From IMG/VR virus record IMGVR_UViG_2740892439_000009: DNA of 64,000 nucleotides. One strand, given 5' to 3'. Positions 1 through 64,000 of the stretch are shown here, one piece after another. Positions within the stretch are counted from its first letter, which is position 1. Every line of letters starts with the position of its first letter. Made by a program: the position numbers and the translations under genes. Under the pieces are notes generated by a model, which worked only from the letters and a program-made list of their open reading frames with translations, made no database searches and had not been told where the DNA came from. The DNA is from a virus. Taxonomy: Duplodnaviria > Heunggongvirae > Uroviricota > Caudoviricetes.

Positions 1-186
1 TGTCTGCACCTTTCTGAAGAAAACGGTGTAACTGGTCTGTACGGCGGCGAAAACGCCGGTATCGTTGTGGAAAACATCGGCACTGTTCAGAACAAAGACG
101 CAGTACGTACTCGTGTGAAGTGGTACTGCTCTCTGGCCAATAAGCACGATAAGGCTATCGCTGCACTGACCAATGTAAAAATTTAA
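1..186 (+). CDS. Partial CDS, 3' end of an upstream structural gene (possibly major capsid protein by lambda-like synteny)
   Basis: Frame open from window start to TAA at 184-186; followed by GC hairpin and T-run. Confidence 0.4.
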   Translation, partial: CLHLSEENGVTGLYGGENAGIVVENIGTVQNKDAVRTRVKWYCSLANKHDKAIAALTNVKI

Positions 187-217
187 TCAGTGCAGTAGAT
201 AAGTAATTATCTATGTT

Positions 218-247
218 AAAGGGTGGGCTATACGCCCACCCTTTTTG
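218..247 (+). terminator. Rho-independent terminator
   Basis: Stem GGGTGGGC / GCCCACCC followed by TTTTT. Confidence 0.6.
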
Positions 248-259
248 TAGGAGCGAGAA

Positions 260-1180
260 ATGCCAGAACAAAAGATGAAGATTACGGAAGAGGCATTTTC
301 GGATTTTACGGGGCATATGTGCCGTGCCGGATTTACCAATTCTATCTCCGATGAACCTTTAACCGAGCGACAACAAAGTCAGCTATCTGCTTGTTTGCAG
401 GCGGTTCCCTTCTCCCAATCCGTAAACATAACCCCGGCTTCACCGTCAGTTTTGGTTGGGAAAACTGTTCAACTTAGTGCAGGTATTACTATGGGTAAGA
501 GTGCCAGTTCATTCACCTGGAAGTCAGCCAATGATCAAATTGCAACCGTCAACGGCACTGGATTAGTAACTGGCGTAGCACCAGGCAAAGTGGAAATTAC
601 CGCAACTGATCAGGAAACCCAGCTTTCCGCATCAGTGGAAGTCACCGTAAATCCGGTAGCCGTTCAATCCGTAACGGTAACGCCAGACTCAACCTCTGTT
701 GAGAAAGGGAAATCAGTCAGTCTGAAAGCGAATGTTCAGCCGTCAAATGCGACGAATAAGGCAGTTACCTGGTCTTCCAAAAATGAAGACAAGGCAACGG
801 TAGACCAGAGCGGGAACGTTACTGGTGTAGAAGTTGGCACTGCGACGATTGAGATCGTTTCCCAAGATGGCAGCAAAAAGGCAACTGCAACGGTGGAAGT
901 AACTGCGCCTGTTGTGGCTGTTACCGGCGTCGAAATCGACCCAAATAGCACAACCGTTGAGGCAAACAAAACTGTTCAGCTGACCGCAAATGTCGAGCCG
1001 GCAGGAGCCACAAATAAAACCGTTACTTGGGAATCCAAAAATACCGAGTTTGCAACGGTTGACAGCGAAACCGGTGTTGTAACTGGTGTTGCGGCTGGTA
1101 CTGCCACAATCGAGGTTACTACCCAAGATGGTAGCCACAAAGCGACAGCAACTGTAGAAGTAACTGCCGCACAGGAATAA
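260..1180 (+). CDS. Virion-associated protein with three tandem Ig-like (Big_2-type) repeats, possibly capsid decoration
   Basis: Repeated VTVTP/VTGV..ATNK.VTW.S...ATVD..G.VTGV..G.A.I motifs typical of bacterial Ig-like domain 2. Confidence 0.6.
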   Translation: MPEQKMKITEEAFSDFTGHMCRAGFTNSISDEPLTERQQSQLSACLQAVPFSQSVNITPASPSVLVGKTVQLSAGITMGKSASSFTWKSANDQIATVNGTGLVTGVAPGKVEITATDQETQLSASVEVTVNPVAVQSVTVTPDSTSVEKGKSVSLKANVQPSNATNKAVTWSSKNEDKATVDQSGNVTGVEVGTATIEIVSQDGSKKATATVEVTAPVVAVTGVEIDPNSTTVEANKTVQLTANVEPAGATNKTVTWESKNTEFATVDSETGVVTGVAAGTATIEVTTQDGSHKATATVEVTAAQE

Positions 1181-1224
1181 CCGATATTGGGCGGCTTTCG
1201 CCGCCCAAGTGGAGAGAAAGCGTT

Positions 1225-1659
1225 ATGAAACCAGCAAAAATTGTTTTATTAGAACCGCAATTTTCCGGTTATTCGGGAATGTTGTGCGGCGTTCAGTTCG
1301 AGAACGGGGTGTCCGTAGCGGAGTTGCCTTTTATCGATCAGCAAAGGATTTGTGCCTCAATGCGAGCATCAACAGTCGAGGGCAAAAATGTTTCTCCGTC
1401 TGCCGCATACAGTGATCGTGGCGAGTTGACCGCAGACCTGATTACCGAGCCAGCAGCACCTGACATTGTACCAATGAAACGTGGGACACCAGATGAACCG
1501 GCCAAACAGATCCAGACTTTCACACGAGAAGAGTTGGAGTCAATTGCAGACAATGAAGGCATTGCCGGTCTACGTGTGATTGGTAATCAGGTTGGTGTCA
1601 AAGCGAAAGGAATTGTCGAGATGATTGAAGGCATCCTGAAAGCACAAGGCGGTGAGTAA
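1225..1659 (+). CDS. Hypothetical head-module protein
   Basis: ORF in operon; stop overlaps next start. Confidence 0.45.
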   Translation: MKPAKIVLLEPQFSGYSGMLCGVQFENGVSVAELPFIDQQRICASMRASTVEGKNVSPSAAYSDRGELTADLITEPAAPDIVPMKRGTPDEPAKQIQTFTREELESIADNEGIAGLRVIGNQVGVKAKGIVEMIEGILKAQGGE

Positions 1660-2492
1660 TGGCGCAGATCGACTCGTATCGTAGCGGTGAAGCTGTTTCC
1701 CTTTCATTTGCCTTCAACGTGCTGGATATCGAATCTGCTACCTACACAGTAAAGGACAGCACCGGGGCTATTCTCGTTGATGGCGAGCCGCTAGAAATTA
1801 CCAGCGGTCAAATGTCGATTCCGGTTGTTGTGTCGGCTGAATATAACCAGCTCTCTGAGAAAGAGCGAGATCTGCGGTACGTCATTGTGAAGGCTGTTGC
1901 ATCGGGCCTGACGCATGAAGAGCGTCAAATGTATGTTCTGCTGAATAGTTTTGAACTGTCGATACCAGAACAGTCGTTTGCAACTGTCGCTGATGCTCAA
2001 ATGCAGGCGATCGATATGCTGAATGGGGACACTTTGCTGTCGGATGGTGAAGGCTTAATGCGCAAGCGTCTCATTGAGGCTACCAGACGAATTAAAACTT
2101 TACCGTTCTCAATCCGCAAAATTCTACGTATCGACTTTGACCGATACGATCGCCCTCAAAATATGCTGAATGTGTATGACATTCCGTGGGGAGCAGATGG
2201 AGCGTACCGGCATGATTTAGTCGATTGGGAAAAGATGACGCAGGAGAAGTTTGAAGAGTTCCCTGACTACTTCAAAGAAGCGTTGATGCTTGCCGTTGTC
2301 AACGAAGCGTGTGAGATCGCAAATGGCAATGATGTAGCCGCAGCACGAGAGGATGGCATTTTGTCAGAGTCCATCGGTGAAACAACCAACATGTACCGTA
2401 CCGGTAAAGCTGCAAACGTGCATGTGGCTCGTAGTACCTGGCGCTTGCTGGTCAGTTACATCAACAACCGTATGATTGTTCGCCGTGCGTAA
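1659..2492 (+). CDS. Hypothetical head-module protein
   Basis: 277-aa ORF, start overlaps previous stop. Confidence 0.45.
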   Translation: MAQIDSYRSGEAVSLSFAFNVLDIESATYTVKDSTGAILVDGEPLEITSGQMSIPVVVSAEYNQLSEKERDLRYVIVKAVASGLTHEERQMYVLLNSFELSIPEQSFATVADAQMQAIDMLNGDTLLSDGEGLMRKRLIEATRRIKTLPFSIRKILRIDFDRYDRPQNMLNVYDIPWGADGAYRHDLVDWEKMTQEKFEEFPDYFKEALMLAVVNEACEIANGNDVAAAREDGILSESIGETTNMYRTGKAANVHVARSTWRLLVSYINNRMIVRRA

Positions 2493-2571
2493 CGCCAGTC
2501 GCATTATTTACTTTTGGTCTAAAGGGTTTTTGGCCAGTAATGAGAGCGACCGACAACAACAGGGAGAGAGC

Positions 2572-2916
2572 ATGAATATTTCATGGCAAACAGAAATTGC
2601 GATCTACCGCTTTGGCGCAAAGAACGTTTACGGTGAGGCGCAATTACAATTCGTCAGGAAGACGAATGTCGGCGTGGTTAAGTTCGAACAGAGTAATGAG
2701 AAATCGTCAGTTCGTGCTGATAGCTCTGGTAGTCGTGGTAAGGCGAGTCTGGAGCTGTTTGATGCTGTGTTAGTTGTCCCTTTAGAAGCGGCTGTACAAC
2801 TTGATGATGTACTGATCCTTGAAGGTCAAAAATTAAAGGTGTCCAGTGTTCATCGCCGCTGGGGGCTACGAGGAAGACCTGGGCATCTTGAAGTAGGGGC
2901 GAATATATGGGTCTGA
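2572..2916 (+). CDS. Putative head-tail joining protein (FII-like by position)
   Basis: ATG at 2572 preceded by AGGGAGAGAG; ORF track frame 2476..2916; synteny only. Confidence 0.4.
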   Translation: MNISWQTEIAIYRFGAKNVYGEAQLQFVRKTNVGVVKFEQSNEKSSVRADSSGSRGKASLELFDAVLVVPLEAAVQLDDVLILEGQKLKVSSVHRRWGLRGRPGHLEVGANIWV

Positions 2917-3380
2917 AATACGATGCGCATCAGTTCAAACGTGCGGGGAATAGACTCAACAACAGCCAGAAAGCATTTAAGCGATATCTTATTCGGGACA
3001 TGGAAAAGCTGGCGCGTTTGGTTGAGCGCCTCAGCCGTGCAATGGCCCCGCTGGAAACCGGATCTCTGGAGACAGCCATCTTTGCCAGGGTGATTAAAGA
3101 AGGTTATTCAGGGCTGCGCATTGAGCTTTCTGTGTCTGGAGCAAAACCACGTCAGGGGCATCCGGGCGTAGAAGTCGGTGACTATGCTAAGTACATGGAG
3201 CTGGGTAAATACCGACTCGGTTATCTTTCTCGAATGAAGAACGTGACAAACCCACCAATTGCCGGTGTTAAACCTCGTGTTGGGCCACACTTTCTGGAAA
3301 GAGCGGTGGAAATTAGCGAGAAGCAGTTCTCAGAAGCGATTCTTGAGGCTGCCAGAAAAGCCGGTTTTACGAGAGGTTAA
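2907..3380 (+). CDS. Putative tail completion protein (Z-like by position)
   Basis: 157-aa ORF overlapping neighbours; synteny only. Confidence 0.4.
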   Translation: MGLKYDAHQFKRAGNRLNNSQKAFKRYLIRDMEKLARLVERLSRAMAPLETGSLETAIFARVIKEGYSGLRIELSVSGAKPRQGHPGVEVGDYAKYMELGKYRLGYLSRMKNVTNPPIAGVKPRVGPHFLERAVEISEKQFSEAILEAARKAGFTRG

Positions 3381-3381
3381 T

Positions 3382-3765
3382 GTGTTTATTGAAGCGTTTG
3401 CAAGTTTGATGCAGAAGGCAAAGATTGGCACGGTCGGGACTGACATTTTCTGTCACTACTTGCCTGCCAATGTGAAATCTGGCGTCCTGCTTATTAACCC
3501 AAATACCGGCATCAGCATCGATCATGAGCTACAGGGCTTTTATCACGAATCATTCACAATCATTGTGCGTGGTTCGTCAATTACTACGACGGTTGAGAAA
3601 GCCAATAAAATCATTGAGATGTTTCCAGTAGAGGAAACGGAATCTGGTGGTGTGTATTTTCGACTTGTACGACCGATGGCGATGCCAATCATTTATCCCA
3701 AAAATGATGGGGCATTAATAGAAGCAGGCATTCCTGTTGAATTTGCTGGCTATTTATTGAATTAA
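3382..3765 (+). CDS. Putative tail terminator (U-like by position)
   Basis: GTG at 3382 after GAGAGG; same frame as ORF 3259..3765; size about 127 aa. Confidence 0.4.
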   Translation: MFIEAFASLMQKAKIGTVGTDIFCHYLPANVKSGVLLINPNTGISIDHELQGFYHESFTIIVRGSSITTTVEKANKIIEMFPVEETESGGVYFRLVRPMAMPIIYPKNDGALIEAGIPVEFAGYLLN

Positions 3766-3839
3766 CTCAATTGGTAAGTATATACTTACTATTAGCGCAA
3801 TGAATGCGTAGAATTAACGGAAAAAGGAGTTTTCCATCA

Positions 3840-4586
3840 ATGTCTAATACCCATGTAAAAAACATCAAACTTGGTGCCTGTAAGGTGTCGTTTGGTGGTG
3901 TGGATTTGGGTTACACCAAAGGTGGTGTTCAGGTTGAAATCGCAACCGAAACGCTGAAAGTGACCGTAGACCAGCTGGGCCAGACCACGATCTCCGAGCT
4001 GATCCAGGGCCGCAACATCACCATTACTGCGCCGCTGGCTGAATCCGTGTTGAAAAACATGGTCGATCTGATGCCAGGTTCCACGCTGAGTTCTGGCGAA
4101 GATACCGTAACCATCACGTCTGCGCAGGGAGTGAACCTGATCGACGTTGCGAAAGAGTTGGTGCTGACCCCGCAGGATGCGACGGATTATGTTCTGACCA
4201 TCCCTAAAGCAGCAACCGCGGGTAACTTCACCATGACCTACCAGTCTGACGACGTTCGCGTGTTCTCAGTTGAGTTTTCCGCTTACCCGGACGACGCTGG
4301 CGTGTTGGGGAAAATGAGCCTCCCAAAGCCGGTTGAGAGCGTCACGCTGACCCCGTCTTCACCGACCGTAAAAGTGGGCACTAAAGTTCAATTGAGCGCA
4401 ACCTTCACCCCGGCCGATGCAACCAATAAGACTGGCGTGTGGAGCTCTGATGCGACTGATAAAGCGACCGTAGATCAGAACGGACTGGTAACTGGTAAAG
4501 CTGTCGGTTCAGCCAATATCACCTTCACAACTAATGACGGTGCCAAGAAGGCGACCAAAGCCGTCTCTGTAACTGCCGCAAGCTAA
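3840..4586 (+). CDS. Major tail protein (lambda V-like) with C-terminal Ig-like domain
   Basis: ATG 3840 after AAAGGAG; C-terminal Big_2-like motif (VTLTPSSPTVKVGTKVQLSATFTPADATNKTGVWSS); position before chaperone and tape measure. Confidence 0.6.
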   Translation: MSNTHVKNIKLGACKVSFGGVDLGYTKGGVQVEIATETLKVTVDQLGQTTISELIQGRNITITAPLAESVLKNMVDLMPGSTLSSGEDTVTITSAQGVNLIDVAKELVLTPQDATDYVLTIPKAATAGNFTMTYQSDDVRVFSVEFSAYPDDAGVLGKMSLPKPVESVTLTPSSPTVKVGTKVQLSATFTPADATNKTGVWSSDATDKATVDQNGLVTGKAVGSANITFTTNDGAKKATKAVSVTAAS

Positions 4587-4647
4587 ATTGTGATAACCCA
4601 AGAGGCCCATGGATGGGCCTCTGTATGAGTTTAAAAGGATTTAAACC

Positions 4648-4965
4648 ATGACCAAATTACTCGATCTCGACTCCATTCTGCCGCCGAAAAAAAGCATCAA
4701 ATTTGGTGGCAAAGAATATCCCATCGTTGAAATGACCGTCGGCCTCTTTGTTTCCATCAAGCAGATGGAAGGCAAAGATCTCATGAACATGTCTCCTGTT
4801 GAGCAAGTGACAGCTTATGCAGATCTGGTTCGTAAGGTTATCCCTTCAGTACCTGACGAAGTTCTTGAAAAACTGACTGTTCCGCAACTCCAGCAGATCT
4901 TCACCTTCGCTATGGAAGTGATTGATGAAGAAAACGAAAAAGCGGCTGGCGAAGGGGCAAAGTAA
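4648..4965 (+). CDS. Tail assembly chaperone (G-like)
   Basis: 105-aa acidic ORF between major tail and tape measure genes. Confidence 0.5.
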   Translation: MTKLLDLDSILPPKKSIKFGGKEYPIVEMTVGLFVSIKQMEGKDLMNMSPVEQVTAYADLVRKVIPSVPDEVLEKLTVPQLQQIFTFAMEVIDEENEKAAGEGAK

Positions 4966-5315
4966 TTTCCCGCGATGAATCCGGGACAAGGACCGTCTCA
5001 ATAGATCTCGGATTCTATTTCAGTCGTGTAGTTGCTCACTACGCCGTGTCGCCATTAGAGCTACTGAACGTTCCTCTCACGATGTTCTGGATGCTCAGTC
5101 GCAATATAGACCGTCTGCGTGCGGAAGAGGATGTCCGCAACTTACAAGTCGCTCGTGCGTCCCAGGCGGATGGCGAGGCTGTGAAGGCGTTCATGGAGGG
5201 TTTGCAACTCAGGATTGGAAGACCAGTCGTAACAGATAAAGTCTACGATCCAAGCCAGGATAAGGCAGACCCTGACGCCAAAGAGCAACTGATGCAAATA
5301 TTTGGCAGAGGATGA
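4929..5315 (+). CDS. Possible T-region reached by -1 frameshift from the G-like chaperone
   Basis: -1 frame opens at 4929 inside the 3' end of the G-like ORF and runs to 5315; no canonical slippery heptamer seen. Confidence 0.25.
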   Translation, partial: RKRKSGWRRGKVISRDESGTRTVSIDLGFYFSRVVAHYAVSPLELLNVPLTMFWMLSRNIDRLRAEEDVRNLQVARASQADGEAVKAFMEGLQLRIGRPVVTDKVYDPSQDKADPDAKEQLMQIFGRG

Positions 5316-5622
5316 CAAGGGAATGTCACAAAACGTAGAGTTTATCCTGTCGCTGGAAGACAAACAGTTTACAGCGTCAATCGATCGTGCGGGGAAACTG
5401 CTTACTCGATTTGGTGAGCAGGTAACAAAGCCTGCTCAAAAAATCCAAACCTTTGAACGCTCTTTGGGTTCGGTCGCCCGTATCATTGGCGTTCTGGAAA
5501 GCAAGCTCGATTCTACGGCAGATAAACTACAGGATGTAGCTGCCGGTTTTGAGCTTGCTTCAGATGCTACGCGTAAAATGCGTGGCAACATCACCAGCCT
5601 CAATTCTGGTCTTAAAGCCTGA
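5302..5622 (+). CDS. Tape measure protein, N-terminal segment
   Basis: Coiled-coil-like ORF; the next frame opens at 5616 and continues the same sequence character. Confidence 0.45.
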   Translation: MAEDDKGMSQNVEFILSLEDKQFTASIDRAGKLLTRFGEQVTKPAQKIQTFERSLGSVARIIGVLESKLDSTADKLQDVAAGFELASDATRKMRGNITSLNSGLKA

Positions 5623-5681
5623 TTGAGCGCGTCGATACGACAACTTCTTCAGTAGATAAACTCACCGCGTCATTACGTAAA

Positions 5682-7415
5682 GTGCAATCAGAGCTAAATG
5701 ATTTCTCTGATTGGGCGACCTATGCAAGCAAAAGCGCAAGCCGCTTTGGTACGGAGGTCAAAGAAGCCTCTGCGTCCGTGAGTGGCATGAATACGCGCCT
5801 TAATACCACGACGAAGCGACTCAGTAATTGGGGTGTCACAACGAGTCAGGCTGCCGAGGGACTGAAAAAGGTTCGTGAGCAGATGGACGAAGTTATCGGA
5901 CGTCAGCAACTGATTAGCAAGCCGGTACGCGTTCGTACATCTGGAAGTGGCGATGGTGGTAGCGGGCGGCGTAGCGGCGCTTCTGGCCATAGCGGTAAAA
6001 GTAACGAAGGAGGTATGTTCTCTGGCCTTCGTGGCAACATTTTCCTGCTTGGCGAGATCGGAGATGCAGCCAGAACGGTTACTGACATCATGTTTGGGTG
6101 GCAGAAGCCTATTGTTGAAGCTGCGGCCGAAATGGAACGTATGCGGGTGATGCTTCGAGGGTTGAATAAGGAGAAGTCCAACCCGGGCCAGGCTGCCGCT
6201 GATGATATGAAGTACATCGTAGACATGGCTCAAAATGCGCCGTTCGCGATGCAGGCGTTAACAGACTCCTTCGTGAAGTTTCGTTCTGCTGGCTTAGATC
6301 CAACCGATGGTTCTCTGAAGGCGCTGGTGGACTCCGTTGCTCGTTTTGGTGGTGATAGTGAGCTGTTGAAACGTGCGGCTGTGGCCGTTCAGCAGATGTC
6401 CGGTAAGGGCGTTGTGTCAATGGAAGAGCTACGTCAGCAATTAGGTGAAGCCGTTCCTAACGCGATGCAGGCAATGGCAGACGCCGCAGGCATCACTATG
6501 GGGGAACTGACTAAAGCCGTTGCCAGCGGTACGGTTGAGGCAAAACAGGCGTTGTCTCTGATGTTTGTTGGTCTGCGTGCGGAGAATGAGAACGCAGCGA
6601 AAGACATGATGCAAACCTACACAGGTGCGCTGGCGCAACTTCAGACGTCATTCACGTTATTTGCTGATCGGGTTGGTCAGGCCGGATATCTGGATTCTCT
6701 ATCGAAGGGGATGAAAGAACTGGCTTCAATCATGAATAGCGCCGAAGGGATTTCGTTTGCCAATTCTTTAGGTTCGGGGTTAACAACGGCAATCGATGGG
6801 TTGCGTCAGCTTGCTCAATGGTTAGCAAAGAACCAAGAGCTGGTAATTAATCTCGGTAAGGTCGTGGCCGCGATGGTTGCGTTCAAACTGATGCGAGCAG
6901 GGATCATGGGGGTAGTTGGCGCTGGGAGCCAGATGGTTAGCACCTTTGCCACGATGGCGACCGCCATACAGACTCCATTTAACCTCGGCGCTACAGCAGT
7001 AACTCGATTCAATCGTGCGGCACGTATGGGGCTGGCTCCGATCCCCTCTCTTATTTTCGCCATCCGTGGGGCGATTACGGGGCTTAAAGGCGCTTTTGCT
7101 GGATTAACGGCGTTCATTGCAGCAAACCCTATAGGGGCAGCATTTACAGTTGCCACTGTAGCTGTTGCTGGCCTAATCACGTACATGACCATGCTCCGCA
7201 GCGAAACTTCAAAGGTCGTTGACGAGATTAGGAAAATACCAGAAGCGATGACAGCGGCCAAACGTGCACAAATGGCCGACCGCGCAGAAAAGCTCGAAAA
7301 GCAGATTCTTGCTGATCAACGAGCATTAAAAACTGGTGAGGGTGTTAATTACGTATCTAACTCTGCCGGTGTTATTACTCACAAAGAGTCGAAGCTGACA
7401 TCGAAGCACGCCTGA
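5682..7415 (+). CDS. Tape measure protein, middle segment
   Basis: Gly/Ser-rich stretch, long hydrophobic segments, position upstream of M/L/K/I/J. Confidence 0.65.
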   Translation: MQSELNDFSDWATYASKSASRFGTEVKEASASVSGMNTRLNTTTKRLSNWGVTTSQAAEGLKKVREQMDEVIGRQQLISKPVRVRTSGSGDGGSGRRSGASGHSGKSNEGGMFSGLRGNIFLLGEIGDAARTVTDIMFGWQKPIVEAAAEMERMRVMLRGLNKEKSNPGQAAADDMKYIVDMAQNAPFAMQALTDSFVKFRSAGLDPTDGSLKALVDSVARFGGDSELLKRAAVAVQQMSGKGVVSMEELRQQLGEAVPNAMQAMADAAGITMGELTKAVASGTVEAKQALSLMFVGLRAENENAAKDMMQTYTGALAQLQTSFTLFADRVGQAGYLDSLSKGMKELASIMNSAEGISFANSLGSGLTTAIDGLRQLAQWLAKNQELVINLGKVVAAMVAFKLMRAGIMGVVGAGSQMVSTFATMATAIQTPFNLGATAVTRFNRAARMGLAPIPSLIFAIRGAITGLKGAFAGLTAFIAANPIGAAFTVATVAVAGLITYMTMLRSETSKVVDEIRKIPEAMTAAKRAQMADRAEKLEKQILADQRALKTGEGVNYVSNSAGVITHKESKLTSKHA

Positions 7416-7486
7416 AAAAAAATCAGGAAGAGTATCAAAAGATAACCGGCACGATAGCTCTTGGTGACGGCGCTGTAGCAAAGCGT

Positions 7487-9844
7487 TTGGCTAAAGAGGC
7501 TGCCGAATCTCAGATTGAGAAAATTCGAGCGGAAAACCAGATTTTCGCGGCAACATTCGTGAAAGCCCGGCAGGAGGCTCTGGATAAGATCCAGAAAATC
7601 AATGATGACGGTTCACTTTCAGATGATGAAAAGAACAAGCTATTGGCACCGTTACGTGAAACGGTAAACAAAAGCTATCTTGAGCCTGCGCAAAAACTGG
7701 TTGATTCACTTTCTTCTCGTAAGAATGCGACCGAGAAGCAAATCGCGACTCTTAATGATCAGCTTGAAAAAGCCAAAAAGGATGGAAATACCGAGCAGAT
7801 CCAGAAACTGCAAGGCAGTATTCGTGGTTATCAGGAGCATTTGGAAGCCGTTGCTCAGGAGCTGACTCAGGCAGAGTTCGAGAGAGATAACGCGGCCAAA
7901 ACTGGTAAGGGCGTAATGTCAAACCAGGGGACTGTTCTTGGGTTAGGTACAACTGATAAAGCTGCTCAGAAGGCGCTGGCGCAATATATGCGAAACCAGA
8001 TGGATTCTGCGACTTATCAACGTACTTTGCCTGACGGCACTCCGATGATGGACTTCGAAGGTAAGCCGATTATTGGGCCTAAACAACTCAAGACGCAGCT
8101 TAATTTGCAGAAAGCATCCAGTGCCAGCTCTCTGGAGAAAATGAGCGATGAAGAGCGTGCCGCAGCCATTGCTGCACTGACTAAAGCTCGTGAACAGGAT
8201 GCAGCAGCCGCCGAGAAAGCAGCCCAACGATCAGCTAACGCCTCGCAGCGTGCGGCCAAGAAGGAACAGGCAGCGCAACAGAAATTGGCAGCCGGATACC
8301 AGAAGGCTCTGGACAAAGCCGATCAGCTTATGGGGCAAATGGGTGAAAGTTCAAAGGCCACCGTGTCGTTTGATCAGTCGCTGCGTGATGTCACTAAGTC
8401 ACTAACCGATCTTGCAAACGCCACGCCTAACGAGTTTATCTCGCAGGAGATGGTTGACCAGGCTAAAAAACGTCTCGCGGATTTGAGGAACGCTACCCCC
8501 GAATACAGTGAAATGTTTAATCGCCGCAACGTCGAGCAAATGATCAGCGCTTGGGCGCCGGAATCGGATTCGATTATCAGCGCAGGCTTGATGCAAAGCC
8601 ATGAGGAGAAGGCTGCAGAGTTTTCGGATACCTACAACCGCAATCTTAAGGCGCTGATCGAGCTGCGTGATAAGGCGACTGACCCGAAAATCATCTCGCT
8701 TTACAACAAGCAGCTTAATCAGCTGGTGGCCGCTGGCAATAATGCGCTGATTAAGCAAACAGGTACAGCGACCCAGCAGTTGGCTCTGGAGTATGAGAAC
8801 CTGGCTGAGCAGATTGAGGGCACCTGGACAGATCTGTTTAGCGGCTTAACTGACACGCTTACTGACTTTGTTGTTAACGGAAAGATGAGCTTCTCCAGTC
8901 TGGCCACATCGATCCTTAAAGACATCACCAACATGGTCGTGAAGACCCAGATCACTCTGCCTCTCATGAATATGTTGGGAATGGGAACGACAAACGCCGG
9001 CAATGCACAAAGTGGAAATCTCATGAATAGCGTAGCGTCTGCGATCGCTAATCAAGGGGTTCAGCTAGGTAATTCTGGTGGGTCGGTGGCCAATGGGGAT
9101 AAATCTGTCGGCGAGGCCACTAAGGAGACAGCCTCCGGCGTGAATTCGATGGGGCAAGCGTCTCAGAATGCGGCCAGTGGTTTAAGTCAGGCGGTGAATG
9201 GCGTCTGGGACTGGACTAAGTCATTGTTCACCGGTACTGACGCTACGAAAGATCAAACCAAAGCGGTTAACAGCAGCATCCTCAGTATGGGGAATCTGTC
9301 TACCGCGGCTGGGGCGCTGGCAGCTACATTCGCCATGGTAGGTGCTTCGTCGTCGAGTTCGTCCAGCCGTTGGCTGAATTTCGGTCTGTCACTGGCCAGT
9401 ACCGCAGTGTCCGCCTGGGCTGGGTCTTCGACGCCATCAGGCTCAAAGCCAAATGTGAAGAAGCACGCCAATGGCGGCATCTTTGGCAGGGAAGGGGTTG
9501 TGCCTCTGAGAGCTTATCAGAAAGGCGGAATTGCCACCTCACCACAGTTGGCGATGTTTGGCGAGGGCTCAATGAACGAGGCTTACGTTCCGTTGCCAGA
9601 TGGTCGAACCATTCCAGTCACACTTTCTGCAGAGTCGGCTGGAAAGAGCACGGGTAACGCGGTGTCCCCTGTCTCGATTCAGATCAATGTAACCAAGGAT
9701 GGCCGAACCAGCGAGAGCAGCAGTGGAAGCGAGAGCAGTCTCTGGAACGGCGCAGCACGGCAAATCAAGTCGATTGTGCTTGAGACGATTGCCGAAGAGA
9801 AACGTTCTGGTGGTTCACTTAATCCGCATACCACCAGAGGGTAG
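7487..9844 (+). CDS. Tape measure protein, C-terminal segment
   Basis: Frame open from 7361; long coiled-coil-like region; frame changes next to an A8 run at 7415-7422. Confidence 0.65.
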   Translation: MAKEAAESQIEKIRAENQIFAATFVKARQEALDKIQKINDDGSLSDDEKNKLLAPLRETVNKSYLEPAQKLVDSLSSRKNATEKQIATLNDQLEKAKKDGNTEQIQKLQGSIRGYQEHLEAVAQELTQAEFERDNAAKTGKGVMSNQGTVLGLGTTDKAAQKALAQYMRNQMDSATYQRTLPDGTPMMDFEGKPIIGPKQLKTQLNLQKASSASSLEKMSDEERAAAIAALTKAREQDAAAAEKAAQRSANASQRAAKKEQAAQQKLAAGYQKALDKADQLMGQMGESSKATVSFDQSLRDVTKSLTDLANATPNEFISQEMVDQAKKRLADLRNATPEYSEMFNRRNVEQMISAWAPESDSIISAGLMQSHEEKAAEFSDTYNRNLKALIELRDKATDPKIISLYNKQLNQLVAAGNNALIKQTGTATQQLALEYENLAEQIEGTWTDLFSGLTDTLTDFVVNGKMSFSSLATSILKDITNMVVKTQITLPLMNMLGMGTTNAGNAQSGNLMNSVASAIANQGVQLGNSGGSVANGDKSVGEATKETASGVNSMGQASQNAASGLSQAVNGVWDWTKSLFTGTDATKDQTKAVNSSILSMGNLSTAAGALAATFAMVGASSSSSSSRWLNFGLSLASTAVSAWAGSSTPSGSKPNVKKHANGGIFGREGVVPLRAYQKGGIATSPQLAMFGEGSMNEAYVPLPDGRTIPVTLSAESAGKSTGNAVSPVSIQINVTKDGRTSESSSGSESSLWNGAARQIKSIVLETIAEEKRSGGSLNPHTTRG

Positions 9845-9887
9845 TAAAGCAGGCCGCCTTAACGGGCGGCCATCACAAGGAAGTGAT

Positions 9888-10223
9888 ATGTCGAGGAAAG
9901 TATTTAATTGGTATCCAGATTATGAGTCTGAGAAAACCGTAAAGCCTAACGTGATCGTGCTGAACTACGGCGACGATTACGAGCAGCGCCAGTCGCAGGG
10001 GCTCAATCGGATTAAAGAAGAGTGGTCTCTCACGTTCACCCGTAGCCATGACGTGGTAAACGACGTTGATGACTTTTTGACTGCCCGCGCTGGGGTGGAG
10101 TCATTCATTTGGACTAACCCAAGAGGCAAAGCAATTATCGTGGTTTGTGACAGCCATACGGTAAAGCGTTACCCCGGTTATCAAGTGCTTACGGCAACAT
10201 TTAGACAGGTTTTTGAGTCTTAA
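9888..10223 (+). CDS. Minor tail protein M
   Basis: GDDYEQR, ESFIWTNP, VVCD and ATFRQV motifs parallel lambda gpM; ATG 9888 after AAGGA. Confidence 0.75.
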   Translation: MSRKVFNWYPDYESEKTVKPNVIVLNYGDDYEQRQSQGLNRIKEEWSLTFTRSHDVVNDVDDFLTARAGVESFIWTNPRGKAIIVVCDSHTVKRYPGYQVLTATFRQVFES

Positions 10224-10232
10224 CTTGCGACT

Positions 10233-10256
10233 ATAGATAAGTAATTACTTATCTAT
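10233..10256. promoter_or_regulatory. Perfect 24-bp palindrome ATAGATAAGTAATTACTTATCTAT
   Basis: Self-complementary; member of a recurrent intergenic GATAAGTA/TACTTATC motif family. Confidence 0.5.
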
Positions 10257-10266
10257 TATCATATAT

Positions 10267-10296
10267 CAACGTCACATCCTGTGACGTTGAGTTTTT
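10267..10296 (+). terminator. Hairpin with T-run between M and L genes (possible attenuator)
   Basis: CAACGTCACA tcc TGTGACGTTG followed by AGTTTTT. Confidence 0.4.
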
Positions 10297-10309
10297 CAAG
10301 GATGAAGTG

Positions 10310-11008
10310 ATGGGTATTAGAGCTGATATTCAGAGTTTATCGCCTTCAGCGCTCATTGAGTTGTTCGAGCTGGATATGTCGGTGACAACCTCCGGCGGCA
10401 AGTTGTATTTCCATGCCGGCACCAACGGGCTTAGCCAGCCAATTGTCTGGCAGGGAGTTTCCTATGAGCCGTGGCCAATTAAAGCGTCTGGCTTTGATAA
10501 AAGCGGTCAGGGAACACTTCCTCGTCCAAAGATTCAGGTTTCCAACTACGACGGTGTAATTTCTGCCGAGCTGCAGGCCAATGACGATCTGATTGGCTGC
10601 AAAATCATTCACAAGATGACGCTGGCACGTTTTCTGGACGCGGTGAACTTTCCGGATGGAAACCCGACCGCAGACCCAAGTCAGCATTTTGCTGATGAAA
10701 TGTGGTTCGTCGAACAGAAGACCCTGGAGACGCACCAGTATGTCGAATTCGAGCTGTCCAGCGTCTTAGATCTGATGGGCGTTCAACTGCCGTATCGTCA
10801 GATCATCAAAAACAGCTGCCCGTGGAAATATCGCGGAACAGAGTGTGGTTACACCGGCCCCTATTTCGACAAAAACAACCAGCAAACCTCTTTGGCCGGC
10901 GCCGACTACTGCACCAAGCGTTACGACGCCTGTAATGCTCGCCGCAACTACTTCGCGAATGGCGTTATTCATTTTGGCGGATTTATTGGGGCGACACGAT
11001 ATGAGTAA
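10310..11008 (+). CDS. Minor tail protein L
   Basis: Motifs WQG..Y.P.PI..SGF, ARFLDAVNF, C.W.YRG.ECGY.GP and GNFGGF parallel lambda gpL. Confidence 0.8.
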   Translation: MGIRADIQSLSPSALIELFELDMSVTTSGGKLYFHAGTNGLSQPIVWQGVSYEPWPIKASGFDKSGQGTLPRPKIQVSNYDGVISAELQANDDLIGCKIIHKMTLARFLDAVNFPDGNPTADPSQHFADEMWFVEQKTLETHQYVEFELSSVLDLMGVQLPYRQIIKNSCPWKYRGTECGYTGPYFDKNNQQTSLAGADYCTKRYDACNARRNYFANGVIHFGGFIGATRYE

Positions 11009-11798
11009 CCAGACGTTACCTGAGCTGGGCTCAGAAGTCATGCAGGATATCTATCGCTGCGCTATCCAACGTTACCCGAATGAAGCGTGTGGCTTTCTTG
11101 TGCGCACACAGGGTGAGAAATATCGCTTTATGGAAGCGATGAATGTCTCTGAAACGCCACGTGAGGATTTTGTCATGCGTGCCAGCGACATTATTGCGGC
11201 CGAAGATGCTGGGGAAGTGATCGCTATTTGGCACTCTCACGTTGAGCGCAGCGCAGAGGCGTCAGACCCGGATCGCTCCGGGTGCGAGGCGACGGAACTA
11301 CCGTGGATGATTCTGGCAATTCGCAAAAATGTGGAAAGCGATATGCCATTCCACTTTAGCGAAATGAACGTCATTTATCCGTGTGGTTTTGAGATGCCCT
11401 ACCTCGGGCGCCCATACGTATTCGGTGTGTTTGATTGCTGGATGCTGTGCCGCGATTACCTAAAGCGTGAATTTGACGTTGAGCTGAATGCAAACGCCCA
11501 CCTGCATATTCCTTCTTGGTACACGGGGGACAACGACATCCTCGACCAGAACTACCGAAATGAAGGACTTGTCCGCATGGCGCCGGGGACGGAACCCCAG
11601 CGCGGCGACATCTTCTTCATCCAGTACGGGAAAATGCCAGATCACTGCGCGGTATACATCGGCGACGGCATGATCATGCATCACCAGATCGACCGTCTCA
11701 GCTGTCGGGCTTATTACGGTGGGATGTATCAGAAGCACACGACGCATCACCTGCGTCACAGGGATTTACTCAAGGGAGACGAGACGTGTCTGAATTAG
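11001..11798 (+). CDS. Tail assembly protein K (JAB/MPN plus NlpC/P60-like)
   Basis: ACGFLV..G, HSH, DCW.L.RD and HCA.YIGDG motifs parallel lambda gpK; ATG 11001 overlaps L stop. Confidence 0.75.
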   Translation: MSNQTLPELGSEVMQDIYRCAIQRYPNEACGFLVRTQGEKYRFMEAMNVSETPREDFVMRASDIIAAEDAGEVIAIWHSHVERSAEASDPDRSGCEATELPWMILAIRKNVESDMPFHFSEMNVIYPCGFEMPYLGRPYVFGVFDCWMLCRDYLKREFDVELNANAHLHIPSWYTGDNDILDQNYRNEGLVRMAPGTEPQRGDIFFIQYGKMPDHCAVYIGDGMIMHHQIDRLSCRAYYGGMYQKHTTHHLRHRDLLKGDETCLN

Positions 11799-12397
11799 TT
11801 CATGTTCAGCTCGGCGGTGCGATGGCAAAGAACTTTGGCCGCCACTGGAAATTGAAGGTGCGCAACACCAAACAAGCCATCGATTTGATTGAGGCGAATC
11901 GCCCGGGCTTTAAAGCCTGGATTAAGCGTAACCGTAACCACTTCGATAAGTACCACATCCAGGTCACAAATAAGCAGGGCCACAAGTGGTCAATGGACGA
12001 CACCGAATACCAGATGATGGGCGAGTCGGAAAATATCGCAAAAATCCGCATTACTCCCGTACCACGTGGCAGCGGTGGTAAGGCGTTTGGGTGGTTCCAG
12101 ACTTTCGTGGGCGCCGCGATGATCGCTGTCGGCGCTCTGGCCTCTGGGCTGACTTTTGGTGCGTCTTCCGCGCTGGTGATGGGAGGGATGTCATTGATGA
12201 TGGGCGGTGTGTCCATGCTGATTTCGCCGCAGGCATCAAATGCGTCTGTCAGACAGGCGGATAACACGGATTCGTTTTATTTCGATGGGCCTCAAAACAC
12301 CAGCAACCAGGGAAACCCGGTTCAGCTTAATTACGGCGAGGAAATTTTAGTTGGCTCACAGATTGTGAGTTCTTCAATCACCATAGACCAACTGTAA
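11786..12397 (+). CDS. Tail assembly protein I
   Basis: Position between K and J; Gly/Ala-rich hydrophobic C-terminal stretch. Confidence 0.6.
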   Translation: MSELVHVQLGGAMAKNFGRHWKLKVRNTKQAIDLIEANRPGFKAWIKRNRNHFDKYHIQVTNKQGHKWSMDDTEYQMMGESENIAKIRITPVPRGSGGKAFGWFQTFVGAAMIAVGALASGLTFGASSALVMGGMSLMMGGVSMLISPQASNASVRQADNTDSFYFDGPQNTSNQGNPVQLNYGEEILVGSQIVSSSITIDQL

Positions 12398-12407
12398 GGG
12401 AAGTTTT

Positions 12408-15400
12408 TTGAACATGTATCAGTTCAAGAAAAAGAGATTGCCCCTCCTGATTGCGGGAGCGGGCGGCAAAAAGAGCTCAGGCTCAAGCCGTACACCAGTT
12501 GAAGCGGATGATACCGTTAATTCGCGGGCCATGGCGTCTATCCTCGATCTGCTCGGGGAAGGTGTTGTTGGTGGGCTTATTAACGGTGCTAAATCTATCT
12601 TCATCGATGGCGTGGCGCTGGAGAACGAAGACGGATCATTCAACTATTCCGGTGTAACCTGGGATTTCCGGGATGGTTCACAAGACCAAAGCCCGATGCC
12701 TGGTTTCGATTTTGTCGAAACGCCAAAGGCCGTTAACACACAGCTGAAAACCACAAACGCGGTTACGGTCGCCATCGATAACGACGACGCTGATCGTGTC
12801 CGAGTGATCATGAAGTTCCCGTCGCTGCGTAGCATTGACAAGAAAACAGGGGACACAAACGGTACTTCTGTCCAGTTTAAGTTCCAGCTGGCCAATGGCA
12901 ATGGCTCTTTCTATGACGTGATTGCTACAGGTGAGAGCAGCTCTGACGTGAAGCTGACTGCGAAAAAGACTGGTGTCTACTACCGCAGTTACGAAATCCA
13001 ACTTCCAAAGCCTGGGCGCGCCTATAAAGTGCGCGTGCTTCGTCTCTCCGCCGACAGCAACGATCAGTATCTCTTTAACGATACCTGGGTCGACTCTATC
13101 GGTGAGATCGTTGACACCCCAATGAACTACCCGAACTCCGTTCTGGTTGGCCTTAAGGTTAACTCTGAGCAGTTTGGTAGCTCTATGCCGTCACGTTCGT
13201 ATCTTATCCGTGGCCTCAAAATCCGTGTGCCTTCGAATTATGATGAAAATACGAACACTTATAACGGCGTTTGGGATGGAACCTTTAAGCTTCTGTCGTC
13301 TTCCAACCCTGCCTGGATTCTGTTCGATCTGCTGACCAATGCTCGTTATGGCCTCGGCAAATTTGTTTCGGAGTCAATGATTGACCTTGGTAAGCTTTAT
13401 CAGATCGGTCGCTACTGCGACGAAGAGGTTGATGATGGCTTTGGCGGCAAAGAAAAACGCTTTGCAATCAACACCCAGATCACCAGTCGTCAGGACGCTT
13501 ATCGTCTGATTCAGGATATTGCCGGCGCTTTCCGTGGCATGGTTTTCTGGGCTGGTGGCATGGTGAATATCATGCAGGACAGCCCGTCTGACCCTGTCAT
13601 GCTCTTTACCAATGCGAACGTAAAAGATGGCCTGTTTACCTATAAAGGCTCAGCTCGAAAAGACCGGCCGTCCGTAGCGTTGATCACTTATAACAACAAA
13701 CAAGACGGCTATAAGCAGAACGTTGAGTATGTTGAAGATCAGGAAGCGATGGCCCGATACGGGGAGCGCAAGACCGAGGCCGTTGCGTTCGGATGCACCA
13801 GCCGAGGTCAGGCTCATCGTGTAGGTTTGTGGCTGCTCTATACCGCGCGTATGGAGTCAGACATGATCACCTTTACCGCGGGCCTGGACGCCTCGTTCCT
13901 GATGCCGGGCGAAACCGTTCTGATCCAGAACAAATATCGTGCCGGCAAACGCAATTCCGGTCGCATTGTCTCTTTCACCAAAAACAGCATCACCCTCGAT
14001 GCACCTGTCTCTCTGAAAAAGAGCGGTAGCTTCATCCGTATCATCAATCAGGAAGGCAAAATCGTTGAGCGAGACATCAACGAGACCGGCGACAACATCA
14101 CTAAAGTTACCTTCAAGACGGCGTTGGCCACAGCCGATCAACCAGTAGCGAATGGCGTCTGGACGATCACCGAACCAGACCTTGTTCCAATGCGGGCGCG
14201 CGTTGTCGCTATCGCGCAAGGTGAAACCCCGGGGTCGTTTGATATCACGGTGGTGCAGAACAATGCATCTAAGTACCAGGCGATTGATAACGGGGCCGCG
14301 CTCGTTCCAGAAAATACGACGGTTCTTGATCCCACATATTCCAAACCGAGCAACCTGGTCATCTCAGAAGGCACCTATCTGTCCAGTCCGGGCAACTTGT
14401 CCGTGAAGCTGATGCTTGCCTGGGAAGGTAAATCACCAGAATACTGGGTCAGCTGGCGCCGCTCCGACGAGGGCAACGTCTCCAACTGGCAATCTGCCCG
14501 CGCCACGGAAGAACAATATGAAATCGTCAATGTTGCCGAAAATGGGCGATATGACTTCCAGCTGTATTCCGTTTCCTTCGGCGGCAAAAAATCCGAGATC
14601 ATTACTGCTGTCTATCAGGTAAAAGGCACGATGACGCCGCCAGGGGCGCCCACATCACTCACCGCGGTGGGGGATTATCGTAACGTGGTATTGAATTGGG
14701 TTAACCCTGATTCAGTCGACCTCGCGCAGATCAACGTGTATGCGTCCAAAACAAATAAGCTGGACACCGCAACACTCATTGCTCAGGCCGCAACAACGAC
14801 TTTCACTCACGCTGGCCTGGGTGACAACGAGACCTGGTATTACTGGATTCGTGCGGTAAACAAACGTGGGATGGTAGGCCAGCCGAACTCGAACCTCGGT
14901 ACAGAGGCCACCACTCGCGACGTATTGTCTTTCCTGAAAGATAAGATCACATCTTCTGAACTCGGCAAGGAGCTGCTCGACGAAATCGACAGCAAAGCCA
15001 CTCAGGAGGCGGTAGACAACGCCATTGGCGAGGTTCAGAACTCAGTCAACGAGTCTATCCAGCAAGTTGAAAACGATCTGGCGCAAACCTCCTCCGAAAT
15101 TAAGGCGCAGGTTGACTCTGTCAATCAGTCGCTGAAAGAGGACATAAAGACCGTCAATCAGACGATTGTTGACAACATCGATACCGTCAACCAGACGATC
15201 AATACCAACATCTCCAACGTAAACAACCAAATTGAAGCTGCAAAACAGTCTATTAAAGACGGCGACGCGGCTCTGTCGCAGGAGATTAAGAATGCGCAGT
15301 CATCACTGACAACGTCGCTGTCCCAGACCAGCAAAGATCTGACTGCGGCCATTCAGAAAGAGACGAATGACCGTATTGCAGATGTTAATGACGCAGCCAA

Positions 15401-15614
15401 GCAAGCGGCCGACCAACTGCTGAGCGCGAAGAATGAGCTGAAAACCTCTATCGATAGCTTGTCTGAGGTTGTGACCTCCGGTGACGAAAACCTCGCGCGA
15501 CAGATCTCGCAGATTGCCGCTGGCACAGGGGAACAGTTTGACTCTCTGAAAATCTGGTATTTCGACCAGGACGCTGAAGGCTGGACGGAAGATGATAATG
15601 CTACACGCCAATGA
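12408..15614 (+). CDS. Tail tip / host specificity protein, lambda J-like N-terminal and central part
   Basis: Motifs NPAWILFDLLTNARYGLGKF, GFGGKEKRF, AMARYGERKTEAVAFGCTSRGQAHRVGLWLL and KITSSELGKELL parallel lambda J; stop overlaps next start (ATGA). Confidence 0.8.
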   Translation: MNMYQFKKKRLPLLIAGAGGKKSSGSSRTPVEADDTVNSRAMASILDLLGEGVVGGLINGAKSIFIDGVALENEDGSFNYSGVTWDFRDGSQDQSPMPGFDFVETPKAVNTQLKTTNAVTVAIDNDDADRVRVIMKFPSLRSIDKKTGDTNGTSVQFKFQLANGNGSFYDVIATGESSSDVKLTAKKTGVYYRSYEIQLPKPGRAYKVRVLRLSADSNDQYLFNDTWVDSIGEIVDTPMNYPNSVLVGLKVNSEQFGSSMPSRSYLIRGLKIRVPSNYDENTNTYNGVWDGTFKLLSSSNPAWILFDLLTNARYGLGKFVSESMIDLGKLYQIGRYCDEEVDDGFGGKEKRFAINTQITSRQDAYRLIQDIAGAFRGMVFWAGGMVNIMQDSPSDPVMLFTNANVKDGLFTYKGSARKDRPSVALITYNNKQDGYKQNVEYVEDQEAMARYGERKTEAVAFGCTSRGQAHRVGLWLLYTARMESDMITFTAGLDASFLMPGETVLIQNKYRAGKRNSGRIVSFTKNSITLDAPVSLKKSGSFIRIINQEGKIVERDINETGDNITKVTFKTALATADQPVANGVWTITEPDLVPMRARVVAIAQGETPGSFDITVVQNNASKYQAIDNGAALVPENTTVLDPTYSKPSNLVISEGTYLSSPGNLSVKLMLAWEGKSPEYWVSWRRSDEGNVSNWQSARATEEQYEIVNVAENGRYDFQLYSVSFGGKKSEIITAVYQVKGTMTPPGAPTSLTAVGDYRNVVLNWVNPDSVDLAQINVYASKTNKLDTATLIAQAATTTFTHAGLGDNETWYYWIRAVNKRGMVGQPNSNLGTEATTRDVLSFLKDKITSSELGKELLDEIDSKATQEAVDNAIGEVQNSVNESIQQVENDLAQTSSEIKAQVDSVNQSLKEDIKTVNQTIVDNIDTVNQTINTNISNVNNQIEAAKQSIKDGDAALSQEIKNAQSSLTTSLSQTSKDLTAAIQKETNDRIADVNDAAKQAADQLLSAKNELKTSIDSLSEVVTSGDENLARQISQIAAGTGEQFDSLKIWYFDQDAEGWTEDDNATRQ

Positions 15615-18600
15615 GCGTCACCAGCGATGGCTGGCTGAAAGCGAACAATCCGACCTCAACCTGTCGTTCCCCTAACGGCTTGACGATCGATGCCCATGCT
15701 TATCGTTTCATTAAGATGCGCATTAAAAAGGTTGGCAACCCAACCTGGAACGCCAAAATGTTCTGGATCGGCGCTGATGAAACCGGCTGGAATGCTGGTC
15801 GCTCCGTGGTTATCAATGAACCGGAATACGATGACAAGGGTATTGCGATTCTGACCCTGCACGACATTGAGTGGCGAGATTCGACAACGATTCGTCGTTT
15901 CCGCTTCGATTTCACTTCAGGTCAGGATGCGGACAATTACCTGTTATTCGACTGGATCGCCGTCGGTCGACCGACGCCGGGCGCAGGCATGGCCGCGTTA
16001 CAGGAAGAGCAGCAGGCTCGTGCGAATGCAGATACCGCCGAAGCGCAGGCGCGCAGCACATTGGCTGCACAAATCCGCGGTTCCTCTGAAAGCGGAAATC
16101 TGGACGACATTCGCTCCGGTCTGATCTATCAGGAGAAAAATGCTCGTATCACCGCCGATGCTGCGGAAGCGAGTGCGCGTGAATCCCTGCAGACTGAATT
16201 CAACAGAAACAAAGCCTCTGTTGCAGAAGAGCTGCATACGCTGTCCACTGAACAAGCTTCTCAGGCAAGCAAGATTACCGGGTTGCAAACAAGCCTTGGC
16301 CAGAAGGCCGATGCCAGTGCAGTACAGACAATTTCCCAGAAGGTTGAAGAGCAGGGCAACACCCTTAAATCACAAGGTGCGGCATTGTCTACGCTGGATA
16401 ATCGCGTAGGAAGTGTTGAGTCTGGTGTATCTGCGAATAGCAAGGCGATCACGGGTCTACAGTCGACCGTAACCCAGCAGGATAAAACCCTTAGCAGCCA
16501 GAGTGAAAGCATCACCACCCTGAATAACTCGCTGAGCGATATCCAGAGCGATACCGATACTGCCAAAAGCAACCCGAGTAATTTGCTGGTTAACGCCTCC
16601 TTTGAGCGTGACCTGGCAGGGTGGTCTGCAGGGAACAGCGTATCCAATGTTATCAAAGCGAGTGCGCCCCATTCTGGTAGCAAAATTCTTGTTTGCGCCG
16701 CTGGCACGGTGCAAATCACGCAATCTGTAAGCGTCGTCGAAGGGCGGACATACAAGCTGTCCTCTTTTGTGCGCTGCACCACTGATGCGGTGATCAGCAG
16801 CCCTGGCAACAACAAACTGCGTATTGGCGCGGCTACGTTGCTCAAAGAGATTCCGATCCGTCCGGAGAATCTGCCCAAAGATGAAACATGGAAGGAGGTC
16901 TCTGATACCTGGAAGGCGACGCTGACCGGTAAAGTTGACGTATCGATCATGTCTTCTCTCAAAACCGGTTCTCAGTACTTCGATGATGTTGGTTTTGTTG
17001 ACGTCACTGATGCTCTGGCGATTGAGGCGAACGCCAGTGCCACCAATGCTTTGACCTCTCGGGTATCGTCTGTTGAGGGCACCATCACAAGTCAGGGGCA
17101 ACAGATCACTTCGATGCAGAACAGTATCAAGAACAAAGCTGACGCCTCAGCTGTGACTAATCTGACAAACCGCGTAACTGCTGCCGAAAATCAGATCTCC
17201 AGCCAGTCCCAGAGCATCACCAGCCTGTCAAATTCGCTGGATAACGCCAATGCTGATGCGGATGCCTCGAAAGCGATCATCGGCAACATGCTCAAAAACA
17301 ACTCTTTTGAACGTGGTTTCGAAGGTTGGGAGTATGTTGGTTGGACTCTGCTGGAGGCCCAAAACCCCAAATCGGGGAAATACATCATCCAGGCGGGCAA
17401 ACTGGCCTCTGGCGGTGACTCGGGCTGCAACCAAACGATCGAGCTGCAGGCTGGCAAGACTTATCGTATCGGCGCATGGGTTCGCAAATCCGCTGACTTC
17501 GCGATTAATAATGCCGGCAACAACAAAATTAGCCTTCGAAACGCAGATCTTACGCCAATAAAGGATATCCCGATCACTGGCGCCGGGCTGTCGACGAACT
17601 GGGCGCTTATTAGCGGCGAGTATACGCCAGCCAAAACCGCGAGCGTGGTTGTGTCTCTGCGCGCAAGTGTCGCTTCAGGCTATATGTATCTCGATGACGT
17701 CTTCTGCGTTGACGTGAGCAATGAGAAAGCGATTGATGCGACGTCCAATGCGTTATCAACCCTCAACAGCACCGTGACCCAGCAGGGAAAAGACATTACG
17801 TCTAACTCCAACAGCATCACTTCGCTGTCAAACCAGATGGTTAACGGCCGCCAGAACATGTGGGTGCGTAGCGTATACAACGTACAACTGGCGAACAATA
17901 CCACTGAGCCGACCTTTAGCGATATCAACGGTAAGGCGCCAATCTCGATCGATGAGGTTCCTGACGCGGCAAAACTGGACTTTGTGAGCGCCGGCAGTTA
18001 CGTGATCGCGCATTACAAAGCCTTCGTGAAAGTCAATGCTGATACCACCATCACTATGGCACCAGGGTCTCGTGTTTTTGATGATACGGGCGCCGTGTAC
18101 GTGAACGGTGTTAGGGTTGCCTTTGGTAATGCGAGCTGGAATACGGTTAGCTTTGATCTGAAAGCTGGCTGGAGCACGGTTGAGTTCTTGGTGAACCAAT
18201 GGACTGGTCAGGCTTACATTAACCTCGGCTTTAAACTGTCCGAGAAGGTAGCCCAGCTGAATTCTGCTCTTGGGATGAACGCGCTTTCGAATGCCATTAG
18301 CGCCGTCACCTCAAACGTCAGCACCGTAGGTGATCGCGTCACGAGCACCTCACAGAGCGTTACTGACCTGCGAAATAGCCTCGAACAGACCAACGCAAAT
18401 CTAGCGAATAAGGCAGATGCACAGGCGCTGTCTACGCTGCAAAATACGGTCTCCAAGCAGGGGGATACGATTTCCAGCCAGGGTAACAGCATCACGAACC
18501 TGAATAACACCCTGACCGCTGCCAGAAACGCCGGTGACAACCTGATCCCGAACTACGATTTCCTGCAGGGTGCAACTGCGTGGGATATCCAGTATCCGGC

Positions 18601-21600
18601 GGGCGTCGCTTTTGGCAACTTCGGTGATGGTAAGGCTGGGGTTAAGCTGAACCGGACGACCACGACCAGCCCAGGCATCTTCTCCAACAACAACAAGCCG
18701 CTGCCGCTTAATGGTCAGCGCAAATATCGTGTTGTGGTTAAAGCCAAGGGCGTGTCCGGGGCGATGAACATGTTGATCCGGCGCCAGAACAAAATCGGCC
18801 AGACCGACAGCAATTATGAAGATAAAAACGTCACACTCACCAGTGAGTGGCAGACCATTACCTGGGAAACTGGGCTTACTGCCTCTAACGCTGATGGTCA
18901 GAACTTTAAGCTTTACGCGCACCCGGCTAATGCCGAAATCTGGGTTGATACCTTTAAGGTCTTTGATATCACGGATGAGGTGAAGATCAAGGCTAATAGC
19001 GATGCGCTGTCTACGTTGTCGAGCACGGTGACGCAGCAGGGTGACAAGATCACCAGTCAGGGCAACAGCATCACTAAGTTGACCAATGACCTCGAAGTCG
19101 CTGACGCAAACATCGCGAAAAAGGCCGATCAGTCGGCAGTCACTACGCTGACAGGTCGGGTAGAGAAGACGGAGTCCGGTCTGACGGCGGCGAACAGCAA
19201 CATTACGTCGCTCAGCAGCTCTCTGAACCAGCAATCCAAACGCGGCGCCAATCTGCTTCCTGATGGCACTTTTGAAAGCTACGCGGTTGGCCATAATCTA
19301 TCAAATAATCGCGTTATCGTGACCACTGATGACTCGCATGGCGGTAGTAAGTGCATCCGTGTGACGCGTCCGAATGATTACAACGCTAACGCAACTGATA
19401 ACAGCGATAATCACATTTTCAGCGGGTTCCAGGTTCGCGATAACGCAGTCTTCTATATGGAATGCTGGGTTAAGCTGGATGCCAAGAGCACCGCTATGGC
19501 CGAGAATGCGCAGATCTCCATTGGCTTGTCGCTCCAGTATCAGGATAACTCCTGGCAGTGGCCAGCAGTAACCAAAGCGGCGAAAGATCTGTCTACAGCT
19601 CAATGGACGAAGGTTTCTGGTTACCTGAAATCAACGAAGAGCGGTATTAAGCAGGCAATGGTGAGGATTTCTATTCCTAACGTTAGCAGCGTTAAGGCGG
19701 GAAACTCATTCCTCATTGATGACCTGGTCATTACCGAAGTGACTGATGCCTACAATGCGCAAAGTACAGCAGACGCTAATGCCAATGCGATTTCGACACT
19801 GGACTCGACCGTCTCCCAACAGGGTGACCAGATCACCAGTCAGGGTAACAGCATCACCAAACTGACAAATGACCTGGCAACGACCAATAACAACGTCAGT
19901 AAAAAAGCGGATCAGAGCGCTTTAAGCGTGTTGTCCGGGCGCGTCGATCAAACAGAATCGGGCTTATCCTCTGCGAATAGCAGTATCACTGCGCTTAATT
20001 CATCTGTACGCGCAGGGAATGCGACAAGTGGCGATTTGATTAGCAACCCGACATTTGACCCAGAGTTTAGTCAGATGGGCTTCACTGTGGTTTCCAGCTC
20101 GTCTGAGGGCGTGCCAGCCAATTGCCCATACGCTTATGTTGCACGCATTGCGGCTCGCGACCATCACCCCAATTTTGCTGCTATTCCGGCGACATTGGGG
20201 GATGTCTATGAAATGTCTGCTCTCGTCGCGTGTGGCACCGGCTCCGCTGATTTCAACCTGTATCTCGGAACCGCAACACGGCCAAGCGGCAGCGTGGGCG
20301 CGCCTCTGTCATCCGGCGGCAACCGCAAGGCGTCGGCCACATGGCAGCGAGTAACCTGGCGATTCAAAATTACTCAGGGGATTGTCGATCGCGGCTTCTT
20401 CCGTCCATTCCTGCAAATTAACCAGTCCAGCCCATTCGGCACCGTCTGGTATGTGACTGACTGGCATCTGCGGAACGTGACCGACTCCTCCAAAGTCCAG
20501 GATTCCCTCGACGCCACGGCGAAAGCGGTTGATTCGCTGACCTCTACGGTAAATCAGCAGGGGGAGAATATCTCCAGCATTGGTACACGTACTACCAATC
20601 TTGAGAATAATTTGAGAACAACAAATGCAAACGTTGCTCAAAAAGCGGACGCCAATGCTCTGACGGCACTGACCAACCGTGTTACCCAGACCGAAAAAGA
20701 CATTAACTCAACGAGTTCTTCTGTCACGAATCTGAACAACAAGGTTGATGCCATTTCTGTTGGCGGTACAAACCTGATTAAGAACTCTGGCGATATGACC
20801 GGCTGGTCGAACGTTACCAGCGACACGTATCGTGGTAACGCGGTAATTGGCGCAACTGTAAAAGCCGGCTCCGGCTACAAGGATCTGCGGGAAATCACGC
20901 TTGAGTCGCCGGTCGATGCAGGTGAGTACGTTTACAGCTTCTATGCAAAAGGCGGTGTTGCTGGCCAGATTATGACGGCGTTCTTCTACAATCCGAACAC
21001 TACAACGTCTATCGAGACCAGCCAGGGTGCGAAAGGTAACAACAGTGATGGCCGTGCGCAGTTCACGCTGACCACTTCATGGTCCCGCTATTGGGTTAAG
21101 TGGAAACAGACACCTACCACGAGTACCAAGCGCCTGATTCTGTGTCGTATCGAGAGCAATACCTCCAAAGACCAGACGGTGTACATCAACAGTCCGAAGT
21201 TTGAGGTAGGTAACGTTGTTTCCGACTGGAACGAGTCTCCGTCTGATAGTGCCAGTGCGTCGGCTGTGGACTCGCTGACAACGAAAGTGAATCAGCAGGG
21301 CACTTCCATTAGCTCTATCGGAAATCGCACCACATCGTTGGAAAACGGGTTATCGACAGCTCAAAACAATATTGCCAAGAAGGCTGATGCTTCTGCATTG
21401 CAGGATCTCCGGAACACGGTGACATCTCAGGGTGATGATTTAACTGCGGCGAACAGCAGCATTACCAGCCTGCATGCCTCGATGAACCGTCGCACTGTGT
21501 TTACTGTCACTGCACGGGGTAATGGCAACAGCGTTACCCATGGGGTGTTTGATGAAAGCGGCAAGAATCTGTTTACCCCTGGTCGCAGCTGGGCGCTGGT

Positions 21601-23413
21601 CACTTTTGCAAAACACAGCGACGGATCAACGGTGATTGCGACCTCCAAAACATACGATGTCTTTGGCAGCGCGAATAATGGCGCCACGATGTCGGCTGAT
21701 ATCGAGGCACTGGCCAGTGGGACTTACGTTTGCGTCCTGACATTCGATGAGCCAACTGGCAACCGAGGTAAGGTGTTGTCTGCCCTGGAATCTCTTGGTG
21801 GCACTTCCGAAGTCGTTAACTCTCTGCCGTATCGTGGCGCCTACATTCTCCTTGGCCGCAAAGGTATGAAGCCGGGCGATGGTCTGGAACTGCGTGCGCC
21901 AACCGGTGGCGACGGCACCGCCCACATTTCGACCTCAGTCGAGTTTGTGAACGGGGTAATGATGGGGCTGGGCGCCGCTGGTGGTGTGATGATGAAGGCT
22001 GATGCGAACGCATCTGCAATTACCACGCTCCAGAATACAGTGAAGACCCAAGGGGATAATATTGACTCCCTGAGCTCCTCGACAACAGCGCTGGAAAACA
22101 GCCTTGCGTCCAGTAACGTCAGCGTGGATGCAGCAAGCCAGATCCCCGGTAACCTGATCGTAAACCCGTCTTTTGAGCGTGGTACGGAGGGCTACACTGG
22201 TTGGAGCGGTATTGCCACGGTGGCAACGCTGCAGGTTCCACATCTTGGCACCAAAGCCGCCAAACTAGCGGCGGGTGGTTCTGCAGGCGTGGGCCAGAAG
22301 ATCTCCTTCAAAAAGGATCGGTCGTACAAAATTGGTATTTGGGCAAAGCAGGACCCTAATACCACCATTCAGTCGACCGACAACACAAAATTCCGTGTGG
22401 CTGACGGTACTGGCCTGATTGCAAGTAAGGTTTATGGTCCGTTCACCTCGAACTGGCAGGAGGTGTCATGGACATGGAAGGCGACAAAGGATGTCCTTGC
22501 TGACGTTCAGTTCACTGCTTTCTTGTCAGCCGGCGCGATGTACTTTGATGATTTTTACGTCGTCGATGTGACCGACTCAGTTGAAACTCAGGCGAACTCG
22601 AGTGCGATCACGAAGCTCGATAGTCGTGTGACCAAGACAGAGAATGACATCACCAGCCAGGGCAGCCAGGTTACGCAACTTAAGAATGACCTTGCTACCA
22701 CAAACACAAATGTTTCGAAGAAAGCGGATGCAGCTGCGTTAACGGCATTAACGAACCGCGTCACGCAGAATGAGAAAGAAATTGGAACCCAGAGCAGCCA
22801 GACAACTTCGCTCAAAAACTCTTTGAGCACTGTTCAGGCAATGGGAAGCAACCCGTGGTTTGATGGTTCTCTGGAGACGTACTCCGAAAACCAGCAGATC
22901 AGCGGCTCGCGCGCGGTCGTCGTCAGCTCTCAGAAACGAAGCGGAACGAAGTCGTTGCGTGTTTCCCGCGGCGCCGGTGAGGGCGGAAACAGCGATAAAA
23001 CCATCGGTAAGTGGATTGCTCTGCGTGAAAATGCGGTATTCCGCATTGAACTCTGGGCGATGATGCCGGCAGATCAGTCGCCATCATCCGGGTGGTCAAC
23101 GCTCGTTGGTTTGCAGACCCAAAACGCTGCCAACAACAATAACTGGCCGACGGCAATCACTATCAATGAAGCCGCATTGGGTGCAAGAGGCGCATGGAAG
23201 AAATTCACCGGTACGCTCCGTGTAGCCGCTGGCCACACTCGCGGCGCATTTTGGGTATCTACCGCGGCACAACTGGCACTGGTACACCGGGGTATGATCT
23301 GTATATCGATGACGTTGTTGTCACCGATATCACCGACGCAAAAGAGGCTCAAGATTCGGCTAATTCGAACGCATCCGCGCTCACCAGCCTTACCTCACGT
23401 GTTACCAATGTAG
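15611..23413 (+). CDS. Giant modular fibre segment (about 2600 aa) of alternating globular and coiled-coil modules
   Basis: About 10 repeats of a globular unit ending in a Y.DDV.V.DVTD-like motif followed by a coiled-coil unit (STV.QQG..ITSQGNSIT.L.N.L). Confidence 0.7.
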   Translation: MSVTSDGWLKANNPTSTCRSPNGLTIDAHAYRFIKMRIKKVGNPTWNAKMFWIGADETGWNAGRSVVINEPEYDDKGIAILTLHDIEWRDSTTIRRFRFDFTSGQDADNYLLFDWIAVGRPTPGAGMAALQEEQQARANADTAEAQARSTLAAQIRGSSESGNLDDIRSGLIYQEKNARITADAAEASARESLQTEFNRNKASVAEELHTLSTEQASQASKITGLQTSLGQKADASAVQTISQKVEEQGNTLKSQGAALSTLDNRVGSVESGVSANSKAITGLQSTVTQQDKTLSSQSESITTLNNSLSDIQSDTDTAKSNPSNLLVNASFERDLAGWSAGNSVSNVIKASAPHSGSKILVCAAGTVQITQSVSVVEGRTYKLSSFVRCTTDAVISSPGNNKLRIGAATLLKEIPIRPENLPKDETWKEVSDTWKATLTGKVDVSIMSSLKTGSQYFDDVGFVDVTDALAIEANASATNALTSRVSSVEGTITSQGQQITSMQNSIKNKADASAVTNLTNRVTAAENQISSQSQSITSLSNSLDNANADADASKAIIGNMLKNNSFERGFEGWEYVGWTLLEAQNPKSGKYIIQAGKLASGGDSGCNQTIELQAGKTYRIGAWVRKSADFAINNAGNNKISLRNADLTPIKDIPITGAGLSTNWALISGEYTPAKTASVVVSLRASVASGYMYLDDVFCVDVSNEKAIDATSNALSTLNSTVTQQGKDITSNSNSITSLSNQMVNGRQNMWVRSVYNVQLANNTTEPTFSDINGKAPISIDEVPDAAKLDFVSAGSYVIAHYKAFVKVNADTTITMAPGSRVFDDTGAVYVNGVRVAFGNASWNTVSFDLKAGWSTVEFLVNQWTGQAYINLGFKLSEKVAQLNSALGMNALSNAISAVTSNVSTVGDRVTSTSQSVTDLRNSLEQTNANLANKADAQALSTLQNTVSKQGDTISSQGNSITNLNNTLTAARNAGDNLIPNYDFLQGATAWDIQYPAGVAFGNFGDGKAGVKLNRTTTTSPGIFSNNNKPLPLNGQRKYRVVVKAKGVSGAMNMLIRRQNKIGQTDSNYEDKNVTLTSEWQTITWETGLTASNADGQNFKLYAHPANAEIWVDTFKVFDITDEVKIKANSDALSTLSSTVTQQGDKITSQGNSITKLTNDLEVADANIAKKADQSAVTTLTGRVEKTESGLTAANSNITSLSSSLNQQSKRGANLLPDGTFESYAVGHNLSNNRVIVTTDDSHGGSKCIRVTRPNDYNANATDNSDNHIFSGFQVRDNAVFYMECWVKLDAKSTAMAENAQISIGLSLQYQDNSWQWPAVTKAAKDLSTAQWTKVSGYLKSTKSGIKQAMVRISIPNVSSVKAGNSFLIDDLVITEVTDAYNAQSTADANANAISTLDSTVSQQGDQITSQGNSITKLTNDLATTNNNVSKKADQSALSVLSGRVDQTESGLSSANSSITALNSSVRAGNATSGDLISNPTFDPEFSQMGFTVVSSSSEGVPANCPYAYVARIAARDHHPNFAAIPATLGDVYEMSALVACGTGSADFNLYLGTATRPSGSVGAPLSSGGNRKASATWQRVTWRFKITQGIVDRGFFRPFLQINQSSPFGTVWYVTDWHLRNVTDSSKVQDSLDATAKAVDSLTSTVNQQGENISSIGTRTTNLENNLRTTNANVAQKADANALTALTNRVTQTEKDINSTSSSVTNLNNKVDAISVGGTNLIKNSGDMTGWSNVTSDTYRGNAVIGATVKAGSGYKDLREITLESPVDAGEYVYSFYAKGGVAGQIMTAFFYNPNTTTSIETSQGAKGNNSDGRAQFTLTTSWSRYWVKWKQTPTTSTKRLILCRIESNTSKDQTVYINSPKFEVGNVVSDWNESPSDSASASAVDSLTTKVNQQGTSISSIGNRTTSLENGLSTAQNNIAKKADASALQDLRNTVTSQGDDLTAANSSITSLHASMNRRTVFTVTARGNGNSVTHGVFDESGKNLFTPGRSWALVTFAKHSDGSTVIATSKTYDVFGSANNGATMSADIEALASGTYVCVLTFDEPTGNRGKVLSALESLGGTSEVVNSLPYRGAYILLGRKGMKPGDGLELRAPTGGDGTAHISTSVEFVNGVMMGLGAAGGVMMKADANASAITTLQNTVKTQGDNIDSLSSSTTALENSLASSNVSVDAASQIPGNLIVNPSFERGTEGYTGWSGIATVATLQVPHLGTKAAKLAAGGSAGVGQKISFKKDRSYKIGIWAKQDPNTTIQSTDNTKFRVADGTGLIASKVYGPFTSNWQEVSWTWKATKDVLADVQFTAFLSAGAMYFDDFYVVDVTDSVETQANSSAITKLDSRVTKTENDITSQGSQVTQLKNDLATTNTNVSKKADAAALTALTNRVTQNEKEIGTQSSQTTSLKNSLSTVQAMGSNPWFDGSLETYSENQQISGSRAVVVSSQKRSGTKSLRVSRGAGEGGNSDKTIGKWIALRENAVFRIELWAMMPADQSPSSGWSTLVGLQTQNAANNNNWPTAITINEAALGARGAWKKFTGTLRVAAGHTRGAFWVSTAAQLALVHRGMICISMTLLSPISPTQKRLKIRLIRTHPRSPALPHVLPM

Positions 23414-24570
23414 AAGGGCAGGTGACATCCCAGGCGTCTCAGCTGTCCTCTTTGACGTCCCAGGTGAATGATGCGTCTTCGAAGGTTGATCAGATGGCGC
23501 AAACCATCACCAACAACGAGAAAACGCAGTCGTCGCTGAATACCAGCTTGCAGTCGCAAATTGATGCGCAGGCATCGGCAAACATCAAGAACCAGACGGA
23601 GTTGAATAACGCCACCACTTCGATGGCGGCAATTAAATCAACTCAGCAGACTCAGGCCACAACGATTAGTGCACTGTCTCAGCAGCAAACGAATTTAACG
23701 GCCCAGGTAGGAGGCCAGTCAGCCGAGCTGCAGGAGCTGAAGAAAACGGTTGTTGAAAACGGCAACGTTAACAGCACCTGGATGGTCAAAATGGAAACCA
23801 ACAGCAACGGTAAAAAGTATGCTGCTGGTATAGCTTTAGGTATCGATGGCAAAAATTTGCAGAGCCAGTTTCTGGTTCAGGCTGATCGCTTCGGCTTAAT
23901 CAACACCTCTAACGGGAATACGACTACACCTTTCGTTATCGAAAATGGCGTTGCGTATATTAATGCCGCTGTCATTAAAGATGGCTCGATCACCAATGCG
24001 AAAATTGGAGGCGAAATCCGTTCTGACAATTTCGTTAATGGTTCAAATGGCTGGAGAATTGGAAAAGACGGTAGTTCACAGTTCAACAATGCGATATTCA
24101 GAGGTCATATTGAAGCGCGCAGTGGTACGTTCAAAGGAACCCTGGAAGCTCAAAACTTTATTGGTGATATCGCTGTAGCTCGGCGTTATGCGGATTTATC
24201 GTTCCGTCGTAACAACACCGTACAGCGTGATGGTCGTTACCAGAACCGCGGATACGGTATGACTATTGTGCTAAGTTGTACCCTGATATATCAGGTTACT
24301 GGGGGGAATGAGGATCGTAACGGTTATATTGTTGAAATGACATTTAACGTTGGCGGTCAGGAGGTAACTCGCCGTTTCCCGATCAACCCGCGAATGAATA
24401 TGGGCTCCTACTCGATGGAGTTTCGTTTTGCAGCGGATATTCCAGGCAACTATGACAACGTCCCGTTCTTTGTAAGAGCACGTGGTCGGGATGCTACTTG
24501 GGACTACCAGTGTTATGTAGAAAACATCACTGCCACTGCTTTCCGTACAAACAGCAACTCATTCAGCTAA
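23194..24570 (+). CDS. Fibre C-terminal segment carrying the lambda J-like C-terminal domain
   Basis: Continues the module motif (YDLYIDDVVVTDITD) in a different frame; from about 23780, WMVKMETNSNGKKYAAGIALG...SQFLVQADRFGLI...GTLEAQNFIGDI parallels the lambda J C-terminus. Confidence 0.65.
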   Translation: MEEIHRYAPCSRWPHSRRILGIYRGTTGTGTPGYDLYIDDVVVTDITDAKEAQDSANSNASALTSLTSRVTNVEGQVTSQASQLSSLTSQVNDASSKVDQMAQTITNNEKTQSSLNTSLQSQIDAQASANIKNQTELNNATTSMAAIKSTQQTQATTISALSQQQTNLTAQVGGQSAELQELKKTVVENGNVNSTWMVKMETNSNGKKYAAGIALGIDGKNLQSQFLVQADRFGLINTSNGNTTTPFVIENGVAYINAAVIKDGSITNAKIGGEIRSDNFVNGSNGWRIGKDGSSQFNNAIFRGHIEARSGTFKGTLEAQNFIGDIAVARRYADLSFRRNNTVQRDGRYQNRGYGMTIVLSCTLIYQVTGGNEDRNGYIVEMTFNVGGQEVTRRFPINPRMNMGSYSMEFRFAADIPGNYDNVPFFVRARGRDATWDYQCYVENITATAFRTNSNSFS

Positions 24571-24697
24571 CATGGCGCCCCTTTGGGGCGCCCACTAAAC
24601 CGTATTAACTCAAGGAAGAGTAAATTATGGCAATGTATGAAGTTGGCACCATAACGGGTGCTGCAAACCAGGCAAAGGTTACAGGTATTTCCACTAA

Positions 24698-26065
24698 GTG
24701 TCGGAGACCGCCCTGGGTATTCAAGAGGGTTCGATTCTTGTCATTTATCGCAATGGAAGTGCCGATCTGTATGCCATCAAATCCGTTAATAACGACACTC
24801 AACTGACCCTGACGAGAAACATTACAACAGCTTTTTCTGGTGCGAAATATGGAATTATCACATCAGAAACAGCCAGCACATCGTCTTTTGCTAATCAACT
24901 CGCCAGTGCATTCACTCTGTGGCGTAATGTTGTCCAGGGGTGGTCTACAGCACTAACAGGTAGTGGCAATATTACAATAACAGACCCTTTAACGGGTGTA
25001 TCTGTGACTGTTCCAGCAATTTCAGGAATGGCGAAAGCGTCCGATCTCACAGCACTTAGCAACTCGCTGAAAGATGTAGCGAAGACTACAACGGCAAACA
25101 CATGGACGCAGGCGCAGACGTGGAACGCAGCATCTACGTTTAAAAATAACCTTACGGTGAACGGCACTTTTACAGTAAATGGGAATTTCTACGGCAAGCA
25201 GCTTGCTGGAGGCCACATAGAGTTAACAGGGGCGACCCCTTATATCGACTTTCACCACGGCAACACCACAACAGACTACACACATCGAATTATTACTGAG
25301 AATGGGGCATTGGCTGTTTATCCGGGCTTACGCGTCCGTGGTGGATTGGGGATTTATGGTGTAGCTACGCAATACGGAGATCAGTACGGGCAGGGATTTA
25401 TCACCCGTCTTAACACAGATCCAGGTAACGTAGCTAACGGCACAATCATTGCCTCTCCACGCGTCACAACTAGGTTCAACACTCGCGGCAGTGACACAAA
25501 TGTTGACGGCGGACAGGGGGCCATGTGGTTTGAGGAGCAGGTGGGGACGAACCATAGGCTGGTATTCATGCTTGGTGGTTTCAGTCAGCCTGTCCAATAT
25601 TGGCAACACTTGCCTGATGGGCGGATCTATAGTAGTTCTCGCGGCGATGTTGCATTTAACGGGACGTCCGACGAACGGTTGAAACATAGTATAGAACCGA
25701 CTGACGGCCATTTGTCAGTCGATCGCATTCGTCAGCTTGAGCTGGTGACGTTCGTCTATAACGATGACGAGCAGGAACGAGTACGCCGCGGGATTATTGC
25801 GCAGCAGGCTCAGCTGGTCGACAAACAGTATGTTAAGCAGATTAACACATCGTATATTCTCAACGGTGAGAAAGTGGACGATGACCGTCTGCAACTCGAT
25901 AATAACGTTATTCTAATGGATACATTGGCGGCGGTTAAAGTACTGATTCAGCGAGTTGAAGAACTTGAGAATAAACTTAACTCATCAGAAGGGAGCGACG
26001 CCATAAATACAAACCAGAATACCTTCGATACAGGCGTGGCCATGAGAAGTGAGCAATCAAATTAA
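24698..26065 (+). CDS. Side tail fibre with C-terminal intramolecular chaperone-like domain
   Basis: C-terminal SDERLKHSIEP motif region; an apparent N-terminus (ATG 24627, MAMYEVGTITGAANQAKVTGISTK) lies in another frame and joins at about 24698. Confidence 0.55.
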   Translation: MSETALGIQEGSILVIYRNGSADLYAIKSVNNDTQLTLTRNITTAFSGAKYGIITSETASTSSFANQLASAFTLWRNVVQGWSTALTGSGNITITDPLTGVSVTVPAISGMAKASDLTALSNSLKDVAKTTTANTWTQAQTWNAASTFKNNLTVNGTFTVNGNFYGKQLAGGHIELTGATPYIDFHHGNTTTDYTHRIITENGALAVYPGLRVRGGLGIYGVATQYGDQYGQGFITRLNTDPGNVANGTIIASPRVTTRFNTRGSDTNVDGGQGAMWFEEQVGTNHRLVFMLGGFSQPVQYWQHLPDGRIYSSSRGDVAFNGTSDERLKHSIEPTDGHLSVDRIRQLELVTFVYNDDEQERVRRGIIAQQAQLVDKQYVKQINTSYILNGEKVDDDRLQLDNNVILMDTLAAVKVLIQRVEELENKLNSSEGSDAINTNQNTFDTGVAMRSEQSN

Positions 26066-26143
26066 TTCAATTCGTATGTAAGTGCTTACCTACAATTAGT
26101 TTCTAATTTATGATATAAATCTGCCATCCGATTTGACTTATTC

Positions 26144-26479
26144 ATGGAGGAAGACATGTCAAACGAGATGGCAGGCGTGACGCCAGAGCAGGTGGAGCGC
26201 ATTGCCGCAATTGTTGCGCGAGAAGTCGTAGGAAAATTAAGTAAGGAGCTTCGCGATGATATTGGCCAGGAGGTCAACGATCAGCTGCGAACCTACTTTG
26301 GCGATATGACTCCGGCGCAACATAGCATTCAGCATTCCAACCTGGACAAACTTCTTAATCGGCTCGACACGATTTCAAGCGGGTTCTTTGGAGGCATTAT
26401 TTCCAAGATTACCTCGTTCCTGATCACCGTGCTGCTTTTGGGTTTGGCCGCTTATGGCGTGAAAAATGGACTGCAATAA
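26144..26479 (+). CDS. Small membrane protein with single C-terminal TM (holin candidate)
   Basis: Hydrophobic C-terminal helix; position at head of lysis cassette. Confidence 0.3.
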   Translation: MEEDMSNEMAGVTPEQVERIAAIVAREVVGKLSKELRDDIGQEVNDQLRTYFGDMTPAQHSIQHSNLDKLLNRLDTISSGFFGGIISKITSFLITVLLLGLAAYGVKNGLQ

Positions 26480-27185
26480 CAGGAGAACAAGGATGAGTAC
26501 TCCAAGAGGCATTCGTAACAACAACCCTGGCAACCTGGATAAAGGGTCGCCGTGGCAAGGGTTAGTAAACAACCCGTCGGAACCGCGGTTCTGTACTTTT
26601 AAAGACCCCGTATGGGGGATTCGAGCACTGACAGTAACGCTCATCACCTACCATGATAAGCGCCGTGCAAAAGATGGCTCCAGCATCGATACGATCCGCG
26701 AAGTCATCGAGCGTTGGGCGCCGCCACACGAAAACAACACCGCCGCCTATATCAATGAGGTTTCTAAAGCCGTTGGCGTGACGCCGGACATGATCATCGA
26801 TCTGCATGACTACAATACTATGCGGCCGCTGGTGGAGGCGATTATTCGTCATGAGAACGGTCGTGGCCCTTTGAAAACACTCAACAGCTGGTATTCGGCC
26901 GAAGTTATTGACGAAGGTATGCGTCGCGCCGGCGTCGTTAAACCGGTAACTGCAGTGAAAGCCGTACCTGTCACGAAAGAAACTGCAGGCGCAACGGTGA
27001 CTGCAGGTATCGGTATTGCGCAGCTGGCGGACGTAATGCCGCAGATCTCCGTTGCGATGGATAAGGCCCAGGGACATATTACCAGCGGTGATACCGTTCG
27101 CATTATCTTCGGTATTGCGACCATTGTTGTCGCCGGCTTTATTGCCTGGTCGCAAGTTCGTAAGCATCAGGCAGGAGTGGTGTAA
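26466..27185 (+). CDS. Putative lysis-associated / muralytic protein, C-terminally membrane-anchored
   Basis: GIRNNNPGNL motif near N-terminus; C-terminal TM; sits between holin-like gene and spanins; function uncertain. Confidence 0.3.
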   Translation: MDCNNRRTRMSTPRGIRNNNPGNLDKGSPWQGLVNNPSEPRFCTFKDPVWGIRALTVTLITYHDKRRAKDGSSIDTIREVIERWAPPHENNTAAYINEVSKAVGVTPDMIIDLHDYNTMRPLVEAIIRHENGRGPLKTLNSWYSAEVIDEGMRRAGVVKPVTAVKAVPVTKETAGATVTAGIGIAQLADVMPQISVAMDKAQGHITSGDTVRIIFGIATIVVAGFIAWSQVRKHQAGVV

Positions 27186-27187
27186 CC

Positions 27188-27439
27188 ATGAACGGCAGCC
27201 TGCTTTCAAAAGTCAAATCGACCATCATGACTTTGGCTGCCGTCTTCTCTGTGCTCGTTGGGGCGTACACCTGGGGTGGACGAGCTGCCCGGCGGGCCAT
27301 GGAAGAAAAGGCGCAGAGAGAAACCAACAAACGGCTTCAAGGCACAGTGGATGTGAAAAATGAGACGATTAATGAAGTCAGGACTAAGGATGCTTCTGCC
27401 GTTCATCGCGAGCTTCGCGATAAGTGGATGCGTGATTAA
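27188..27439 (+). CDS. Inner-membrane spanin (Rz-like)
   Basis: N-terminal TM, charged coiled C-terminal part; overlapped by lipoprotein ORF in another frame. Confidence 0.5.
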   Translation: MNGSLLSKVKSTIMTLAAVFSVLVGAYTWGGRAARRAMEEKAQRETNKRLQGTVDVKNETINEVRTKDASAVHRELRDKWMRD

Positions 27440-27587
27440 ACCCCAGACCGTGGGCGTACAATTCTGCGATGGGGCTAACCCTATCTACATCAGCAAGGAC
27501 GACGCCCTGACAGAAGAAACTGAGAGGGAAATCCTGATCCACAACACGCTGGGTGAGCGAATCTGTGATTGGGGGAAAGGTACATAA
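27360..27587 (+). CDS. Outer-membrane lipoprotein spanin (Rz1-like)
   Basis: Signal peptide with lipobox ISGC; starts inside the Rz-like gene in a different frame. Confidence 0.5.
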   Translation: MRRLMKSGLRMLLPFIASFAISGCVIKPQTVGVQFCDGANPIYISKDDALTEETEREILIHNTLGERICDWGKGT

Positions 27588-27598
27588 GGAACTGACGT

Positions 27599-27640
27599 AA
27601 GATGCGCTTGCGTTGATGTGAGGCGCATCTGTTTCTTCTA
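27599..27640 (+). terminator. Rho-independent terminator after lysis cassette
   Basis: AGATGCGC ... GCGCATCT stem followed by a T-rich tract. Confidence 0.55.
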
Positions 27641-27667
27641 TCTGTAATCGAGTAAATGCCGTCATCC

Positions 27668-27702
27668 AAGTTCACCGAACTTGATTATTCTTCACCGAAC
27701 TT
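27668..27702. promoter_or_regulatory. Direct repeat TTCACCGAACTT x2, first copy within palindrome AAGTTCaccGAACTT
   Basis: Copies at 27671-27682 and 27691-27702, about 130 bp upstream of ORF 27831. Confidence 0.35.
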
Positions 27703-27830
27703 CACTCAAGGTAATCTTGAATCATCCTGCTTAATGATGTAGATTTAACCAACAGCTGACGATGTCGTCAGCCGTTAGACCTGAAAAGGTGCCGCAATGA
27801 CATTCAATTGTTAACGGCTAAGGTGGAAAC

Positions 27831-28223
27831 ATGCACAACGCACTGAACGCATCCCGTTCTATACAAACGATCCGTGATTGCACGAGCGTTATTGAGACTC
27901 ATGTGCTGGCTCAGCACAAGATTGAAGTCCGTAAGCTCAACAATGACGCGGTTGATCTAAAAGACACTCGCTTCATCATCACCTTTAAAAATGATGTTGA
28001 GAAGCCGTGTGCCAGCGTAAAGCCGTTAGCGGAAGCAATCTTCCTGAACGGACGTGTACGTTTTGTCGTAAAACCTGATAAGCAATACCCTGAATTTTTG
28101 CGTCATTTAAAAGAGTTTTCTGAGGTGATAGAACATTCTATTCGTCGCTTCGTACTTGGTCATGGTAGCATTAGTAGTCATGTAAAGGCTGATAGATCTG
28201 CTACCAAATGGCTCCTACACTAG
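27831..28223 (+). CDS. Hypothetical protein (accessory gene)
   Basis: 130-aa ORF; 16-nt overlap with the next ORF. Confidence 0.4.
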   Translation: MHNALNASRSIQTIRDCTSVIETHVLAQHKIEVRKLNNDAVDLKDTRFIITFKNDVEKPCASVKPLAEAIFLNGRVRFVVKPDKQYPEFLRHLKEFSEVIEHSIRRFVLGHGSISSHVKADRSATKWLLH

Positions 28224-28960
28224 ATAGCTCATACTCTAAAGATCTTAGCGAGTTTCCTCATAAAGGGGAGACTCTTGTATCTCGTTTCGGTTACATAATC
28301 AACGAAGCCTCTCTCTTCAAAATTTCTGAAATCACCATTGTTGATCCCGAAGATGATATAGTTTTGTACACCCGGATAGAACGGGTTGGTGCGCTTGATC
28401 AGGATCAGTTGATGGAGTTCATCTTGGACAAGGCTGATGACGATATTCCTGAAGAGGATATCATCAGAGAACTTCTTCGCTCCGGTATAATCGATGAAAG
28501 CAAAAATTCTATAGTAGGCAGAATTGCCTTGCGAGAATACAGCTTCGTTGAAGATGGAAATGAGGTTGAATGCTACCAAGTGGCAGGTGTTGAGACTGTG
28601 AAAGCTATTCGTCAGAGAGGGCTGTGCCATCGCACATACCTGTTCTTGCTTCACTGGTACGAACATCTAGTTTGTGACGATATGCAGACAATCCCTGGTG
28701 CTAAGATCTGGGCAGGGCCTCTCATGCGAACCGGCGATGTGCGTATATACAATGCCAAAACAGAAACGTTCGAGGATGTGTTAGGTGAGTACGGGATGGG
28801 GAAAGAAACCGGATTTTTGCCGTGGAACAGAGGATTGTTGCTTGATGCAGAGTTAAGCTCTTGGCTCCCAAACAAAGTGCAAGTTAACGTTCAGAAATTT
28901 ATCGTACTTATCATCTCCCGCAAAACAAGAACTCCAGTAGGTTTATACCTAAAAGATTAA
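28208..28960 (+). CDS. Hypothetical protein (accessory gene)
   Basis: 250-aa ORF, acidic; followed by terminator. Confidence 0.45.
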   Translation: MAPTLDSSYSKDLSEFPHKGETLVSRFGYIINEASLFKISEITIVDPEDDIVLYTRIERVGALDQDQLMEFILDKADDDIPEEDIIRELLRSGIIDESKNSIVGRIALREYSFVEDGNEVECYQVAGVETVKAIRQRGLCHRTYLFLLHWYEHLVCDDMQTIPGAKIWAGPLMRTGDVRIYNAKTETFEDVLGEYGMGKETGFLPWNRGLLLDAELSSWLPNKVQVNVQKFIVLIISRKTRTPVGLYLKD

Positions 28961-28965
28961 AAATA

Positions 28966-28989
28966 AGGCGACTTTGGTCGCCTTTTTTG
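28966..28989 (+). terminator. Rho-independent terminator
   Basis: GGCGAC ttt GGTCGCC followed by TTTTTT. Confidence 0.6.
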
Positions 28990-29136
28990 TTAACAGCCAT
29001 TGATTCTCGCCTAAAAATTCTAAGGCAGCACCTACCATTTAACCTTTACACCACAGCCGTAGGCATTTAGGCTATATCACATATAAGAAAACAAGTTGTT
29101 TCAGACGATAATTATATACGCAAAGGGAACTCTCCA

Positions 29137-29805
29137 ATGACCAAGATCTTTGTGGTTGGCGGCACAAAGGGCGGGCCTGGCAAATCCACCGTTGCCCAGC
29201 AAATTGCCGTTTGCCTGAAAGTCAAAAAGAAGAAGAAGGTTTATATCACCGATATAGATATTCAGCGCACGACAACGAGCTGGTGTGAAGACCGTCGACA
29301 GAACGAAGACCTTGAGCTGATTCCTTTTGCATACGTTCAGGATGACATCATTAAGCACCTAAAATCGCTTCAGGGTAGAGCTGAGTTTGTAGTGGTAGAT
29401 GCTGGTGGCTTCGACTCCGAAATTCAGCGACAAGCGATGCTGATGGCTGACGTTATCATTATCCCGCTGCGTCCTAAGCGTCGTGATTTGAAATCTTTAC
29501 GTGACATCGATCCTATTATCGACAATGTTCGCAATGTAAACGATAAAGTGAAGGTCCGCGCGGTCATGAACCAGTGCCCGGCTTTGCCATCACAAGTGTC
29601 TCGCATTCTGGCGGCTAAAGAGATTGTCGAGACGTTTGGCATCGAGTCTGCGCCAGTCAATCTATATAACCGCAACGTCTACGATGATGCGGAAGAGTCT
29701 GGTCGTTCTATCTTCGAAATGACCGGTAGCGAGCGCGACAAAAAGGCGGAAGCCGAGTTTGAAGAATTTGTAGATTATCTGTTGAGTCTGGAGGAAGAAG
29801 AATAA
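29137..29805 (+). CDS. parA: ParA-family partition ATPase (small type)
   Basis: Deviant Walker A GGTKGGPGKST; 222 aa. Confidence 0.75.
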   Translation: MTKIFVVGGTKGGPGKSTVAQQIAVCLKVKKKKKVYITDIDIQRTTTSWCEDRRQNEDLELIPFAYVQDDIIKHLKSLQGRAEFVVVDAGGFDSEIQRQAMLMADVIIIPLRPKRRDLKSLRDIDPIIDNVRNVNDKVKVRAVMNQCPALPSQVSRILAAKEIVETFGIESAPVNLYNRNVYDDAEESGRSIFEMTGSERDKKAEAEFEEFVDYLLSLEEEE

Positions 29806-30164
29806 TGTCCATGAAAATGGGTGACCTAGCAAAGCGCAAAGAGCCTGATGCACCGGCTAAGAACACAACTCCTTTGCGCCAACCAGTCAGACCACAAGGA
29901 CGCCCGACTCGTGGCAAAGAGAAAATTAAAAGCCGCACCATGTCACTGGAAGACGAATACTTCGAGCTTCTGGAAATGATGAAGTTTATCCCTCGTTTCG
30001 AGAAGTTCACCCGCTCTGATGTGATTCGTGCTGCTATTTTCCATCTGGCAGAGAAGTCGCCGCAGGAAATCGAGGATATCGTGAAACTTAACGAGGCGAT
30101 CACTGCTGCCGACGTCACGATGCGTACCGATGAAATCAAACGCGAGTTGATGAAGAAAGGTTAA
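29805..30164 (+). CDS. Putative centromere-binding partner of ParA (ParG-like)
   Basis: 119-aa basic N-terminus, start overlaps parA stop. Confidence 0.45.
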   Translation: MSMKMGDLAKRKEPDAPAKNTTPLRQPVRPQGRPTRGKEKIKSRTMSLEDEYFELLEMMKFIPRFEKFTRSDVIRAAIFHLAEKSPQEIEDIVKLNEAITAADVTMRTDEIKRELMKKG

Positions 30165-30208
30165 TTTTATTGAGGTGCTGCTTGGCACCTCTTTCTATAG
30201 GTTCCCTA

Positions 30209-30928
30209 ATGCTCTACAAATATATTGGAAGTGAAGATTCGCAAAAAGTGTTACGTAACCTCAAACGGTTTGTAGAGGACGGCACTATCTCTGCTAGCGC
30301 ACCTTCTTCATTCAACGACCCATCAGAGTTCAAAGTTTCGATAACGATGGGAGGTACAGAAGTGGAGCGCCGGAAACACTTTGAAGACAATGGATGTAAG
30401 GATTTTTCCTTTGAAGACTGGGATGCTGTAGCTCCTGAAGCTGCAAAATCGTTGGCTGTGGATTTGCGGAAAGAATCATTAGGGGCTTTTGGTGTGGTGT
30501 GCTTGTCACCAAACGAAGATAACATCTTGATGTGGTCACATTACTCAGTGTCGCATAAAGGTTTCTGCATAGGCTTTGATGATGATTTTGTTACCTCTAT
30601 TGAGGGGTATCACAGCTTTGATAATGTGAAATATATACCTTCTGTTCCCGTGTTCGATGAAGTTACAGATGAGTTTAAGGTACTTTTTGATAAGCTCTTT
30701 TTCTACAAGCACGAATGCTGGAAATATGAGGAAGAACAAAGGGTTATTACTAAAAAAATAGGCGCTCAGGCATTTGATAAGAAATATATTAGAGAGATCA
30801 TTCTTGGACATAACGTTTCTCCTGAAGTAGAAGAATATGCCCGGACACAGCTAGACACGAGCATCGAGGTTTACAAAATGAGTACACCTGATGATGGTTA
30901 TCTTCTTGTCAAAGAAAAGCTGAAGTAG
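30209..30928 (+). CDS. DUF2971-family protein
   Basis: SFNDPSEF and LMWSHYSVSHKGFCIGFDDDF motifs; AT-rich gene. Confidence 0.6.
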   Translation: MLYKYIGSEDSQKVLRNLKRFVEDGTISASAPSSFNDPSEFKVSITMGGTEVERRKHFEDNGCKDFSFEDWDAVAPEAAKSLAVDLRKESLGAFGVVCLSPNEDNILMWSHYSVSHKGFCIGFDDDFVTSIEGYHSFDNVKYIPSVPVFDEVTDEFKVLFDKLFFYKHECWKYEEEQRVITKKIGAQAFDKKYIREIILGHNVSPEVEEYARTQLDTSIEVYKMSTPDDGYLLVKEKLK

Positions 30929-30994
30929 CTCCAGACTTTCCTCAAATGATTATGTTGGGCGCTTTTCTTATTGAACTGGTTAGTGAGGCTAATA

Positions 30995-32167
30995 ATGGAT
31001 TTGTTCTCAACCAAAATAGCAAAAAACAAGCTGCACGAATCTTTTAAACAGATTTATCAAGATAATACATATGCTCCAGTAAGAGAAGTGATACAGTCGT
31101 GGGGGCGTGGGTTACTGGAGCGTAGCGGTGAGCAGACTAAATTCGTTAAAGAGTTTCAGACAACCTTCAATTCCGCCTTATGGGAATTGTATCTGAACGA
31201 AATGTTTATTCGTCTCGATTATTCTGTCGACTACACAAAAGACAGTCCCGATTTCTGTGTTACTACACCGTCAGGCTACCAGTTTAACGTCGAAGCTGTG
31301 ATATCAGATCGGCCACATAATCCACCTGCAGGTGCTCTTTTTAGCGAATCAAAATTCAAACATCAATCAACGCTAAAATTAATCGGAAAAATCAAAGACA
31401 AACATGATCTTTTTACAGGAGTTAATGGCAAAAAATTCCCGTACTCTACGATGTCTCATGTAGTTAATAAGCCGTTTGTTCTGGCGCTTGCACCCTTTGA
31501 CTCCGATTTATCATTGTCTCAAAATAACACAATCATCAATCGAGTGTTGTTTGGCATTGAGGAACCTACCACCAGAAATTTGGTGACTGGCAGCCAAACT
31601 AAAGTTACCTCAATCAAAAAGAATGAAGACGTTGAAATTCCATTAGGTATATTTACTAACGACTCATATAAAGAAATAAGTGCGGTTATTTTCTCCACCA
31701 CCGGCACTTTTGGAAAAGCCGTGGTTCAAAGCGGTATCGGTAGATATGTAAGGTCAACACGATATCGAGCCATTGATGTGAATGATTTCATCGCCAATGA
31801 AGGGATGAAAAACGAGGGAAAGCACACACAAAGGATAGGACCTGATCATTTCATCACTACATATCGGCATTTTTTAAATAACGAAGTCACTGGTGCGGAT
31901 ATTGTAGTTTGCCATTCCACTGCTCATGAAGAGACGCACTTTGACGGCCTTCATATTTACTACAATCCTTTTGCGACAGTGCCACTGGACAGAAATATTT
32001 TCTTCCCCCCAGAGATAACTCATAATTTTTACGATATGGAAAAAGAACAGTCTGTTCAGAATCATCCTGATGGAGCGCTGGTATCTAGACAGGTTTTTGA
32101 ACCAACTAGAGCACATTTTAGGTATATCATGAAACATTGGTTTCCAGGCTTTCTAAAAGATGTTTAA
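30995..32167 (+). CDS. Hypothetical protein downstream of the DUF2971 gene
   Basis: ATG 30995 after TGAGG; AT-rich; no recognisable motif. Confidence 0.45.
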   Translation: MDLFSTKIAKNKLHESFKQIYQDNTYAPVREVIQSWGRGLLERSGEQTKFVKEFQTTFNSALWELYLNEMFIRLDYSVDYTKDSPDFCVTTPSGYQFNVEAVISDRPHNPPAGALFSESKFKHQSTLKLIGKIKDKHDLFTGVNGKKFPYSTMSHVVNKPFVLALAPFDSDLSLSQNNTIINRVLFGIEEPTTRNLVTGSQTKVTSIKKNEDVEIPLGIFTNDSYKEISAVIFSTTGTFGKAVVQSGIGRYVRSTRYRAIDVNDFIANEGMKNEGKHTQRIGPDHFITTYRHFLNNEVTGADIVVCHSTAHEETHFDGLHIYYNPFATVPLDRNIFFPPEITHNFYDMEKEQSVQNHPDGALVSRQVFEPTRAHFRYIMKHWFPGFLKDV

Positions 32168-32355
32168 GCATCCTGCTGGTTGAATTTGGAACCTGCTTCT
32201 GTATATAAATACTAAGTTACTTATTATTATTTATACGGAAGCAGGTCTTTTTCTATGCCAACTTCCCAGACACATTCCCTTCCGTTTCCACTTCCAAAAA
32301 CTGCCACCAGTCGCTATCATCCGCTCATTGCAATAAGTAAGTAACTACCTATCGG

Positions 32356-33105
32356 GTGAGCCACATGAGCCAAATCTTTTTTGATACCATTGACAACGAC
32401 CAGTACGACTTCATGACAGAGTGGAATACCGCTGTTATGGACAAGTGGGTCGCTGAAAACATTGGTTTGTCGCGCTGCAAAGACGAGGCTGAACTCTTCG
32501 AGACGAAGTGGTTTGATTACCGCGATATGCATCCTCTCATGGCCACCTGTCTGTTTACGGAGGCGTACAAACGTCAGTACTCAAATATCATGCTGACGCA
32601 CGGTCGCGAACACTTTGAAACAGCTCCGTTCACCACCGGGTTAAAACGCCTGCCTTATCAGGAGTTGTCGACTGCCAATAAAACGTCGCTATGGAAAGCA
32701 CGCCAGTTTGCTGATCGCTATTGCTGTTCATACGACTACTTTATCTCCACGGTTCTTTCCGCAGCTGCACGGCGTCTGTGGGACAAGTTGCCGCGCCCAC
32801 AGCATTTATGGCAGCCAGAACTGATTGAGATATTCGAAGAGAAATTATCCAGACGCGCAACAACCCGTCTGGATGACTCTCTGGTTAGCTTTAAGCATAT
32901 GGGAGACATGCAGTTCAACCCGATTCAGGAAAGCTATTTTGAGTGGATTCTGGAGCGTTTGCGCATCATCCCCCGCAGCAAGCGCATACGCGCAATTTTC
33001 TCTGCTATCTGGCTAATGGAAATCGTTCCAGAGCGCCTTATTTCCGCCCACTTTCCAGAAGAACTGGAAGAAGCACGGCGGTTTATTGATCCCCTATCTA
33101 ATTAA
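32356..33105 (+). CDS. Hypothetical protein upstream of helicase
   Basis: 249-aa ORF. Confidence 0.45.
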   Translation: MSHMSQIFFDTIDNDQYDFMTEWNTAVMDKWVAENIGLSRCKDEAELFETKWFDYRDMHPLMATCLFTEAYKRQYSNIMLTHGREHFETAPFTTGLKRLPYQELSTANKTSLWKARQFADRYCCSYDYFISTVLSAAARRLWDKLPRPQHLWQPELIEIFEEKLSRRATTRLDDSLVSFKHMGDMQFNPIQESYFEWILERLRIIPRSKRIRAIFSAIWLMEIVPERLISAHFPEELEEARRFIDPLSN

Positions 33106-33148
33106 CTAATACTAGAAAACAATTTGTTTAAAAAACAAAGGAAAGCAC

Positions 33149-34087
33149 ATGACCGAACTTTGCCATACAGGACGCGGGCTGTCCGAAGAGTTTGATGAAG
33201 ATTTCCAGAACAGACTGACGGCATATTTTTGTCGTGATCACGAGTTTCTTACTCGTGCGGGAGATCTGGTTGTGCCTAGCCAATTTGCCAATGCGGCCAA
33301 TGCCATATTGGTTAATATGGTTTCGGGCTATTACCGTATGTACAAGAGCGCGCCTTCTTCATCTGCGATTCTGGATATGCTTAAGCGCGCGAAACGCGAT
33401 AAGACCATCCGTGAGGAACTCTTCCCGGATGTTGTTGCTGCGTTTAAGCGCATCCTTGCAGAAAAATTGTCTGATACCTCGTACATGGTTGACCAGGTAT
33501 CCACATTCGCAAAAAGTGTAGCGTTTGATGATGCTCTGATTAAAGCTGCTGAACTGAAAGAGAAGGGCGACTTTCAGGGGGCGATGGCAATCATGGCCAA
33601 GGTTCAGCAGATAGGCTCGAACGAAGCGACCGGAATCTATGACTACTACACCTCCGCAAGTGAGCGATTGAAAGCGCGTGAATATGAGGCTTCAGAGGAG
33701 TATGTGCCAAACAGCATTACAACTGGACTCCCTCTGCTTGATAGATTGCTGTACCAAAAAGGCTGGGCGAAGCGTGAAATGGTGCTCTTCATGGGGTTCG
33801 CTAAATCCGGTAAATCGACCGCAATGGGTGAGTTTTCCATAAACGCAACACTTGCTGGCTACAATGTTCTGTATCTCTCGCTGGAGGTTCACACCACCAT
33901 TTTATCCGACCGTTTTGATGCAAGATTGTCGGAGACAGAAATGTCCAGGCTGGTGGAACGGCGCGATGAGGTTCATCGTAAGTTGGCAGAGTTGGGAGCA
34001 CGAAGGGGATTGGTAGTTTGTGGGTGGTTGAGCGTCCGTCAGGAAGTATGTCACCGGCAGATCTGGACCGTATGCTTAACAGCATGA
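33149..34087 (+). CDS. DnaB-like replicative helicase, N-terminal segment with Walker A
   Basis: GFAKSGKST Walker A; continues in another frame. Confidence 0.6.
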   Translation: MTELCHTGRGLSEEFDEDFQNRLTAYFCRDHEFLTRAGDLVVPSQFANAANAILVNMVSGYYRMYKSAPSSSAILDMLKRAKRDKTIREELFPDVVAAFKRILAEKLSDTSYMVDQVSTFAKSVAFDDALIKAAELKEKGDFQGAMAIMAKVQQIGSNEATGIYDYYTSASERLKAREYEASEEYVPNSITTGLPLLDRLLYQKGWAKREMVLFMGFAKSGKSTAMGEFSINATLAGYNVLYLSLEVHTTILSDRFDARLSETEMSRLVERRDEVHRKLAELGARRGLVVCGWLSVRQEVCHRQIWTVCLTA

Positions 34088-34488
34088 AAGCCAACGGCAT
34101 GGTGCCTGATATGGTTGTTGTCGACTACGCAGATTTGATGCGTGCCAGTTATGACCTTCGTGATGATCGCGCCAACATTCGTAGTATCTACACCGATTTA
34201 CGTGCTCTTTATGACAAACATAACGTTGCTGGAATCACGGCATCGCAGACAAACCGTGAAGGTGGCGCGTCAGAAGTTGCCACAATGATGCACGCCGCCG
34301 ACAACATCGAAAAAGTACGTATTGCTGACCTGGTAATAACGATCAACAAAACCGAAGAAGAAGAAGCGAAAGGAGAGGCTCGTCTCTACTTTGCTGGTTC
34401 ACGTAACCAGCAGGGAGGGATCAGCATTCGTGTTAAACAAAACCTCGAACAAATGCGCTTCATTGAGCGAATCTTAGACGTTACCTAA
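34018..34488 (+). CDS. DnaB-like helicase, C-terminal segment
   Basis: MVVVDYADLM Walker B-like and ITASQTNREG motifs; overlaps previous ORF by 70 nt in a different frame. Confidence 0.6.
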   Translation: MWVVERPSGSMSPADLDRMLNSMKANGMVPDMVVVDYADLMRASYDLRDDRANIRSIYTDLRALYDKHNVAGITASQTNREGGASEVATMMHAADNIEKVRIADLVITINKTEEEEAKGEARLYFAGSRNQQGGISIRVKQNLEQMRFIERILDVT

Positions 34489-34497
34489 AAAATAAGC

Positions 34498-35751
34498 GTG
34501 GAGAACACCTCCACGCTTGATTCATTGGTGAAACAACTTTTCTTTTGCCAAACCACAAAAGAAAAACACATGAACCTTTATATTATATCAACATTTAGGT
34601 TGGTCACAATATTGCCTGTTAAAAGTGGAATTATCGTGAGCGAGCTGAAAGAGCTAATTGCCGAATTAGATTTTGAACAATGGTTGGATACTGAAGGTAT
34701 CGTTTATCGACGTGGAGGCGTGAGTGCTCGCGGTCGTGAAGTGAATATCAAAGAGTGTCCGGTATGCGGCAGCTCCAACTGGAAGGTATATTTCAATCTG
34801 ACCAGTGGCGTCGGCAAATGCTTCGCTGGTGATCATCCCGAAGAGATTCAGTTCAATAAGCTGGTCTTCCTCAAGCACTACAGCAGTAAATCACGACGAC
34901 AGTTCGAGGAATATGTGCAGAACGCTCTTCTTTCCCAGGGGTGGGCACCAAAGAAAGAAGAGCTAGTGCTTGCAAGCACAGTCGAGTTAGAGGGGCCAGT
35001 TGCACTCCCTCGTCATTACGAACTTCCTATAGATGGCCGTCTTCCAGACTATCTGGTTGAACGAAACATATCACCTGAAATGGCAAAGTATTTTGACCTA
35101 CGATACTGCGTCGAAGGCAAGCACGCTTATGTAGATCCGTATACAGATCAGGTTAAAGGACAGATATTCGATATGCGAATACTGATACCGATTTACGATC
35201 TGGATGGGGTAATGAAGACATTTCAGGGACGAGACATTACCGGTACAGCAGAACGCCGCTACCTCTTTCCTATGCAGCTTCCAGCTTCAGGTAAATTTCT
35301 CTACAACGGCCATAATGCAGTCGGCAAACAGACTGTAGTTGTCTGTGAGGGTGCGTTCGATGTTATGGGGGTCAAACGAGCTATTTTCGACGAAGAAACA
35401 TTACGTGATTACGTGGAGCCAATAGGAACGTTCGGGATGCATCTATCTGGCAACACCACTCAGGATGCAGAAGATCAGTTGGGCGCGTTCCTGACGCTCA
35501 AGGCGCGTGGATTACGTAATGTGATCATGATGTGGGATAGTGAAAAGCAAGCTATACGCAACACTATGGCCGCAGCCAGGCGACTGACCAGTATCGGTCT
35601 TAATGTCAAAGTTGCGTGTTTGGGCGAGGAAGGACTCGACCCGGGCGGTGCAACGCCAGAACAAATTATCAAAGCCTATTATCGGGCAAAACCGTATACC
35701 AAACAGTTGGAGTTGCAAAGCAAGGTTTTGGGCATTAAGGCTCTATCGTAA
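34498..35751 (+). CDS. DNA primase (zinc ribbon plus TOPRIM)
   Basis: CPVCGSSNW...C..GDH zinc-binding motif; VVVCEGAFDVMG TOPRIM motif; true start may be internal (34570 or 34636). Confidence 0.6.
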   Translation: MENTSTLDSLVKQLFFCQTTKEKHMNLYIISTFRLVTILPVKSGIIVSELKELIAELDFEQWLDTEGIVYRRGGVSARGREVNIKECPVCGSSNWKVYFNLTSGVGKCFAGDHPEEIQFNKLVFLKHYSSKSRRQFEEYVQNALLSQGWAPKKEELVLASTVELEGPVALPRHYELPIDGRLPDYLVERNISPEMAKYFDLRYCVEGKHAYVDPYTDQVKGQIFDMRILIPIYDLDGVMKTFQGRDITGTAERRYLFPMQLPASGKFLYNGHNAVGKQTVVVCEGAFDVMGVKRAIFDEETLRDYVEPIGTFGMHLSGNTTQDAEDQLGAFLTLKARGLRNVIMMWDSEKQAIRNTMAAARRLTSIGLNVKVACLGEEGLDPGGATPEQIIKAYYRAKPYTKQLELQSKVLGIKALS

Positions 35752-35764
35752 CAAGTGCCGCCAA

Positions 35765-35786
35765 AATAAGTAGATGATTACTTATC
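35765..35786. promoter_or_regulatory. Intergenic inverted repeat AATAAGTAGATGATTACTTATC
   Basis: ATAAGTA / TACTTAT arms; motif family member. Confidence 0.4.
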
Positions 35787-35826
35787 TTTCTGTAAGAATA
35801 CTTTCATCTGTTAGCTAGGAGTTGGT

Positions 35827-36609
35827 ATGAAAGACGAAATTCAGAAATTAGCCTGCGACATCATTGATAAAACTGGTTTAGAAATCAGCGAGAGCAATCG
35901 GCTAGACATCATTGAAAAAGCCGTAAAAACAGCAATGGATCATATCGCCACTCGTTTGGTCGAGATCCCGCTACCGGGGCTACCTTATCTGAAGGTTAAG
36001 TTACACGTATGGGGTGAACCTTCTTGTGCACGGCGTTCTGCATTAGTTGTTTTTATTAGCAAAGAAAACCCGATCAGTCTTAAAGTGCAGGTTGGGGCAT
36101 GGATGGATGGCAAAGTGATCTACACAAATACCGTTTTTTGTGCGTCAAATGACAGTATTATTGAAGAGGCTATTCAAGAATCACTTCTAACTATGCATAG
36201 CTTAGTTTTGCTGGAAGACAAGCAAAACTACGAAGAGTACTTACGGTCGATAAAAGGTGAGAGAACATTGTCACTTAAAGCAGATTTCGTTACCCCGACA
36301 AACCTGTTGGAAGTCTTGCTTAATAAAGGGGCTAATGATGCCGTAAATGTAATCAGAGAGAGTGAGTATGCGTCTCTTTGCGACATGTGCAAAAGCCAGT
36401 TGGATCTGGTGCATATCGTTATTGATGCTGGGAAGGCATGTGATGGCGTAATGGCGGAATTTGCTGGGAAGGTGGTCAGGATTGCTAACGAATTACCGAT
36501 GATAGAGCAAGAGGCTAAATCATACGCCACCAATCATGTCACAGAGCTTCTTGCCCCCTATCGCTTAGAAAGCAATCAGCGCAAGATGATTAGCTGGGGA
36601 AGTTGGTAA
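35827..36609 (+). CDS. Hypothetical protein
   Basis: 260-aa ORF. Confidence 0.45.
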   Translation: MKDEIQKLACDIIDKTGLEISESNRLDIIEKAVKTAMDHIATRLVEIPLPGLPYLKVKLHVWGEPSCARRSALVVFISKENPISLKVQVGAWMDGKVIYTNTVFCASNDSIIEEAIQESLLTMHSLVLLEDKQNYEEYLRSIKGERTLSLKADFVTPTNLLEVLLNKGANDAVNVIRESEYASLCDMCKSQLDLVHIVIDAGKACDGVMAEFAGKVVRIANELPMIEQEAKSYATNHVTELLAPYRLESNQRKMISWGSW

Positions 36610-36664
36610 TCTCTCAGTGTGTCGTTTTTTACGCAAAGAATGATAGGTAAGTACAAGATTATTT

Positions 36665-37147
36665 GTGGCGGTGGTTGTGAAAGCTGATTTGTCAAAAATC
36701 CCCTCTATTTCAGGAAATAATGGTTATTCACTTCGTTGTGAGGAAGTAAAGATAAACGGTGAGTCGGCATATTGCAGCTATTCCGTTTGCCAGCACACCA
36801 TTCTTGCCTTCAAAGAAAACCGTCTTCCTCGAACTTCATTCCAGTCGTGCGCAACCGCTATCAAAGCAGGCAAATGCAAGGCGTTAAAAATGATGGTTGA
36901 AGAGATTCGTAAAGGAGAATCTCTGTATTTCGAAGATATGACCGCACTCATTAAGGAGGTTGAAGAACGGAATAAACAAGCCAGAACTATAAAACGAAAA
37001 CGTGACAGTGTAACGATTAATAGCATGGTTAAGAAGAGCGCCATATCACAAACAGCGATCACTGACGTGTATGCGGCGTTGCTTGAAGAAACAACAAAAA
37101 AAACACATGAGCAAATCGATCAACATATGGAGGCAAAACAACAATGA
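36665..37147 (+). CDS. Hypothetical Cys-rich protein
   Basis: 160-aa ORF; stop overlaps ligase start. Confidence 0.4.
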   Translation: MAVVVKADLSKIPSISGNNGYSLRCEEVKINGESAYCSYSVCQHTILAFKENRLPRTSFQSCATAIKAGKCKALKMMVEEIRKGESLYFEDMTALIKEVEERNKQARTIKRKRDSVTINSMVKKSAISQTAITDVYAALLEETTKKTHEQIDQHMEAKQQ

Positions 37148-38466
37148 AAAAGTTGATCGCACTTAAGCATAAGCTGGACGAAATGAAAGCTATGGGAACC
37201 AATGCAAAAAAAGAGGCATTGGCCAACATGGATGACTTTGAACAAAGCATGGTTTCATTGATGCTCAACCCTTTCATCCGTTTTGGGGTAAAGAAATACA
37301 AAGTGGCAAAGCCGCTTAGTGAGTCCGTCCCAAGTGACGAAAAAGCCATTGATGTACTGAATAAGCTGGCCTCTCGCGAGCTGACGGGGAACGCAGCAAT
37401 AGCAGCTGTTGAGTCTATCGTGGCGTCAATGTGCGCCGATGGGCAGGACGTGTTCCGTCGTTTCCTCTTAAAAGACCCGAAAGCAGGTGTTGGGATTAGC
37501 CTATGCAACAAGGTTTTTGAAAATCCCATTCCGAAATTCGAGGTGCAGCTGGCGTCACCGTATAAAGAAAAAGGCGACAAATACCCCTTCAAGCCAAATC
37601 CTAAAGCAAAATGGCCGATGATTGGCAGTCTTAAGCTCGATGGTTTGCGAGTAATTTGCGAGGTTATTGTTGACGAGGAAGAGGTTAACTTCCTTTCTCG
37701 TACTGGTAATCCAATCACGTCTCTCGATCACCTAAAGCCAGCAATGCTCGAATTAGGCAAACTTTCAGGCCACAAACACATCTTCTTCGATGGTGAAGGA
37801 ACAGCCGGTTCATTTAACCAGTCCGTATCTGCATTGCGCAAAAAGAACGTGCAGGCAATTGGCGCTATTTATCATGTTTTCGACTTCTTCCTACCGGAAT
37901 GGCGAGCACAGGCTAAATCCAAAGAGTATGCAAAGACAGGTATGAAGCTGAAAGAGCGCCTGGCTATTCTCGTGGCGTTGTTCAAAAACGATCGCAGTGA
38001 AGGCTACACACAAGACATTCACCTGCATCCGTTCTATATCATCCATAGCCACGAAGACTTCATCGAACGCTTCATGAAACGCCTGGACGATAACGAAGAA
38101 GGGGAGATGGGTAAAGATCCGAACTCTGTTTACGAGTTTAAACGCACCCGCAGCTGGTGGAAGTTAAAAGACGAAGATTCAGAAGATGGTGAAATTATCG
38201 ACTTTGAGCCGGGCGACCCGGACTCTGGTTTTGCCAACACGCTTGGAAAAATTGTTATTCGTCTTGAAAACGGCGTCATCGTGCGTGCGAGCGGCATTAA
38301 GCATAAATATCTGGACGAGATCTGGAACAACAAAGAGAAGTACCGTGGTCGTATTGTTGAGGTTCATTGTCACGAGAAAACACCGGATGGCAGCTTACGC
38401 CACCCACGACTGAAATGGCCGCGTTGCTTACGCGATACAGAAGATCGAATCGGAGATAAAGAATGA
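37144..38466 (+). CDS. ATP-dependent DNA ligase
   Basis: KxDGxR motif (SLKLDGLRV) and FFDGEG motif. Confidence 0.7.
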   Translation: MKKLIALKHKLDEMKAMGTNAKKEALANMDDFEQSMVSLMLNPFIRFGVKKYKVAKPLSESVPSDEKAIDVLNKLASRELTGNAAIAAVESIVASMCADGQDVFRRFLLKDPKAGVGISLCNKVFENPIPKFEVQLASPYKEKGDKYPFKPNPKAKWPMIGSLKLDGLRVICEVIVDEEEVNFLSRTGNPITSLDHLKPAMLELGKLSGHKHIFFDGEGTAGSFNQSVSALRKKNVQAIGAIYHVFDFFLPEWRAQAKSKEYAKTGMKLKERLAILVALFKNDRSEGYTQDIHLHPFYIIHSHEDFIERFMKRLDDNEEGEMGKDPNSVYEFKRTRSWWKLKDEDSEDGEIIDFEPGDPDSGFANTLGKIVIRLENGVIVRASGIKHKYLDEIWNNKEKYRGRIVEVHCHEKTPDGSLRHPRLKWPRCLRDTEDRIGDKE

Positions 38467-38639
38467 TGCTCGGCTGGATGATTGCATTTTTAGCAGTTGG
38501 TTTTTTCATCGGTATTGTGGTGATGTCCAGTTGCATTAATGACTACATTAAAAACGGTGTTATAGAAAGACGCGGTCGTATTTATCGCATTGTAGAAATA
38601 ACCAACACCCTGAAGGAGATTAAGGATGATCGTATTAAG
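38463..38639 (+). CDS. Small membrane protein (58 aa)
   Basis: ATG overlaps ligase stop; one TM. Confidence 0.35.
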
Positions 38640-38841
38640 TAAACGGGAGAAGGAAACGCTTCATGAAATCAGTAAGTGGCCGGAGTTCCCTGAGTACTGG
38701 AAGCCTAAAACGCGAGCTAAGTTAGAGCGTTTAGGGTTGGTTGCAAACGTTTCTGAAACGAAGTGTTCGGCCAACTACCAGTTAACTGATAAAGGGAAAG
38801 TATTGCTACAGCAATTAGTAGAATCAGGAGTGTTAAAATGA
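38626..38841 (+). CDS. Small hypothetical protein (71 aa)
   Basis: ORF in ATGA-coupled series. Confidence 0.4.
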   Translation: MIVLSKREKETLHEISKWPEFPEYWKPKTRAKLERLGLVANVSETKCSANYQLTDKGKVLLQQLVESGVLK

Positions 38842-38990
38842 TTCCATACATCTCATTAGCTTTTATGAGTGGCTTCCTTATCGGCTTCGGCATCTGTCGT
38901 GATTTAATTAAGCAGGAACTTAAAACCAAAACACTGTGCATCGGAAAGCGTGTGTATCGGGTAGTTCATGAAACAAAGGTTAAAAAATGA
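38838..38990 (+). CDS. Small membrane protein (50 aa)
   Basis: ATGA overlap; one TM; C-terminal KRVYRVVHETK resembles 38463 ORF. Confidence 0.35.
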   Translation: MIPYISLAFMSGFLIGFGICRDLIKQELKTKTLCIGKRVYRVVHETKVKK

Positions 38991-39277
38991 GCAATTTAAC
39001 TTCTTGGGACTGGTGGTTGGCCACCTATTTCTTAGCGGCCGGAGTCGCATTCGCCTTTTACGTAGGTCAGTTAGTCGTAAAACTGTTGCTGATTAAATTT
39101 GCTAGTCATAAACGTATCGATGATGGTCTGTGGCGTCTTGGCACCCTGGTGGAAACTCGCTACGGGCAACTTAAGGAGAACGAAACCATTACTATCCAGG
39201 CGAAACGATTCACTGCCACCATCACAAGAACACCTAGTCGTAGAGTGGCCTTGATCAAAAAAGTCACAACCGAATAA
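38987..39277 (+). CDS. Small membrane protein (96 aa)
   Basis: ATGA overlap; N-terminal TM. Confidence 0.4.
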   Translation: MSNLTSWDWWLATYFLAAGVAFAFYVGQLVVKLLLIKFASHKRIDDGLWRLGTLVETRYGQLKENETITIQAKRFTATITRTPSRRVALIKKVTTE

Positions 39278-39286
39278 AAATATCAT

Positions 39287-39308
39287 GATAAGTATTTACT
39301 TACTTATC
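39287..39308. promoter_or_regulatory. Intergenic inverted repeat GATAAGTATTTACTTACTTATC
   Basis: GATAAGTA / TACTTATC arms. Confidence 0.4.
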
Positions 39309-39691
39309 TTTTATGTATAAGATGACTTTGTTTTCGTTGAGACGCGACTGTTTGAACTTAAATACAAGTGCAAACGAAGAAGTCTATCTGGCAGTAGCCT
39401 AATAAGCCAAACACCAGCGAGGTCAGTTTCCAGCCTCGTTACCGAAATGGGACACACTGAGCGAGTGTGATTGCAGAACGCAGGATAGGGCATAGACAGC
39501 CAAACCACTATGCCCTATTCGATGAAGTAACAGAATGGGCGGTTGGTATATTTTCAACTCCATATGACTCCCGGATTCTTAGCCTCTGACCGCCCATCCT
39601 GTTACGTCATTTTGTTCAATTATGTCGTTTATACTGGGTTAAAAAGCGGCGACGTAGCCCGGCTGGTATGGTTAGCCAGCACACAACGTTG

Positions 39692-39803
39692 AGGCCATTA
39701 CATTTTTATCAATTCTAAGGTTCTATTCACAGAGATACCGGCGAGCGTTGATATGTAACATGTTGGGCAAACATTCAATCGGAGTAGTGGCCTCAACGTT
39801 GTG
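39692..39803. repeat. Perfect 15-bp inverted repeat CACAACGTTGAGGCC / GGCCTCAACGTTGTG separated by about 82 nt
   Basis: Read directly; lies in a 750-bp non-coding region with other long stems. Confidence 0.5.
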
Positions 39804-40068
39804 AAGACAGGATTGTTGTGTAGGTTTAACCACTGTTGCCATTGGTGCCTGTTTTCACAACAAATGATTCCATACATCACATTGTATAAATTACAAAGTA
39901 GGTGCTGTCCTCAAAAAACATCATCTACTTAAAGATTTTGCCTTCTATTGAGCGAAGTCGAAAACGTCTGGCACTAACGAAAAGTGCAAGTAGCGGTGCG
40001 TTTCCTGGCAGAAACTAACACCGCCGCGATTGGCACTGTTGAGTAATAAATACTGGCAGTGCTGAATT

Positions 40069-40143
40069 GATGGTGTAGCTCAGCGGTAGAGCAGTTGGCT
40101 GTTAACCAACTGGTCGGTGGTTCGAATCCACCCACCATCGCCA
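40069..40143 (+). tRNA. tRNA-Asn (anticodon GTT)
   Basis: Acceptor GATGGTG/CACCATC, D-arm GCTC..GAGC, anticodon loop CTGTTAA, T-loop TTCGAAT, encoded CCA. Confidence 0.8.
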
Positions 40144-40148
40144 ATTTA

Positions 40149-40235
40149 GGGGAGTTAGTCCGTAGAGGTAGCGGTGTAGACTGTAAATCTACTGTCATTG
40201 CGACTCGGGTGGTTCGACTCCATCACTCCCCACCA
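40149..40235 (+). tRNA. tRNA-Tyr (anticodon GTA), long variable arm
   Basis: Acceptor GGGGAGT/ACTCCCC, anticodon arm GTAGA-CTGTAAA-TCTAC, T-loop TTCGACT, CCA. Confidence 0.75.
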
Positions 40236-40239
40236 AATT

Positions 40240-40315
40240 GCCGGTTTAGCTCAGTTGGTAGAGCGCTGCCTTGTAAGCAGGATGTCAGCGGTTCGAGTCC
40301 GCTAACCGGCACCAA
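40240..40315 (+). tRNA. tRNA-Thr (anticodon TGT)
   Basis: Acceptor GCCGGTT/AACCGGC, D-arm GCTCAGTTGGTAGAGC, loop CTTGTAA, T-arm AGCGG-TTCGAGT-CCGCT, CCA. Confidence 0.7.
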
Positions 40316-40538
40316 TACAACGATAAGATCATTACGGTTAATCGTCGTTCATGTGCACAATGACTGGTCGAAAGGTAGTGATCTTACCGTTGTGGTGGAT
40401 TCGCAGACTGATGCGATAGCTTTCTTGGATGTTAGGGAAATGCGGCCGCAAATCTTCCCTTTCGCGAGCGGTGATCGTCCGTAGTCCTAATTGGCTGCAC
40501 CGTATGCCGGAGATTCAGTACCGGCCACCACAACGGCC

Positions 40539-40625
40539 GGAGAGTAGGGAGCATGGTGCTCAAGCGGTCTTGAAAACCGTCCCATTGCGCAAGCGATGAT
40601 GGTTCGATTCCATTACTCTCCGCCA
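40539..40625 (+). tRNA. tRNA-Ser (anticodon TGA), long variable arm
   Basis: Acceptor GGAGAGT/ACTCTCC, anticodon loop CTTGAAA, T-loop TTCGATT, CCA. Confidence 0.75.
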
Positions 40626-40628
40626 GAC

Positions 40629-40696
40629 ACAGCGTTGAGCGGTTTGGCCTTTTAATCAACTCGATTAAGACTCCGCTAACATAAACCAGACCGCTC
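40629..40696. terminator. Long inverted repeat ACAGCGTTGAGCGGT / ACCGCTCAACGCTGT
   Basis: 15-bp arms separated by about 38 nt between the tRNA cluster and convergent minus-strand genes. Confidence 0.45.
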
Positions 40697-40779
40697 AACG
40701 CTGTGATAGACAATTACGGCAGACGTTCTTAACCATAGCTTGCTAACATCCTAGCAACACTTTTTTCAGCGCAAAATTC

Positions 40780-40803
40780 AAAGGGGCTTCGGCCCCTTTT
40801 CTT
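40780..40803. terminator. Bidirectional rho-independent terminator
   Basis: AAAGGGGC ttcg GCCCCTTTT flanked by T/A runs on both strands. Confidence 0.6.
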
Positions 40804-42014
40804 CAAAAAAGTTTTATAAATTCATAATTCTGGTCAATTAAGGATTCAATACACACCATGCAAAAATCTACATCGTCAAAATCAGGTGTGTAATATTCAT
40901 CCTCATAACATTCATTTAGACCTTCAATCAATTTTTCTTTAAAAACTCCCCACGTTTCAATATGAACCATTTCCATATAAGGCGCATGTGTATGTGCTTG
41001 CAATACATCCCAGGTGTCTATAACCTCGATCCGCGGCTTGCAATTAATTTTTTCTAAATATGCCTTCCCAGAATTGTAAATTTTCGACATTGATGCCCCA
41101 AAACCTGATGGTTGGTAATGAGTGTAAATGTCATAAATTTTTTGTCCTATTCTAGGGAGTTGAGAAGCATTGGATATTTGTGGCGAATGAAAGTATCGCT
41201 CTATGGAAGAAAACGCAGAAACATTAACTAGAGTAATCGTATATGGCGCTAAAGTTCTCTCATTCAAATTTCTACATAAAATAGCAAACCCATGGCTATT
41301 AGTCTTTTCACCGTCTGAGGACATTTTTGCCATGCTGGCTTTAATAACATTCAATTTCGAATGTAAACGAGAAGTTGAAGTCGGTTTATTATACATTTCA
41401 TCATCATACAAACATATATGAAACCCACCAAGATGACGAAATGAGAACTTGAGTGCTTCTTCCGCAATAACTAATTTATTAATATCTAAAGGAGTAAGTG
41501 ATACGTTACCTTGTAAATCATAGCAAGGTTCTAAACATAGAAAGTTTTTCTTCTGCCACACGATCATATTAAAAATAAAGTGTCTAACCAGGGGTGGCCA
41601 GTCAGGTGATATAAGTACATTGGTAATATCTCCATCAGACAAGTATGACAAGTAACTTTTTAGTTCCGCAGCATATGCCACCAACTCAGTTCCAGCTTCC
41701 CTTGTTGGTGTTGAAAAGTTTTTTAACTCAATAAGAACTAAGGATTCATTCTCTGTTGAATAAGCAACAACATCAGGTCTTAATATCTCAGATTTTGTTG
41801 CTGAGATATTCTCATCATCTGTCATTAAATGTAACAATGTTATGTTCTTTAAACAAAACTGATAACTCTCCTTAATTTTTTTCTCTTCGGGTCTTTTCGG
41901 ATTAAATTCGTTTAATTTATCAATATTGATGATTGAATTATATAATCCATCTTGATCAGATAATTTGTCAATTATCCAATTTTGCATTTCCTTTTCGCTT
42001 AAAAATATTGACAC
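40803..42014 (-). CDS. Candidate defence effector: 403-aa protein with putative PD-(D/E)xK nuclease motif
   Basis: RPDVVAY ... LVLIELK arrangement in N-terminal third; GTG start preceded by GGGAG; markedly AT-rich. Confidence 0.5.
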   Translation of the reverse strand: MSIFLSEKEMQNWIIDKLSDQDGLYNSIINIDKLNEFNPKRPEEKKIKESYQFCLKNITLLHLMTDDENISATKSEILRPDVVAYSTENESLVLIELKNFSTPTREAGTELVAYAAELKSYLSYLSDGDITNVLISPDWPPLVRHFIFNMIVWQKKNFLCLEPCYDLQGNVSLTPLDINKLVIAEEALKFSFRHLGGFHICLYDDEMYNKPTSTSRLHSKLNVIKASMAKMSSDGEKTNSHGFAILCRNLNERTLAPYTITLVNVSAFSSIERYFHSPQISNASQLPRIGQKIYDIYTHYQPSGFGASMSKIYNSGKAYLEKINCKPRIEVIDTWDVLQAHTHAPYMEMVHIETWGVFKEKLIEGLNECYEDEYYTPDFDDVDFCMVCIESLIDQNYEFIKLF

Positions 42015-42040
42015 TAATTAGGCTCCCGTTAAACCAAAAA

Positions 42041-42862
42041 TTAAAAATCTTGCTTTACTTTATCCATGGTCAGAATTTTGCTAATAATTGAAGATTCAAA
42101 TCCATCTAAACCTGAGAGAAAGTTAATTAGCTTTTGGATATGTTGTTCTTTAGGTATAAGTATATATTTTATATCATTGAACTCAAAATCAATGCCAAAC
42201 TTTGAAAATTCTGAGCTAATTTTTGCTTTGTCATCAGAAGTGATAACACGCTCCAAACTCAGACTAGGCCATAAATCACCAATAAAAGGAGCTGGCACAT
42301 AACGCCACTCTTTCTCGTCTGCATATATATAATTCTCTATTGTTTTATTATCTTTTCGCTCTAGCTTGCCTCTGTAATTTTTCATATAACGCAGTAAATT
42401 ATATAGATCAGAGTATTCTGCTTTCAATTTCTCAAACTCTATTCTGTTTTTGGTATCTAAATTTCCTCTAGCCTTCCAAAGCGGCACCAACTTATTTTTA
42501 ATAAGTCGAATTCTGGCATTGTATTTAGAAAATATTTCACTACTCTTATTCATATATAGAACTGGGTGTAGACCTTTCTTTTCCGCCCAAGACTTAGTTA
42601 GCCCAAGACCGAATTCTCCATATTTTCCGCTATGATCTCTGATTTGTGATAGTTTTATGTCACAAAACGATACCATTGGTACTGCAAACCTCCTACGTCC
42701 CCCGACTCCTCTTATTTCCTCGCGAGCAAGAAATGGTTTAAAATATTTCTCAGCCAATATGCTATAGAAAGCATCTTCGTTTTTTGTAAAATGAAACAAC
42801 GTGGTTGGATGAAGACTATAAACAGATTCAACATTCGCATCAGGATTTTCAAGGATAGTCAT
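42041..42862 (-). CDS. Candidate defence partner protein (about 273 aa from ATG; track ORF extends to 42907)
   Basis: ATG (MTILENPD) preceded by AGGTG; LFHFTK...YG.FGLGL motifs; AT-rich; co-oriented 26 bp upstream of the 403-aa gene. Confidence 0.5.
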   Translation of the reverse strand: MTILENPDANVESVYSLHPTTLFHFTKNEDAFYSILAEKYFKPFLAREEIRGVGGRRRFAVPMVSFCDIKLSQIRDHSGKYGEFGLGLTKSWAEKKGLHPVLYMNKSSEIFSKYNARIRLIKNKLVPLWKARGNLDTKNRIEFEKLKAEYSDLYNLLRYMKNYRGKLERKDNKTIENYIYADEKEWRYVPAPFIGDLWPSLSLERVITSDDKAKISSEFSKFGIDFEFNDIKYILIPKEQHIQKLINFLSGLDGFESSIISKILTMDKVKQDF

Positions 42863-42938
42863 TTTACACCTTGTGGAAAGCCAGTTTAGTTCTGTAAATA
42901 GTATCACACGACAGGCGGCTATTCTTCTATCAATAAAT

Positions 42939-42955
42939 GATAGGTAAGCACTTAC
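42939..42955. promoter_or_regulatory. Palindrome GATAGGTAAGCACTTAC in divergent control region
   Basis: GTAAG..CTTAC inverted repeat, motif family. Confidence 0.35.
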
Positions 42956-43151
42956 TTTTTACGCACGTTAACTGTATAGTTCTTTCGGATACTCACTTGA
43001 AAGGACTCAATATGGGAAATAAATGTAAACATGCGCGTCGCGCATCTCGTCAGGTGCAGAAGTCAAATCCATACATTCACGAGCACTACCACCTCAGCTC
43101 TTTCACTAACCGCTACACGTTCCCCAGCGAAGCGCATAACGAGGCAAAGCA

Positions 43152-43397
43152 ATGACGATCACTATCTATGGACGAGATAACTGCTCATACTGCAAACGTG
43201 CGGTCGAACTGGCGAAGCAACTAAAGGGACATGGCTACGGTGATTATGAGTACATCGACATCACAACTGCCGGTCTCGACAAAGAAAAACTAAGTGAAAT
43301 TGTTGGTAAATCGGTAGAGACAATCCCCCAAGTGCTGATCGATGGCCAACCGATTGGCGGATACACAGAACTGGCTGCATACGTCAGCACCCTCTGA
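43152..43397 (+). CDS. Glutaredoxin-like protein
   Basis: CSYC redox motif at N-terminus; 81 aa. Confidence 0.65.
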   Translation: MTITIYGRDNCSYCKRAVELAKQLKGHGYGDYEYIDITTAGLDKEKLSEIVGKSVETIPQVLIDGQPIGGYTELAAYVSTL

Positions 43398-43403
43398 TTT
43401 TAA

Positions 43404-43426
43404 CGGCTCACAGGAGCCGTTTTTTA
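43404..43426 (+). terminator. Rho-independent terminator
   Basis: CGGCTC acag GAGCCG followed by TTTTTT. Confidence 0.6.
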
Positions 43427-43468
43427 TTCCCACCAAACTCACTCCTGTTTCCCTTAAAATTCAAAAAA

Positions 43469-43501
43469 AAAACGTCTAAATGATTCCATACCTACTATGT
43501 A
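43469..43501. other. lox/FRT-like candidate recombination core: 13-bp perfect inverted repeats around a 7-bp spacer
   Basis: AATGATTCCATAC ctactat GTATGGAATCATT, about 110 bp upstream of the tyrosine recombinase gene. Confidence 0.45.
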
Positions 43502-43609
43502 TGGAATCATTACTGAAAATGAGTTACTTTTACTCTTGATCCTATAAGAATCTATGCCTAATATACTGTTTACTTATACAGTGCATCGGCGTAACTCGGT
43601 GATTGTCAT

Positions 43610-44713
43610 ATGAAAAATAGCTTTGACAGAGCACGCGCTGCGGAGAACACCTCAAAAGAGGCGATAGAGTATCTCGAAAGAGCATCTCAAATGCAGGCCG
43701 TTATGATCTCGCAGGTTAGCAATGACATGAGATTCTCGGACGCATTCATGTTATTCACTCGCTTATCTCTGCTGATAACCAGACGTCGGCCAGAGATCGC
43801 TGTTCATTGTATTTTGATACATGTTTTGCCGCACATTGCCGATGTAAAAGTAAGTGACATTAATAGGTTCATGGTGAACCAACTGGTCAACCCACTAATA
43901 CTGGATGGCAAAATTGTTATGGGCCGCCGCGTTTTCTCTCTGATGAAGCAGTTCCTTAGCTGGTGCGCCTTCCAGGGGATGATAGACGTGTCACCGTTAA
44001 ACGATATGTCACTTAACAAAGTTGCCGGTGGCGCAAAGCCCACACCTCGCGAGCGGAAGCTGACCGACGCAGAGGTATGGGTGTTCTGGAATATATGGGA
44101 CTACTTCAATGTGTGCGCTGGTACAAAATGGGCGGCCAGGCTGTGTCTTGTATCAGCAAGACGACCTGATGAAGTACTGCGGGCTAAAAAAAGTGAGTTC
44201 AATCTTAAGCGTGGGGTTTGGAATCAAGGCAAAAGAAACAAGTCAGCACGTGAGCATTCGCTGCCTTTAAGCACATTAATGCGCACATGCATTGAAGAGT
44301 TGTTCGAATACGGTAAAGACAGCCAGTGGCTCGTGCCTTCGAATAAAAAAATCGGGAAAGACCTTCCTATGTCTAAAGTGGCAATAGCCCAGGCATTACG
44401 TCGTATTCTGGAACGACCAGAACTGATGGAGCTTGAGCCATTTACACCCCGAGATTTGCGCCGTACTGCGCGTAGTTACTTCCCAGCATTAGGCATAAGC
44501 CAGGAGGTATCACGCAAAATCATGAACCACAGTCTTGAGGGGATAGATCGGGTCTACGACCGGCACGATTATATGGACGAGATGCGAGACGCCTTAGAAA
44601 GTTTCTCGACGTACATCGCATCAATCGTAGAGCAACCGGATTTAGACGAAATTGACCACAAATTCAAGGGAGATCGTCTATCAACAGAGCTTATTCGTGT
44701 AAATTTTTCATAG
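43610..44713 (+). CDS. int: Tyrosine recombinase (integrase/resolvase family)
   Basis: C-terminal R...H..R...Y pattern (DLRRTARSYF, MNHSLEG, VYDRHDY). Confidence 0.7.
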   Translation: MKNSFDRARAAENTSKEAIEYLERASQMQAVMISQVSNDMRFSDAFMLFTRLSLLITRRRPEIAVHCILIHVLPHIADVKVSDINRFMVNQLVNPLILDGKIVMGRRVFSLMKQFLSWCAFQGMIDVSPLNDMSLNKVAGGAKPTPRERKLTDAEVWVFWNIWDYFNVCAGTKWAARLCLVSARRPDEVLRAKKSEFNLKRGVWNQGKRNKSAREHSLPLSTLMRTCIEELFEYGKDSQWLVPSNKKIGKDLPMSKVAIAQALRRILERPELMELEPFTPRDLRRTARSYFPALGISQEVSRKIMNHSLEGIDRVYDRHDYMDEMRDALESFSTYIASIVEQPDLDEIDHKFKGDRLSTELIRVNFS

Positions 44714-45094
44714 AGACTTTATGGCCTCAACAACCTTTTGTGATGCGCCTTTCTCTTTACCGAATCGCTCGTTATATGCAGCAAGAACCTGTTTTTCGTC
44801 CTCGTTAAGAGGAGCGGTGCCTTCTTTGTATAAAAATGCTGCGAGTTCAGGTTGGCGTTCTTCCAGCACCATCATCATAAGACGACTTGGCTCAATACCC
44901 AGCGCCAGCGCCAACGGACGAACCTTATCGATAGGCAAAGGAATTTTGCCACTTTTAATTAAAGAAAGGTTGTTGGCATTTTTATAACCAATAAGTCTGG
45001 CTATTTGGGCCTGACTCATAGGTGAGGATTCAATCAGCCCTGCGATAAAAGCAGCATAGCGACTTTCTATAAATTCAATCTTGTTGTCAGACAT
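44708..45094 (-). CDS. XRE-family HTH transcriptional regulator (repressor-like)
   Basis: HTH segment SQAQIARLIGYKNANNLSLIKSG. Confidence 0.6.
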   Translation of the reverse strand: MSDNKIEFIESRYAAFIAGLIESSPMSQAQIARLIGYKNANNLSLIKSGKIPLPIDKVRPLALALGIEPSRLMMMVLEERQPELAAFLYKEGTAPLNEDEKQVLAAYNERFGKEKGASQKVVEAIKSL

Positions 45095-45126
45095 TGTTAC
45101 AACCTTTGCGCGTTCAATTCTCTCTG

Positions 45127-45140
45127 GTAAGTGCTTACCG
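45127..45140. promoter_or_regulatory. Palindrome GGTAAGTGCTTACC upstream of the regulator gene
   Basis: Perfect 14-bp palindrome in divergent intergenic region. Confidence 0.4.
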
Positions 45141-45345
45141 ATATTACATCAAAGGTTAGGGTTGTAAAGCTATTATCATTTTTTTCGATAGGCACTTAAA
45201 AGACCGGTTAAAGGCCATTGCACGGAGAAAAATTAGCCCAAAATAGGTAAGAAAATTAACTTGCATATGATATGAATGTATTCAGTATTGATATAGATTT
45301 TAGTAGTATTCCTTACCATAGTATAAGTTAGAATGGATTGATTGA

Positions 45346-45558
45346 ATGAACACCACTATTCCCAGCCTAATCGCTCTTGAGATCGGACACGTACAGAAAT
45401 TAGCTGATGAGTGTGTAGCTGACATCCTCACCGATCTACCGAATGAGCAGATTCAGGTTGGTGTGAATGACACAACTGGCTTTATATTCGAACTTAACAA
45501 CAAACGCTTCACGCTTCTCAATACCGGCTCCGGGTCTTTAGCCGTCAGAATCTGTTAA
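45346..45558 (+). CDS. Small hypothetical protein divergent from regulator
   Basis: 70-aa ORF. Confidence 0.35.
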   Translation: MNTTIPSLIALEIGHVQKLADECVADILTDLPNEQIQVGVNDTTGFIFELNNKRFTLLNTGSGSLAVRIC

Positions 45559-45656
45559 CCCCTCTTCTCCCTGCGCGAATGGCTTAGTTCCCTGTTCGCG
45601 CAGTGCTACATTAAACACACTAGTAAATAATTTGTTTTCATAACAAAGGATTAGCC

Positions 45657-47036
45657 ATGTCTAAAAAACGTTCCATCAAAGAGGTTCAGGACTTCCGTGA
45701 CAGTGTAAAACGAGTAGTCGCTCTCCTTTCAGGTAAAAACATCCCTGTTGCAGAACGAGGGGACGACGCTTATGTACGCTATAACGATGATGGAGAGCCA
45801 ATTCTCGTAAACATCCCATCAATCCCGGATAACGCAACACCGGCATTGATGAATGCTGTGCGCGGATTTCTCGATCATGAGGTTGCTCACATTTTGTTTA
45901 CCGATATTCGTGTGTCCAACAAAATGAGAGAAAAAGGACGCGTTCCTTCCTGGTCGCTATGGAATGCCTTAGAAGACGTGTTCATCGAGCGAAAAATGGG
46001 GCAGGTCTTTAACGGAACAAGACGTAATCTGATGGCAACTCAGCGCCTTATAATCGAAAAAGTCTTTAAACCAAAGGCTTCAGAGGCTATTGCTTATTGT
46101 GGCAAAGATCAGCGCGCGCTTTTTCTAAACTTCTTTCTCTGTCCGGTTGTAAGAGCCTGGGATGGCCAAGCACCGTTCGTAGATTTCATGGATGAATATT
46201 GGCCTGTCATTGAGAAACCAATTTCATTATTAAAAGAACATGGTATCGATGTGGCCGTGCGTAACATGTCTTGCACCGAGGATTGTGTAAAGGTGGCTGC
46301 GACCATAGCTAAGATCCTCAAAGACACTGAAAGTGAAAGCAAAGGTAAGGAGTCAGCTCCGGGAAAAACTTCCGATCCTTCAGACGCTGACCAGACGGAT
46401 GCCTCTGGAGAAAACAATGAAGACAACGAAGATCATGAGACACCCTCATCGTTAGATAATCACAAATCTATCGAATCAGAATCACATAGTAAGCACAAAC
46501 ATGATAATAACGACAGCGATGATTCAGATAATTCTGAATCATCAGAAACAATATTCGATGATACAGAAAATGATAAAGAGGTATCAGATTCTGATGCTTC
46601 TGATAACGCGGCGTCAGAATCATTAACCGCTGACCACGAAAAAAGAAAAACGACAGAAGACGGCTCTTCAGATATCCCAACTCCGTCAAAAATGAGTCTG
46701 GAAGAGGCTTTAGAGGAGCTGGATAGCATAGAAGATGAAGTCGGAGGCATGACAGAAGATGCTCTATCCGAAACGATTAAAAGCGAGTTAACAGAAAGCT
46801 CGAAAAGCGAATACAGGCCATACAATCGCTCATACGACTTCATCGGCTCGATTGATCAGGCAGAAGCCATATCAAACGGCTTATTAAAACATTCTCCGAT
46901 ATTGATTTGGGAGGATATCCAATCAGCCGCTATCGCATCGTTCCTGAAGGCAACCAGCTCTTCGACAAATATATTGAAAAGCATCTTTCGTCAGGTGTTT
47001 CGTCGACGCTGGCAAAAGACCTGGAGCGAGCAATAG
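45657..47036 (+). CDS. CobT-like protein, N-terminal segment with acidic Ser/Asp-rich linker
   Basis: Long acidic low-complexity tract; continues into vWA segment in another frame. Confidence 0.45.
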   Translation: MSKKRSIKEVQDFRDSVKRVVALLSGKNIPVAERGDDAYVRYNDDGEPILVNIPSIPDNATPALMNAVRGFLDHEVAHILFTDIRVSNKMREKGRVPSWSLWNALEDVFIERKMGQVFNGTRRNLMATQRLIIEKVFKPKASEAIAYCGKDQRALFLNFFLCPVVRAWDGQAPFVDFMDEYWPVIEKPISLLKEHGIDVAVRNMSCTEDCVKVAATIAKILKDTESESKGKESAPGKTSDPSDADQTDASGENNEDNEDHETPSSLDNHKSIESESHSKHKHDNNDSDDSDNSESSETIFDDTENDKEVSDSDASDNAASESLTADHEKRKTTEDGSSDIPTPSKMSLEEALEELDSIEDEVGGMTEDALSETIKSELTESSKSEYRPYNRSYDFIGSIDQAEAISNGLLKHSPILIWEDIQSAAIASFLKATSSSTNILKSIFRQVFRRRWQKTWSEQ

Positions 47037-47764
47037 CAAGCAGAAACAGAGTTCAGTTTATACCGGGCCAGCGTCGGGGGCGCATTCATGGTTCTAGTAT
47101 CTACAGATTAGCAATGAATGATGATCGCGTGTTTCGTAAAAAAGAAGAATCTAAAGCCGTTAACGCCTGTGTTCAACAAGTGATTGATTTATCAGGTTCA
47201 ATGAGTGGTATAACGATACAATTGGCTCTTGCAAGTGCATATACCATCGCCGATGCCCTTGATCGAATAAATGTTCCCAACATTATCACCGGCTTCACTA
47301 CATTTGGTAGTCATATGGCGGCAGGAGAACTTAAGGCTGTCAAGTATGAGTTCTCTCGCTTTGAATCTTTAATGCTACCTATCATCAAAAATTGGAATGA
47401 AAAGGTAAATTCTCGCGAAGTTCGCTCACGTATGGGGTGCGTAGGCTACACATTCCCACTTCTTAATAACGTGGATGGTGAAAGCATAGCCAGCCTTGCA
47501 TCGTTATTTTCCGGTCGCATGGAGGACAGGAAGATCATGCTTGTTCTGAGTGACGGCGCGCCGTGGGCTGTTGGGAGAGGTTTTGACGCTCATTTGCGTT
47601 CGGTTGCGAAGCAAATTGAAACGCAGACTGACATTGATTTGATGGCAATTGGCATCATGACTGACGCACCGGAGAGATTTTACTCAAATCATGCCCTGGT
47701 AACGAGCGTTGATAGTCTTGGTTCATCTGTAGTTACTGAACTATCTCGTATCATTTTGAAGTGA
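46907..47764 (+). CDS. von Willebrand factor A domain segment (CobT-like C-terminus)
   Basis: MIDAS motif VIDLSGSMSG; overlaps previous ORF by 130 nt in a different frame. Confidence 0.55.
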   Translation: MGGYPISRYRIVPEGNQLFDKYIEKHLSSGVSSTLAKDLERAIASRNRVQFIPGQRRGRIHGSSIYRLAMNDDRVFRKKEESKAVNACVQQVIDLSGSMSGITIQLALASAYTIADALDRINVPNIITGFTTFGSHMAAGELKAVKYEFSRFESLMLPIIKNWNEKVNSREVRSRMGCVGYTFPLLNNVDGESIASLASLFSGRMEDRKIMLVLSDGAPWAVGRGFDAHLRSVAKQIETQTDIDLMAIGIMTDAPERFYSNHALVTSVDSLGSSVVTELSRIILK

Positions 47765-47780
47765 ATAAAACAGCCTTAAT

Positions 47781-47802
47781 GATAAGTAACCACTTACGAT
47801 AG
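47781..47802. promoter_or_regulatory. Intergenic inverted repeat GATAAGTAACCACTTACGATAG
   Basis: TAAGT / ACTTA arms. Confidence 0.35.
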
Positions 47803-47859
47803 TTAATGGTATATTTATATAAGAAGTTGAACGCTCATTAGAGAACAAAGGAAAAACGC

Positions 47860-49095
47860 ATGACGACTACTGCACTGCAAAATGAAAAAAATCATTCTGA
47901 TTACCTTGTTTGCAAGTGGTGCGGCAAATCATTTCACTATTTTAAGTCCCATGTAGCCAATGGTAATTGCGAGGGCATTCCTGAGTCAGTAAAAGATGCC
48001 GATCCTGACACCGTACTGAAAATGTACACAACGCAGTTTCCAGATGAACCAACGCTATCGAAAAAGGCACTTGATGCAATTCAAGCTAAACGTGCCGAGC
48101 AAAAAAGCGAAATGGCCAAATCTTCTAGCTTGACCAGTAGCCCTGGCTACACAGGCACAGTTGAGTACAAGACAGATCTGGTCGCAGCTCACGAACTGCT
48201 AAACGTAACGGTGGAAGAACTCGGAACAAAACGTGGGACGCCGCTCATGGTTAGCGTCAACGTCAATACGCCGTATCCAGAGTTCGTTCCCGAAGTGAAG
48301 AAAGGCTACGTATATGGCGACTTCGAACTGATCAAAGATATTTTCATGATGCTTGAACTTGGCATACCTGGCTATTTGTGGGGTCATGCAGGAACAGGCA
48401 AATCGTCATTGCCTACACAGCTATGTGCTTTGCTCAATCGTCCGTTGATCCGTGCCCAACATACAGCATCAATGGAAGAGGCACATGTTACGGGGCAAAT
48501 TCTGGCGCGTGATGGCTCTACGTATTTCGAACCTGGCTTGCTTGCGCTCGCAATGAAGCATGGCTGGGTTTACCTCGCGGATGAATACGACTTTGCGTTT
48601 CCACAAATTCTTGGCGTGTATCAGCCAGTGCTGGAAGGTGAAGCGTTAGTCATCAAAGAGGCGACTCCAGAATGGCGTCGCATTACTCCGCATGAACGGT
48701 TTGCTTTCATTGGCACTGGCAACACGAACGGATCTGGTGATGAAACCGGCTTGTACCAGGGTACAAACATCCAGAACGCCGCGAACTTTTCGCGTTTTGG
48801 CATCGTTTCGAATGTGAAATACATGAGCAAAGACGCAGAGATCAACATGTTGATAAATGCCGGTATCGTGGATGAATACGCAGAAAAGATGGTTAAGTTT
48901 GCCGGTATCGTTCGCGATGGATACGAAGAACACCTTATCAGTCAGCCAATTGGCCCTCGTGAACTTTTGTTGTCGGCCAAGATTGGAATGATGCGAGGCG
49001 ACTTTGTGACAGGTATTGAGCGTTCTTTCATTAACAAACTCCCTTCAGCTTCTGCACAAGCGGCTCGTGAAGTTGTTCAAAAAATATTTGGTTGA
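47860..49095 (+). CDS. AAA+ ATPase, CobS/MoxR-like
   Basis: Walker A GHAGTGKSS; Walker B-like VYLADEYD. Confidence 0.6.
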   Translation: MTTTALQNEKNHSDYLVCKWCGKSFHYFKSHVANGNCEGIPESVKDADPDTVLKMYTTQFPDEPTLSKKALDAIQAKRAEQKSEMAKSSSLTSSPGYTGTVEYKTDLVAAHELLNVTVEELGTKRGTPLMVSVNVNTPYPEFVPEVKKGYVYGDFELIKDIFMMLELGIPGYLWGHAGTGKSSLPTQLCALLNRPLIRAQHTASMEEAHVTGQILARDGSTYFEPGLLALAMKHGWVYLADEYDFAFPQILGVYQPVLEGEALVIKEATPEWRRITPHERFAFIGTGNTNGSGDETGLYQGTNIQNAANFSRFGIVSNVKYMSKDAEINMLINAGIVDEYAEKMVKFAGIVRDGYEEHLISQPIGPRELLLSAKIGMMRGDFVTGIERSFINKLPSASAQAAREVVQKIFG

Positions 49096-49274
49096 TCGTG
49101 CGTAAAGGATGTTTCGGCTCTCTTATCGCTGCTTCTGAAACTGGTAAGGCTTGTCTGGTGTGTCCAGACAAGCCCGATTGTCACCAATCAGCAAAAGAAG
49201 TTGCGATTTCGATGCATGGGAAGTTCGTAGCTTCCCCAATGACAAAATCAAAAAAACCAGAAAGGTAAAAACAC

Positions 49275-52200
49275 ATGAAGGCACTGATGGTTCGAACTGA
49301 CTTCTCACTTGGGGAGTCGGCTTTAAAAGCAGAAAACGCGGTGAAGATTGCCAGAGAAGCTGGCTACACCGCTGTAATTTCAGCAGATAGCATGAATATT
49401 GCGAGCGTTATTCCACTACAACGTGCCGCTGGTGACGACATGGCGGTTATTTGTGGTGTGAAACTAAACATTGTTGATGATCCCACATACGAGCACCGGG
49501 TTAAACTTGCTAAAGAATCTATGAGATGTATGGAATCATTAGAGCGGGGACGTAACTACTCGTTTACCGCTCTAATTAAAAATGAGCAAGGATATCGCGA
49601 CATCTGCGAACTAATGACGGTGGCCAACACACGAGAACAGTTCTACTTTGTACCGCGTCTCTCGCTCGAACAGTTGGTTTCTACATATGCCAAAGGCAAC
49701 ATCATCCTGCTCACTTCCGACATCGGTAGCGTGTTCCAACGCAACGATTTTGCAAAAATCATAAGCTCACTGATTACAGCGGGCGGGAAAGACAACTTCT
49801 ATAGCGTGGTTTATCCGCACCCTACCCCATTCTACGACCAGATTAACGTCCGGGCGATGAAAGTCGCCAGCGCATTGAAAATAGAGCCAGTGGCGTTCTA
49901 TCCCGCTTATTACGAATCGATCGACGATGCAGACATTAAAGACATTGCGCACATGGTTACGAACAACATAAAAATCGACCAGCCGCATCGTCTGCGTATC
50001 CCCCACCAGCGAGATAACGCCATCAATGGTCGTCGCCATCTCCTTGAGGCGCTTAAAGCCTTCTCCGTTCGCATGGATGTGCCGGTAACAGCTGCAATGG
50101 CCTCAACAACGCAGGACTCCATTATCGATGCCTGCACATGGCGCTGGCATGAATTGCCACCAGCACTGCCCAAGATGGCAGACGACGAACCTGCAACGCT
50201 GATGAAACTGGCTGTTGCAGGGCTGCGTAAACGTCTTACCACAAAAGAGTTTGGATACACACCACCTGCTTCTGAGAACAGGGTTTATGTTGAGCGGCTA
50301 AAGTACGAAATGGACACGCTGACTCGCCTGGGATTCTGTGGTTACTTCCTGATGGTACGCGATCTGATGAATCACAGCCGTGAAACTGGCATTCCTGTCG
50401 GGCCTGGTCGTGGTTCCTCTGCCGGTTCTCTGGTGGCGTGGTGCATAGGCATAACCAACGTCGACCCAATCCGTCACGGTCTTCTGTTTGAGCGTTTCAT
50501 CAACCCTGAGCGTCTCGACTTGCCGGATGCGGACTTGGACTTCAGCCAGGCACGTCGCCATGAGGTGATCGAGTATCTGAATGAACGCTACGGCGAAGAT
50601 TACGTTGCAGGCATTCCGAACTTCACCTATCTGGGCGCGGCATCTGCGCTGCGTGACACTGCACGTATTTACGGTGTCGATGCTGCGGATATGGCGGTAT
50701 CCAAAGAGTTCAAGAATATGGAGGACGACAGCCTGTCTCTGGAAGAGCTGCGCGAGCAACTGGCCAGCCTGGACAAATACGCCACGAAAAACCCGGAAGC
50801 GTTCAAAGCGGCGTGTAAGCTGCAAAGCCTGATGCGTGGTTTTGGTCGTCACGCTGCGGGGATGATCGTCGCTGGCGTTCCATTAGTAGAGCGCACGCCC
50901 GTCGAGCTGCGTGGCAATGCTCGATGTATTGCGTTCGATAAACGTTACTGCGAGGCGATGGGGCTGATTAAGTTGGACGTTCTCGGTCTGGCAACACTCG
51001 ATCTTCTGGATAGCGCGAAACGCTACATCAAAGAGAGTACCGGTGAATACATCAATCTCGACGCTATCCCACTGGACGATCGCAAGGTTCTGGATGGGTT
51101 CGCTGCAGGGTACACGCAGGGCGTATTCCAGCTGGAGTCCGGCCCCATGCGTAAGCTGCTTAAAGATCTGGGCGGTGGCATCGAGCCAATGAGTTTCAAA
51201 ACCGTTGTCGCAACTACCGCCCTCTTCCGACCGGGACCGATTCAATCCGGCATGTTGGATGACTATGTTTCCGTTGCGAAAGGATTTATGACGCCTACAT
51301 CACTACATCCTGTCTTGGATGAACTGACCTCTGAAACAAATGGAGTGATTCTCTATCAGGAACAAACGATGAACGCAACAAGGCTTCTTGCTGGTTTCAC
51401 AATGGCCGAGGCGGATGGTGTGCGTTCAGCAATCGGTAAGAAGAACATGGAAAAGATGAGGAGCATGGGTGAGAAATTTGTCATTCAGGCTCAAGCTGGG
51501 TGGATCGACGTAGAGCTTGAAAATGGCGCAATACAACGGATTCATCGCGCAGAACATTTTAAATGCGAGGACGGTACTCTGAGGACAGTTGAAGAGGCGT
51601 TGGAGCATGGAGTGAAGCTGCCAATGCCAGTTGTGCGCGTTACAACGTCACATCCAGGTCTGTCTGAGACGAAGGCAAAAGAGATATGGACTGCATTTGA
51701 GAAAAACGGAGCCTATCAGTTCAATAAATCACACTCCGTTGCTTATTCTTTAATCAGTTATCAGTCTATGTGGCTAAAGACGCACTACCCTGCTGAGTTC
51801 TTCGCAGCTGCGCTCACCATTCTGGGCGAGGATAAGCATCAGGGGCTGGTGAAGGATGCGCTGACCTATGGCATTCGCGTATTGCCACCAGACGTTAATG
51901 TGTCATCTAACCGAATTGAGATCCGCACACTCGAAGACGGCAGTCAGGCACTGTATGCGCCATTCTCTGCTGTGAAAGGCTGTTCTGAAAATGGTTGTCA
52001 GGCAATTATGCGTGCGCGTGAGAAAGTTGGTGGCAAATTCGAGTCAGTGGCACAATTCGATGAAGCGGTCGAGAAGCGTGCATGTAACAGTCGTGTACGC
52101 GAGTCGCTTCATAAAGTAGGGGCTTTTGCGTCAATTGAGCCAGGCAGTCTGCCAGCAACTGATCCTGAACGACTGCGCGACCAGGCTGAGCTGATGGGCA

Positions 52201-52793
52201 ATCTCATCATTGACGCTGTTAAAGCATCACGTCCGTTCGAAATGAATCCTAAGCGTTCTGCCGAAATCAACGTACTCATGACACGTATGGCGGCTGAAAT
52301 GGGCTTGGGTGAGGAGTTGATACGCCCGACTATTGGTATTAAACCCAAAATCATGATCATTCTGGACAATGCGAACGGCAATGACGCTCGTACCGGCTAC
52401 TTCATGGAGAACGGATACGACGACTTTAAGGCAAAACTACTGACAGTTGGAGATCTGCGCATGGGCGATCTTTATGTCACGGGTGTTTGTAAGAAGGTTA
52501 AGGACAAAGAGAAAGACTATACCAAAGACGAGATAGGCCAGTTCACAGACTTTATGCGGGAAGAAATTAATCTTGTACGACCAACCTACATTTTGACGTG
52601 TGGTAGTCGTTCAACCGCACTATTTAACAATAAGAGTAAACCATCAGATCTGATTGGTCGTAAGGAGTACTTCCCAGAGCTTGATGCAACCGTCTTCTAC
52701 GGATTTAACCCGAATATCCTGTACTTCCGACCGGAAGAAGGAGAGCGACTGGAGGCCATTCTGGCTGATATCGCGGAGACAATAAATAAGTAA
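49275..52793 (+). CDS. dnaE: DNA polymerase III alpha subunit-like (DnaE-type) replicative polymerase
   Basis: 1172 aa; GLIKLDVLGL and GVILYQEQ motifs characteristic of the Pol III alpha core. Confidence 0.75.
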   Translation: MKALMVRTDFSLGESALKAENAVKIAREAGYTAVISADSMNIASVIPLQRAAGDDMAVICGVKLNIVDDPTYEHRVKLAKESMRCMESLERGRNYSFTALIKNEQGYRDICELMTVANTREQFYFVPRLSLEQLVSTYAKGNIILLTSDIGSVFQRNDFAKIISSLITAGGKDNFYSVVYPHPTPFYDQINVRAMKVASALKIEPVAFYPAYYESIDDADIKDIAHMVTNNIKIDQPHRLRIPHQRDNAINGRRHLLEALKAFSVRMDVPVTAAMASTTQDSIIDACTWRWHELPPALPKMADDEPATLMKLAVAGLRKRLTTKEFGYTPPASENRVYVERLKYEMDTLTRLGFCGYFLMVRDLMNHSRETGIPVGPGRGSSAGSLVAWCIGITNVDPIRHGLLFERFINPERLDLPDADLDFSQARRHEVIEYLNERYGEDYVAGIPNFTYLGAASALRDTARIYGVDAADMAVSKEFKNMEDDSLSLEELREQLASLDKYATKNPEAFKAACKLQSLMRGFGRHAAGMIVAGVPLVERTPVELRGNARCIAFDKRYCEAMGLIKLDVLGLATLDLLDSAKRYIKESTGEYINLDAIPLDDRKVLDGFAAGYTQGVFQLESGPMRKLLKDLGGGIEPMSFKTVVATTALFRPGPIQSGMLDDYVSVAKGFMTPTSLHPVLDELTSETNGVILYQEQTMNATRLLAGFTMAEADGVRSAIGKKNMEKMRSMGEKFVIQAQAGWIDVELENGAIQRIHRAEHFKCEDGTLRTVEEALEHGVKLPMPVVRVTTSHPGLSETKAKEIWTAFEKNGAYQFNKSHSVAYSLISYQSMWLKTHYPAEFFAAALTILGEDKHQGLVKDALTYGIRVLPPDVNVSSNRIEIRTLEDGSQALYAPFSAVKGCSENGCQAIMRAREKVGGKFESVAQFDEAVEKRACNSRVRESLHKVGAFASIEPGSLPATDPERLRDQAELMGNLIIDAVKASRPFEMNPKRSAEINVLMTRMAAEMGLGEELIRPTIGIKPKIMIILDNANGNDARTGYFMENGYDDFKAKLLTVGDLRMGDLYVTGVCKKVKDKEKDYTKDEIGQFTDFMREEINLVRPTYILTCGSRSTALFNNKSKPSDLIGRKEYFPELDATVFYGFNPNILYFRPEEGERLEAILADIAETINK

Positions 52794-52798
52794 TAAAG

Positions 52799-52826
52799 AA
52801 AACCCGCCTGTTGGCGGGTTTATAAA
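52799..52826 (+). terminator. Rho-independent terminator
   Basis: AAACCCGCC tgtt GGCGGGTTT. Confidence 0.6.
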
Positions 52827-53096
52827 GAATTATGGCGCTTGTTGAGGAAGTCACTCCTCTTACGCACTTTGTTTTGCCATGCCGGCAGTTAGCTTCTGCC
52901 TTTGACTATTCATGCGGCAACCCCGCATTTCGCCACAATGGGCAATTCACTTTTATGGAATAAACTGGCCGTTGTGTCGATTTAATTAGCATGGCCTTAC
53001 CATGCTAATTTATTCAACTTGTACAATCCTACAAATCTATCCACTCAGGCTTACACCGTCTTCGTTATTGTAGAAATGAGGATCATCAGCGTTGAA

Positions 53097-53312
53097 TCAG
53101 CTTAGAGCAACGACATTTGCTGCTGCTGGGCCTTTAGCCCCATTCTCGATAGAGAATTCGACCTGCTGGCCTTCTTCCAAAGTGCGGAAATTATTACTCT
53201 GAATTGCCGAAAAATGTACAAAAACATCTTTACTGCCATCAGCAGGAGAAATAAAGCCAAAGCCTTTATCAGAGTTAAACCATTTTACTAAACCAGTCAT
53301 TTTATTAGACAT
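53097..53312 (-). CDS. Cold-shock protein (CspA family)
   Basis: [23 protein letters not shown]...VFVHFSAI closely parallels E. coli CspA. Confidence 0.85.
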
Positions 53313-53641
53313 AGATATTACCTTCTTAATTTTGTGAGCCACATAGTGCGGCGAGAATTTGATCTGTATAGATTGGGACTTACTTAGGCACTTAAGGAGG
53401 AGACTCACGAAGAAGGGAAATCAGAAGATAACACTGAACTGAGACTGCTTTACTAAAACTGCTTACATAAGGTCTGTCTTGCAAACCAACGATGCTATTA
53501 ACGCATACCCCTTCTTTTCATGCAACCTTTATTTTTCAAAGATAACTAATTTTTGTCACCATTGGTTTAGTAAACGTTAACGAACCAGACGATGCCAGAC
53601 ACCTTTACAGAGAACAGATGCCCGCCAATTGGCGGGCATCA

Positions 53642-54241
53642 TTATGCGCATTTCGCAATATCTTTGCGGCGTTTAATCAGTTTCTCCGCAATTTGCTCTA
53701 TTTCGTTGAAATCTTTCGAGACGCTGTTTCGAAGCGCCAGATTCCATTTACTCAAAGTTCGGGCATTTTGGACAATTTGATCGCCCTCTTTAAGTCGTCC
53801 GTTATTCATGAGCCATTCAGCCACATCAGCCCAATCCCAGAGAGGAGACTGGCCTTTTATGCGTTGTACAGGGCAAGGGAAGTCGCCGCTTCCGCGCTTA
53901 CCGTCTTTGAGCAACGCCACTGCCTGGCGAGACAGGTCTGTCAGTTCCGCGATATCGCTTAAGCCCACAAGAGCCGAGTCGACGGATTCAACAATTGCAC
54001 CGATACCGGCTGATTCAATATTGTCGACCGCAGATGCGATAGCTGCATCAAGTGATTGTGCTTCGCGGTCAAATTCTACATAGACGGAGTTTCCATATGC
54101 GCAAATTAGCGCATCGTCACAGCCGTTTTGGTACAGCGCGTCTTCCAGTCCTTCCGTCTCATACGATACGCCTGAGAGCGTCAGAGTGAAGTTATAAAGC
54201 GCCATAGTTTTCCTTTGAAGATAGTTGGACAGTTTCTGCAA
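53642..54241 (-). CDS. Putative antitoxin/regulator with C-terminal HTH (HicB-like)
   Basis: Second gene of a two-gene minus-strand operon; HTH-like segment LSDIAELTDLSRQAVALL. Confidence 0.4.
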   Translation of the reverse strand: MQKLSNYLQRKTMALYNFTLTLSGVSYETEGLEDALYQNGCDDALICAYGNSVYVEFDREAQSLDAAIASAVDNIESAGIGAIVESVDSALVGLSDIAELTDLSRQAVALLKDGKRGSGDFPCPVQRIKGQSPLWDWADVAEWLMNNGRLKEGDQIVQNARTLSKWNLALRNSVSKDFNEIEQIAEKLIKRRKDIAKCA

Positions 54242-54265
54242 AAGGCGGCTAATGCCGCCTTGAAA

Positions 54266-54490
54266 TCATTTACAACGATCAACCATTCGTTTGATCTGTT
54301 TGGCATGGTTTTCGGGATTACCCGGAGTCGACCATACGCTCATTTGGTGAGTTTTGTGTTCACCTTCTGGATTACCGCATCGCAGTCTGCAAAAACAATG
54401 TGCAGCACCACCAGCTGCTACCCAGATCCAGCCTTTACTTAATGCATAGTCAATGGCTGCTTGAATATGCTTATTCGGATGTTGCTTCAT
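54266..54490 (-). CDS. Small protein, possible HicA-like toxin
   Basis: 74 aa; GW...AH pattern; GGAGG before ATG; first gene of operon. Confidence 0.35.
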   Translation of the reverse strand: MKQHPNKHIQAAIDYALSKGWIWVAAGGAAHCFCRLRCGNPEGEHKTHQMSVWSTPGNPENHAKQIKRMVDRCK

Positions 54491-54504
54491 TCGCCTCCGA
54501 TAAT

Positions 54505-54540
54505 AGTATTCTATTCACAGTGTTGACATCTGTCAACGGC
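54505..54540 (-). promoter_or_regulatory. Sigma70-like promoter (TTGACA-17-TAGAAT) with overlapping palindrome GTTGACAtctGTCAAC
   Basis: Read on minus strand upstream of ORF 54490; palindrome at 54522-54537. Confidence 0.5.
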
Positions 54541-54744
54541 GACTGAATTTCATCCGTTCATGCCACACCCCCATCCATCTCATGTATGTGACCTAAAGAT
54601 GGTCAGCACAGCTTACCAAAATAAGACAACTAATTATCTTCGGTGATCTCAACATTTTCCCCTGAACAAAGTTGACATGACGCCATAAACCCGTTCTCTG
54701 TTTGATATAATTGATACAGATTTTATAAGTAGGAACTTATTAGA

Positions 54745-55176
54745 ATGAACACTGATATTTTTTCTAAAATCATGGCTGATCTGGAGTTCGACCGCGACAA
54801 CCTTGAGGAAGTATGGCGTAAGCAGCCACGGCTTTTAATGGAGTATGGGTCAAAACTAGCGCTGGCAGATCGAGATGTCGCAGAGGCAAAACTTAACCTT
54901 GAAGCTGTTGAAGCAAAGCTATACGACACAGAGCGTAAGAACTTGAGTATGAACGGCATTAAGTTCAACGAGTCTGTACTGGACGCTAAGGTTAAAACAA
55001 ACCCACAGTATCTGTCTAAACGGCAGAAGTTGGATGAAGCACGGCACATCGCAGACATATACAAACATGCTGTCGCCGCCTTTTCGCATCGCCGAGACAT
55101 GATCGTTCAGGCGTCGAAGATGGCTATCGTTGAATTAGAGCGATTAGGCTCTGAACGCTTTATTTCTCCCCGTTGA
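54745..55176 (+). CDS. Hypothetical coiled-coil protein upstream of SSB
   Basis: 143-aa ORF. Confidence 0.45.
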   Translation: MNTDIFSKIMADLEFDRDNLEEVWRKQPRLLMEYGSKLALADRDVAEAKLNLEAVEAKLYDTERKNLSMNGIKFNESVLDAKVKTNPQYLSKRQKLDEARHIADIYKHAVAAFSHRRDMIVQASKMAIVELERLGSERFISPR

Positions 55177-55181
55177 TTTTT

Positions 55182-55210
55182 GATAGATAATAAGTAAGTA
55201 CTGATCTATC
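55182..55210. promoter_or_regulatory. Intergenic inverted repeat GATAGATAATAAGTAAGTACTGATCTATC
   Basis: GATAGAT / ATCTATC outer arms. Confidence 0.35.
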
Positions 55211-55293
55211 ATTTAACAGCTCGAAAGAGCCACGAATGAACGAAAGCCCAACGCGCATAGCGCCATCGGCCAAATCACAACAAGGAGAAACAC

Positions 55294-56322
55294 ATGTCTA
55301 AGACATTACTTGATTTGCTTAACAAAACTCGTGAAGACATTGCCGCCAAACGTGGCAACAACGTTGATCTGACTCGCTTAAAAGACGGCGTCAACTATAT
55401 CCGCATCTTCCCGAATAAAGACGACCCAAACGGTAAGTTCTTCCAGACTTTCGGTATGCACTACGTTAAGTATCAGAACGAGGAAGGTAAAGAAGCAACC
55501 AACGCTTATATTTGTGAGCAACATACTCACGGTCGCGCTTGTCAGCTATGCGAAATGGTGATGGAAGGTCGCGCTCGTCACAAGGGTAACAAAGCAATGG
55601 AAGAACGCATCGGTCAAATGCGTGCCACTCCTCGCTACCTGGTCAACGGCATTCTTTCTGCTCGTGAGGATTTCGCAGATGCTGAGAAATGCCAGTTAAT
55701 CGAGCTGCCGTCTACTGTATTCGATGATATCTGCAAAGCAATCACCGAAGACATCGCTGATGATATCGGCAATCCACTGAGCAAAGAGGAAGGCTACGCA
55801 TTCCTGATTAAACGTACTGGCTCTGGTCGCGATACCAAATATGACGTCTCGCCTAAGCGTAAAGTCTACAAAGGCGATATCGAAGATAAATTCTGGAACA
55901 CCCAGCATGATCTGATCGCATACGCAAATCAGGCTGATGAAACTCGTCTTCTGTCGACAGTTCGCACTATGGGTCGTCTGATTGGCATCGCTGCACCAAC
56001 TGCCGCAGCATCTGCACCAGCAATTTCCTCAACCGCGAAAACATCGGCTGCGGCACTACCTGGATTTGGCTCTGTCACTGGTCATACAGAAGGAGCGACG
56101 GCTGTAGCAACCGCGCACACACCGGCTTCTGAACCAACCAGTCTGGTTGATGAAGAAATCCTCCGTGCCGTTGAAACTGAATTTAAACCAGAGGCAAGTT
56201 CCGCTGCCGTTGCCGTATCAGTCAAAGAGTCTGAAGCAGTCGCAGCGACATCTGTAGCAACCGCATCTGCGACGGAAGATGAAGGTCTGGATGACCTACT
56301 GAGAGAACTGGACTCTCTGTAA
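55294..56322 (+). CDS. Single-stranded DNA-binding protein (T4 gp32-like)
   Basis: Zn-binding-like C..H.H...C..C cluster; acidic C-terminal tail. Confidence 0.5.
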   Translation: MSKTLLDLLNKTREDIAAKRGNNVDLTRLKDGVNYIRIFPNKDDPNGKFFQTFGMHYVKYQNEEGKEATNAYICEQHTHGRACQLCEMVMEGRARHKGNKAMEERIGQMRATPRYLVNGILSAREDFADAEKCQLIELPSTVFDDICKAITEDIADDIGNPLSKEEGYAFLIKRTGSGRDTKYDVSPKRKVYKGDIEDKFWNTQHDLIAYANQADETRLLSTVRTMGRLIGIAAPTAAASAPAISSTAKTSAAALPGFGSVTGHTEGATAVATAHTPASEPTSLVDEEILRAVETEFKPEASSAAVAVSVKESEAVAATSVATASATEDEGLDDLLRELDSL

Positions 56323-56339
56323 TCCCATTACGTGACCAG

Positions 56340-56368
56340 TAAGGCGTCTACGGACGCCTTACTTTTTG
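56340..56368 (+). terminator. Rho-independent terminator
   Basis: AAGGCGTC tacg GACGCCTT followed by ACTTTTT. Confidence 0.55.
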
Positions 56369-56441
56369 GAAGGAGTGTACCGGTGAATTATCTCTTCGTA
56401 GATGGCAATAGCTGGGTTATTACCACCAACAATCTGACAAA

Positions 56442-57326
56442 TTGCACAACGGCGAAATGGAAGTACAGGCTGCTTTCGGCTTTGTTAAGAACGTCCGTCG
56501 TTATGCCTCCATCCTCCATGCCCGACCTATGATTCTTTGGGATGGATTTAGTGACAAGCGTCGCGACTTTTACCCGGACTACAAAGCAAATCGCGACGAC
56601 GATCCTGATATGAAAAAGATGAAGGAAGGCTTTGCTATCCAGAAGCCATACATCCTCAAAATGATGACCGCGCTTGGAGTTACCCAACTCATTGCAAAAG
56701 ATGCAGAAGCGGATGATCTGGCCGGGCTGCTGGTATCCCGCATGGCACCGCAGCCAACCGTTGAACACATCTATCTGTTAACAGGCGATAGCGACTGGCT
56801 TCAGTTAGTTCGCGAAAACGTAAGCTGGGTAAGCCTGCGCGAAGACGCCAAAAACAAGCAGGTTAATTTTGAGCAATTTGCGGAGCTGACAGGATTCGCT
56901 ACTCCTCGCGCATTTTTGGAAGCAAAAGCATTACAAGGCGATAAATCGGACAACATTAGCGGTGTTGGTGGCATTGGTGCTGGCGGTGCGAAAGAGCTGC
57001 TGCATGAATGGGGAAGTGTCGCAACGATGGTACGCGGCATCAACGACGGCTCAATCGTGGTTGACAAAGGACGCCATAAGACCGCCTTCAACAAACTAGC
57101 GAAGAATGCCTTCAACGAGAAAACAGGCTGTCGAATGCTCGAAGCGTTCAAGAGAAACATCACGCTAATGAACCTGATTGAGACGAAGTTTCCGCCTACC
57201 GAAATCGAAACAATCAAAGGCAATCGTGACGTGAAAGCATTCGAGCAACTGTGCTACGAGCTGAATTTCCGTTCGTTCCTTGAAGACCTTGAAGTGTTTG
57301 TTCTTCCATTCGAAAGGTATTGCTAA
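56442..57326 (+). CDS. 5'-3' exonuclease / flap endonuclease (FEN, RNase H-like)
   Basis: LLTGDSDWLQL and DKSDNISGVGGIG motifs; expected N-terminal motif (NYLFVDGNSW, GTG 56383) lies in a different frame. Confidence 0.65.
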   Translation: MHNGEMEVQAAFGFVKNVRRYASILHARPMILWDGFSDKRRDFYPDYKANRDDDPDMKKMKEGFAIQKPYILKMMTALGVTQLIAKDAEADDLAGLLVSRMAPQPTVEHIYLLTGDSDWLQLVRENVSWVSLREDAKNKQVNFEQFAELTGFATPRAFLEAKALQGDKSDNISGVGGIGAGGAKELLHEWGSVATMVRGINDGSIVVDKGRHKTAFNKLAKNAFNEKTGCRMLEAFKRNITLMNLIETKFPPTEIETIKGNRDVKAFEQLCYELNFRSFLEDLEVFVLPFERYC

Positions 57327-57592
57327 TGCTTAAATCGATTATTAATGGCGCTACAACCACCCCTACCCAACTGGCAAAAGAGATTGTCTTTTATCACGGT
57401 GAATACGCTGTCATCGCACTGCCGTCAATTCTGGGCGCTGCCGGAATGAAAGCGACAGATCGCGAGTTTGGATTAGTCAGCGAGCAGGTCGTAAAAATCC
57501 TCGCTCGTGTATCCAGACTCCTTAATCACGATGCGATTGTATTCGACGAATCCGCCGCTTTAAAACGAATCAACGAAACAAAAGGAGCCTGA
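57320..57592 (+). CDS. Hypothetical protein
   Basis: 90-aa ORF between FEN and RecA-like genes. Confidence 0.4.
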   Translation: MLMLKSIINGATTTPTQLAKEIVFYHGEYAVIALPSILGAAGMKATDREFGLVSEQVVKILARVSRLLNHDAIVFDESAALKRINETKGA

Positions 57593-57594
57593 TC

Positions 57595-58668
57595 ATGGCA
57601 AAAGGAAAATCCGCACTGGCACTTGCTCTGAAAAAGAAAATCGGTAGCAACGACGAAATTCAGAAAGTAACTCATTGGATTGACACAGGCTTTCCTCCGT
57701 TAAACAAAGCTATTTCTGGTCGTTACGATGGCGGCTTCCCATGTGGTCGTATCGTCGAAGTATTCGGTCCTCCAAGCGCGGGGAAAACGTTCCTTGCAAC
57801 AGCAGCGATGATCTCCGCTCAAAAACAAGATGGTCTGGCGGTATTCCTCGATCATGAAAACAGTTTTGACGTTGGCCTGGCTGTAGCCAATGGCCTGAAC
57901 GCAGATGAGGATGACGGTCAGTGGGTATACAAGCAGCCAGATACCTTCGAAGACTCTGTAGAGTTGATCGGCACAATACTTAAATTGGTTCGTGATGAAG
58001 AGCTTATCCCCGAATCAGCACCTATCTGTATCGTGGCTGACTCTCTTGCGTCTATGGTTCCGAACTCCAAAGCCGAGAAGTTCGAAAAGATGGCTGAAGG
58101 CACTGCCAAAGACAAAGATCAGCTAAACATGAACGACAATACGGCACTGGCTCGTGCGACGAGTGCGAACTTCCCTACTCTGGCTTTGTGGGCACGCAAA
58201 TACAACGCCTGCATCATCTTCTTGAATCAGGTTCGCACAAAAATCGGTGTAATGTTTGGCGACCCTACTACGTCGCCAGGTGGAGATTCACCGAAGTTCT
58301 ACGCTTCTGTACGTATCCGTCTTGGTGCATCGGTGATGAAGGATGGTAAAGAGAAGATCGGCCAGGACGTAGGCGCAGAATGCATCAAAAACAAAGTTGC
58401 ACCACCGTATGGCAAATGCACCTGGAAATTCTACTTCGATCCTACTCGTGGCCTCGACGTTATCGAATCGCTCGTCGAGTACATGCTGGAAGAAGGATAC
58501 CTGCCAAAGAACGCCAGCGGGCGAGTTGAAATTGGTGACAAGAAATACACAAAATCGCAGATCGTCGAGATGTATCGGGAGAAGCCACTGGCTGAAATCA
58601 TTGCGGCTTTGCAGGCAATCGACGACCGAAGAGCAAAAGACAACCCCACCGAGTCAGTAGAAGAGTAA
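57595..58668 (+). CDS. RecA/UvsX-like recombinase
   Basis: GRIVEVFGPPSAGKT Walker A region and overall pattern parallel RecA. Confidence 0.75.
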   Translation: MAKGKSALALALKKKIGSNDEIQKVTHWIDTGFPPLNKAISGRYDGGFPCGRIVEVFGPPSAGKTFLATAAMISAQKQDGLAVFLDHENSFDVGLAVANGLNADEDDGQWVYKQPDTFEDSVELIGTILKLVRDEELIPESAPICIVADSLASMVPNSKAEKFEKMAEGTAKDKDQLNMNDNTALARATSANFPTLALWARKYNACIIFLNQVRTKIGVMFGDPTTSPGGDSPKFYASVRIRLGASVMKDGKEKIGQDVGAECIKNKVAPPYGKCTWKFYFDPTRGLDVIESLVEYMLEEGYLPKNASGRVEIGDKKYTKSQIVEMYREKPLAEIIAALQAIDDRRAKDNPTESVEE

Positions 58669-58712
58669 ACACAAGGCGTCCACATGACGCCTTTTTTATC
58701 TCTTGAAAATAC

Positions 58713-58728
58713 ATAAGTACTTACTTAT
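58713..58728. promoter_or_regulatory. Palindrome ATAAGTACTTACTTAT
   Basis: ATAAGTA / TACTTAT arms with 2-bp spacer. Confidence 0.4.
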
Positions 58729-58760
58729 TATTTTCGCATAACAACCACATAGGAAAACAC

Positions 58761-58961
58761 ATGATCAAAATCTATCTATTGGCAGTAGCCACAGGCCTTT
58801 CAGTGGCTCTCATCTACGGTTTACTGGTTCCATCGCTGATTTCTACCAAGAGTGATTTAGCCGTCATGTTTGGAGTTGTCGTTGGTTTTGGCGCTCCAGT
58901 AATCGGTCTTATTGGTGGTCGTAAGTTTATTAACTCATTAATCAAAGCAAAGGGGAAATAA
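58761..58961 (+). CDS. Small hydrophobic membrane protein
   Basis: 66 aa, two hydrophobic stretches. Confidence 0.45.
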   Translation: MIKIYLLAVATGLSVALIYGLLVPSLISTKSDLAVMFGVVVGFGAPVIGLIGGRKFINSLIKAKGK

Positions 58962-59095
58962 GTAATGAAGAAAGGTTTACTTGCAGTTGCTCTGGCGGCT
59001 ATTTGCACAATGGGTCTTACTGGCTGTGATCGCGTGGAGCTGGATACGTTGGCATCAAAGTAAACAAATTAGGTGAAGACAAAGGGATTGGTGAA

Positions 59096-59794
59096 GTGGT
59101 TGGCGTTGGTCGCCAATGGACAGGTCTTAACACCGAACTTTACGTATTCCCAACCTTCAAACAAATGAAGACCTACGACGAGCCGTTCACATTCCAGATG
59201 AGTGACGGTACTGCTATTGGTCACAAAATTGGCGTTGCGTATCTGGTTAATCGTGACAAGGTAACGACGGTGTTCCAGACCTATCGCAAAGGCGTAGACG
59301 ATATCACCGAATCAGATCTGCGTCAGAAAATTGCCGACTCTCTAAACCGTTTGGCCAGCCGTATGACCACTGATTCATTTATCGACGGTGGTAAGGCGCA
59401 ATTGCTGGACAACGCACTTAAAGATATTCAGAAAGAGATGTCTCCGGTTGGTATTGAGGTACTGAGCCTGTCATGGGTTGGAAAACCTGATTACCCAAAA
59501 ACCGTCATTGAATCTATCAACGCCAAAGTAACGGCTAACCAGCGTACTCTGCAACGTCAGCAGGAAGTTGAACAGCGTAAAGCTGAGGCGAATATGCTAC
59601 GTGAACAGGCTAATGGTGAAGCTGATGCTATCCGTGCTCGTGCGCAAGCAGAAGCAGACGCCATTCGTCTGCGCGGTGAAGCTCTGCGTCAAAACCCGAA
59701 CGTTATGGAGCTGGAAGCCATCAATAAATGGAATGGCCAGTTACCGCAGTACATGACTCAAGGGGCTAACACTCCTTTCATTACAGTGAAATAA
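59096..59794 (+). CDS. SPFH/band-7 domain protein
   Basis: GYVGIKVNKLGEDKGI-type N-terminal region in frame upstream of the called start; a lipoprotein signal peptide (58965-59063) lies in another frame. Confidence 0.55.
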   Translation: MVGVGRQWTGLNTELYVFPTFKQMKTYDEPFTFQMSDGTAIGHKIGVAYLVNRDKVTTVFQTYRKGVDDITESDLRQKIADSLNRLASRMTTDSFIDGGKAQLLDNALKDIQKEMSPVGIEVLSLSWVGKPDYPKTVIESINAKVTANQRTLQRQQEVEQRKAEANMLREQANGEADAIRARAQAEADAIRLRGEALRQNPNVMELEAINKWNGQLPQYMTQGANTPFITVK

Positions 59795-59808
59795 CTCCCC
59801 TTAAAAGT

Positions 59809-59837
59809 TCAGGCGTCCAGTTGGACGCCTTTTTTAT
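59809..59837 (+). terminator. Rho-independent terminator
   Basis: AGGCGTCC agtt GGACGCCT followed by TTTTTT. Confidence 0.6.
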
Positions 59838-59885
59838 CGCAATTATCTTATTAAGAAAACAATTTGTTTAAAGGGTCAAGAAAAT

Positions 59886-60311
59886 ATGACAGCTATTAAG
59901 AAACTCTACGATGCTGCAAACGCGGCTCTGGATGTTATTGATGATGAAGTATCAAAAGGCTTTCCTGAACCTGATTGGGCGCATCAGCTACGAAACGCTA
60001 TCGCCGAAATGAATCCACCAGATCCAACCCCCGACGAGACAGACTGGCAGCGATTCATCCGTATGTACGCTCAGGAAATAGGTCCAACGCCAACGGCAGA
60101 GCAGGCAATGCTGCTGAAATACTTCAAAGAGGCGGGAGAGGATTTACCAATTGATGACTCAGCATATTGGTTCCACTGCGCATGGCGTAAGTATGACGTG
60201 ATATTCACACAAGGCATGGGAAGCAAAGATATGGTTGTGTGGCATCTACTCCATATAGACACAGCCGTTGACAGAGTTATTGAACAGTTTTTACCTAAAC
60301 AAGAAGATTGA
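59886..60311 (+). CDS. Hypothetical protein
   Basis: 141-aa ORF. Confidence 0.45.
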   Translation: MTAIKKLYDAANAALDVIDDEVSKGFPEPDWAHQLRNAIAEMNPPDPTPDETDWQRFIRMYAQEIGPTPTAEQAMLLKYFKEAGEDLPIDDSAYWFHCAWRKYDVIFTQGMGSKDMVVWHLLHIDTAVDRVIEQFLPKQED

Positions 60312-60366
60312 TCGCCTATTCATAACTAACAAAATAAGTAAACACTAACCACAAAAGGAAAAACAC

Positions 60367-60642
60367 ATGAGAGTTTTAGTTCGAATCGTTACCAGCACTG
60401 TCTATGACGTGTTTCCGCTTTTTATGGTCAAAGCCGATGGCCTTAACGACGAAGAAACTGACGCGCTGATCCAGCGTATTCTCGTTGAATATACAGGTCA
60501 TGACGCTGATTCAGTGATGGTTGATGATGATGGTGTTTGTTGGCATAACGGCAACTGTTGGTACGTAGAAGAGACTCAACAAATCAGTGATGAAGATGCC
60601 GCACATCTTGAGCGTATTTTAAGCATCAGCACTTTTGAGTGA
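60367..60642 (+). CDS. Hypothetical protein
   Basis: 91-aa acidic ORF. Confidence 0.4.
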   Translation: MRVLVRIVTSTVYDVFPLFMVKADGLNDEETDALIQRILVEYTGHDADSVMVDDDGVCWHNGNCWYVEETQQISDEDAAHLERILSISTFE

Positions 60643-60857
60643 GTTTACAGTAAAATTTATATAAGTTAGTATCTACCTATCATGAAGATTTTTATTGAAT
60701 ACTTGTTACTCATCGTTTCAATAGCTTTTGTCATCGACTGCATTTTCACTGGTGTCATTCGTAAAGTCTTTTCCCCGGTGAACGACGTAGTCATAAACGC
60801 TTTGGCTATCGTGCTCGTATTTAATTCAGCATTTGATGTAATCAAAGAGGTGGCAGC

Positions 60858-61193
60858 ATGAAGGCCATCCCATTCGCGCTGTTGTTCCTTTCTTCGATCG
60901 TTGTGGCCGACACCACTGTTTATCAGTGTGAAATGTCTGTAGCCGACGTTAAGAATGGCGCTCTTACCGACGTCATAAAAGCACCATATGGAGCGATGGT
61001 CGTAGACAGCGGCGACCAGTTCTATGTTGTGCGTGACGATCGAGTATTGTCATCCCCATATCTCACAAACCGTAATGGCAAATTAACCGGCGTCGGAGAA
61101 GACCACTTCGTATACAATAAATACAAGGGCTTCTATGGCGTTCACGCTTCTCAGCAAAGCTACCTTTTCGATGACTGCAAGGAGGTTGGATAA
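60858..61193 (+). CDS. Secreted small protein with N-terminal signal peptide
   Basis: Hydrophobic N-terminus MKAIPFALLFLSSIVVA. Confidence 0.45.
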   Translation: MKAIPFALLFLSSIVVADTTVYQCEMSVADVKNGALTDVIKAPYGAMVVDSGDQFYVVRDDRVLSSPYLTNRNGKLTGVGEDHFVYNKYKGFYGVHASQQSYLFDDCKEVG

Positions 61194-61450
61194 TGGCATT
61201 AACACTGGCAGGTCTGGAAATCGAGAAAACAAGCGGCTACTGGCGTGCTAAGGGTTTCAAGCAGCCTGGCATTCTTGAGCGTCTGGAACGTGAAGATGGG
61301 TATATCGTCCACCAGCGGCGTGAATGGCGTATGTACGATCCAGAAACAGGAAACTGACTACAAAAGCCGGAACACTTTGGGGTCTGTTAAAGAAAATACA
61401 CTAAATGCAAACTGACTGCGGCACGTTCCGCAGTCATATTTCATAGTCGT

Positions 61451-61985
61451 CACCGCTGACAGCATACACAATCAACTACCGCTGATAGCATATCGAGAGT
61501 CTATCTCACCGCTCACAGCATACTTTACTCGATTTTTTACCGCTGACAGCATACTTAAGACATTGCATGAATAATGTGTACCGGTATGGGTATAACCAGA
61601 ACAAAATTACCGCTGGCAGCATACGAAGGTCTGACATATGCCATTAATTACCGCTGATAGCATATCCAAACAAAAATTCCTCAATAAAACACCGCTGACA
61701 GCATACATTCTATCAGAGAGTAGCAGGCAATAAATGCCTTTCACTACAAGCAATCAGCGCAATAGCAATAGAATGTTAGTGAGCGCAAACCTATATGGAA
61801 TGCACTCTTCGAGGTTAGTAACCACTGGGGAGGTATGACAGAGCATTGAGTGGTGATAGATGATTTACCGCTCACAGCATACGTTCATCTCACTATACCG
61901 CTGGTAGCATATCTTTAACCGTTCACAGCATACTTTTCAGAAAAATAGCCGCTGATAGCATACATTTCACCGCTGACAGCATATC
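61451..61985. repeat. Iteron array (12 copies, consensus about yACCGCTGACAGCATAC) downstream of repA
   Basis: Copies near 61451, 61478, 61507, 61538, 61607, 61647, 61690, 61865, 61896, 61917, 61947, 61969. Confidence 0.8.
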
Positions 61986-63078
61986 AAAGCAGTTTGAGAC
62001 TATTGGAAAGGATCTCAATCATCTTGATATTTTCAGGCGTCAAATTCTGCGAAAGTTCAGTTATCTTGTTGATAATGTTCTGTTTGGCATCAATTTCCCC
62101 GGCTTTCTCATCTGGTTTTTTGGGTTCGATGTCTTCAGGTTTTGGCGGTGCGACTTTGAGTTTTGGATTGCGGCTGTGAATCTGGATATAGATCGACCGC
62201 CCACGCTTAATCTCGCTGTATTCGAGATAGCCCAAATCTTGGAGAGCTTTTAAGCCGTTACGTATAGTCTGATTCTGCGAGCTGACATTCCTGCTACTCA
62301 AATTGAGTCGCGCACGCAATCGAGCAAGCGATACCGGCGCAGGCTTGGTTGGAAGACTTTCGATGAAGGTGTACAGAGCCTGTGCTGTTTCTTTGCGTGG
62401 TAGCTTATTGATAACCTTTAACTGCAAAAGAACCTTATGGTCAAAGCGATATAGTTCGGCCAGCTTCGGTTCTGCATAGAACACCACCGTATCTTTCTGC
62501 TCGTTGTAGTCCACGCTATTGATGAGGTGCACCATCAGAAGCGAGATCTTGTTAGAGCCGTCGACGTTCTTTTCTTCATACGTTCTCTGGAAAGACAGAG
62601 TTGTACGCATGATCTTCAAAAGACTGTTTGTAAGCCGGTCGCGGAGTGTTTTGCGGATCTGTGACGATGGATAGCCACAAAACTTCGCAAATTTCGTGAT
62701 GCTTAACTCGACACGACCATTAGGTTCGCCGTATTCTGCCAGCGAACGCACAACGCCCACCCACGTTTTGAAATCATGATCCATGTCCAGGCGAGGACCG
62801 GTTATCTTGATATCGGAATAGCCTTCAGAACGGGCTACTTCGAGCTGGACAAGCTCCTTTGAAGCATCGATCTCATTTGGCTTGTTACGTTTACTGTATT
62901 TTGTTCCCTTAAGCGTGGGGACGAACAACCCCAGTCGCATCAACGCAATTGGTTGGACTGTATTGTTGCTATTAGGGACAAGTTCCCCTGTGTACAATTC
63001 AAGGGAACCTTCTTCAAAGTTGTCGATGTTATCTTCTACTTCTTTGTTATTTTTACCTTTTTTATTTTTTGTGGACAT
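61984..63078 (-). CDS. repA: Plasmid replication initiator RepA (iteron-binding)
   Basis: Flanked on both sides by iterons; ATG (MSTKNKKGKNNK) preceded by AGGTG; track ORF extends to 63198. Confidence 0.65.
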   Translation of the reverse strand: MSTKNKKGKNNKEVEDNIDNFEEGSLELYTGELVPNSNNTVQPIALMRLGLFVPTLKGTKYSKRNKPNEIDASKELVQLEVARSEGYSDIKITGPRLDMDHDFKTWVGVVRSLAEYGEPNGRVELSITKFAKFCGYPSSQIRKTLRDRLTNSLLKIMRTTLSFQRTYEEKNVDGSNKISLLMVHLINSVDYNEQKDTVVFYAEPKLAELYRFDHKVLLQLKVINKLPRKETAQALYTFIESLPTKPAPVSLARLRARLNLSSRNVSSQNQTIRNGLKALQDLGYLEYSEIKRGRSIYIQIHSRNPKLKVAPPKPEDIEPKKPDEKAGEIDAKQNIINKITELSQNLTPENIKMIEILSNSLKLL

Positions 63079-63098
63079 GTGGACACCTTTGTCATTCA

Positions 63099-63200
63099 AC
63101 CGCTGACAGCATACTTGATTTGCCGCTGACAGAATACCAAAAACAGTTGGCAGCATACGGTGAACCGCTGACAGACTATCAATTACCGCTGACAGCATAC
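63099..63200. repeat. Origin-proximal iterons (4-5 copies) upstream of repA
   Basis: AACCGCTGACAGCATAC, TGCCGCTGACAGAATAC, GAACCGCTGACAGACTAT, TTACCGCTGACAGCATAC plus a partial copy. Confidence 0.75.
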
Positions 63201-63240
63201 ATGAACATGGCTTCAGACCAGTCGTGGCGCGGCTTACAGC

Positions 63241-63313
63241 GATCGGGGATCTTATTTGATCTATACAAGGATCTATCTATGGATCTCTTTATTAGGATCT
63301 ATCCTGTGGATAT
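63241..63313. other. Candidate replication origin: six GATC sites in about 60 bp plus a DnaA-box-like ATATCCACA
   Basis: GATC at 63241, 63248, 63258, 63270, 63282, 63296; DnaA-box-like 9-mer on the minus strand at about 63301-63313. Confidence 0.55.
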
Positions 63314-63399
63314 GTGAATAATTAAAACAGGCATTTACTACCTTCGGCGCACCTGGTGGGTTATCGTTGCCTCGGCTAACAATCACAGAAAAATGACAT

Positions 63400-64000
63400 A
63401 TGGATCTAAAACGCACGCGCTGGGTTCGTCGTCTTGAAGACGGCTCCTACACTATCGAATCAAATTCCAACCTGAATAAGCAGAAGTTGCTTTGTGACAT
63501 CTGCGGTATAGCGGCGAAGTGCCCGATCTACGAAACCAGAATTAAACTTGATAAGGCTGGTGTGAATTTTCATTTAAACAGTTGCATCAGGTACGTTCCA
63601 TTACTCGCATTTCGTAAACCGATCATCGGATTGGATGCTCCCTACTTCAACACACTCCGTTCAGGTGTGACGTGGCGAGATCGTTTATCACCAGACAAGC
63701 TGATTTGCCTTGTATCCGCAGACACAGGGAAAATCATCCGTTTTGGGAAAGTAGACAAGGTTTACTCAGGTCCAGTAGACGAAATGTTACGGAAACACAG
63801 CCGGTTTAATCATCTCTGTATGGGTGGTGAGAAAATCGAAAAGGTGGAAGAAGTGATCCGCAAATCCTACGGACACTTCCTGACCAAAGATAGCCTGCTC
63901 ACCGCAATCTACATCAGACATGTAAAACGTGAGTTCGACCTCGAATACCACAGTGAAGAAGAGCTTAACCTTGTTGACCCACGTCCAAAAGCTGGCGTCA
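63400..64000 (+). CDS. Partial CDS running off the window end
   Basis: ATG at 63400 with open frame to 64000; no stop inside the window. Confidence 0.4.
   Translation, partial: MDLKRTRWVRRLEDGSYTIESNSNLNKQKLLCDICGIAAKCPIYETRIKLDKAGVNFHLNSCIRYVPLLAFRKPIIGLDAPYFNTLRSGVTWRDRLSPDKLICLVSADTGKIIRFGKVDKVYSGPVDEMLRKHSRFNHLCMGGEKIEKVEEVIRKSYGHFLTKDSLLTAIYIRHVKREFDLEYHSEEELNLVDPRPKAGV

What the first reader, a model, noticed from the sequence alone, without database searches (positions are those of the whole stretch)
39310..40067. 750-bp non-coding region upstream of the tRNA cluster with multiple long stems
No plausible ORF. It contains a perfect 15-bp inverted repeat (39692-39706 / 39789-39803) separated by about 82 nt, an 11-bp stem (GATAGGGCATAG ... 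CTATGCCCTATTC, about 39482-39519) and a further long pair (GGGCGGT ... ACCGCCC, about 39536-39597). This may encode small RNAs, a processing leader for the tRNA operon, or a cis-acting site such as a secondary origin.
Basis: seen in the sequence. Interest (0 to 1): 0.5.

Follow-up and report, generated by a model that had tools for sequence, protein, structure and literature searches.

The report
Phage tmRNA-like tag RNA before tRNAs
The "empty" 750 bases upstream of this phage-plasmid's tRNA genes encode a conserved, heavily folded RNA whose first part copies the tag-coding core of bacterial tmRNA but lacks its tRNA-like half. The same unannotated module occurs in hundreds of unrelated enterobacterial phages, so phages may tamper with the host's ribosome-rescue tagging system.

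Summary
They are far beyond chance: RNA folding z = -7.8, and 99.7% of predicted pairs are kept across 17 relatives of 68-100% identity, with compensatory changes. The window is an SSU5-like E. coli phage-plasmid. Positions 39330-40068 are a + strand structured RNA that runs into four tRNA genes. [quoted passage not shown] It has a start-less 10-codon frame, GCA AAC ... = ANEEVYLAVA, followed by a double stop in a hairpin. It has the frame-setting A at -4, a covarying hairpin and, in relatives, a pseudoknot. ARAGORN, Rfam tmRNA models and an nhmmer profile each pick out this tag, all below threshold. BLAST finds the module in 775 of 50,697 phage records from many families, never annotated as RNA. 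Tags vary (ANDNVFLAVA, ANDDVVLMAA, ANDNEFKVAA and others), with many synonymous changes only in this frame. No tRNA-like domain or SmpB was found on the whole plasmid, so it is not a tmRNA. The rest is a chain of hairpins with constant stems and variable inserts. How the tag would be decoded is unknown.

The parts
39287..39308 (+). 8-bp inverted repeat GATAAGTA / TACTTATC followed by TTTTAT. It lies at the end of the upstream ORF and overlaps the putative -35. It may be a terminator or an operator.
   Evidence: Sequence. It is kept in all 17 SSU5-type relatives, helix 1. A compensatory variant GATAGGTA / TACCTA occurs in L100.
39295..39323 (+). Putative promoter TTTACT-N17-TAAGAT (TATGAT in Klebsiella-type relatives). 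It would start the RNA at about 39330.
   Evidence: Alignment. Analogous TTGACA-N17-TATAGT or TAGATT promoters sit just upstream of the module in Felix-type and Klebsiella siphovirus-type loci. The consensus scan did not call it, as it matches 8 of 12 positions. This is inference.
39330..39336 (+). Near-invariant 5' motif GUUUUCG, the predicted 5' end of the RNA.
   Evidence: Present in 24 of the 26 sequences aligned. Two place it a few nt further upstream. In Ackermannviridae it pairs with an upstream GAACGAAAA.
39370..39405 (+). Start-less tag reading frame GCA AAC GAA GAA GUC UAU CUG GCA GUA GCC UAA UAA = ANEEVYLAVA**. A lies at -4 (39366).
   Evidence: ARAGORN calls the same frame in L005. 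Rfam gives tmRNA-family hits. nhmmer aligns it to the E. coli ssrA resume codon.
39388..39417 (+). Hairpin that places the stop codons in its loop, formed by the last tag codons and the downstream GCC...CCAG. This is analogous to tmRNA helix 5.
   Evidence: RNAalifold. The equivalent helix in non-SSU5 relatives is 95.9% paired (helix 4).
39417..39439 (+). Hairpin GCGAGGU / GCCUCGU.
   Evidence: Invariant within SSU5-type (helix 5). Three pairs show compensatory changes across other clades, 99.5% paired (helix 6).
39453..39482 (+). Stem CACACU / AGUGUG (39453-39458 / 39464-39469). In relatives its loop pairs downstream to form an H-type pseudoknot. In the window the second stem is at most 3 bp (GCG 39461-39463 / CGC 39479-39481).
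   Evidence: Stem 1 is 100% paired with 2 compensatory pairs (helix 7). Stem 2 grows from 4 to 6 to 7 bp through correlated insertions on both sides. The window's own stem 2 is inconclusive.
39483..39520 (+).
   Evidence: helix 7, 2 compensatory pairs. It occupies the same position and has similar sequence to AGGUAAGAGCAU...GUGCUCUUUCC in other phages.
39521..39611 (+).
   Evidence: helix 8: 25 pairs, 3 with double changes, 99.5% paired.
39620..39680 (+). Two conserved hairpins: UUAUGUCGUU / GGCGACGUAG and GCUGGU / GCCAGC. The second has a D-loop-like loop, UAUGGUUAG.
   Evidence: helices 9 and 10. Swapped arms occur in L100.
39682..39803 (+).
   Evidence: helix 11, 2 compensatory pairs. It belongs to the same family as 40315-40398 and as the CACAAC...GUUGUG modules elsewhere.
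39798..39861 (+). Hairpin GUUGUGAAGACAGG / CCUGUUUUCACAAC. Its 5' GUUGUG is also the 3' base of module 2, so the two pairings are mutually exclusive.
   Evidence: helix 12, 4 pairs with double changes.
39863..39878 (.). 16-nt motif AATGATTCCATACATC, a conserved island. It is probably a DNA site for a recombinase or repressor.
   Evidence: Five copies in the window against 0.04 expected. Conserved at this position in all SSU5-type relatives checked.
39971..40062 (+). 3' hairpins GCAC / GUGC, GCGGUG / CACCGC and GCACUG / CAGUGC, just before tRNA-Asn. The last one is specific to the window's clade.
40069..40625 (+). tRNA-Asn, tRNA-Tyr, tRNA-Thr and tRNA-Ser, on the same strand as the RNA.
40315..40536 (+). 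Constant-stem module 3 (40315-40398) and a tRNA-like domain (closing helix 40387-40398 / 40525-40536, with D-arm-like and T-arm-like hairpins), between tRNA-Thr and tRNA-Ser.
   Evidence: Shared with P7 and D6 and with HK620 and Carvaje. Relatives in L133 reach the Rfam STnc100 threshold. The window copy does not.
40628..40800 (+). Constant-stem module 4 (40628-40705) and a GC hairpin plus T-run (40783-40800) that probably ends the transcription unit.
   Evidence: The terminator was read from the sequence and was not called by the scan.

Best explanation
Positions about 39330-40068 encode a + strand, highly structured non-coding RNA. It is transcribed from a weak promoter at 39295-39323 and runs into the four tRNA genes. 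RNase P cutting at the tRNAs, and probably RNase III or E cutting at the long stems, would release its parts (inferred).

The 5' ~155 nt (39330-39482) are a tmRNA-derived 'mRNA-like domain' without the tRNA-like domain. This module has a start-less 10-codon tag frame ending in a double stop held in a hairpin loop. It has the frame-setting A at -4, a covarying hairpin and, in relatives, a pseudoknot. The way the tag evolves indicates that ribosomes read it. The most likely use is therefore as an alternative template for trans-translation, so that proteins from stalled ribosomes in carrier or infected cells receive a phage-specified C-terminal tag (...LAVA, LMAA or KVAA) instead of the host's ...ALAA.

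No acceptor domain is encoded on this element. Entry into the ribosome would have to depend on host tmRNA-SmpB or on an unrecognised partner. This step is not shown.

The remaining ~590 nt are a chain of hairpin modules with constant stems and variable inserts. They belong to a shuffled repertoire found in phage tRNA and late-leader regions. I read them as processing or scaffold elements and possibly small-RNA precursors.
For: Structure and strand:
- Folding z = -7.76 on the + strand and -5.52 on the - strand.
- 108 pairs are 99.7% kept across 17 relatives of 68-100% identity. Eleven show double changes and 0 of 500 shuffles match. Many G.U pairs exist only on the + strand.

Tag frame:
- Ten codons plus stop in every member examined. 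Variants include ANEEVYLAVA, ANEEMYLAVA, ANDNVFLAVA, ANDNQYLAVA, ANEDTYLAVA, ANDNTFLAVA, ANDDVVLMAA, ANDAQFLAVA, ANDNAYLMVA and ANDNEFKVAA.
- Synonymous/nonsynonymous codon differences are 311/593 in this frame, against 18/819 and 62/677 in the other two.
- The stop is kept as TAA, TGA or TAG.
- 85 of 126 loci have no in-frame start codon upstream.
- A lies at -4 in all real members. A86 is the essential frame-setting base of E. coli tmRNA, and U85C is tolerated (PMC2481249).

Independent tools pick out the same feature:
- ARAGORN reports a 'resume consensus' and the tag ANDNVFLAVA**.
- Rfam tmRNA families give the only non-tRNA weak hits at this spot. Window: E = 0.067 to 0.27. Relatives: up to 33.5 bits, E = 4e-4 to 9e-4.
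- An nhmmer profile hits E. coli ssrA only at the resume codon, E = 0.044.

Module structure: the hairpin and pseudoknot stem 1 have compensatory pairs, and stem 2 has correlated insertions.

Spread and context:
- 775 of 50,697 phage records match, from Ackermannviridae, Ounavirinae, Schitoviridae, siphoviruses, P22-like HK620 and SSU5-like phage-plasmids. None of the 105 rows listed is annotated as RNA.
- 99 of 126 loci have a same-strand tRNA within 1.5 kb.
Against: - No tRNA-like domain was found. ARAGORN and Rfam find none in the window. On the complete 111-kb plasmid, ARAGORN finds no tmRNA and only the four tRNAs, and a scan for T-arm plus CCA ends finds nothing else convincing. No SmpB gene is present in the window. 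Without an acceptor domain there is no known way for a ribosome to enter a start-less frame.
- All tmRNA-model scores are below the curated thresholds.
- Similarity to E. coli ssrA beyond about 27 nt is undetectable.
- The candidate partner, the tRNA-like domain, co-occurs with the tag in only 26 of 101 loci with enough flank.
- Most loci were collected with patterns that fix parts of the tag. The codon-position argument therefore rests mainly on the free positions and on six BLAST-retrieved divergent members.
- In the window's own clade the second pseudoknot stem is weak, and an in-frame ATG gives a 26-aa ORF.
- No expression data were available.
Confidence: 0.5

Rival explanations
1. Plain leader or spacer of the tRNA operon. 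The stems serve only as RNase III, E or P processing and stabilising signals for the tRNAs. The tag-like stretch is a vestige with no function of its own.
For: The region is contiguous with and co-oriented to the tRNAs, with no terminator-like site reported between them. The long, near-perfect stems with a conserved bulge and mismatch are the kind of substrate RNase III cuts (established knowledge). 99 of 126 loci lie next to tRNAs.
Against: The tag module is the most conserved part and occurs without any tRNA in HK620-type loci. In several clades it has its own promoter. The frame-specific synonymous changes and the conserved stop are not expected of a spacer.
Confidence: 0.17
2. A regulatory or decoy RNA that is never translated. 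It mimics the tmRNA template region to soak up a tmRNA-binding factor (SmpB, S1, RNase R). Alternatively it pairs through its invariant 5' GUUUUCG(U) with the host tmRNA tag codons ACGAAAAC and blocks host tagging.
For: It has no acceptor domain. The 5' motif UAGUUUUCGU is complementary to E. coli tmRNA nt 97-106 in several clades. In Ackermannviridae the motif is paired with an upstream GAACGAAAA, as if masked. A TLD-only phage RNA (DS6A) has been proposed to inhibit tmRNA by titrating SmpB (PMC4131195).
Against: The complementarity is not significant. A 10-mer occurs in about 4% of shuffles. In the window it is only an 8-mer, which occurs in 46%. A decoy would not need synonymous-biased change, a fixed 10-codon length or a conserved stop.
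Confidence: 0.15
3. One large structured RNA of the GOLLD/ROOL kind. These are big phage-borne RNAs next to tRNAs that work as a single folded particle, and the tag resemblance would be incidental.
For: It is about 740 nt, phage-borne, adjacent to tRNAs and full of covarying helices. GOLLD and ROOL share this context (my own knowledge of the literature).
Against: No Rfam hit to those families. Only the first ~190 nt are shared across phage families. The rest is built from interchangeable cassettes whose inserts differ even between close relatives. That does not fit one fixed tertiary fold.
Confidence: 0.06
4. A cis-acting DNA element: a recombination or cassette-insertion site, a repressor operator cluster, or a secondary origin.
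For: The 16-nt motif AATGATTCCATACATC lies inside the region. It recurs 5 times in the window, including a palindromic pair in front of the integrase gene. The constant-stem/variable-insert modules look like shuffled cassettes.
Against: G.U pairs occur only on the + strand, which folds 23.5 kcal/mol better. No iterons, AT-rich unwinding stretch or DnaA-type boxes were noted on reading the sequence; this was not formally scanned. The plasmid's RepB initiator gene lies elsewhere. The motif covers 16 of 740 nt.
Confidence: 0.05
5. Decaying remnants of captured tmRNA and tRNA genes, or a small protein gene (the 26-aa ORF 39322-39402).
For: Some inserts contain T-arm-like fragments. The window's clade has an in-frame ATG at 39322.
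Against: Conservation with compensatory changes across phage families argues against decay. The ATG is absent outside one closely related clade. Other clades have an in-frame stop 5-20 codons upstream and no start.
Confidence: 0.04

Closest known systems
tmRNA (SsrA; Rfam RF00023) and two-piece or permuted tmRNAs (RF01849, RF01850, RF04321)
   Same: A start-less tag frame beginning GCA AAC GA., 10 codons long. The peptide starts AN(D/E) and ends in hydrophobic-Ala (E. coli: ANDENYALAA). There is a double stop in a hairpin loop, A at -4, and a hairpin and pseudoknot downstream. The Rfam permuted-tmRNA consensus aUAAaUGCaAACGAuAA is almost identical to the phage resume region.
   Different: No acceptor stem, T-arm or CCA, in any arrangement, in the window or on the whole plasmid. 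The leader is about 40-50 nt and starts at GUUUUCG, where E. coli has an ~90-nt TLD half plus P2 plus PK1. Only one pseudoknot is present. All model scores are far below gathering thresholds. The tags end in LAVA, LMAA or KVAA rather than ALAA.
Known phage tmRNA genes: cluster C mycobacteriophages such as Bxz1, Bacillus phage G, and the TLD-only gene of mycobacteriophage DS6A (PMC4131195)
   Same: They are phage-borne pieces of the trans-translation RNA. DS6A shows that a phage can carry only half of a tmRNA.
   Different: Those are complete tmRNAs, or the tRNA-like half only. This is the opposite half, the template only. That survey of 543 bacterial viruses from RefSeq identified ssrA only in mycobacteriophages.
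STnc100 / PasD prophage sRNAs (RF02076; bioRxiv 10.64898/2026.05.13.724894)
   Same: They sit in the same kind of place, downstream of Q in lambdoid late leaders. An STnc100 match above threshold lies about 1 kb downstream of the tag module in Klebsiella phage KP6F1. The tRNA-like domain at 40387-40536 has a similar outline: a UGGUGAAU...CACCA closing helix with terminal hairpins.
   Different: The window copy gives no STnc100 hit. This domain lies outside the finding. The tag module itself has no likeness to these sRNAs.
Stable RNAs of unknown function in phage tRNA clusters (T4 species 1 and 2 RNAs), and the tRNA-adjacent large RNAs GOLLD and ROOL (my own knowledge, not tested)
   Same: They are non-tRNA structured RNAs embedded in or next to phage tRNA genes and released from a common precursor.
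   Different: No sequence or model similarity was found for GOLLD or ROOL. T4 species 1 and 2 were not compared. None of these is known to carry a tag reading frame.

Membership tests
tmRNA (one-piece or two-piece) | tRNA-like domain: acceptor stem with G3.U70, T-arm and 3' CCA | tested here: not met
   ARAGORN finds no tmRNA in the window or on the whole plasmid. The Rfam scan at E<=5 finds no TLD in the window. Only the four tRNAs have a convincing T-arm plus 7 nt plus N plus CCA on the 111-kb element. The tRNA-like domain at 40387-40536 has no G3.U70 and no CCA.
tmRNA (one-piece or two-piece) | Start-less tag reading frame from a resume codon (usually GCA), about 10 codons, hydrophobic C-terminus, in-frame stop | tested here: met
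   39370-39405. More than 15 tag variants, all 10 codons plus stop. Synonymous bias in this frame only. No upstream start in 85 of 126 loci.
tmRNA (one-piece or two-piece) | Conserved A four bases upstream of the resume codon (E. coli A86) | tested here: met
   The upstream 9-mers AAGATAAAT, AAAATAAAT, AAGATAACT and AATACAAGT all have A at -4. The role of A86 is taken from PMC2481249.
tmRNA (one-piece or two-piece) | Stop codon presented in helix 5; pseudoknots flanking the template (PK1 upstream, PK2-4 downstream) | tested here: inconclusive
   The stop-codon hairpin is 95.9% paired and one downstream pseudoknot is supported in non-SSU5 clades. No PK1 equivalent was established. In the window the second pseudoknot stem is at most 3 bp.
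tmRNA (one-piece or two-piece) | Score at or above the Rfam gathering threshold | tested here: not met
   Window: beta_tmRNA 14.4-17.3 bits against 84. Best relative: 33.5 bits against 47.
tRNA-operon leader or spacer RNA | Same strand as and contiguous with the tRNA genes, with no terminator between | tested here: met
   Co-transcription itself was not tested.
GOLLD / ROOL / YrlA (Y RNA-like) large or tRNA-like phage RNAs | Match to the family covariance model | tested here: not met
   No hits at E<=5-10.
STnc100 / PasD prophage sRNA | Match to RF02076 | tested here: not met
   No hit in window 40312-40545 or 39200-40850. A related locus, L133, scores 49.7 bits against 47.

The most novel reading that the evidence does not exclude
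Many enterobacterial phages and phage-plasmids carry a stand-alone tmRNA template that uses the host's own tmRNA-SmpB entry machinery, or an unknown route, to re-programme trans-translation. Products of stalled ribosomes would then get a phage-chosen tag with different proteolytic fate. This would be a split or 'template-only' form of trans-translation not known in any organism.
Probability: 0.3. Interest if true: 0.9.

Novelty: new variant of a known kind. Interest (0 to 1): 0.78.

Why it matters
Trans-translation is the universal bacterial system for rescuing stalled ribosomes, and some phages are known to depend on it. If a template-only tmRNA module present in about 1.5% of sequenced phage genomes is really decoded, two things follow. 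Tagging would be possible without a covalently attached tRNA-like domain. And phages would be rewriting the degradation tag of the host's quality-control system.

Even if it is not decoded, this is a widespread, unannotated phage RNA gene with a clear link to tmRNA. It has a ready-made set of natural variants for experiments. It also shows that the 'gaps' in phage tRNA islands are built from exchangeable structured-RNA cassettes.

Tried and rejected
1. Search for a tRNA-like domain. I used ARAGORN, Rfam at permissive thresholds over the whole window, and a scan for T-arm plus CCA ends over the complete plasmid. Nothing was found beyond the four tRNAs.
2. Permuted tmRNA layout (T-arm, acceptor 3' strand, NCCA, short loop, acceptor 5' strand). 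It occurs only in Mooglevirus loci, about 550-630 nt upstream of the tag with three tRNAs in between in L005. It is more simply two decayed tandem tRNA copies.
3. Two-piece model with the GUUGUGGUG...CACCACAAC tRNA-like domain as acceptor piece. I rejected it as a general model. Its D-arm motif is present in 0 of 24 Felix-type, 12 of 42 SSU5-type and 14 of 35 other loci with enough flank.
4. Antisense pairing of the 5' motif with host tmRNA. The complementarity is real but not significant. RNAduplex on full-length RNAs gave meaningless whole-length duplexes, and a first attempt timed out.
5. Long-range helices proposed by RNAalifold or MFE: 5' leader with 39987-39991, GCCAAAC 39406-39412 with GUCUGGC 39966-39972, and GUUUUCG with CGAAAAC 39959-39965. 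They show only one-sided changes or are clade-specific, so I did not adopt them.
6. Alternative +1 frame ORF (MQTKKSIWQ). Its start is CTG in 15 loci, and its synonymous/nonsynonymous ratio is 18/819.
7. Phage-encoded SmpB. tblastn found none in the window.
8. Integron attC-like reading of the CACAAC...GUUGUG stems. By inspection the core sites do not fit RYYYAAC / GTTRRRY.
9. Literature. I found no paper with any of five phage tag sequences searched, and none describing a tmRNA-like gene in enterobacterial phages.
10. Representative bacterial genomes. Only 3 species (Buttiauxella, Kluyvera, Pseudocitrobacter) carry the module, so it belongs to mobile elements, not to chromosomes.
Full report
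**What the window is.** The 1.5 kb around the finding is 99.9% identical to 111-kb E. coli plasmids. It is about 80-82% identical, over the stretch that aligns (39288-39878), to Salmonella phage SSU5. The window is therefore an SSU5-like phage-plasmid. 208 of 5,426 complete E. coli genomes carry at least 80% of this stretch, and 808 of 818 matching places are on plasmids. The finding lies in the gap between a 96-aa ORF (38987-39277, downstream of an ATP-dependent DNA ligase) and tRNA-Asn (40069). tRNA-Tyr and tRNA-Thr follow, then a 225-nt gap, then tRNA-Ser, all on the + strand. SSU5 and Cyrano have a gap of the same size before tRNA-Asn, with nothing annotated in it.

**The observation.** All three stems exist.
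- The 15-bp perfect repeat is 39682-39696 / 39789-39803.
- The 11-bp stem is 39485-39495 / 39508-39518.
- GGGCGGT / ACCGCCC is the core of a 22-nt stem, 39522-39543 / 39589-39610.

The + strand folds at -254.2 kcal/mol (z = -7.76 against shuffles). The - strand reaches only -230.7 (z = -5.52).

I collected 17 homologous regions of 68-100% identity from E. coli-, Salmonella- and Klebsiella-type relatives. On these, 108 local pairs in 13 helices are paired in 99.7% of 1,816 cells. Sliding the partners gives 34-50%. Eleven pairs show changes on both sides, and 0 of 500 shuffles reach that. Many invariant G.U pairs would be A.C mismatches on the other strand. The region is therefore a conserved + strand RNA structure, not a set of chance repeats.

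**The lead that changed the picture.** A sensitive BLAST of the gap against phage genomes matched more than SSU5 relatives. About 100 nt (window 39318-39472) also matched, at about 76% identity, in unrelated phages:
- Felix O1-like and Moogle-like myoviruses, inside their tRNA clusters.
- Klebsiella siphoviruses, upstream of a tRNA.
- The P22-like phage HK620, between the late promoter pR'/qut and the late terminator, with no tRNA nearby.

The shared core reads GCA AAC GAA GAA GUC UAU CUG GCA GUA GCC UAA UAA (39370-39405), which is ANEEVYLAVA followed by two stops. The E. coli tmRNA tag is GCA AAC GAC GAA AAC UAC GCU UUA GCA GCU UAA UAA, ANDENYALAA (sequence fetched).

**Is it really tmRNA-like?** Three tools pick out the same feature, each below its formal threshold.
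- ARAGORN reports a 'resume consensus' and 'tag peptide ANDNVFLAVA**' in phage Mijalis. It then completes a spurious permuted tmRNA from unrelated tRNA-like pieces nearby.
- Rfam tmRNA families give the only non-tRNA weak hit at this position. In the window, beta_tmRNA scores E = 0.067 in the 1.65-kb scan and E = 0.27 in the whole-window scan. Relatives reach 33.5 bits, with E = 4e-4 to 9e-4. The permuted-tmRNA consensus aUAAaUGCaAACGAuAA is nearly identical to the phage sequence.
- An nhmmer profile of the phage module, searched against the E. coli smpB-ssrA locus, gives one hit. It aligns resume codon to resume codon, E = 0.044.

The base four positions upstream of the resume codon is A in all real members. 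In E. coli this is A86, the one upstream base whose mutation abolishes tmRNA function. U85C, the change seen in the window's clade, is tolerated (PMC2481249).

**Is the tag read by ribosomes?**
A looser scan of one genome per bacterial species returned only Buttiauxella, Kluyvera and Pseudocitrobacter.
- To escape the bias of those patterns, I fetched six divergent BLAST hits. Their tags are ANDNTFLAVA (Kuttervirus), ANDDVVLMAA (an N4-like Gamaleyavirus and a Taipeivirus, differing by a synonymous GUU/GUA), ANDAQFLAVA (Erwinia phiEa104), ANDNAYLMVA (Serratia phiMAM1) and ANDNEFKVAA (Erwinia phiEa2809).
- Every member has exactly ten codons and then a stop. The stop is TAA, TGA or TAG in different clades. 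One exception has one extra sense codon before TAA.
- Over 20 distinct tag sequences, codon differences are 311 synonymous to 593 nonsynonymous in the tag frame. The other two frames give 18/819 and 62/677.
- 85 of 126 loci have no ATG, GTG or TTG between the nearest upstream in-frame stop and the resume codon. The alternative +1 ORF loses its start (CTG) in 15.
- The conserved residues are N, an acidic residue, an aromatic residue and a hydrophobic-Ala C-terminus. From my knowledge of the SsrA literature, these are the ones that matter for SspB and ClpX/ClpA recognition.

I conclude, by inference, that the frame is under peptide-level selection and is entered without normal initiation.

**Structure of the module.** I aligned 34 non-SSU5 sequences.
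- The hairpin after the stop has three compensatory pairs (GCAAGG/CCUUGU, GUGAGG/CCUCAU, GCAGGG/CCCUGU) and is 99.5% paired.
- The next stem has two compensatory pairs (CGCAC/GUGUG, CGUAC/GUAUG, CGCAU/AUGUG) and is 100% paired.
- The loop of that stem pairs with sequence after GAUUAAUAA. The pairing grows from GCCC/GGGC to GCCCAC/GUGGGC to GCCCUGA/UCAGGGC through matched insertions on both sides. This is an H-type pseudoknot.
- The last tag codons pair with sequence after the stop, so the stop sits in a loop as in tmRNA helix 5 (95.9% paired).
- A closing helix CCAG/CUGG is compensated in one locus as CAAG/CUUG.
- In the window's SSU5-type clade these helices are present but almost invariant. 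The second pseudoknot stem is at most 3 bp.

In Felix-, SSU5- and Klebsiella-SSU5-type loci, the near-invariant GUUUUCG lies 6-7 nt after a -10 element. The window has TTTACT-N17-TAAGAT, and other clades have TTGACA-N17-TATAGT. It is therefore probably the 5' end of the RNA (inference).

**What is missing.** There is no tRNA-like domain.
- ARAGORN and Rfam find none in the 64-kb window.
- I fetched the complete 111-kb plasmid. ARAGORN finds only the four tRNAs. A direct scan for T-arm plus 7 nt plus N plus CCA also finds nothing else convincing.
- No SmpB homologue is in the window.
- A permuted arrangement was found only in Mooglevirus loci. It is better explained as decayed tandem tRNAs.
- A tRNA-like domain occurs next to the module in HK620 and L010-type loci. 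It has a GUUGUGGUG...CACCACAAC closing helix, a D-arm-like GCGCAGGCUGAUGCGC hairpin and a degenerate T-arm. In the window it lies at 40387-40536, between tRNA-Thr and tRNA-Ser. Its D-arm motif accompanies the tag in only 26 of 101 loci with enough flank, and in no Felix-type locus. It cannot be an obligatory partner.
- In Kuttervirus and Taipeivirus (SeF6a, KP6F1) a different tRNA-like element with an encoded U-CCA end follows the module.

The element therefore fails the defining test for tmRNA membership while keeping the template half.

**The rest of the region.** After the tag module the window has a chain of hairpins.
- 39483-39520 and 39682-39803 belong to one family, as do 40315-40398 and 40628-40705 outside the finding. 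In other phages this family reads CACAAC-A-GGUAAGAGCAUU ... AGUGCUCUUUCC-GUUGUG. It has a conserved bulged A and a U.U mismatch.
- I found 34 distinct modules with near-constant stems. Their inserts are 12-106 nt and recur at different positions in different phages. Only three contain a T-loop.
- The GUUGUG at the 3' base of such a module is also the 5' strand of the next hairpin (39798-39861 in the window). CACAAC / GUUGUG / CACAAC thus offers two exclusive pairings, and all three segments tolerate only wobble changes.
- An Rfam STnc100 match above threshold lies about 1 kb downstream of the tag module in KP6F1. STnc100 and PasD are known prophage sRNAs downstream of Q (bioRxiv 10.64898/2026.05.13.724894). 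The window copy of the tRNA-like domain gives no such hit.

I read these modules as processing or scaffold units and possible sRNA precursors. That is inference only.

**Spread.** A BLAST with the 166-nt module matched 775 of 50,697 phage records. These include Ackermannviridae, Ounavirinae, Schitoviridae, several siphovirus groups, HK620-like phages, and Erwinia, Serratia and Cronobacter phages. In the rows listed, the features under the match are 'none' or short 'hypothetical protein' calls, never an RNA. A 2014 census of 543 bacterial viruses from RefSeq identified tmRNA genes only in mycobacteriophages; it also names Bacillus phage G and the TLD-only gene of DS6A, which were outside that dataset (PMC4131195). 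I found no paper containing any of the five tag sequences I searched.

**Mechanism and verdict.**
- Shown: a conserved + strand structured RNA region; a tmRNA-template-like module with covarying structure; a tag frame with coding-type evolution; no acceptor domain on the element.
- Inferred: the promoter and 5' end; co-transcription with the tRNAs and release by RNase P, III or E; decoding of the tag.
- Not shown: how a ribosome would enter the frame.

My best account (0.5) is a template-only tmRNA derivative that supplies a phage-specified tag to trans-translation through host components. The main rivals are a plain tRNA-operon leader (0.17) and an untranslated decoy or anti-tmRNA RNA (0.15). 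The 5' motif is complementary to host tag codons, but not significantly so. It is a new variant of a known kind. It deserves experiments because it is common, unannotated and directly testable by tag mass spectrometry.

Noticed in passing
window 38837-38852 (+), 39863-39878 (+), 43479-43511 (inverted pair), 49525-49540 (-): The 16-nt motif AATGATTCCATACATC occurs 5 times (0.04 expected). The pair at 43479-43511 forms a palindrome, ATGATTCCATAC-N7-GTATGGAATCAT, just upstream of the tyrosine recombinase gene and near an HTH repressor-like gene. The two direct copies about 1,026 bp apart bracket two small ORFs plus most of the RNA region. They are conserved in all SSU5-like relatives checked. The motif is probably a recombinase core site or half-site, or an asymmetric repressor operator as in P1.
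   Followed up: partly
window 53072-53490 (-): Full-length match to the cspA thermoregulator 5'UTR (Rfam RF01766, 185.7 bits, E = 2.4e-49). The phage-plasmid appears to carry a cold-shock-type leader, presumably with a csp gene.
   Followed up: no
window 40315-40538: Between tRNA-Thr and tRNA-Ser lie a long-stem module and a tRNA-like domain (12-bp closing helix, D-arm-like and T-arm-like hairpins, no CCA). This segment is 93% identical in P1-family phages P7 and D6. It is absent from phage Cyrano, where tRNA-Thr and tRNA-Ser are 8 nt apart. It looks like a mobile RNA cassette.
   Followed up: partly
L131 (Salmonella phage SeF6a) 1371-1497; L133 (Klebsiella phage KP6F1) about 1528-1655: An unannotated tRNA-like element lies 120-280 nt downstream of the tag module. 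It has acceptor GCCGUUA / AAACGGC, an internal helix UCUGACU / AGUCAGA, T-arm GGGUUCGACUCCC, discriminator U and an encoded CCA. ARAGORN does not call it. It could be an acceptor piece in Ackermannviridae.
   Followed up: partly
L005 (Citrobacter phage Mijalis) 1978-2045: A permuted-looking tRNA fragment: T-arm, ACCCUUC-G-CCA, a 4-nt loop, then GAAGGGU plus a D-arm. It sits in a 427-nt gap of the tRNA cluster. ARAGORN uses its T-arm/acceptor part (1978-2018) as the 3' tRNA domain of its 'permuted tmRNA' call. It is probably two decayed tandem tRNA copies.
   Followed up: partly
L133 (Klebsiella phage KP6F1) 2234-2448: Rfam STnc100 sRNA match above the gathering score (49.7 against 47), in a lytic Ackermannviridae phage about 1 kb downstream of the tag module. 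STnc100 is usually described as a prophage sRNA.
   Followed up: partly
window 39322-39402: In the window's own E. coli clade only (40 near-identical loci), an in-frame ATG extends the tag frame to a 26-aa ORF, MTLFSLRRDCLNLNTSANEEVYLAVA. Other clades have an in-frame stop and no start.
   Followed up: yes
window 40803-42907 (-): Directly after the tRNA island, on the opposite strand, lie a 403-aa protein of unknown function and an AbiGi-family abortive-infection antitoxin-like protein. This defence-type cargo is absent from Cyrano and SSU5 at this position.
   Followed up: no
NZ_OZ501614.1 81640-84931 (outside the window's homologous part not checked): The near-identical plasmid carries metG (methionyl-tRNA synthetase) and apbC. 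Another translation-related host-type gene therefore sits on the same element. There is also an unannotated 1.5-kb gap at 78714-80275.
   Followed up: no

Follow-up and report, generated by a model that had tools for sequence, protein, structure and literature searches.

A foreign AbiGi and predicted nuclease cassette in the tRNA-Ser/grxA slot of an SSU5-like phage-plasmid: probably two stacked anti-phage modules

Results

Organization of the cassette

The DNA analysed here (the window, 64,000 nucleotides read on one strand) is that of an SSU5-like E. coli phage-plasmid. Beside its tRNA cluster lie two co-oriented minus-strand genes separated by a 26-bp gap, which a first, sequence-only reading had singled out and whose coordinates and sizes are confirmed. 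We refer to them as AbiGi (upstream) and geneB (downstream). The features of the region are as follows.

40539–40625, plus strand: tRNA-Ser(UGA), called by ARAGORN; last of the tRNA cluster and left landmark of the slot
40628–40705: inverted repeat directly after tRNA-Ser; backbone element
40780–40800, both strands: bidirectional intrinsic terminator, AAA-GGGGC-TTCG-GCCCC-TTTT, 2 nt past the geneB stop codon
40803–42014, minus strand: geneB, 403 aa, GTG start; predicted PD-(D/E)xK N-terminal domain and conserved C-terminal alpha/beta domain
40807–43140, minus strand: whole accessory cargo, 2.33 kb, in place of the Gp49-family gene usual in most related phage-plasmids
41721–41777, minus strand: geneB codons P80-D81...E96-L-K98, putative PD-ExK catalytic core
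42015–42040, minus strand: AbiGi-geneB spacer, 26 nt, with Shine-Dalgarno GGGAG (42027–42023) 8 nt ahead of the GTG
42041–42862, minus strand: AbiGi, 273 aa; AbiGi-family orphan without AbiGii, ART-like fold predicted
42302–42316, minus strand: AbiGi codons E183-R-E185-W-R187, candidate ExE catalytic motif of an ART fold
42659–42679, minus strand: AbiGi codons P62-M-V-S-F-C-D68, invariant strand, candidate ART motif II
42863–43140, minus strand: AbiGi upstream region (promoter and 5' leader), within the cargo
43610–44713: tyrosine recombinase, a backbone gene

The cargo, measured over 40808–43140, is 34.8% GC against 47.4% for the window, the lowest value among all 2.3-kb windows within it (z = −4.0 against non-overlapping windows), which bears out the observation that it is far more AT-rich than its surroundings. 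The two genes are 33.4% and 34.1% GC with a GC3 of 0.28 each, so composition is uninformative as to whether they have separate origins. The longest open reading frame of AbiGi reaches 42907, and RefSeq and the homologues start at the ATG at 42862.

Several signs point to an operon: the 26-nt spacer with its Shine-Dalgarno sequence, the lack of an internal hairpin, and a single downstream terminator. No terminator was found in the spacer, which folds at −5.4 kcal/mol (z −0.43), like shuffled sequences. The region upstream of AbiGi contains the palindrome CTATCA-N5-TGATAG (42927–42943), and a promoter scan there gave no convincing consensus sigma-70 site. Nucleotide identity of about 70% with an AbiGi-only locus of Klebsiella spans 42259–43067.

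The terminator hairpin, GGGGC-TTCG-GCCCC at 40783–40796 with flanking A- and T-runs, was found by reading the sequence and had been overlooked by a pattern scanner. It folds on both strands (−13.6 kcal/mol, z −3.4 on the plus strand; −13.2 kcal/mol, z −2.9 on the minus strand) and is conserved in the backbones of phage Cyrano, pLR-48_2 and Klebsiella phage-plasmids; it is a backbone element that the cargo uses. The inverted repeat has 20-nt arms (40628–40647 and 40686–40705; 95% complementary) rather than the 15-bp arms first described, folds at −41.2 kcal/mol (z −8.4), and lies inside a flank common to 212 E. coli plasmids. Both elements had been proposed to bound the cassette downstream; both are real, but neither is a cassette end, since both are present in the backbone flank of relatives that lack the cassette.

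A variable slot between tRNA-Ser and grxA

Four tRNA genes (Asn, Tyr, Thr, Ser; ARAGORN) lie on the plus strand just upstream of the cargo, and Rfam recognizes these four in the region and nothing else. The cassette sits, as first described, between this tRNA cluster and the tyrosine recombinase, and more precisely between tRNA-Ser and grxA; the same tRNA-Ser borders the slot in relatives. When the window is compared with Cyrano and pLR-48_2, homology ends at 40806 and 40800, respectively, and restarts at 43141 and 43152. The recombinase is present in all relatives as part of the backbone and gives no evidence of being a mobiliser of the cassette. A search for direct repeats flanking the cassette returned chance-level short matches only.

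Four states of the slot are observed. Its default content in relatives is Gp49-grxA; six plasmids carry instead an AbiC-like gene of 432 aa; Klebsiella phage-plasmids carry AbiGi without geneB; and AbiGi with geneB is found in 19 of the 212 E. coli plasmids that have the same left flank, and on no chromosomes. The 19 carriers are near-clonal (98.6–100% identical). One carrier strain is UTAK-6, with the plasmid pUTAK-6-1. Having conserved flanks and alternative, unrelated cargo in related elements, the slot is a hotspot, and these comparisons support the view of the cassette as AT-rich accessory DNA of foreign origin, carried in a site whose content varies. A literature search returned no earlier report of the tRNA-Ser/grxA slot.

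Defence hotspots of temperate elements were reportedly described by Rousset et al. in 2022, at old/tin and Z/fun in P2 and at psu-int in P4. The slot resembles these in its conserved flanks and interchangeable, AT-rich, often opposite-strand cargo, here with Abi-type alternatives, and geneB is itself carried as prophage cargo by P2/186-like elements (see below). It differs in the element, an SSU5-like phage-plasmid, and in its location between tRNA-Ser and grxA.

Family and predicted fold of the upstream protein

The upstream protein, to which no motif could at first be assigned, is an AbiGi-family member by Pfam, PADLOC and RefSeq. It matches Pfam PF10899 at 2e-24, scoring 87 bits where the cutoff is 22.4, and so do all 42 aligned homologues; it also matches the PADLOC AbiGi model at 5.5e-47 over model positions 10–260 of 260; RefSeq already annotates it as AbiGi family. 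The likeness to AbiG of the Lactococcus plasmid pCI750 thus lies in this family assignment and in the arrangement, with AbiGi first in a tight bicistron on a mobile replicon and followed by a gene of similar size. The differences are considerable. The protein is about 30% identical to L. lactis AbiGI over residues 61–273 (78% of its length) and scores 52.4 bits against NCBIfam NF042957, well below the equivalog cutoff of 300. Its subfamily is, in Proteobacteria and Bacteroidota, an orphan one that lacks a fixed partner, and the second gene of the cassette is unrelated to AbiGii and encodes a predicted PD-(D/E)xK nuclease instead.

The predicted model of AbiGi resembles DarT-type ADP-ribosyltransferases (ARTs). 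DarTG is an anti-phage toxin-antitoxin system in which DarT is a DNA ADP-ribosyltransferase toxin. AbiGi differs from DarT in its long helical hairpin insert (residues 110–157) and extra C-terminal domain, and no DarG-like macrodomain antitoxin adjoins it. E183, E185, W186 and R187 are invariant in the 42 homologues, with the ExE motif located where a helix of the model passes into a strand; P62, M63, V64, S65, F66 and D68 are likewise invariant and fall in model strand 55–67; and H24 is conserved in at least 90% of the homologues. AbiGi has a conserved acidic motif and a candidate motif-I H/R residue of the kinds expected of an ART. Judged from position in the predicted secondary structure rather than by superposition, E183/E185 would correspond to ART motif III and H24 to motif I. 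The PMVSFCD strand is a candidate for motif II. A search of PDB sequences with the AbiGi family profile gave no matches. AbiGi has been placed among the ExE-type ART families (PMC12522546).

Pfam and RefSeq label the family as an antitoxin, which would make it part of a Type IV toxin-antitoxin pair. The orphan distribution of AbiGi and its enzyme-like predicted fold argue against that role, and an ART-like AbiGi would challenge an annotation that is spreading in RefSeq.

geneB encodes a predicted PD-(D/E)xK nuclease

The downstream protein belongs to phrog_30092, an uncharacterised family. The geneB family counts 454 representatives. The segment RPDVVAY...LVLIELK, suggested earlier as a PD-(D/E)xK core, is present as described, and its residues P80, D81, E96 and K98 are invariant across 36 family members of 32–52% identity. 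In the predicted structure these residues lie on consecutive strands (82–86 and 91–97) of a restriction-endonuclease-like alpha/beta fold similar to those of FokI, BspD6I and NucS. Motif and model together place geneB in the PD-(D/E)xK superfamily, as a predicted member. The C-terminal half of the model is matched by generic ferredoxin-like folds only. Relatives exist in a short form of about 400 aa and a long form of 700–750 aa, and the extra domains of the ~700-aa proteins have no Pfam or PADLOC matches.

The fold comparators of geneB are the cleavage domains of Type IIS and ISP enzymes and NucS (N.BspD6I, R.BspD6I, FokI, LlaBIII, NucS). From these it differs in having no methyltransferase, helicase or known DNA-recognition domain, and in having no relationship to them at the sequence level: its scores against Pfam HSDR_N_2 and HSDR_N (16.7 and 12.7 bits) are below the cutoffs of 25 and 25.1 and serve as a fold lead only, and the family profile finds no match among PDB sequences. 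Of the two cassette proteins checked against Pfam and PADLOC, then, AbiGi was matched and geneB was not.

The size pattern of the two genes had suggested a likeness to AbiGi/AbiGii. That part of the likeness which concerns AbiGi stands, and with it the family match that would favour a canonical AbiG abortive-infection system; the second gene, at 403 aa, is also within the 397–405 aa range of AbiGii. This agreement in length is a coincidence. The Pfam AbiGii_2 model (PF16873), which scores true AbiGii proteins at 1e-44 to 1e-157, does not find geneB even at E≤1; PADLOC gives no AbiGii match, the hhalign probability with the AbiGii family is 0.2%, and the predicted geneB fold is that of a PD-(D/E)xK nuclease. 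Since geneB is not AbiGii, and with AbiGi so far below the equivalog cutoff, the cassette is not an AbiGi/AbiGii system and we consider that reading refuted.

AbiGi and geneB occur separately elsewhere

The two genes had also been taken for a cognate pair. Outside the near-clonal E. coli phage-plasmids, however, they are never found together, and each occurs alone elsewhere. When 36 members of the geneB family were compared by tblastn with 80 AbiGi loci (from a set of ~100,000 species), no matches were returned, and 88 of the 92 co-oriented neighbours of AbiGi are singletons. An AbiGi 71% identical to that of the cassette stands alone beside putAbiC, caspase-WD40 and NB-ARC genes, and another, 70% identical and likewise alone, adjoins Avs4 on IncF plasmids. 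In further loci AbiGi separates hsdR from hsdM, follows HsdR or a Type IIG enzyme, or adjoins GmrSD-HNH or AbiTii.

Homologues of geneB lack AbiGi in all 12 other contexts examined. Five of these are directly after int of P2/186-like prophages, with a 1-nt gap; to our knowledge this int-adjacent position is not among the two described P2 hotspots. Among the rest are two ICEs and several small islets, along with a primase-integrase island that adjoins MvaI/BcnI. A copy in Oceanicaulis is near an integrase, and several copies have no integrase nearby, namely those that follow uvrB, adjoin umuDC or sit in the transfer region of an ICE. More remote relatives adjoin putAbiC with a reverse transcriptase, a retron-type HNH/ATPase pair, and DUF4238. 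Neither cassette protein has a tblastn match among 50,697 records of deposited phages.

These distributions bear on whether the cassette is a true two-component variant of AbiG, in which the PD-(D/E)xK protein takes the place of AbiGii as the partner of AbiGi. AbiGi would then sense the target or mark it, perhaps through ADP-ribosylation of phage DNA, with geneB carrying out the cleavage; or one protein would restrain the other. The 26-nt spacing with its Shine-Dalgarno sequence, the shared strand, the uninterrupted spacer, the shared terminator and the equal GC and GC3 fit a functional pair too. In Firmicutes AbiGi is invariably accompanied by a closely linked partner of about 400 aa, and in at least one lineage AbiGi is physically joined to a nuclease, in the AbiGi-HNH fusion P0093. 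We nevertheless think a two-component system unlikely. The pairing is seen in none of the 80 AbiGi loci and none of the 12 other geneB loci; geneB has no similarity to AbiGii; the Klebsiella slot holds AbiGi alone, the missing segment being exactly geneB; and although all 19 carriers keep the pair, they are nearly identical, so its persistence says little. Because AbiGi is without a partner and geneB stands alone elsewhere in prophages, two stacked genes are favoured over a classical AbiGi/AbiGii arrangement.

The position of geneB after int in prophages could also serve the element's own biology. geneB might be a mobile-element nuclease acting in recombination, excision or replication, or a selfish homing-type one, and AbiGi a toxin-like factor of addiction or inter-element competition that stabilises the phage-plasmid. 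Such a non-defence role, which would suit the proximity of geneB to integrases in P2/186-like prophages, Oceanicaulis and the primase island, and the resemblance of AbiGi to the toxin of a toxin-antitoxin pair, seems to us improbable, even though neither gene is a validated single-gene system in PADLOC. The majority of P2-like phages and of SSU5-like plasmids lack geneB, which is thus dispensable for the life cycle of the element; several copies have no integrase nearby; known defence genes abound in the surroundings of both genes; and neither lactococcal abiGi nor abiGii is toxic in E. coli (PMC3985639).

Discussion

We favour, with a probability of about 0.58, an interpretation of the cassette as two autonomous single-gene anti-phage modules that are stacked and co-transcribed in a swap-prone phage-plasmid slot. 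A role in defence is suggested by the AbiC-like alternative cargo of the slot and by the settings of the homologues of both genes, in defence islands, restriction operons, prophages and ICEs. The transcript would start upstream of AbiGi (42863–43140), run through the 26-nt spacer, and stop at the backbone hairpin at 40783–40796.

AbiGi would both sense infection and act on it. Inactive in cells that are not infected, it would respond to a phage cue by using NAD+ for the ADP-ribosylation of a protein or nucleic acid, and so block phage transcription or replication. The lactococcal AbiG system responds to the major tail protein, and its effect is to stop transcription and replication of the phage. 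The C-terminal domain of geneB may gate or target its nuclease, either sensing infection or recognising modified phage DNA. The outcome would be cleavage of phage DNA or, in an abortive response, of all DNA. The analysis establishes the layout and families of the two genes, their predicted folds and invariant residues, the variable slot, and the fact that the genes can occur apart; the activities, the triggers, a joint transcript and protection against phages are inferred.

A more specific version can be offered tentatively. AbiGi could be a DarT-like NAD+-dependent ART and the real AbiG effector, acting solo in Gram-negatives, and geneB a new standalone nuclease defence family carried as lysogenic-operon cargo after P2/186-like integrases, on ICEs and on phage-plasmids; welded into one operon, the two might cooperate, AbiGi marking DNA that geneB cuts.

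Known since 1996, AbiG still figures in a 2026 review as a system of unknown mechanism. A solo, putatively ART-like AbiGi from Gram-negatives, with named conserved residues (H24 and the invariant S65 and E183/E185), offers a simple, E. coli-tractable test of the role of AbiGi. geneB is a candidate new defence gene. Its family of compact predicted nucleases has a confidently modelled fold and invariant catalytic residues, is without annotation in databases, is missed by the PADLOC models, and recurs in prophages, ICEs and defence islands. The tRNA-Ser/grxA slot is in turn a likely defence-cargo hotspot of SSU5-like phage-plasmids. Because these elements occur frequently in E. coli and Klebsiella of clinical and animal origin, the content of the slot bears on phage susceptibility, including in phage therapy.

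Genome context of the cassette

The window is an SSU5/pHCM2-like E. coli phage-plasmid. Its sequences flanking the cassette match Escherichia phages Cyrano and CMS-2020a, which share the gene order ligase, tRNAs, grxA, integrase and CobT-like genes, and plasmid pUTAK-6-1 carries the cassette itself at 100% identity. Homology to relatives stops at ~40806 and restarts at ~43141, the start of grxA. The intervening block (40808-43140) has 34.8% GC compared with 47.4% window-wide (z about −4), the lowest of all 2.3-kb stretches of the window; the AT-richness noted in the sequence-only reading is thus borne out, and both minus-strand open reading frames are present where it placed them.

Features of the cassette and its edge
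40628-40647 and 40686-40705: inverted repeat, 20-nt arms, −41 kcal/mol, z −8.4
42014-40803, minus strand: geneB, the downstream gene, 403 aa, GTG start
26 nt, minus strand: AbiGi-geneB spacer, with GGGAG 8 nt ahead of the geneB GTG
42862-42041, minus strand: AbiGi, the upstream gene, 273 aa, ATG at 42862

The longest AbiGi reading frame extends to 42907; RefSeq and the homologues use the ATG at 42862, with AAGGTG ahead of it. Folding of the 26-nt spacer gave no significant structure. A perfect palindrome, CTATCA-N5-TGATAG (42927-42943), lies ~65 nt 5′ of the AbiGi start codon and could be an operator in the cargo promoter region, or chance.

Four plus-strand tRNA genes (Asn, Tyr, Thr and Ser) lie immediately upstream of the cassette. 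The tRNA-Tyr(GUA) gene (40149-40235), between tRNA-Asn and tRNA-Thr, is an extra copy in the window that is missing from Cyrano, pLR-48_2 and other relatives, and Klebsiella relatives have tRNA-Asn and tRNA-Ser only; because tRNA content differs among relatives, the tRNA cluster is itself variable. Two structures earlier taken to bound the cassette exist but belong to the backbone. A hairpin, GGGGC-TTCG-GCCCC with A- and T-runs on either side, lies 2 nt past the geneB stop and does fold on both strands (−13.6 and −13.2 kcal/mol). The inverted repeat, whose arms are longer than the 15 bp first described, directly adjoins tRNA-Ser and is kept in E. coli backbones, with ~85% identity in Klebsiella; it could be a terminator of the tRNA cluster or a recombination site at the slot edge. 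Between grxA and the integrase (window 43398-43609; relative's locus L002, 2817-3371) lies another variable spot, where Cyrano and an E. marmotae plasmid have a 184-aa minus-strand hypothetical gene that the window lacks.

A variable cargo slot between tRNA-Ser and grxA

Among complete E. coli genomes, the 182 bp following tRNA-Ser are common to 212 plasmids, 19 of which contain the cassette, and no chromosomal copies were found. The default content of the slot is a plus-strand gene for a 116-aa Gp49-family protein. Six E. coli plasmids carry instead a minus-strand gene for a 432-aa protein whose putAbiC domain scores at the Pfam threshold, 22.1 versus 22 bits (L003, 6196-7494, in pLR-48_2). 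The AbiGi of Klebsiella phage-plasmids (64% identical) is alone and has a PhoH-like ATPase gene after it (L099, 1487-2263). Only 15 bp separate the stop of the Klebsiella AbiGi from the shared flank, and its locus is homologous to the window at the nucleotide level over 42259-43067; the exact differing segment is therefore geneB plus the 26-nt spacer (~1.23 kb). Abi-type genes make up the alternative contents of this cargo hotspot.

AbiGi is an orphan with a predicted ADP-ribosyltransferase-like fold

The upstream protein matches Pfam PF10899 (2e-24) and the full PADLOC AbiGi model (5.5e-47), scores 52 bits against a cutoff of 300 for the NCBIfam lactococcal equivalog, and is already named 'AbiGi family protein' in RefSeq. 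Its AlphaFold model is confident (pLDDT 91.5), and the best Foldseek match is DarT with NAD+ (probability 0.80, E 0.046); no other match exceeds a probability of 0.18, and the runner-up is another DarT structure. DUF2971 is the sole recurrent weak Pfam match among family members (8/42). E183-x-E185 and PMVSFxD (62-68) are invariant in homologues, and H24 (strand 1) reaches at least 90% conservation. The model suggests an ADP-ribosyltransferase (ART)-like fold, and AbiGi figures in a 2025 survey of ARTs as an established though little-studied family that has an ExE motif and is related to DarT and DUF2971 (PMC12522546). Lactococcal abiGi and abiGii are both non-toxic in E. coli (PMC3985639), and we find no support for the 'antitoxin' label on AbiGi. 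AbiG affects phage transcription and replication and is triggered by the phage major tail protein; its mechanism is still listed as unknown in a 2026 review (PMC13064643, PMC12184496).

On Lactococcus, Bacillus and Enterococcus plasmids AbiGii (397-405 aa) begins 2-3 nt after AbiGi. We compared AbiGi neighbourhoods at 80 loci, most of them in Proteobacteria and Bacteroidota, using a collection with one genome per species; of the 92 co-oriented neighbours, 88 are singletons. Tight neighbours include HsdR/HsdM (with AbiGi between them), a Type IIG enzyme, UvrD-PDDEXK plus methylase, GmrSD-HNH and AbiTii, and there are housekeeping pairs such as guaB/guaA as well. Close relatives occur without a partner in a defence island that also holds putAbiC, caspase-WD40 and NB-ARC genes, and adjoining Avs4 on IncF plasmids. 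AbiGi here is an orphan.

Individual arrangements include AbiGi within a Kaistella Type I restriction operon, hsdR-AbiGi-hsdM, with 3-4 nt gaps (L024, 3667-8224), AbiGi between guaB and guaA in a Lysobacter MAG (L056, 4432-8312), and a putative 990-aa ORF of Luteimonas aquatica with AbiGi as its C-terminal part (L043, 3772-6744). Homologue P0093 (411 aa) has an HNH nuclease domain (PF01844/PF14279) as a fusion partner.

geneB encodes a predicted nuclease of a new family

The geneB product has no PADLOC or NCBIfam match, matches HSDR_N_2 only below threshold, and matches phrog_30092, which is without known function. Its family is small (54 clusters at 90% identity; 454 representatives in 1.84 billion proteins) and scattered across Enterobacterales, Pasteurellaceae, Alpha- and Betaproteobacteria, Flavobacteriia and Bacillus. 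P80-D81, E96-x-K98, R105, G108-T-E110 and D127/D129 are invariant, as are Y203-D204, G242-F243, E330, W335 and W355-G356 in the C-terminal part. The PD-(D/E)xK core proposed from the sequence is upheld by the invariance of P80-D81 and E96-x-K98 across 36 family members, and geneB is a predicted PD-(D/E)xK nuclease of a new family.

The family has a short form (400 aa) and a long form (700-750 aa). Many relatives are of the latter, with an N-terminal geneB-like module of ~370 aa and a ~350-aa extension that has no Pfam or PADLOC match (L105, 3959-6070; L106, 3797-5953; proteins P0220-P0318).

Five P2/186-like prophages (Citrobacter, Kosakonia, Edwardsiella and two metagenomic) have the order cI, variable moron, int, geneB, with a 1-nt int-geneB gap; because the host flanks beyond geneB differ, geneB belongs to the prophage and is probably part of its lysogenic operon. 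The variable gene between cI and int (L011, 2976-3908; L012, 3414-3965; L112, 2049-2954) encodes either a hypothetical protein of 310 or 301 aa or a bPH_3-SHOCT protein of 183 aa, which points to the cI-int-att region as a cargo zone of these phages. Elsewhere, geneB occurs in an integrative element of Oceanicaulis that also has ArdA, in a Salmonella ICE, a primase-integrase island adjoining an MvaI/BcnI enzyme, after uvrB (Actinobacillus), next to umuDC (Serratia), and in an Aureitalea islet. Remote relatives neighbour putAbiC with a reverse transcriptase, a retron-type HNH/ATPase pair, and DUF4238.

A probable stack of two modules

Profile-profile comparison of geneB with true AbiGii gives a probability of 0.2%, which refutes a canonical AbiG system: the AbiGi/AbiGii resemblance proposed from gene sizes holds for the upstream protein but not for the downstream one. 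A true two-component AbiG variant, with a nuclease in AbiGii's place, would fit the tight operon and the AbiGi-HNH fusion, but we regard it as rather unlikely given the complete absence of co-occurrence elsewhere: geneB relatives are missing from all 80 AbiGi loci, no other geneB locus examined has AbiGi, and the pair is found on plasmids only in 18 near-identical E. coli phage-plasmids. A non-defence role in element maintenance or addiction seems improbable. The best-supported reading is that two defence modules, each a single autonomous gene, have been stacked in a phage-plasmid hotspot, the pair being a recent stack and not a cognate system.

Annotation had already placed the upstream protein in the AbiGi family, and specialist surveys had pointed out its ART nature. 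The carriage of an orphan AbiGi in a hotspot, the unannotated geneB family with its int-adjacent prophage niche, the evidence for recent stacking in place of a cognate pair, and the tRNA-Ser/grxA hotspot of SSU5-like phage-plasmids are new; a literature search returned no paper on any of these.

For the two stacked modules, one promoter would read both genes, with the transcript ending at the backbone terminator. AbiGi may be an auto-inhibited ART that responds to a phage cue by ADP-ribosylating a nucleic-acid or protein target, an activity that would agree with the literature on AbiG, which blocks phage RNA and DNA synthesis, and with the DarT precedent. If expressed from a prophage lysogenic operon, the geneB product would have to leave host DNA intact; its putative FokI/NucS-type cleavage domain would be gated or targeted by the C-terminal domain, and its action could be infection-activated (abortive) or modification-dependent (Type IV-like).

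Follow-up and report, generated by a model that had tools for sequence, protein, structure and literature searches.

A perfect 33-bp palindrome beside a tyrosine recombinase gene is a probable Cre-like core recombination site of SSU5/pHCM2-type phage-plasmids

The DNA analyzed here, referred to as the window, is a 64-kb (64,000 nucleotides) stretch of an SSU5/pHCM2/pMT1-type phage-plasmid of E. coli. The preliminary description had placed repA, iterons and parA in the same window, and a Rep_3 RepA, 14 iterons and a ParA-like ATPase were indeed present (Table 1). It had also described a perfect 13-7-13 inverted repeat next to a tyrosine recombinase gene, int, and both were recovered. The palindrome has exactly the sequence given before, and its distance of "about 110 bp" upstream was a fair figure: the palindrome ends 98 bp, and its centre lies about 115 bp, before the int ATG (43610). 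A putative σ70 promoter of int and a LexA (SOS) box lie between the palindrome and int, an A-tract element lies on the other side, and the upstream glutaredoxin gene ends in its own intrinsic terminator. The LexA box and the extra single-arm copies described below were absent from the preliminary description.

Table 1. Positions of the elements discussed in the text, in window coordinates.
Feature	Position	Strand	Description
Proposed core recombination site	43479..43511	.	33 bp, 13-7-13
Left arm	43479-43491		AATGATTCCATAC
Spacer	43492-43498		CTACTAT
Right arm	43499-43511		GTATGGAATCATT
int	43610..44713	+	367-aa tyrosine recombinase, core-binding and catalytic domains
Putative σ70 promoter of int	43536..43564	+	-35 TTGATC (43536-43541), 17-nt spacer, -10 TAATAT (43559-43564)
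Predicted LexA (SOS) box	43564..43583	.	TACTGTTTACTTATACAGTG; CTGT-N8-ACAG at 43566-43581
A-tract element	43456..43472	.	AAAATTCAAAAAAAAAA, 7-23 bp left of the palindrome
Intrinsic terminator of the upstream glutaredoxin gene	43402..43421	+	one border of the variable cargo slot
Half-site A	38837..38852	+	AATGATTCCATACATC, one arm plus ATC
Half-site B	39863..39878	+	AATGATTCCATACATC, intergenic
Half-site D	49525..49540	-	AATGATTCCATACATC, inside dnaE (49275-52793)
Degenerate half-site E	44216..44228	-	CTTGATTCCAAAC in this window, inside int
Rep_3 RepA	61984-63198	-	
ParA-like ATPase	29137-29805		

By our own arithmetic, a perfect inverted repeat with 13-bp arms and a spacer of at most 10 bp is expected about 0.01 times per 64 kb by chance. 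As single-stranded DNA the palindrome folds with -11.2 kcal/mol (z = -7.5 vs shuffles). The spacer alone sets the direction of the site, since a spacer of odd length can never equal its own reverse complement; the direction of loxP and FRT likewise comes from the spacer. By inspection, the arms were unlike those of dif and cer. Apart from the core arm itself, no repeated motifs were found near the palindrome; this search yielded no arm-type sites, nor did any accessory sequences come to light that could make the reaction selective for resolution. The A-tract element could be a candidate for DNA bending or for the binding of a host or accessory factor. A related pattern, AGAWTTYAAAAAA, was common to 64 distinct left flanks of 40 bp, including those that adjoin unrelated DNA on their left.

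The assignment of the adjacent gene as a tyrosine recombinase was upheld by a match to Pfam PF00589 (E 4.7e-10; 39.9 bits vs a cutoff of 27.1), and Int also matched PF22022. A single-sequence search of the PDB with Int gave zero matches, so that a profile search was needed to find its structural relatives. The profile search recovered λ Int and Xer, not Cre, and aligned Int to λ Int residues 59-342 (E 1.8e-12). The AF2 model of Int had a pLDDT of 84.7, with residues 1-40 helical. Foldseek searches with this model ranked λ Int, Tn1549 Int and Xer at the top, and also returned the IntI structure 2A3V as a weaker match and Cre as a weak one (E about 1.5e-2, TMq 0.44). The arm-binding domain PF13356 was not found in Int with Pfam, in line with an alignment that begins at λ residue 59, although the nearest P4-type relatives do carry it. 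The P4-type proteins are the next nearest sequences, with at most 34% identity. Int residues R185, K211, R284, H307 and Y316 align to R212, K235, R311, H333 and Y342 of λ Int, so that five of six active-site residues are canonical. The exception is R281, which replaces the first His of HxxR (λ H308); it was Arg in 23/23 family members examined, and His in 5/6 P4-type outgroup sequences. Full catalytic competence is therefore an assumption. The model and the alignments predict a fold with λ-Int-type core-binding and catalytic domains in which the Tyr nucleophile is kept. These results indicated that Int descends from λ/P4-type integrases, and that it would be Cre-like in its working without being a member of the Cre family.

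The pattern ATGATTCCATAC-N7-GTATGGAATCAT was searched in GTDB genome contigs and IMG/VR contigs, and was matched in 7 and 101 of them, respectively. Linkage was counted over about 118 sampled loci, namely those with int inside the fetched DNA. In these loci the palindrome lay 97-101 bp upstream of the int ATG, or 45-47 bp in one clade. The arms were invariant, across lineages with 74-86% DNA identity, and the spacer was 7 bp throughout, with 13 different sequences that differed, or even flipped, between near-identical elements (Int at least 98% identical). The two-arm layout with its fixed spacer, which extends to the distant clades, is that of a simple core site, and the Cre/loxP- or Flp/FRT-type geometry proposed earlier thus held across the family. 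On a 250-kb Chimaeribacter plasmid, Int had 57% identity and the arms were identical. In more distant relatives (Int 44-48% identity), both arms were changed symmetrically to TGACTCCAGAC around a 7-bp spacer; these were a 508-kb Pantoea vagans and a 723-kb Rahnella replicon, as well as phage-plasmids of Xenorhabdus, Providencia and Moellerella. The Pantoea and Rahnella megaplasmids are non-phage replicons with the same int/palindrome architecture. Moreover, lineage L012 carried GTGATTCC, with the same A-to-G change, in both palindrome arms and in half-site B. As judged from these comparisons, the arms co-evolve symmetrically with Int at a fixed spacer length and a free spacer sequence, which is the signature of a core site.

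Int and the palindrome were the only elements common to the phage-plasmids and non-phage plasmids examined. A hidden partner gene beside the palindrome was rejected: the minus-strand genes on its left are 40% identical to each other in Cyrano and pHCM2, but unrelated to those of Chimaeribacter and L012. The HTH "repressor" (44708-45094) is also unlikely to be the arm-binding protein, as no homologue of it was found on the Chimaeribacter plasmid, where the arms are identical; its upstream region carries another inverted repeat, TTACAACC/GGTTGTAA. In pKPHS1, homology starts only at the int ATG owing to a group II intron between the palindrome and int, and not owing to recombination. Literature searches on the palindrome sequence and on the pMT1/pHCM2 integrase returned no description of the site.

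The distribution of the module was extrachromosomal. It occurred in 841 PLSDB plasmids, none of its 262 occurrences across 252 complete E. coli genomes was chromosomal, and the GTDB matches to the palindrome pattern were all on plasmid-sized contigs. SSU5-type elements have been reported as exclusively extrachromosomal (PMC9600943). SSU5 itself is without the whole int/repressor segment, yet it is a viable phage, and the module is therefore dispensable for lytic growth. Recombination between motif copies was rejected as the cause of this deletion, since its junction (tRNA-Asn/cobT) contains no motif. No other site-specific recombinase was annotated on the closest complete plasmid, although another resolvase may be overlooked because the PLSDB gene tables are incomplete. 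The linkage to int, the symmetric covariation of the arms and the lack of chromosomal copies argue for a core site that would work within the replicon rather than for an integration module, as had been suggested from the window.

We therefore propose that the palindrome is probably the cognate core recombination site of the adjacent Int, in a simple Cre-like system that most likely resolves plasmid multimers. Two Int monomers would bind the two identical 13-bp arms. Two palindromes, for example on a head-to-tail plasmid dimer, would then synapse as a tetramer, Y316 would cut at both edges of the 7-bp overlap, and plasmid dimers would be turned into monomers as strands are exchanged through a Holliday junction. 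The system should act in this simple way because Int has no arm-binding domain and there are no arm-type repeats nearby. Int may also circularize incoming phage DNA. We infer Int binding and catalysis, and likewise multimer resolution as the choice over other intra-replicon roles.

Cre/loxP of P1 is alike in several respects. Its enzyme is likewise a plasmid-prophage tyrosine recombinase encoded near its site, the site has perfect 13-bp inverted arms around a short asymmetric spacer, and the system has neither arm-type sites nor an arm-binding domain. Its role in multimer resolution or circularization (PMC7969092) is the one presumed here. In contrast, the spacer is 7 bp here vs 8 in loxP, Int shows no detectable sequence homology to Cre, and the int locus adds a LexA box at the promoter and single-arm copies. 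The closest relatives of Int in solved structure and sequence are λ Int and the P4-type integrases, for which a 7-bp overlap is canonical. It differs from them in the missing N-terminal arm-binding domain, arm-type sites and integrated state, in the perfectly symmetric palindrome arms, and in the Arg at the first His of HxxR. ResD/rfsF of F and Flp/FRT of the yeast 2-micron plasmid are also plasmid-borne tyrosine recombinases that act at a simple site on their own replicon. FRT carries a third copy of the binding arm, which adjoins the core, whereas the half-sites here are kilobases away.

The position of the putative int promoter was conserved in the E. coli, Klebsiella, Salmonella, Yersinia and Enterobacter clades, with 8/12 matches to the consensus in the window, slightly below the scan threshold. 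The LexA box abuts the -10 element and would span the expected transcription start. CTGT-N8-ACAG occurs only once within the 64-kb window, and almost every main-clade locus has such a box in the corresponding place (TACTGTATATAAACACAGTA and TACTGTTTATACATACAGTA are examples). This match to the consensus suggests that LexA binds at the int promoter, and because the box overlaps the promoter, the level of Int should rise on DNA damage. DNA damage would be the time of both RecA-made multimers and prophage induction. LexA repression would also hold Int low in the lysogen, which is odd for a housekeeping resolvase.

The preliminary description had advised looking for a second copy of the site elsewhere. 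Further copies were found, in the form of single arms: the 13-mer of the palindrome has three more exact copies, at 38837(+), 39863(+) and 49528(-), and a degenerate fourth lies inside int. With the two palindrome arms this makes five exact copies, compared to about 0.002 expected in the 64-kb window. A plain lox model does not predict such half-sites. Half-site A overlaps the ATG of a 50-aa gene (38838-38990, phrog_6302). Its 15-nt run was invariant in 23 distinct sequences vs 43% invariant columns in the flanks, and it was conserved in Klebsiella, pHCM2, pMT, Enterobacter and SSU5. Half-site B lies about 190 bp upstream of a tRNA-Asn/Tyr/Thr/Ser cluster and was conserved across clades. Half-site D codes for ..CMES.. 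in a variable loop of DnaE and was missing where the loop differs. All 11 of its 11 columns were invariant among 32 distinct sequences, with SNPs around it at 49517-49526 and 49541-49553 and zero within the site. The pHCM2, pMT, Enterobacter and Klebsiella clades have half-site E in intact form, as TTGATTCCATACATC; it is perhaps partly a coding coincidence, because it codes for V-W-N-Q with the invariant W204.

The three or four half-sites are all oriented toward the palindrome. They were confined to the SSU5/pHCM2-type phage-plasmid lineage: none was found within ±10 kb in the Xenorhabdus, Providencia and Moellerella phage-plasmids, near the megaplasmid copies or on the Chimaeribacter plasmid. 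A family-wide occurrence was thus ruled out by their absence from most of the int family, in which the palindrome is universal. They were also rejected as mosaic or crossover points, as there was no divergence step at A, B or D; a jump in divergence among the relatives does occur within dnaE, but near position 50,600, roughly 1 kb past site D. Furthermore, the half-sites are all in direct, not inverted, register with the palindrome, the relatives are collinear, and no inversions between arm copies were seen among the relatives compared, which sets the locus apart from the shufflon Rci/sfx. Two of the single-arm copies sit inside essential or conserved genes. We infer that the half-sites also bind Int, but serve a regulatory or polar function other than recombination. 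Because of the extra single-arm copies and the SOS control, the system would be more than a minimal lox/recombinase pair.

A further suggestion, which we put forward tentatively and consider doubtful, is that Int has a second, non-recombinational job, in which the half-sites form an SOS-triggered regulatory or polar Int-binding network around the resolution site. Possible roles of such a network, by analogy, are roadblocks to transcription or replication and the organization of DNA. XerD-binding XDS half-sites occur in the terminus of B. subtilis, and polar Ter and KOPS elements lie around dif. The likeness is one of analogy only, in that scattered single arms point to a full site; here they are spread over about 10 kb of a plasmid, and the binding of Int to its half-sites is putative.

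An unlikely alternative is that the palindrome is an operator only, bound by Int or by another protein that regulates int or its neighbours without recombination. In the clade whose palindrome lies 45-47 bp from int, the likely int -35 is partly covered by the right arm, which makes autoregulation by Int plausible there, and the dispersed single arms resemble a binding-site regulon more than recombination sites. However, in the window about 25 bp separate the end of the palindrome from the -35 downstream of it, where a repressor would be badly placed, and the half-sites that would make up the regulon are missing from most of the family in which the palindrome is found. The palindrome has one constant partner, and this is a tyrosine recombinase whose nucleophile is intact and five of whose six active-site residues are canonical. 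The anatomy, with arms of 11-14 bp, a strict 7-bp spacer and a free spacer sequence, is also that of a crossover site. Operator function and recombination can, moreover, coexist.

The DNA directly left of the palindrome is a hotspot, with 64 distinct left flanks. The glutaredoxin terminator and the palindrome bound a small, highly variable cargo slot. Its occupants are AbiGi defence genes here, but YafO toxin modules in other elements and, in Y. pestis pMT, the caf1 F1-capsule operon; these genes are ordinary and have their own signals. Insertions in relatives replace the DNA from 43369/43378 to 43467/43477, and homology among relatives resumes at window positions 43460-43479. This variable cargo raises the reading that the palindrome is attP- or attI-like and serves chromosomal integration, or integron-like cargo capture under SOS control. 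The integron IntI gene has a LexA-controlled promoter, with variable cargo beyond attI, away from the gene. The layout here is similar, as int is transcribed away from the site, an SOS box lies at its promoter and the cargo lies on the far side of the site. Nevertheless, attC-type folded sites and cassette arrays are absent, Int has no specific similarity to IntI, and the site is a conventional double-stranded palindrome. Int-mediated cassette capture was left unsupported by the distal ends of six insertions, which had no second arm beyond chance (2.4 per kb) and lay at the grx end or elsewhere, not at motif copies. The breakpoints are also not exactly at the crossover region, because conservation continues for about 25 bp to the left of the arm, through the semi-conserved A-tract. 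Chromosomal integration is opposed by the complete lack of chromosomal occurrences in E. coli and by the rapid change of the spacer, which speaks against a fixed partner site and is incompatible with a fixed attB. The hotspot is accounted for equally well by an intergenic slot that tolerates insertions, with a terminator on one side and an essential site on the other, and we regard an attP- or attI-like function as improbable. The least credible reading is that the palindrome has nothing to do with Int and acts in DNA structure or transcription (as a terminator, cruciform or replication signal). In favour of this reading, the hairpin is stable and followed after 6 nt by a T10 run on the minus strand in the window. 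However, the T/A run is not conserved in relatives, the stem sequence itself and not just its pairing is invariant where a terminator would allow compensatory changes, the glutaredoxin gene already has a terminator, and the reading would leave unexplained why the palindrome strictly co-occurs and covaries with int in unrelated replicons.

If the proposed core site is confirmed, the palindrome and Int would be an uncharacterized Cre/lox-like pair, in which one 367-aa enzyme would act on a 33-bp site. Hundreds of clinically relevant replicons carry the pair: those in about 4.6% of complete E. coli genomes, Klebsiella and Enterobacter phage-plasmids, S. Typhi pHCM2 and Y. pestis pMT1. Such a pair would account for how low-copy prophage plasmids of roughly 110 kb escape multimer-driven loss. 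With at least two natural arm specificities (TGATTCCATAC and TGACTCCAGAC) and many spacers, it may offer orthogonal tools for genome engineering. The locus also matters for cargo acquisition, because defence genes, toxin modules and the plague F1 capsule operon are all found in its slot. The SOS control, like the conservation of the half-sites, points to additional biology, and if the half-sites do form an Int-binding network, it would link prophage induction, replication genes and multimer resolution.

The palindrome at 43479-43511 read AATGATTCCATAC-CTACTAT-GTATGGAATCATT, with perfect 13-bp inverted arms and a 7-bp spacer, as the preliminary description had it, and lay 98 bp before the ATG of int (about 110 bp in that description). 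By our own arithmetic, 64 kb should contain about 0.01 palindromes of this kind, and its folding as single-stranded DNA gave a z of -7.5. The glutaredoxin gene upstream has its own terminator. The neighboring gene, read earlier as a tyrosine recombinase from its C-terminal pattern, indeed encodes a 367-aa protein (Int) which matched PF00589 (E 4.7e-10) and, weakly, PF22022. The features are listed in the Table.

Table. Positions of the recombinase module and associated features in the window
Feature	Position	Strand	Remark
Half-site A	38837-38852	+	Exact arm copy; overlaps ATG of 50-aa gene
Half-site B	39863-39878	+	Exact arm copy; upstream of four tRNA genes
tRNA cluster Asn-GTT, Tyr-GTA, Thr-TGT, Ser-TGA	40069-40625	+	Downstream of half-site B
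AbiGi-family gene with 403-aa partner	40803-42907	-
Glutaredoxin gene terminator	43402-43421
Palindrome	43479-43511
Putative int promoter, TTGATC-17-TAATAT	43536-43564		Conserved, between palindrome and int
Putative LexA (SOS) box, TACTGTTTACTTATACAGTG	43564-43583		Abuts -10 of int promoter
int	43610-44713
Half-site E	44216-44228	-	Degenerate copy inside int; intact in other clades
HTH "repressor" gene	44708-45094
Inverted repeat TTACAACC ... GGTTGTAA	45097-45104, 45160-45167
70-aa gene	45346-45558
Half-site D	49525-49540 (arm at 49528)	-	Exact arm copy, inside dnaE
14 iterons, 18 nt, consensus YACCGCTGACAGCATAC	61451-61985, 63098-63201		Flank Rep_3 repA
Rep_3 repA	61984-63198	-

The pattern ATGATTCCATAC-N7-GTATGGAATCAT was searched in GTDB genomes and IMG/VR, and annotated relatives were added. 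In all ~118 loci with int inside the fetched DNA, the palindrome lay 97-101 bp upstream of the int ATG, barring one clade (Int ~57-61% identical) with a distance of 45-47 bp. The arms were invariant across these loci despite surrounding DNA only 74-86% identical. The spacer was 7 bp throughout and showed 13 sequences, including CTACTAT, CTATTAA, TTGGTAG, TTGTAAG, and TTATATA, and it varied even between elements with Int at least 98% identical. A 250-kb Chimaeribacter plasmid without phage genes carried identical arms and an int of 57% identity; no homologue of the HTH gene was found on it. Homologues at 44-48% identity occurred on a 508-kb replicon of Pantoea vagans, a 723-kb replicon of Rahnella, and phage-plasmids of Xenorhabdus, Providencia, and Moellerella, all with an upstream palindrome in which the spacer was 7 bp and both arms were jointly altered to TGACTCCAGAC. 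One Klebsiella lineage had GTGATTCCATAC in both arms. Arms of 11-14 bp that are invariant or covary symmetrically, a spacer of constant length and free sequence, and strict linkage to the recombinase gene jointly give the palindrome the layout expected of a core site for a tyrosine recombinase; the proposed Cre/loxP- or Flp/FRT-like geometry was supported. In K. pneumoniae pKPHS1 (NC_016838), a group II intron (retA reverse transcriptase; 6992-9002) lies between the palindrome and the start codon, which puts ~2 kb between int and its site and promoter.

The Int homologues formed a discrete clade of ~365 aa, and their next relatives were P4-type integrases (≤34% identity), which carry the arm-binding domain PF13356 that Int lacks. 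The family profile aligned to residues 59-342 of λ Int (E 1.8e-12), with R185, K211, R284, H307, and Y316 corresponding to λ R212, K235, R311, H333, and Y342. All 23 of 23 family members had Arg281 in place of the first His of HxxR, which was present in 5/6 outgroup sequences. An AlphaFold model (pLDDT 84.7) showed two recombinase domains preceded by a short helical N-terminus, and its best PDB matches were the core and catalytic domains of λ Int, Tn1549 Int, Xer, IntI, and XerH, with Cre weaker. Int is therefore predicted to resemble Cre and Flp in working mode (a simple recombinase at a simple site) but to differ in lineage, which is λ/P4-type; this ancestry fits the 7-bp overlap.

The single CTGT-N8-ACAG in the window is not significant by itself, since 0.92 are expected. 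A box at the same position was present in nearly all main-clade loci, covering the E. coli, Klebsiella, Salmonella, Yersinia, and Enterobacter clades and the lineage with an A-to-G arm change (L012). The Chimaeribacter-type clade with the 45-bp distance had no LexA box, and there the right arm overlaps the probable -35. The positional conservation at the int promoter suggests that int is probably SOS-inducible, which would suit RecA-generated multimers and prophage induction alike. The prophage Cyrano is induced by ciprofloxacin (PMC9928086).

The arm 13-mer had three additional exact copies, giving five in the window against ~0.002 expected. The arm was continued by ATC in 141/167 copies, and the other 50 kb of the closest plasmid contained no copy. 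These half-sites were invariant across clades and genera. At half-site A, a 15-nt run was invariant compared with 43% of flank columns; at half-site D, 11/11 columns were invariant with SNPs crowded on either side. The DnaE loop holding half-site D differed wherever the motif was absent; the motif in the DNA thus determines the peptide rather than the other way round. Half-site B in L012 carried the same A-to-G change as the arms. All copies in the relatives pointed toward the palindrome (left, 78/78 plus; right, 89/89 minus), a bias of P ~0.03, since the 167 copies represent only about five independent site classes. Half-sites were absent from the phage-plasmids of the TGACTCCAGAC clade and from non-phage plasmids, and are therefore a lineage-specific addition outside the core module. 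A role as mosaic breakpoints was rejected by divergence comparison of relatives and one as cargo boundaries by a check of insertion ends; no inversion or deletion between half-sites was seen. Tentatively, we take them to be binding sites for Int whose function may be regulatory or polar.

Directly left of the palindrome, the DNA varied strongly (64 different 40-bp flanks), and homology between relatives resumed at 43460-43479. In the window, AbiGi (PADLOC E 5.5e-47) occupies this slot and the region behind it together with its 403-aa partner, which had no PADLOC match and may be a divergent AbiGii-like effector. Other relatives carried YafO toxin modules, and Cyrano a highly expressed moron (PMC9928086). 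In Y. pestis pMT (NZ_CP045159), the slot is filled by the caf1R-caf1M-caf1A-caf1 F1-capsule operon (4245-9373), whose last gene, caf1, ends ~630 bp upstream of the palindrome (10003-10033); other DNA stands there in place of half-site B and the tRNA/glutaredoxin region. Left of the arm, the conserved block continues for ~25 bp through a semi-conserved A-tract, and the distal ends of the insertions show no second site; cargo capture by Int is therefore not claimed. The number of tRNAs in the cluster varies between relatives. Salmonella phage SSU5 (JQ965645, 5906-6142) lacks the cargo region, palindrome, int, HTH "repressor," and 70-aa gene, with tRNA-Asn directly followed by cobT, and its half-site B bears a point mutation (ATGATTCCgTAC). 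This loss may be linked to the fact that SSU5 was isolated as a plaque former.

The region was 96-99% identical to ~110-kb E. coli plasmids and the phages Cyrano, CMS-2020a, and PhiR41_1, and 73-78% identical to plasmids of Klebsiella, Enterobacter, Citrobacter, and Cronobacter, S. Typhi pHCM2, and Y. pestis pMT, which jointly constitute the SSU5 supergroup of phage-plasmids (PMC7969092). The int region was present in 841 PLSDB plasmids and 252/5426 complete E. coli genomes. The plasmid context noted earlier was confirmed: the window encodes a ParA-like ATPase, and iterons lie on either side of its Rep_3 repA. The closest relative, pEcFELIX526.1 (NZ_CP101923), has an ISEcp1-blaCTX-M-15 insertion (1665-4058) in the same variable neighborhood, where it directly follows the DNA ligase gene and precedes half-site A by ~0.9 kb. 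In dnaE, divergence from most close relatives rises abruptly from 1-3% to ~20% at a sharp mosaic boundary near 50,600, where the 3′ two-thirds (~50600-52800) begin; an indel lies near 51,460-51,680 (gap 51459-51679), and this region has an HNH endonuclease annotation in one relative. The inverted repeat in the divergent region of the HTH and 70-aa genes is a candidate operator pair of the prophage repressor, unrelated to the Int arm.

In complete E. coli genomes, each of the 262 occurrences was plasmid-borne, and SSU5-type elements as a whole are reported to be extrachromosomal only (PMC9600943). Chromosomal integration would require an attP/attB pair, which rapid spacer change would break; a site can tolerate such change only when it normally recombines with a second copy of itself, e.g., on a dimer. 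The Int family also occurs on megaplasmids without mobile-element context, and no further site-specific recombinase was annotated on the closest complete plasmid, although the PLSDB tables are incomplete. Taken together, these comparisons favor the earlier suggestion over integration: the module most likely serves multimer resolution, and possibly circularization.

Spacers also occurred as exact reverse complements (CTACTAT as ATAGTAG, CTATTAA as TTAATAG), and PhiR41_1 and an IMG/VR contig had opposite spacers within identical flanks. Exact in situ reversals at otherwise identical sites were seen between L003 (9001-9033) and L063, and between L018/L065 and the pHCM2 type, i.e., at least two independent events. 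A resolution site is unaffected by such a flip, which could originate from hairpin template switching or from recombination in antiparallel synapsis, the latter being possible because the spacers are nearly symmetric (xTAyTAz).

Neither an experiment on the site nor a published description of it was found in the literature. From the comparative evidence, the site and int appear to be a new, widespread, uncharacterized member of the simple tyrosine-recombinase/site kind, whose probable SOS control and conserved half-sites merit experimental follow-up.
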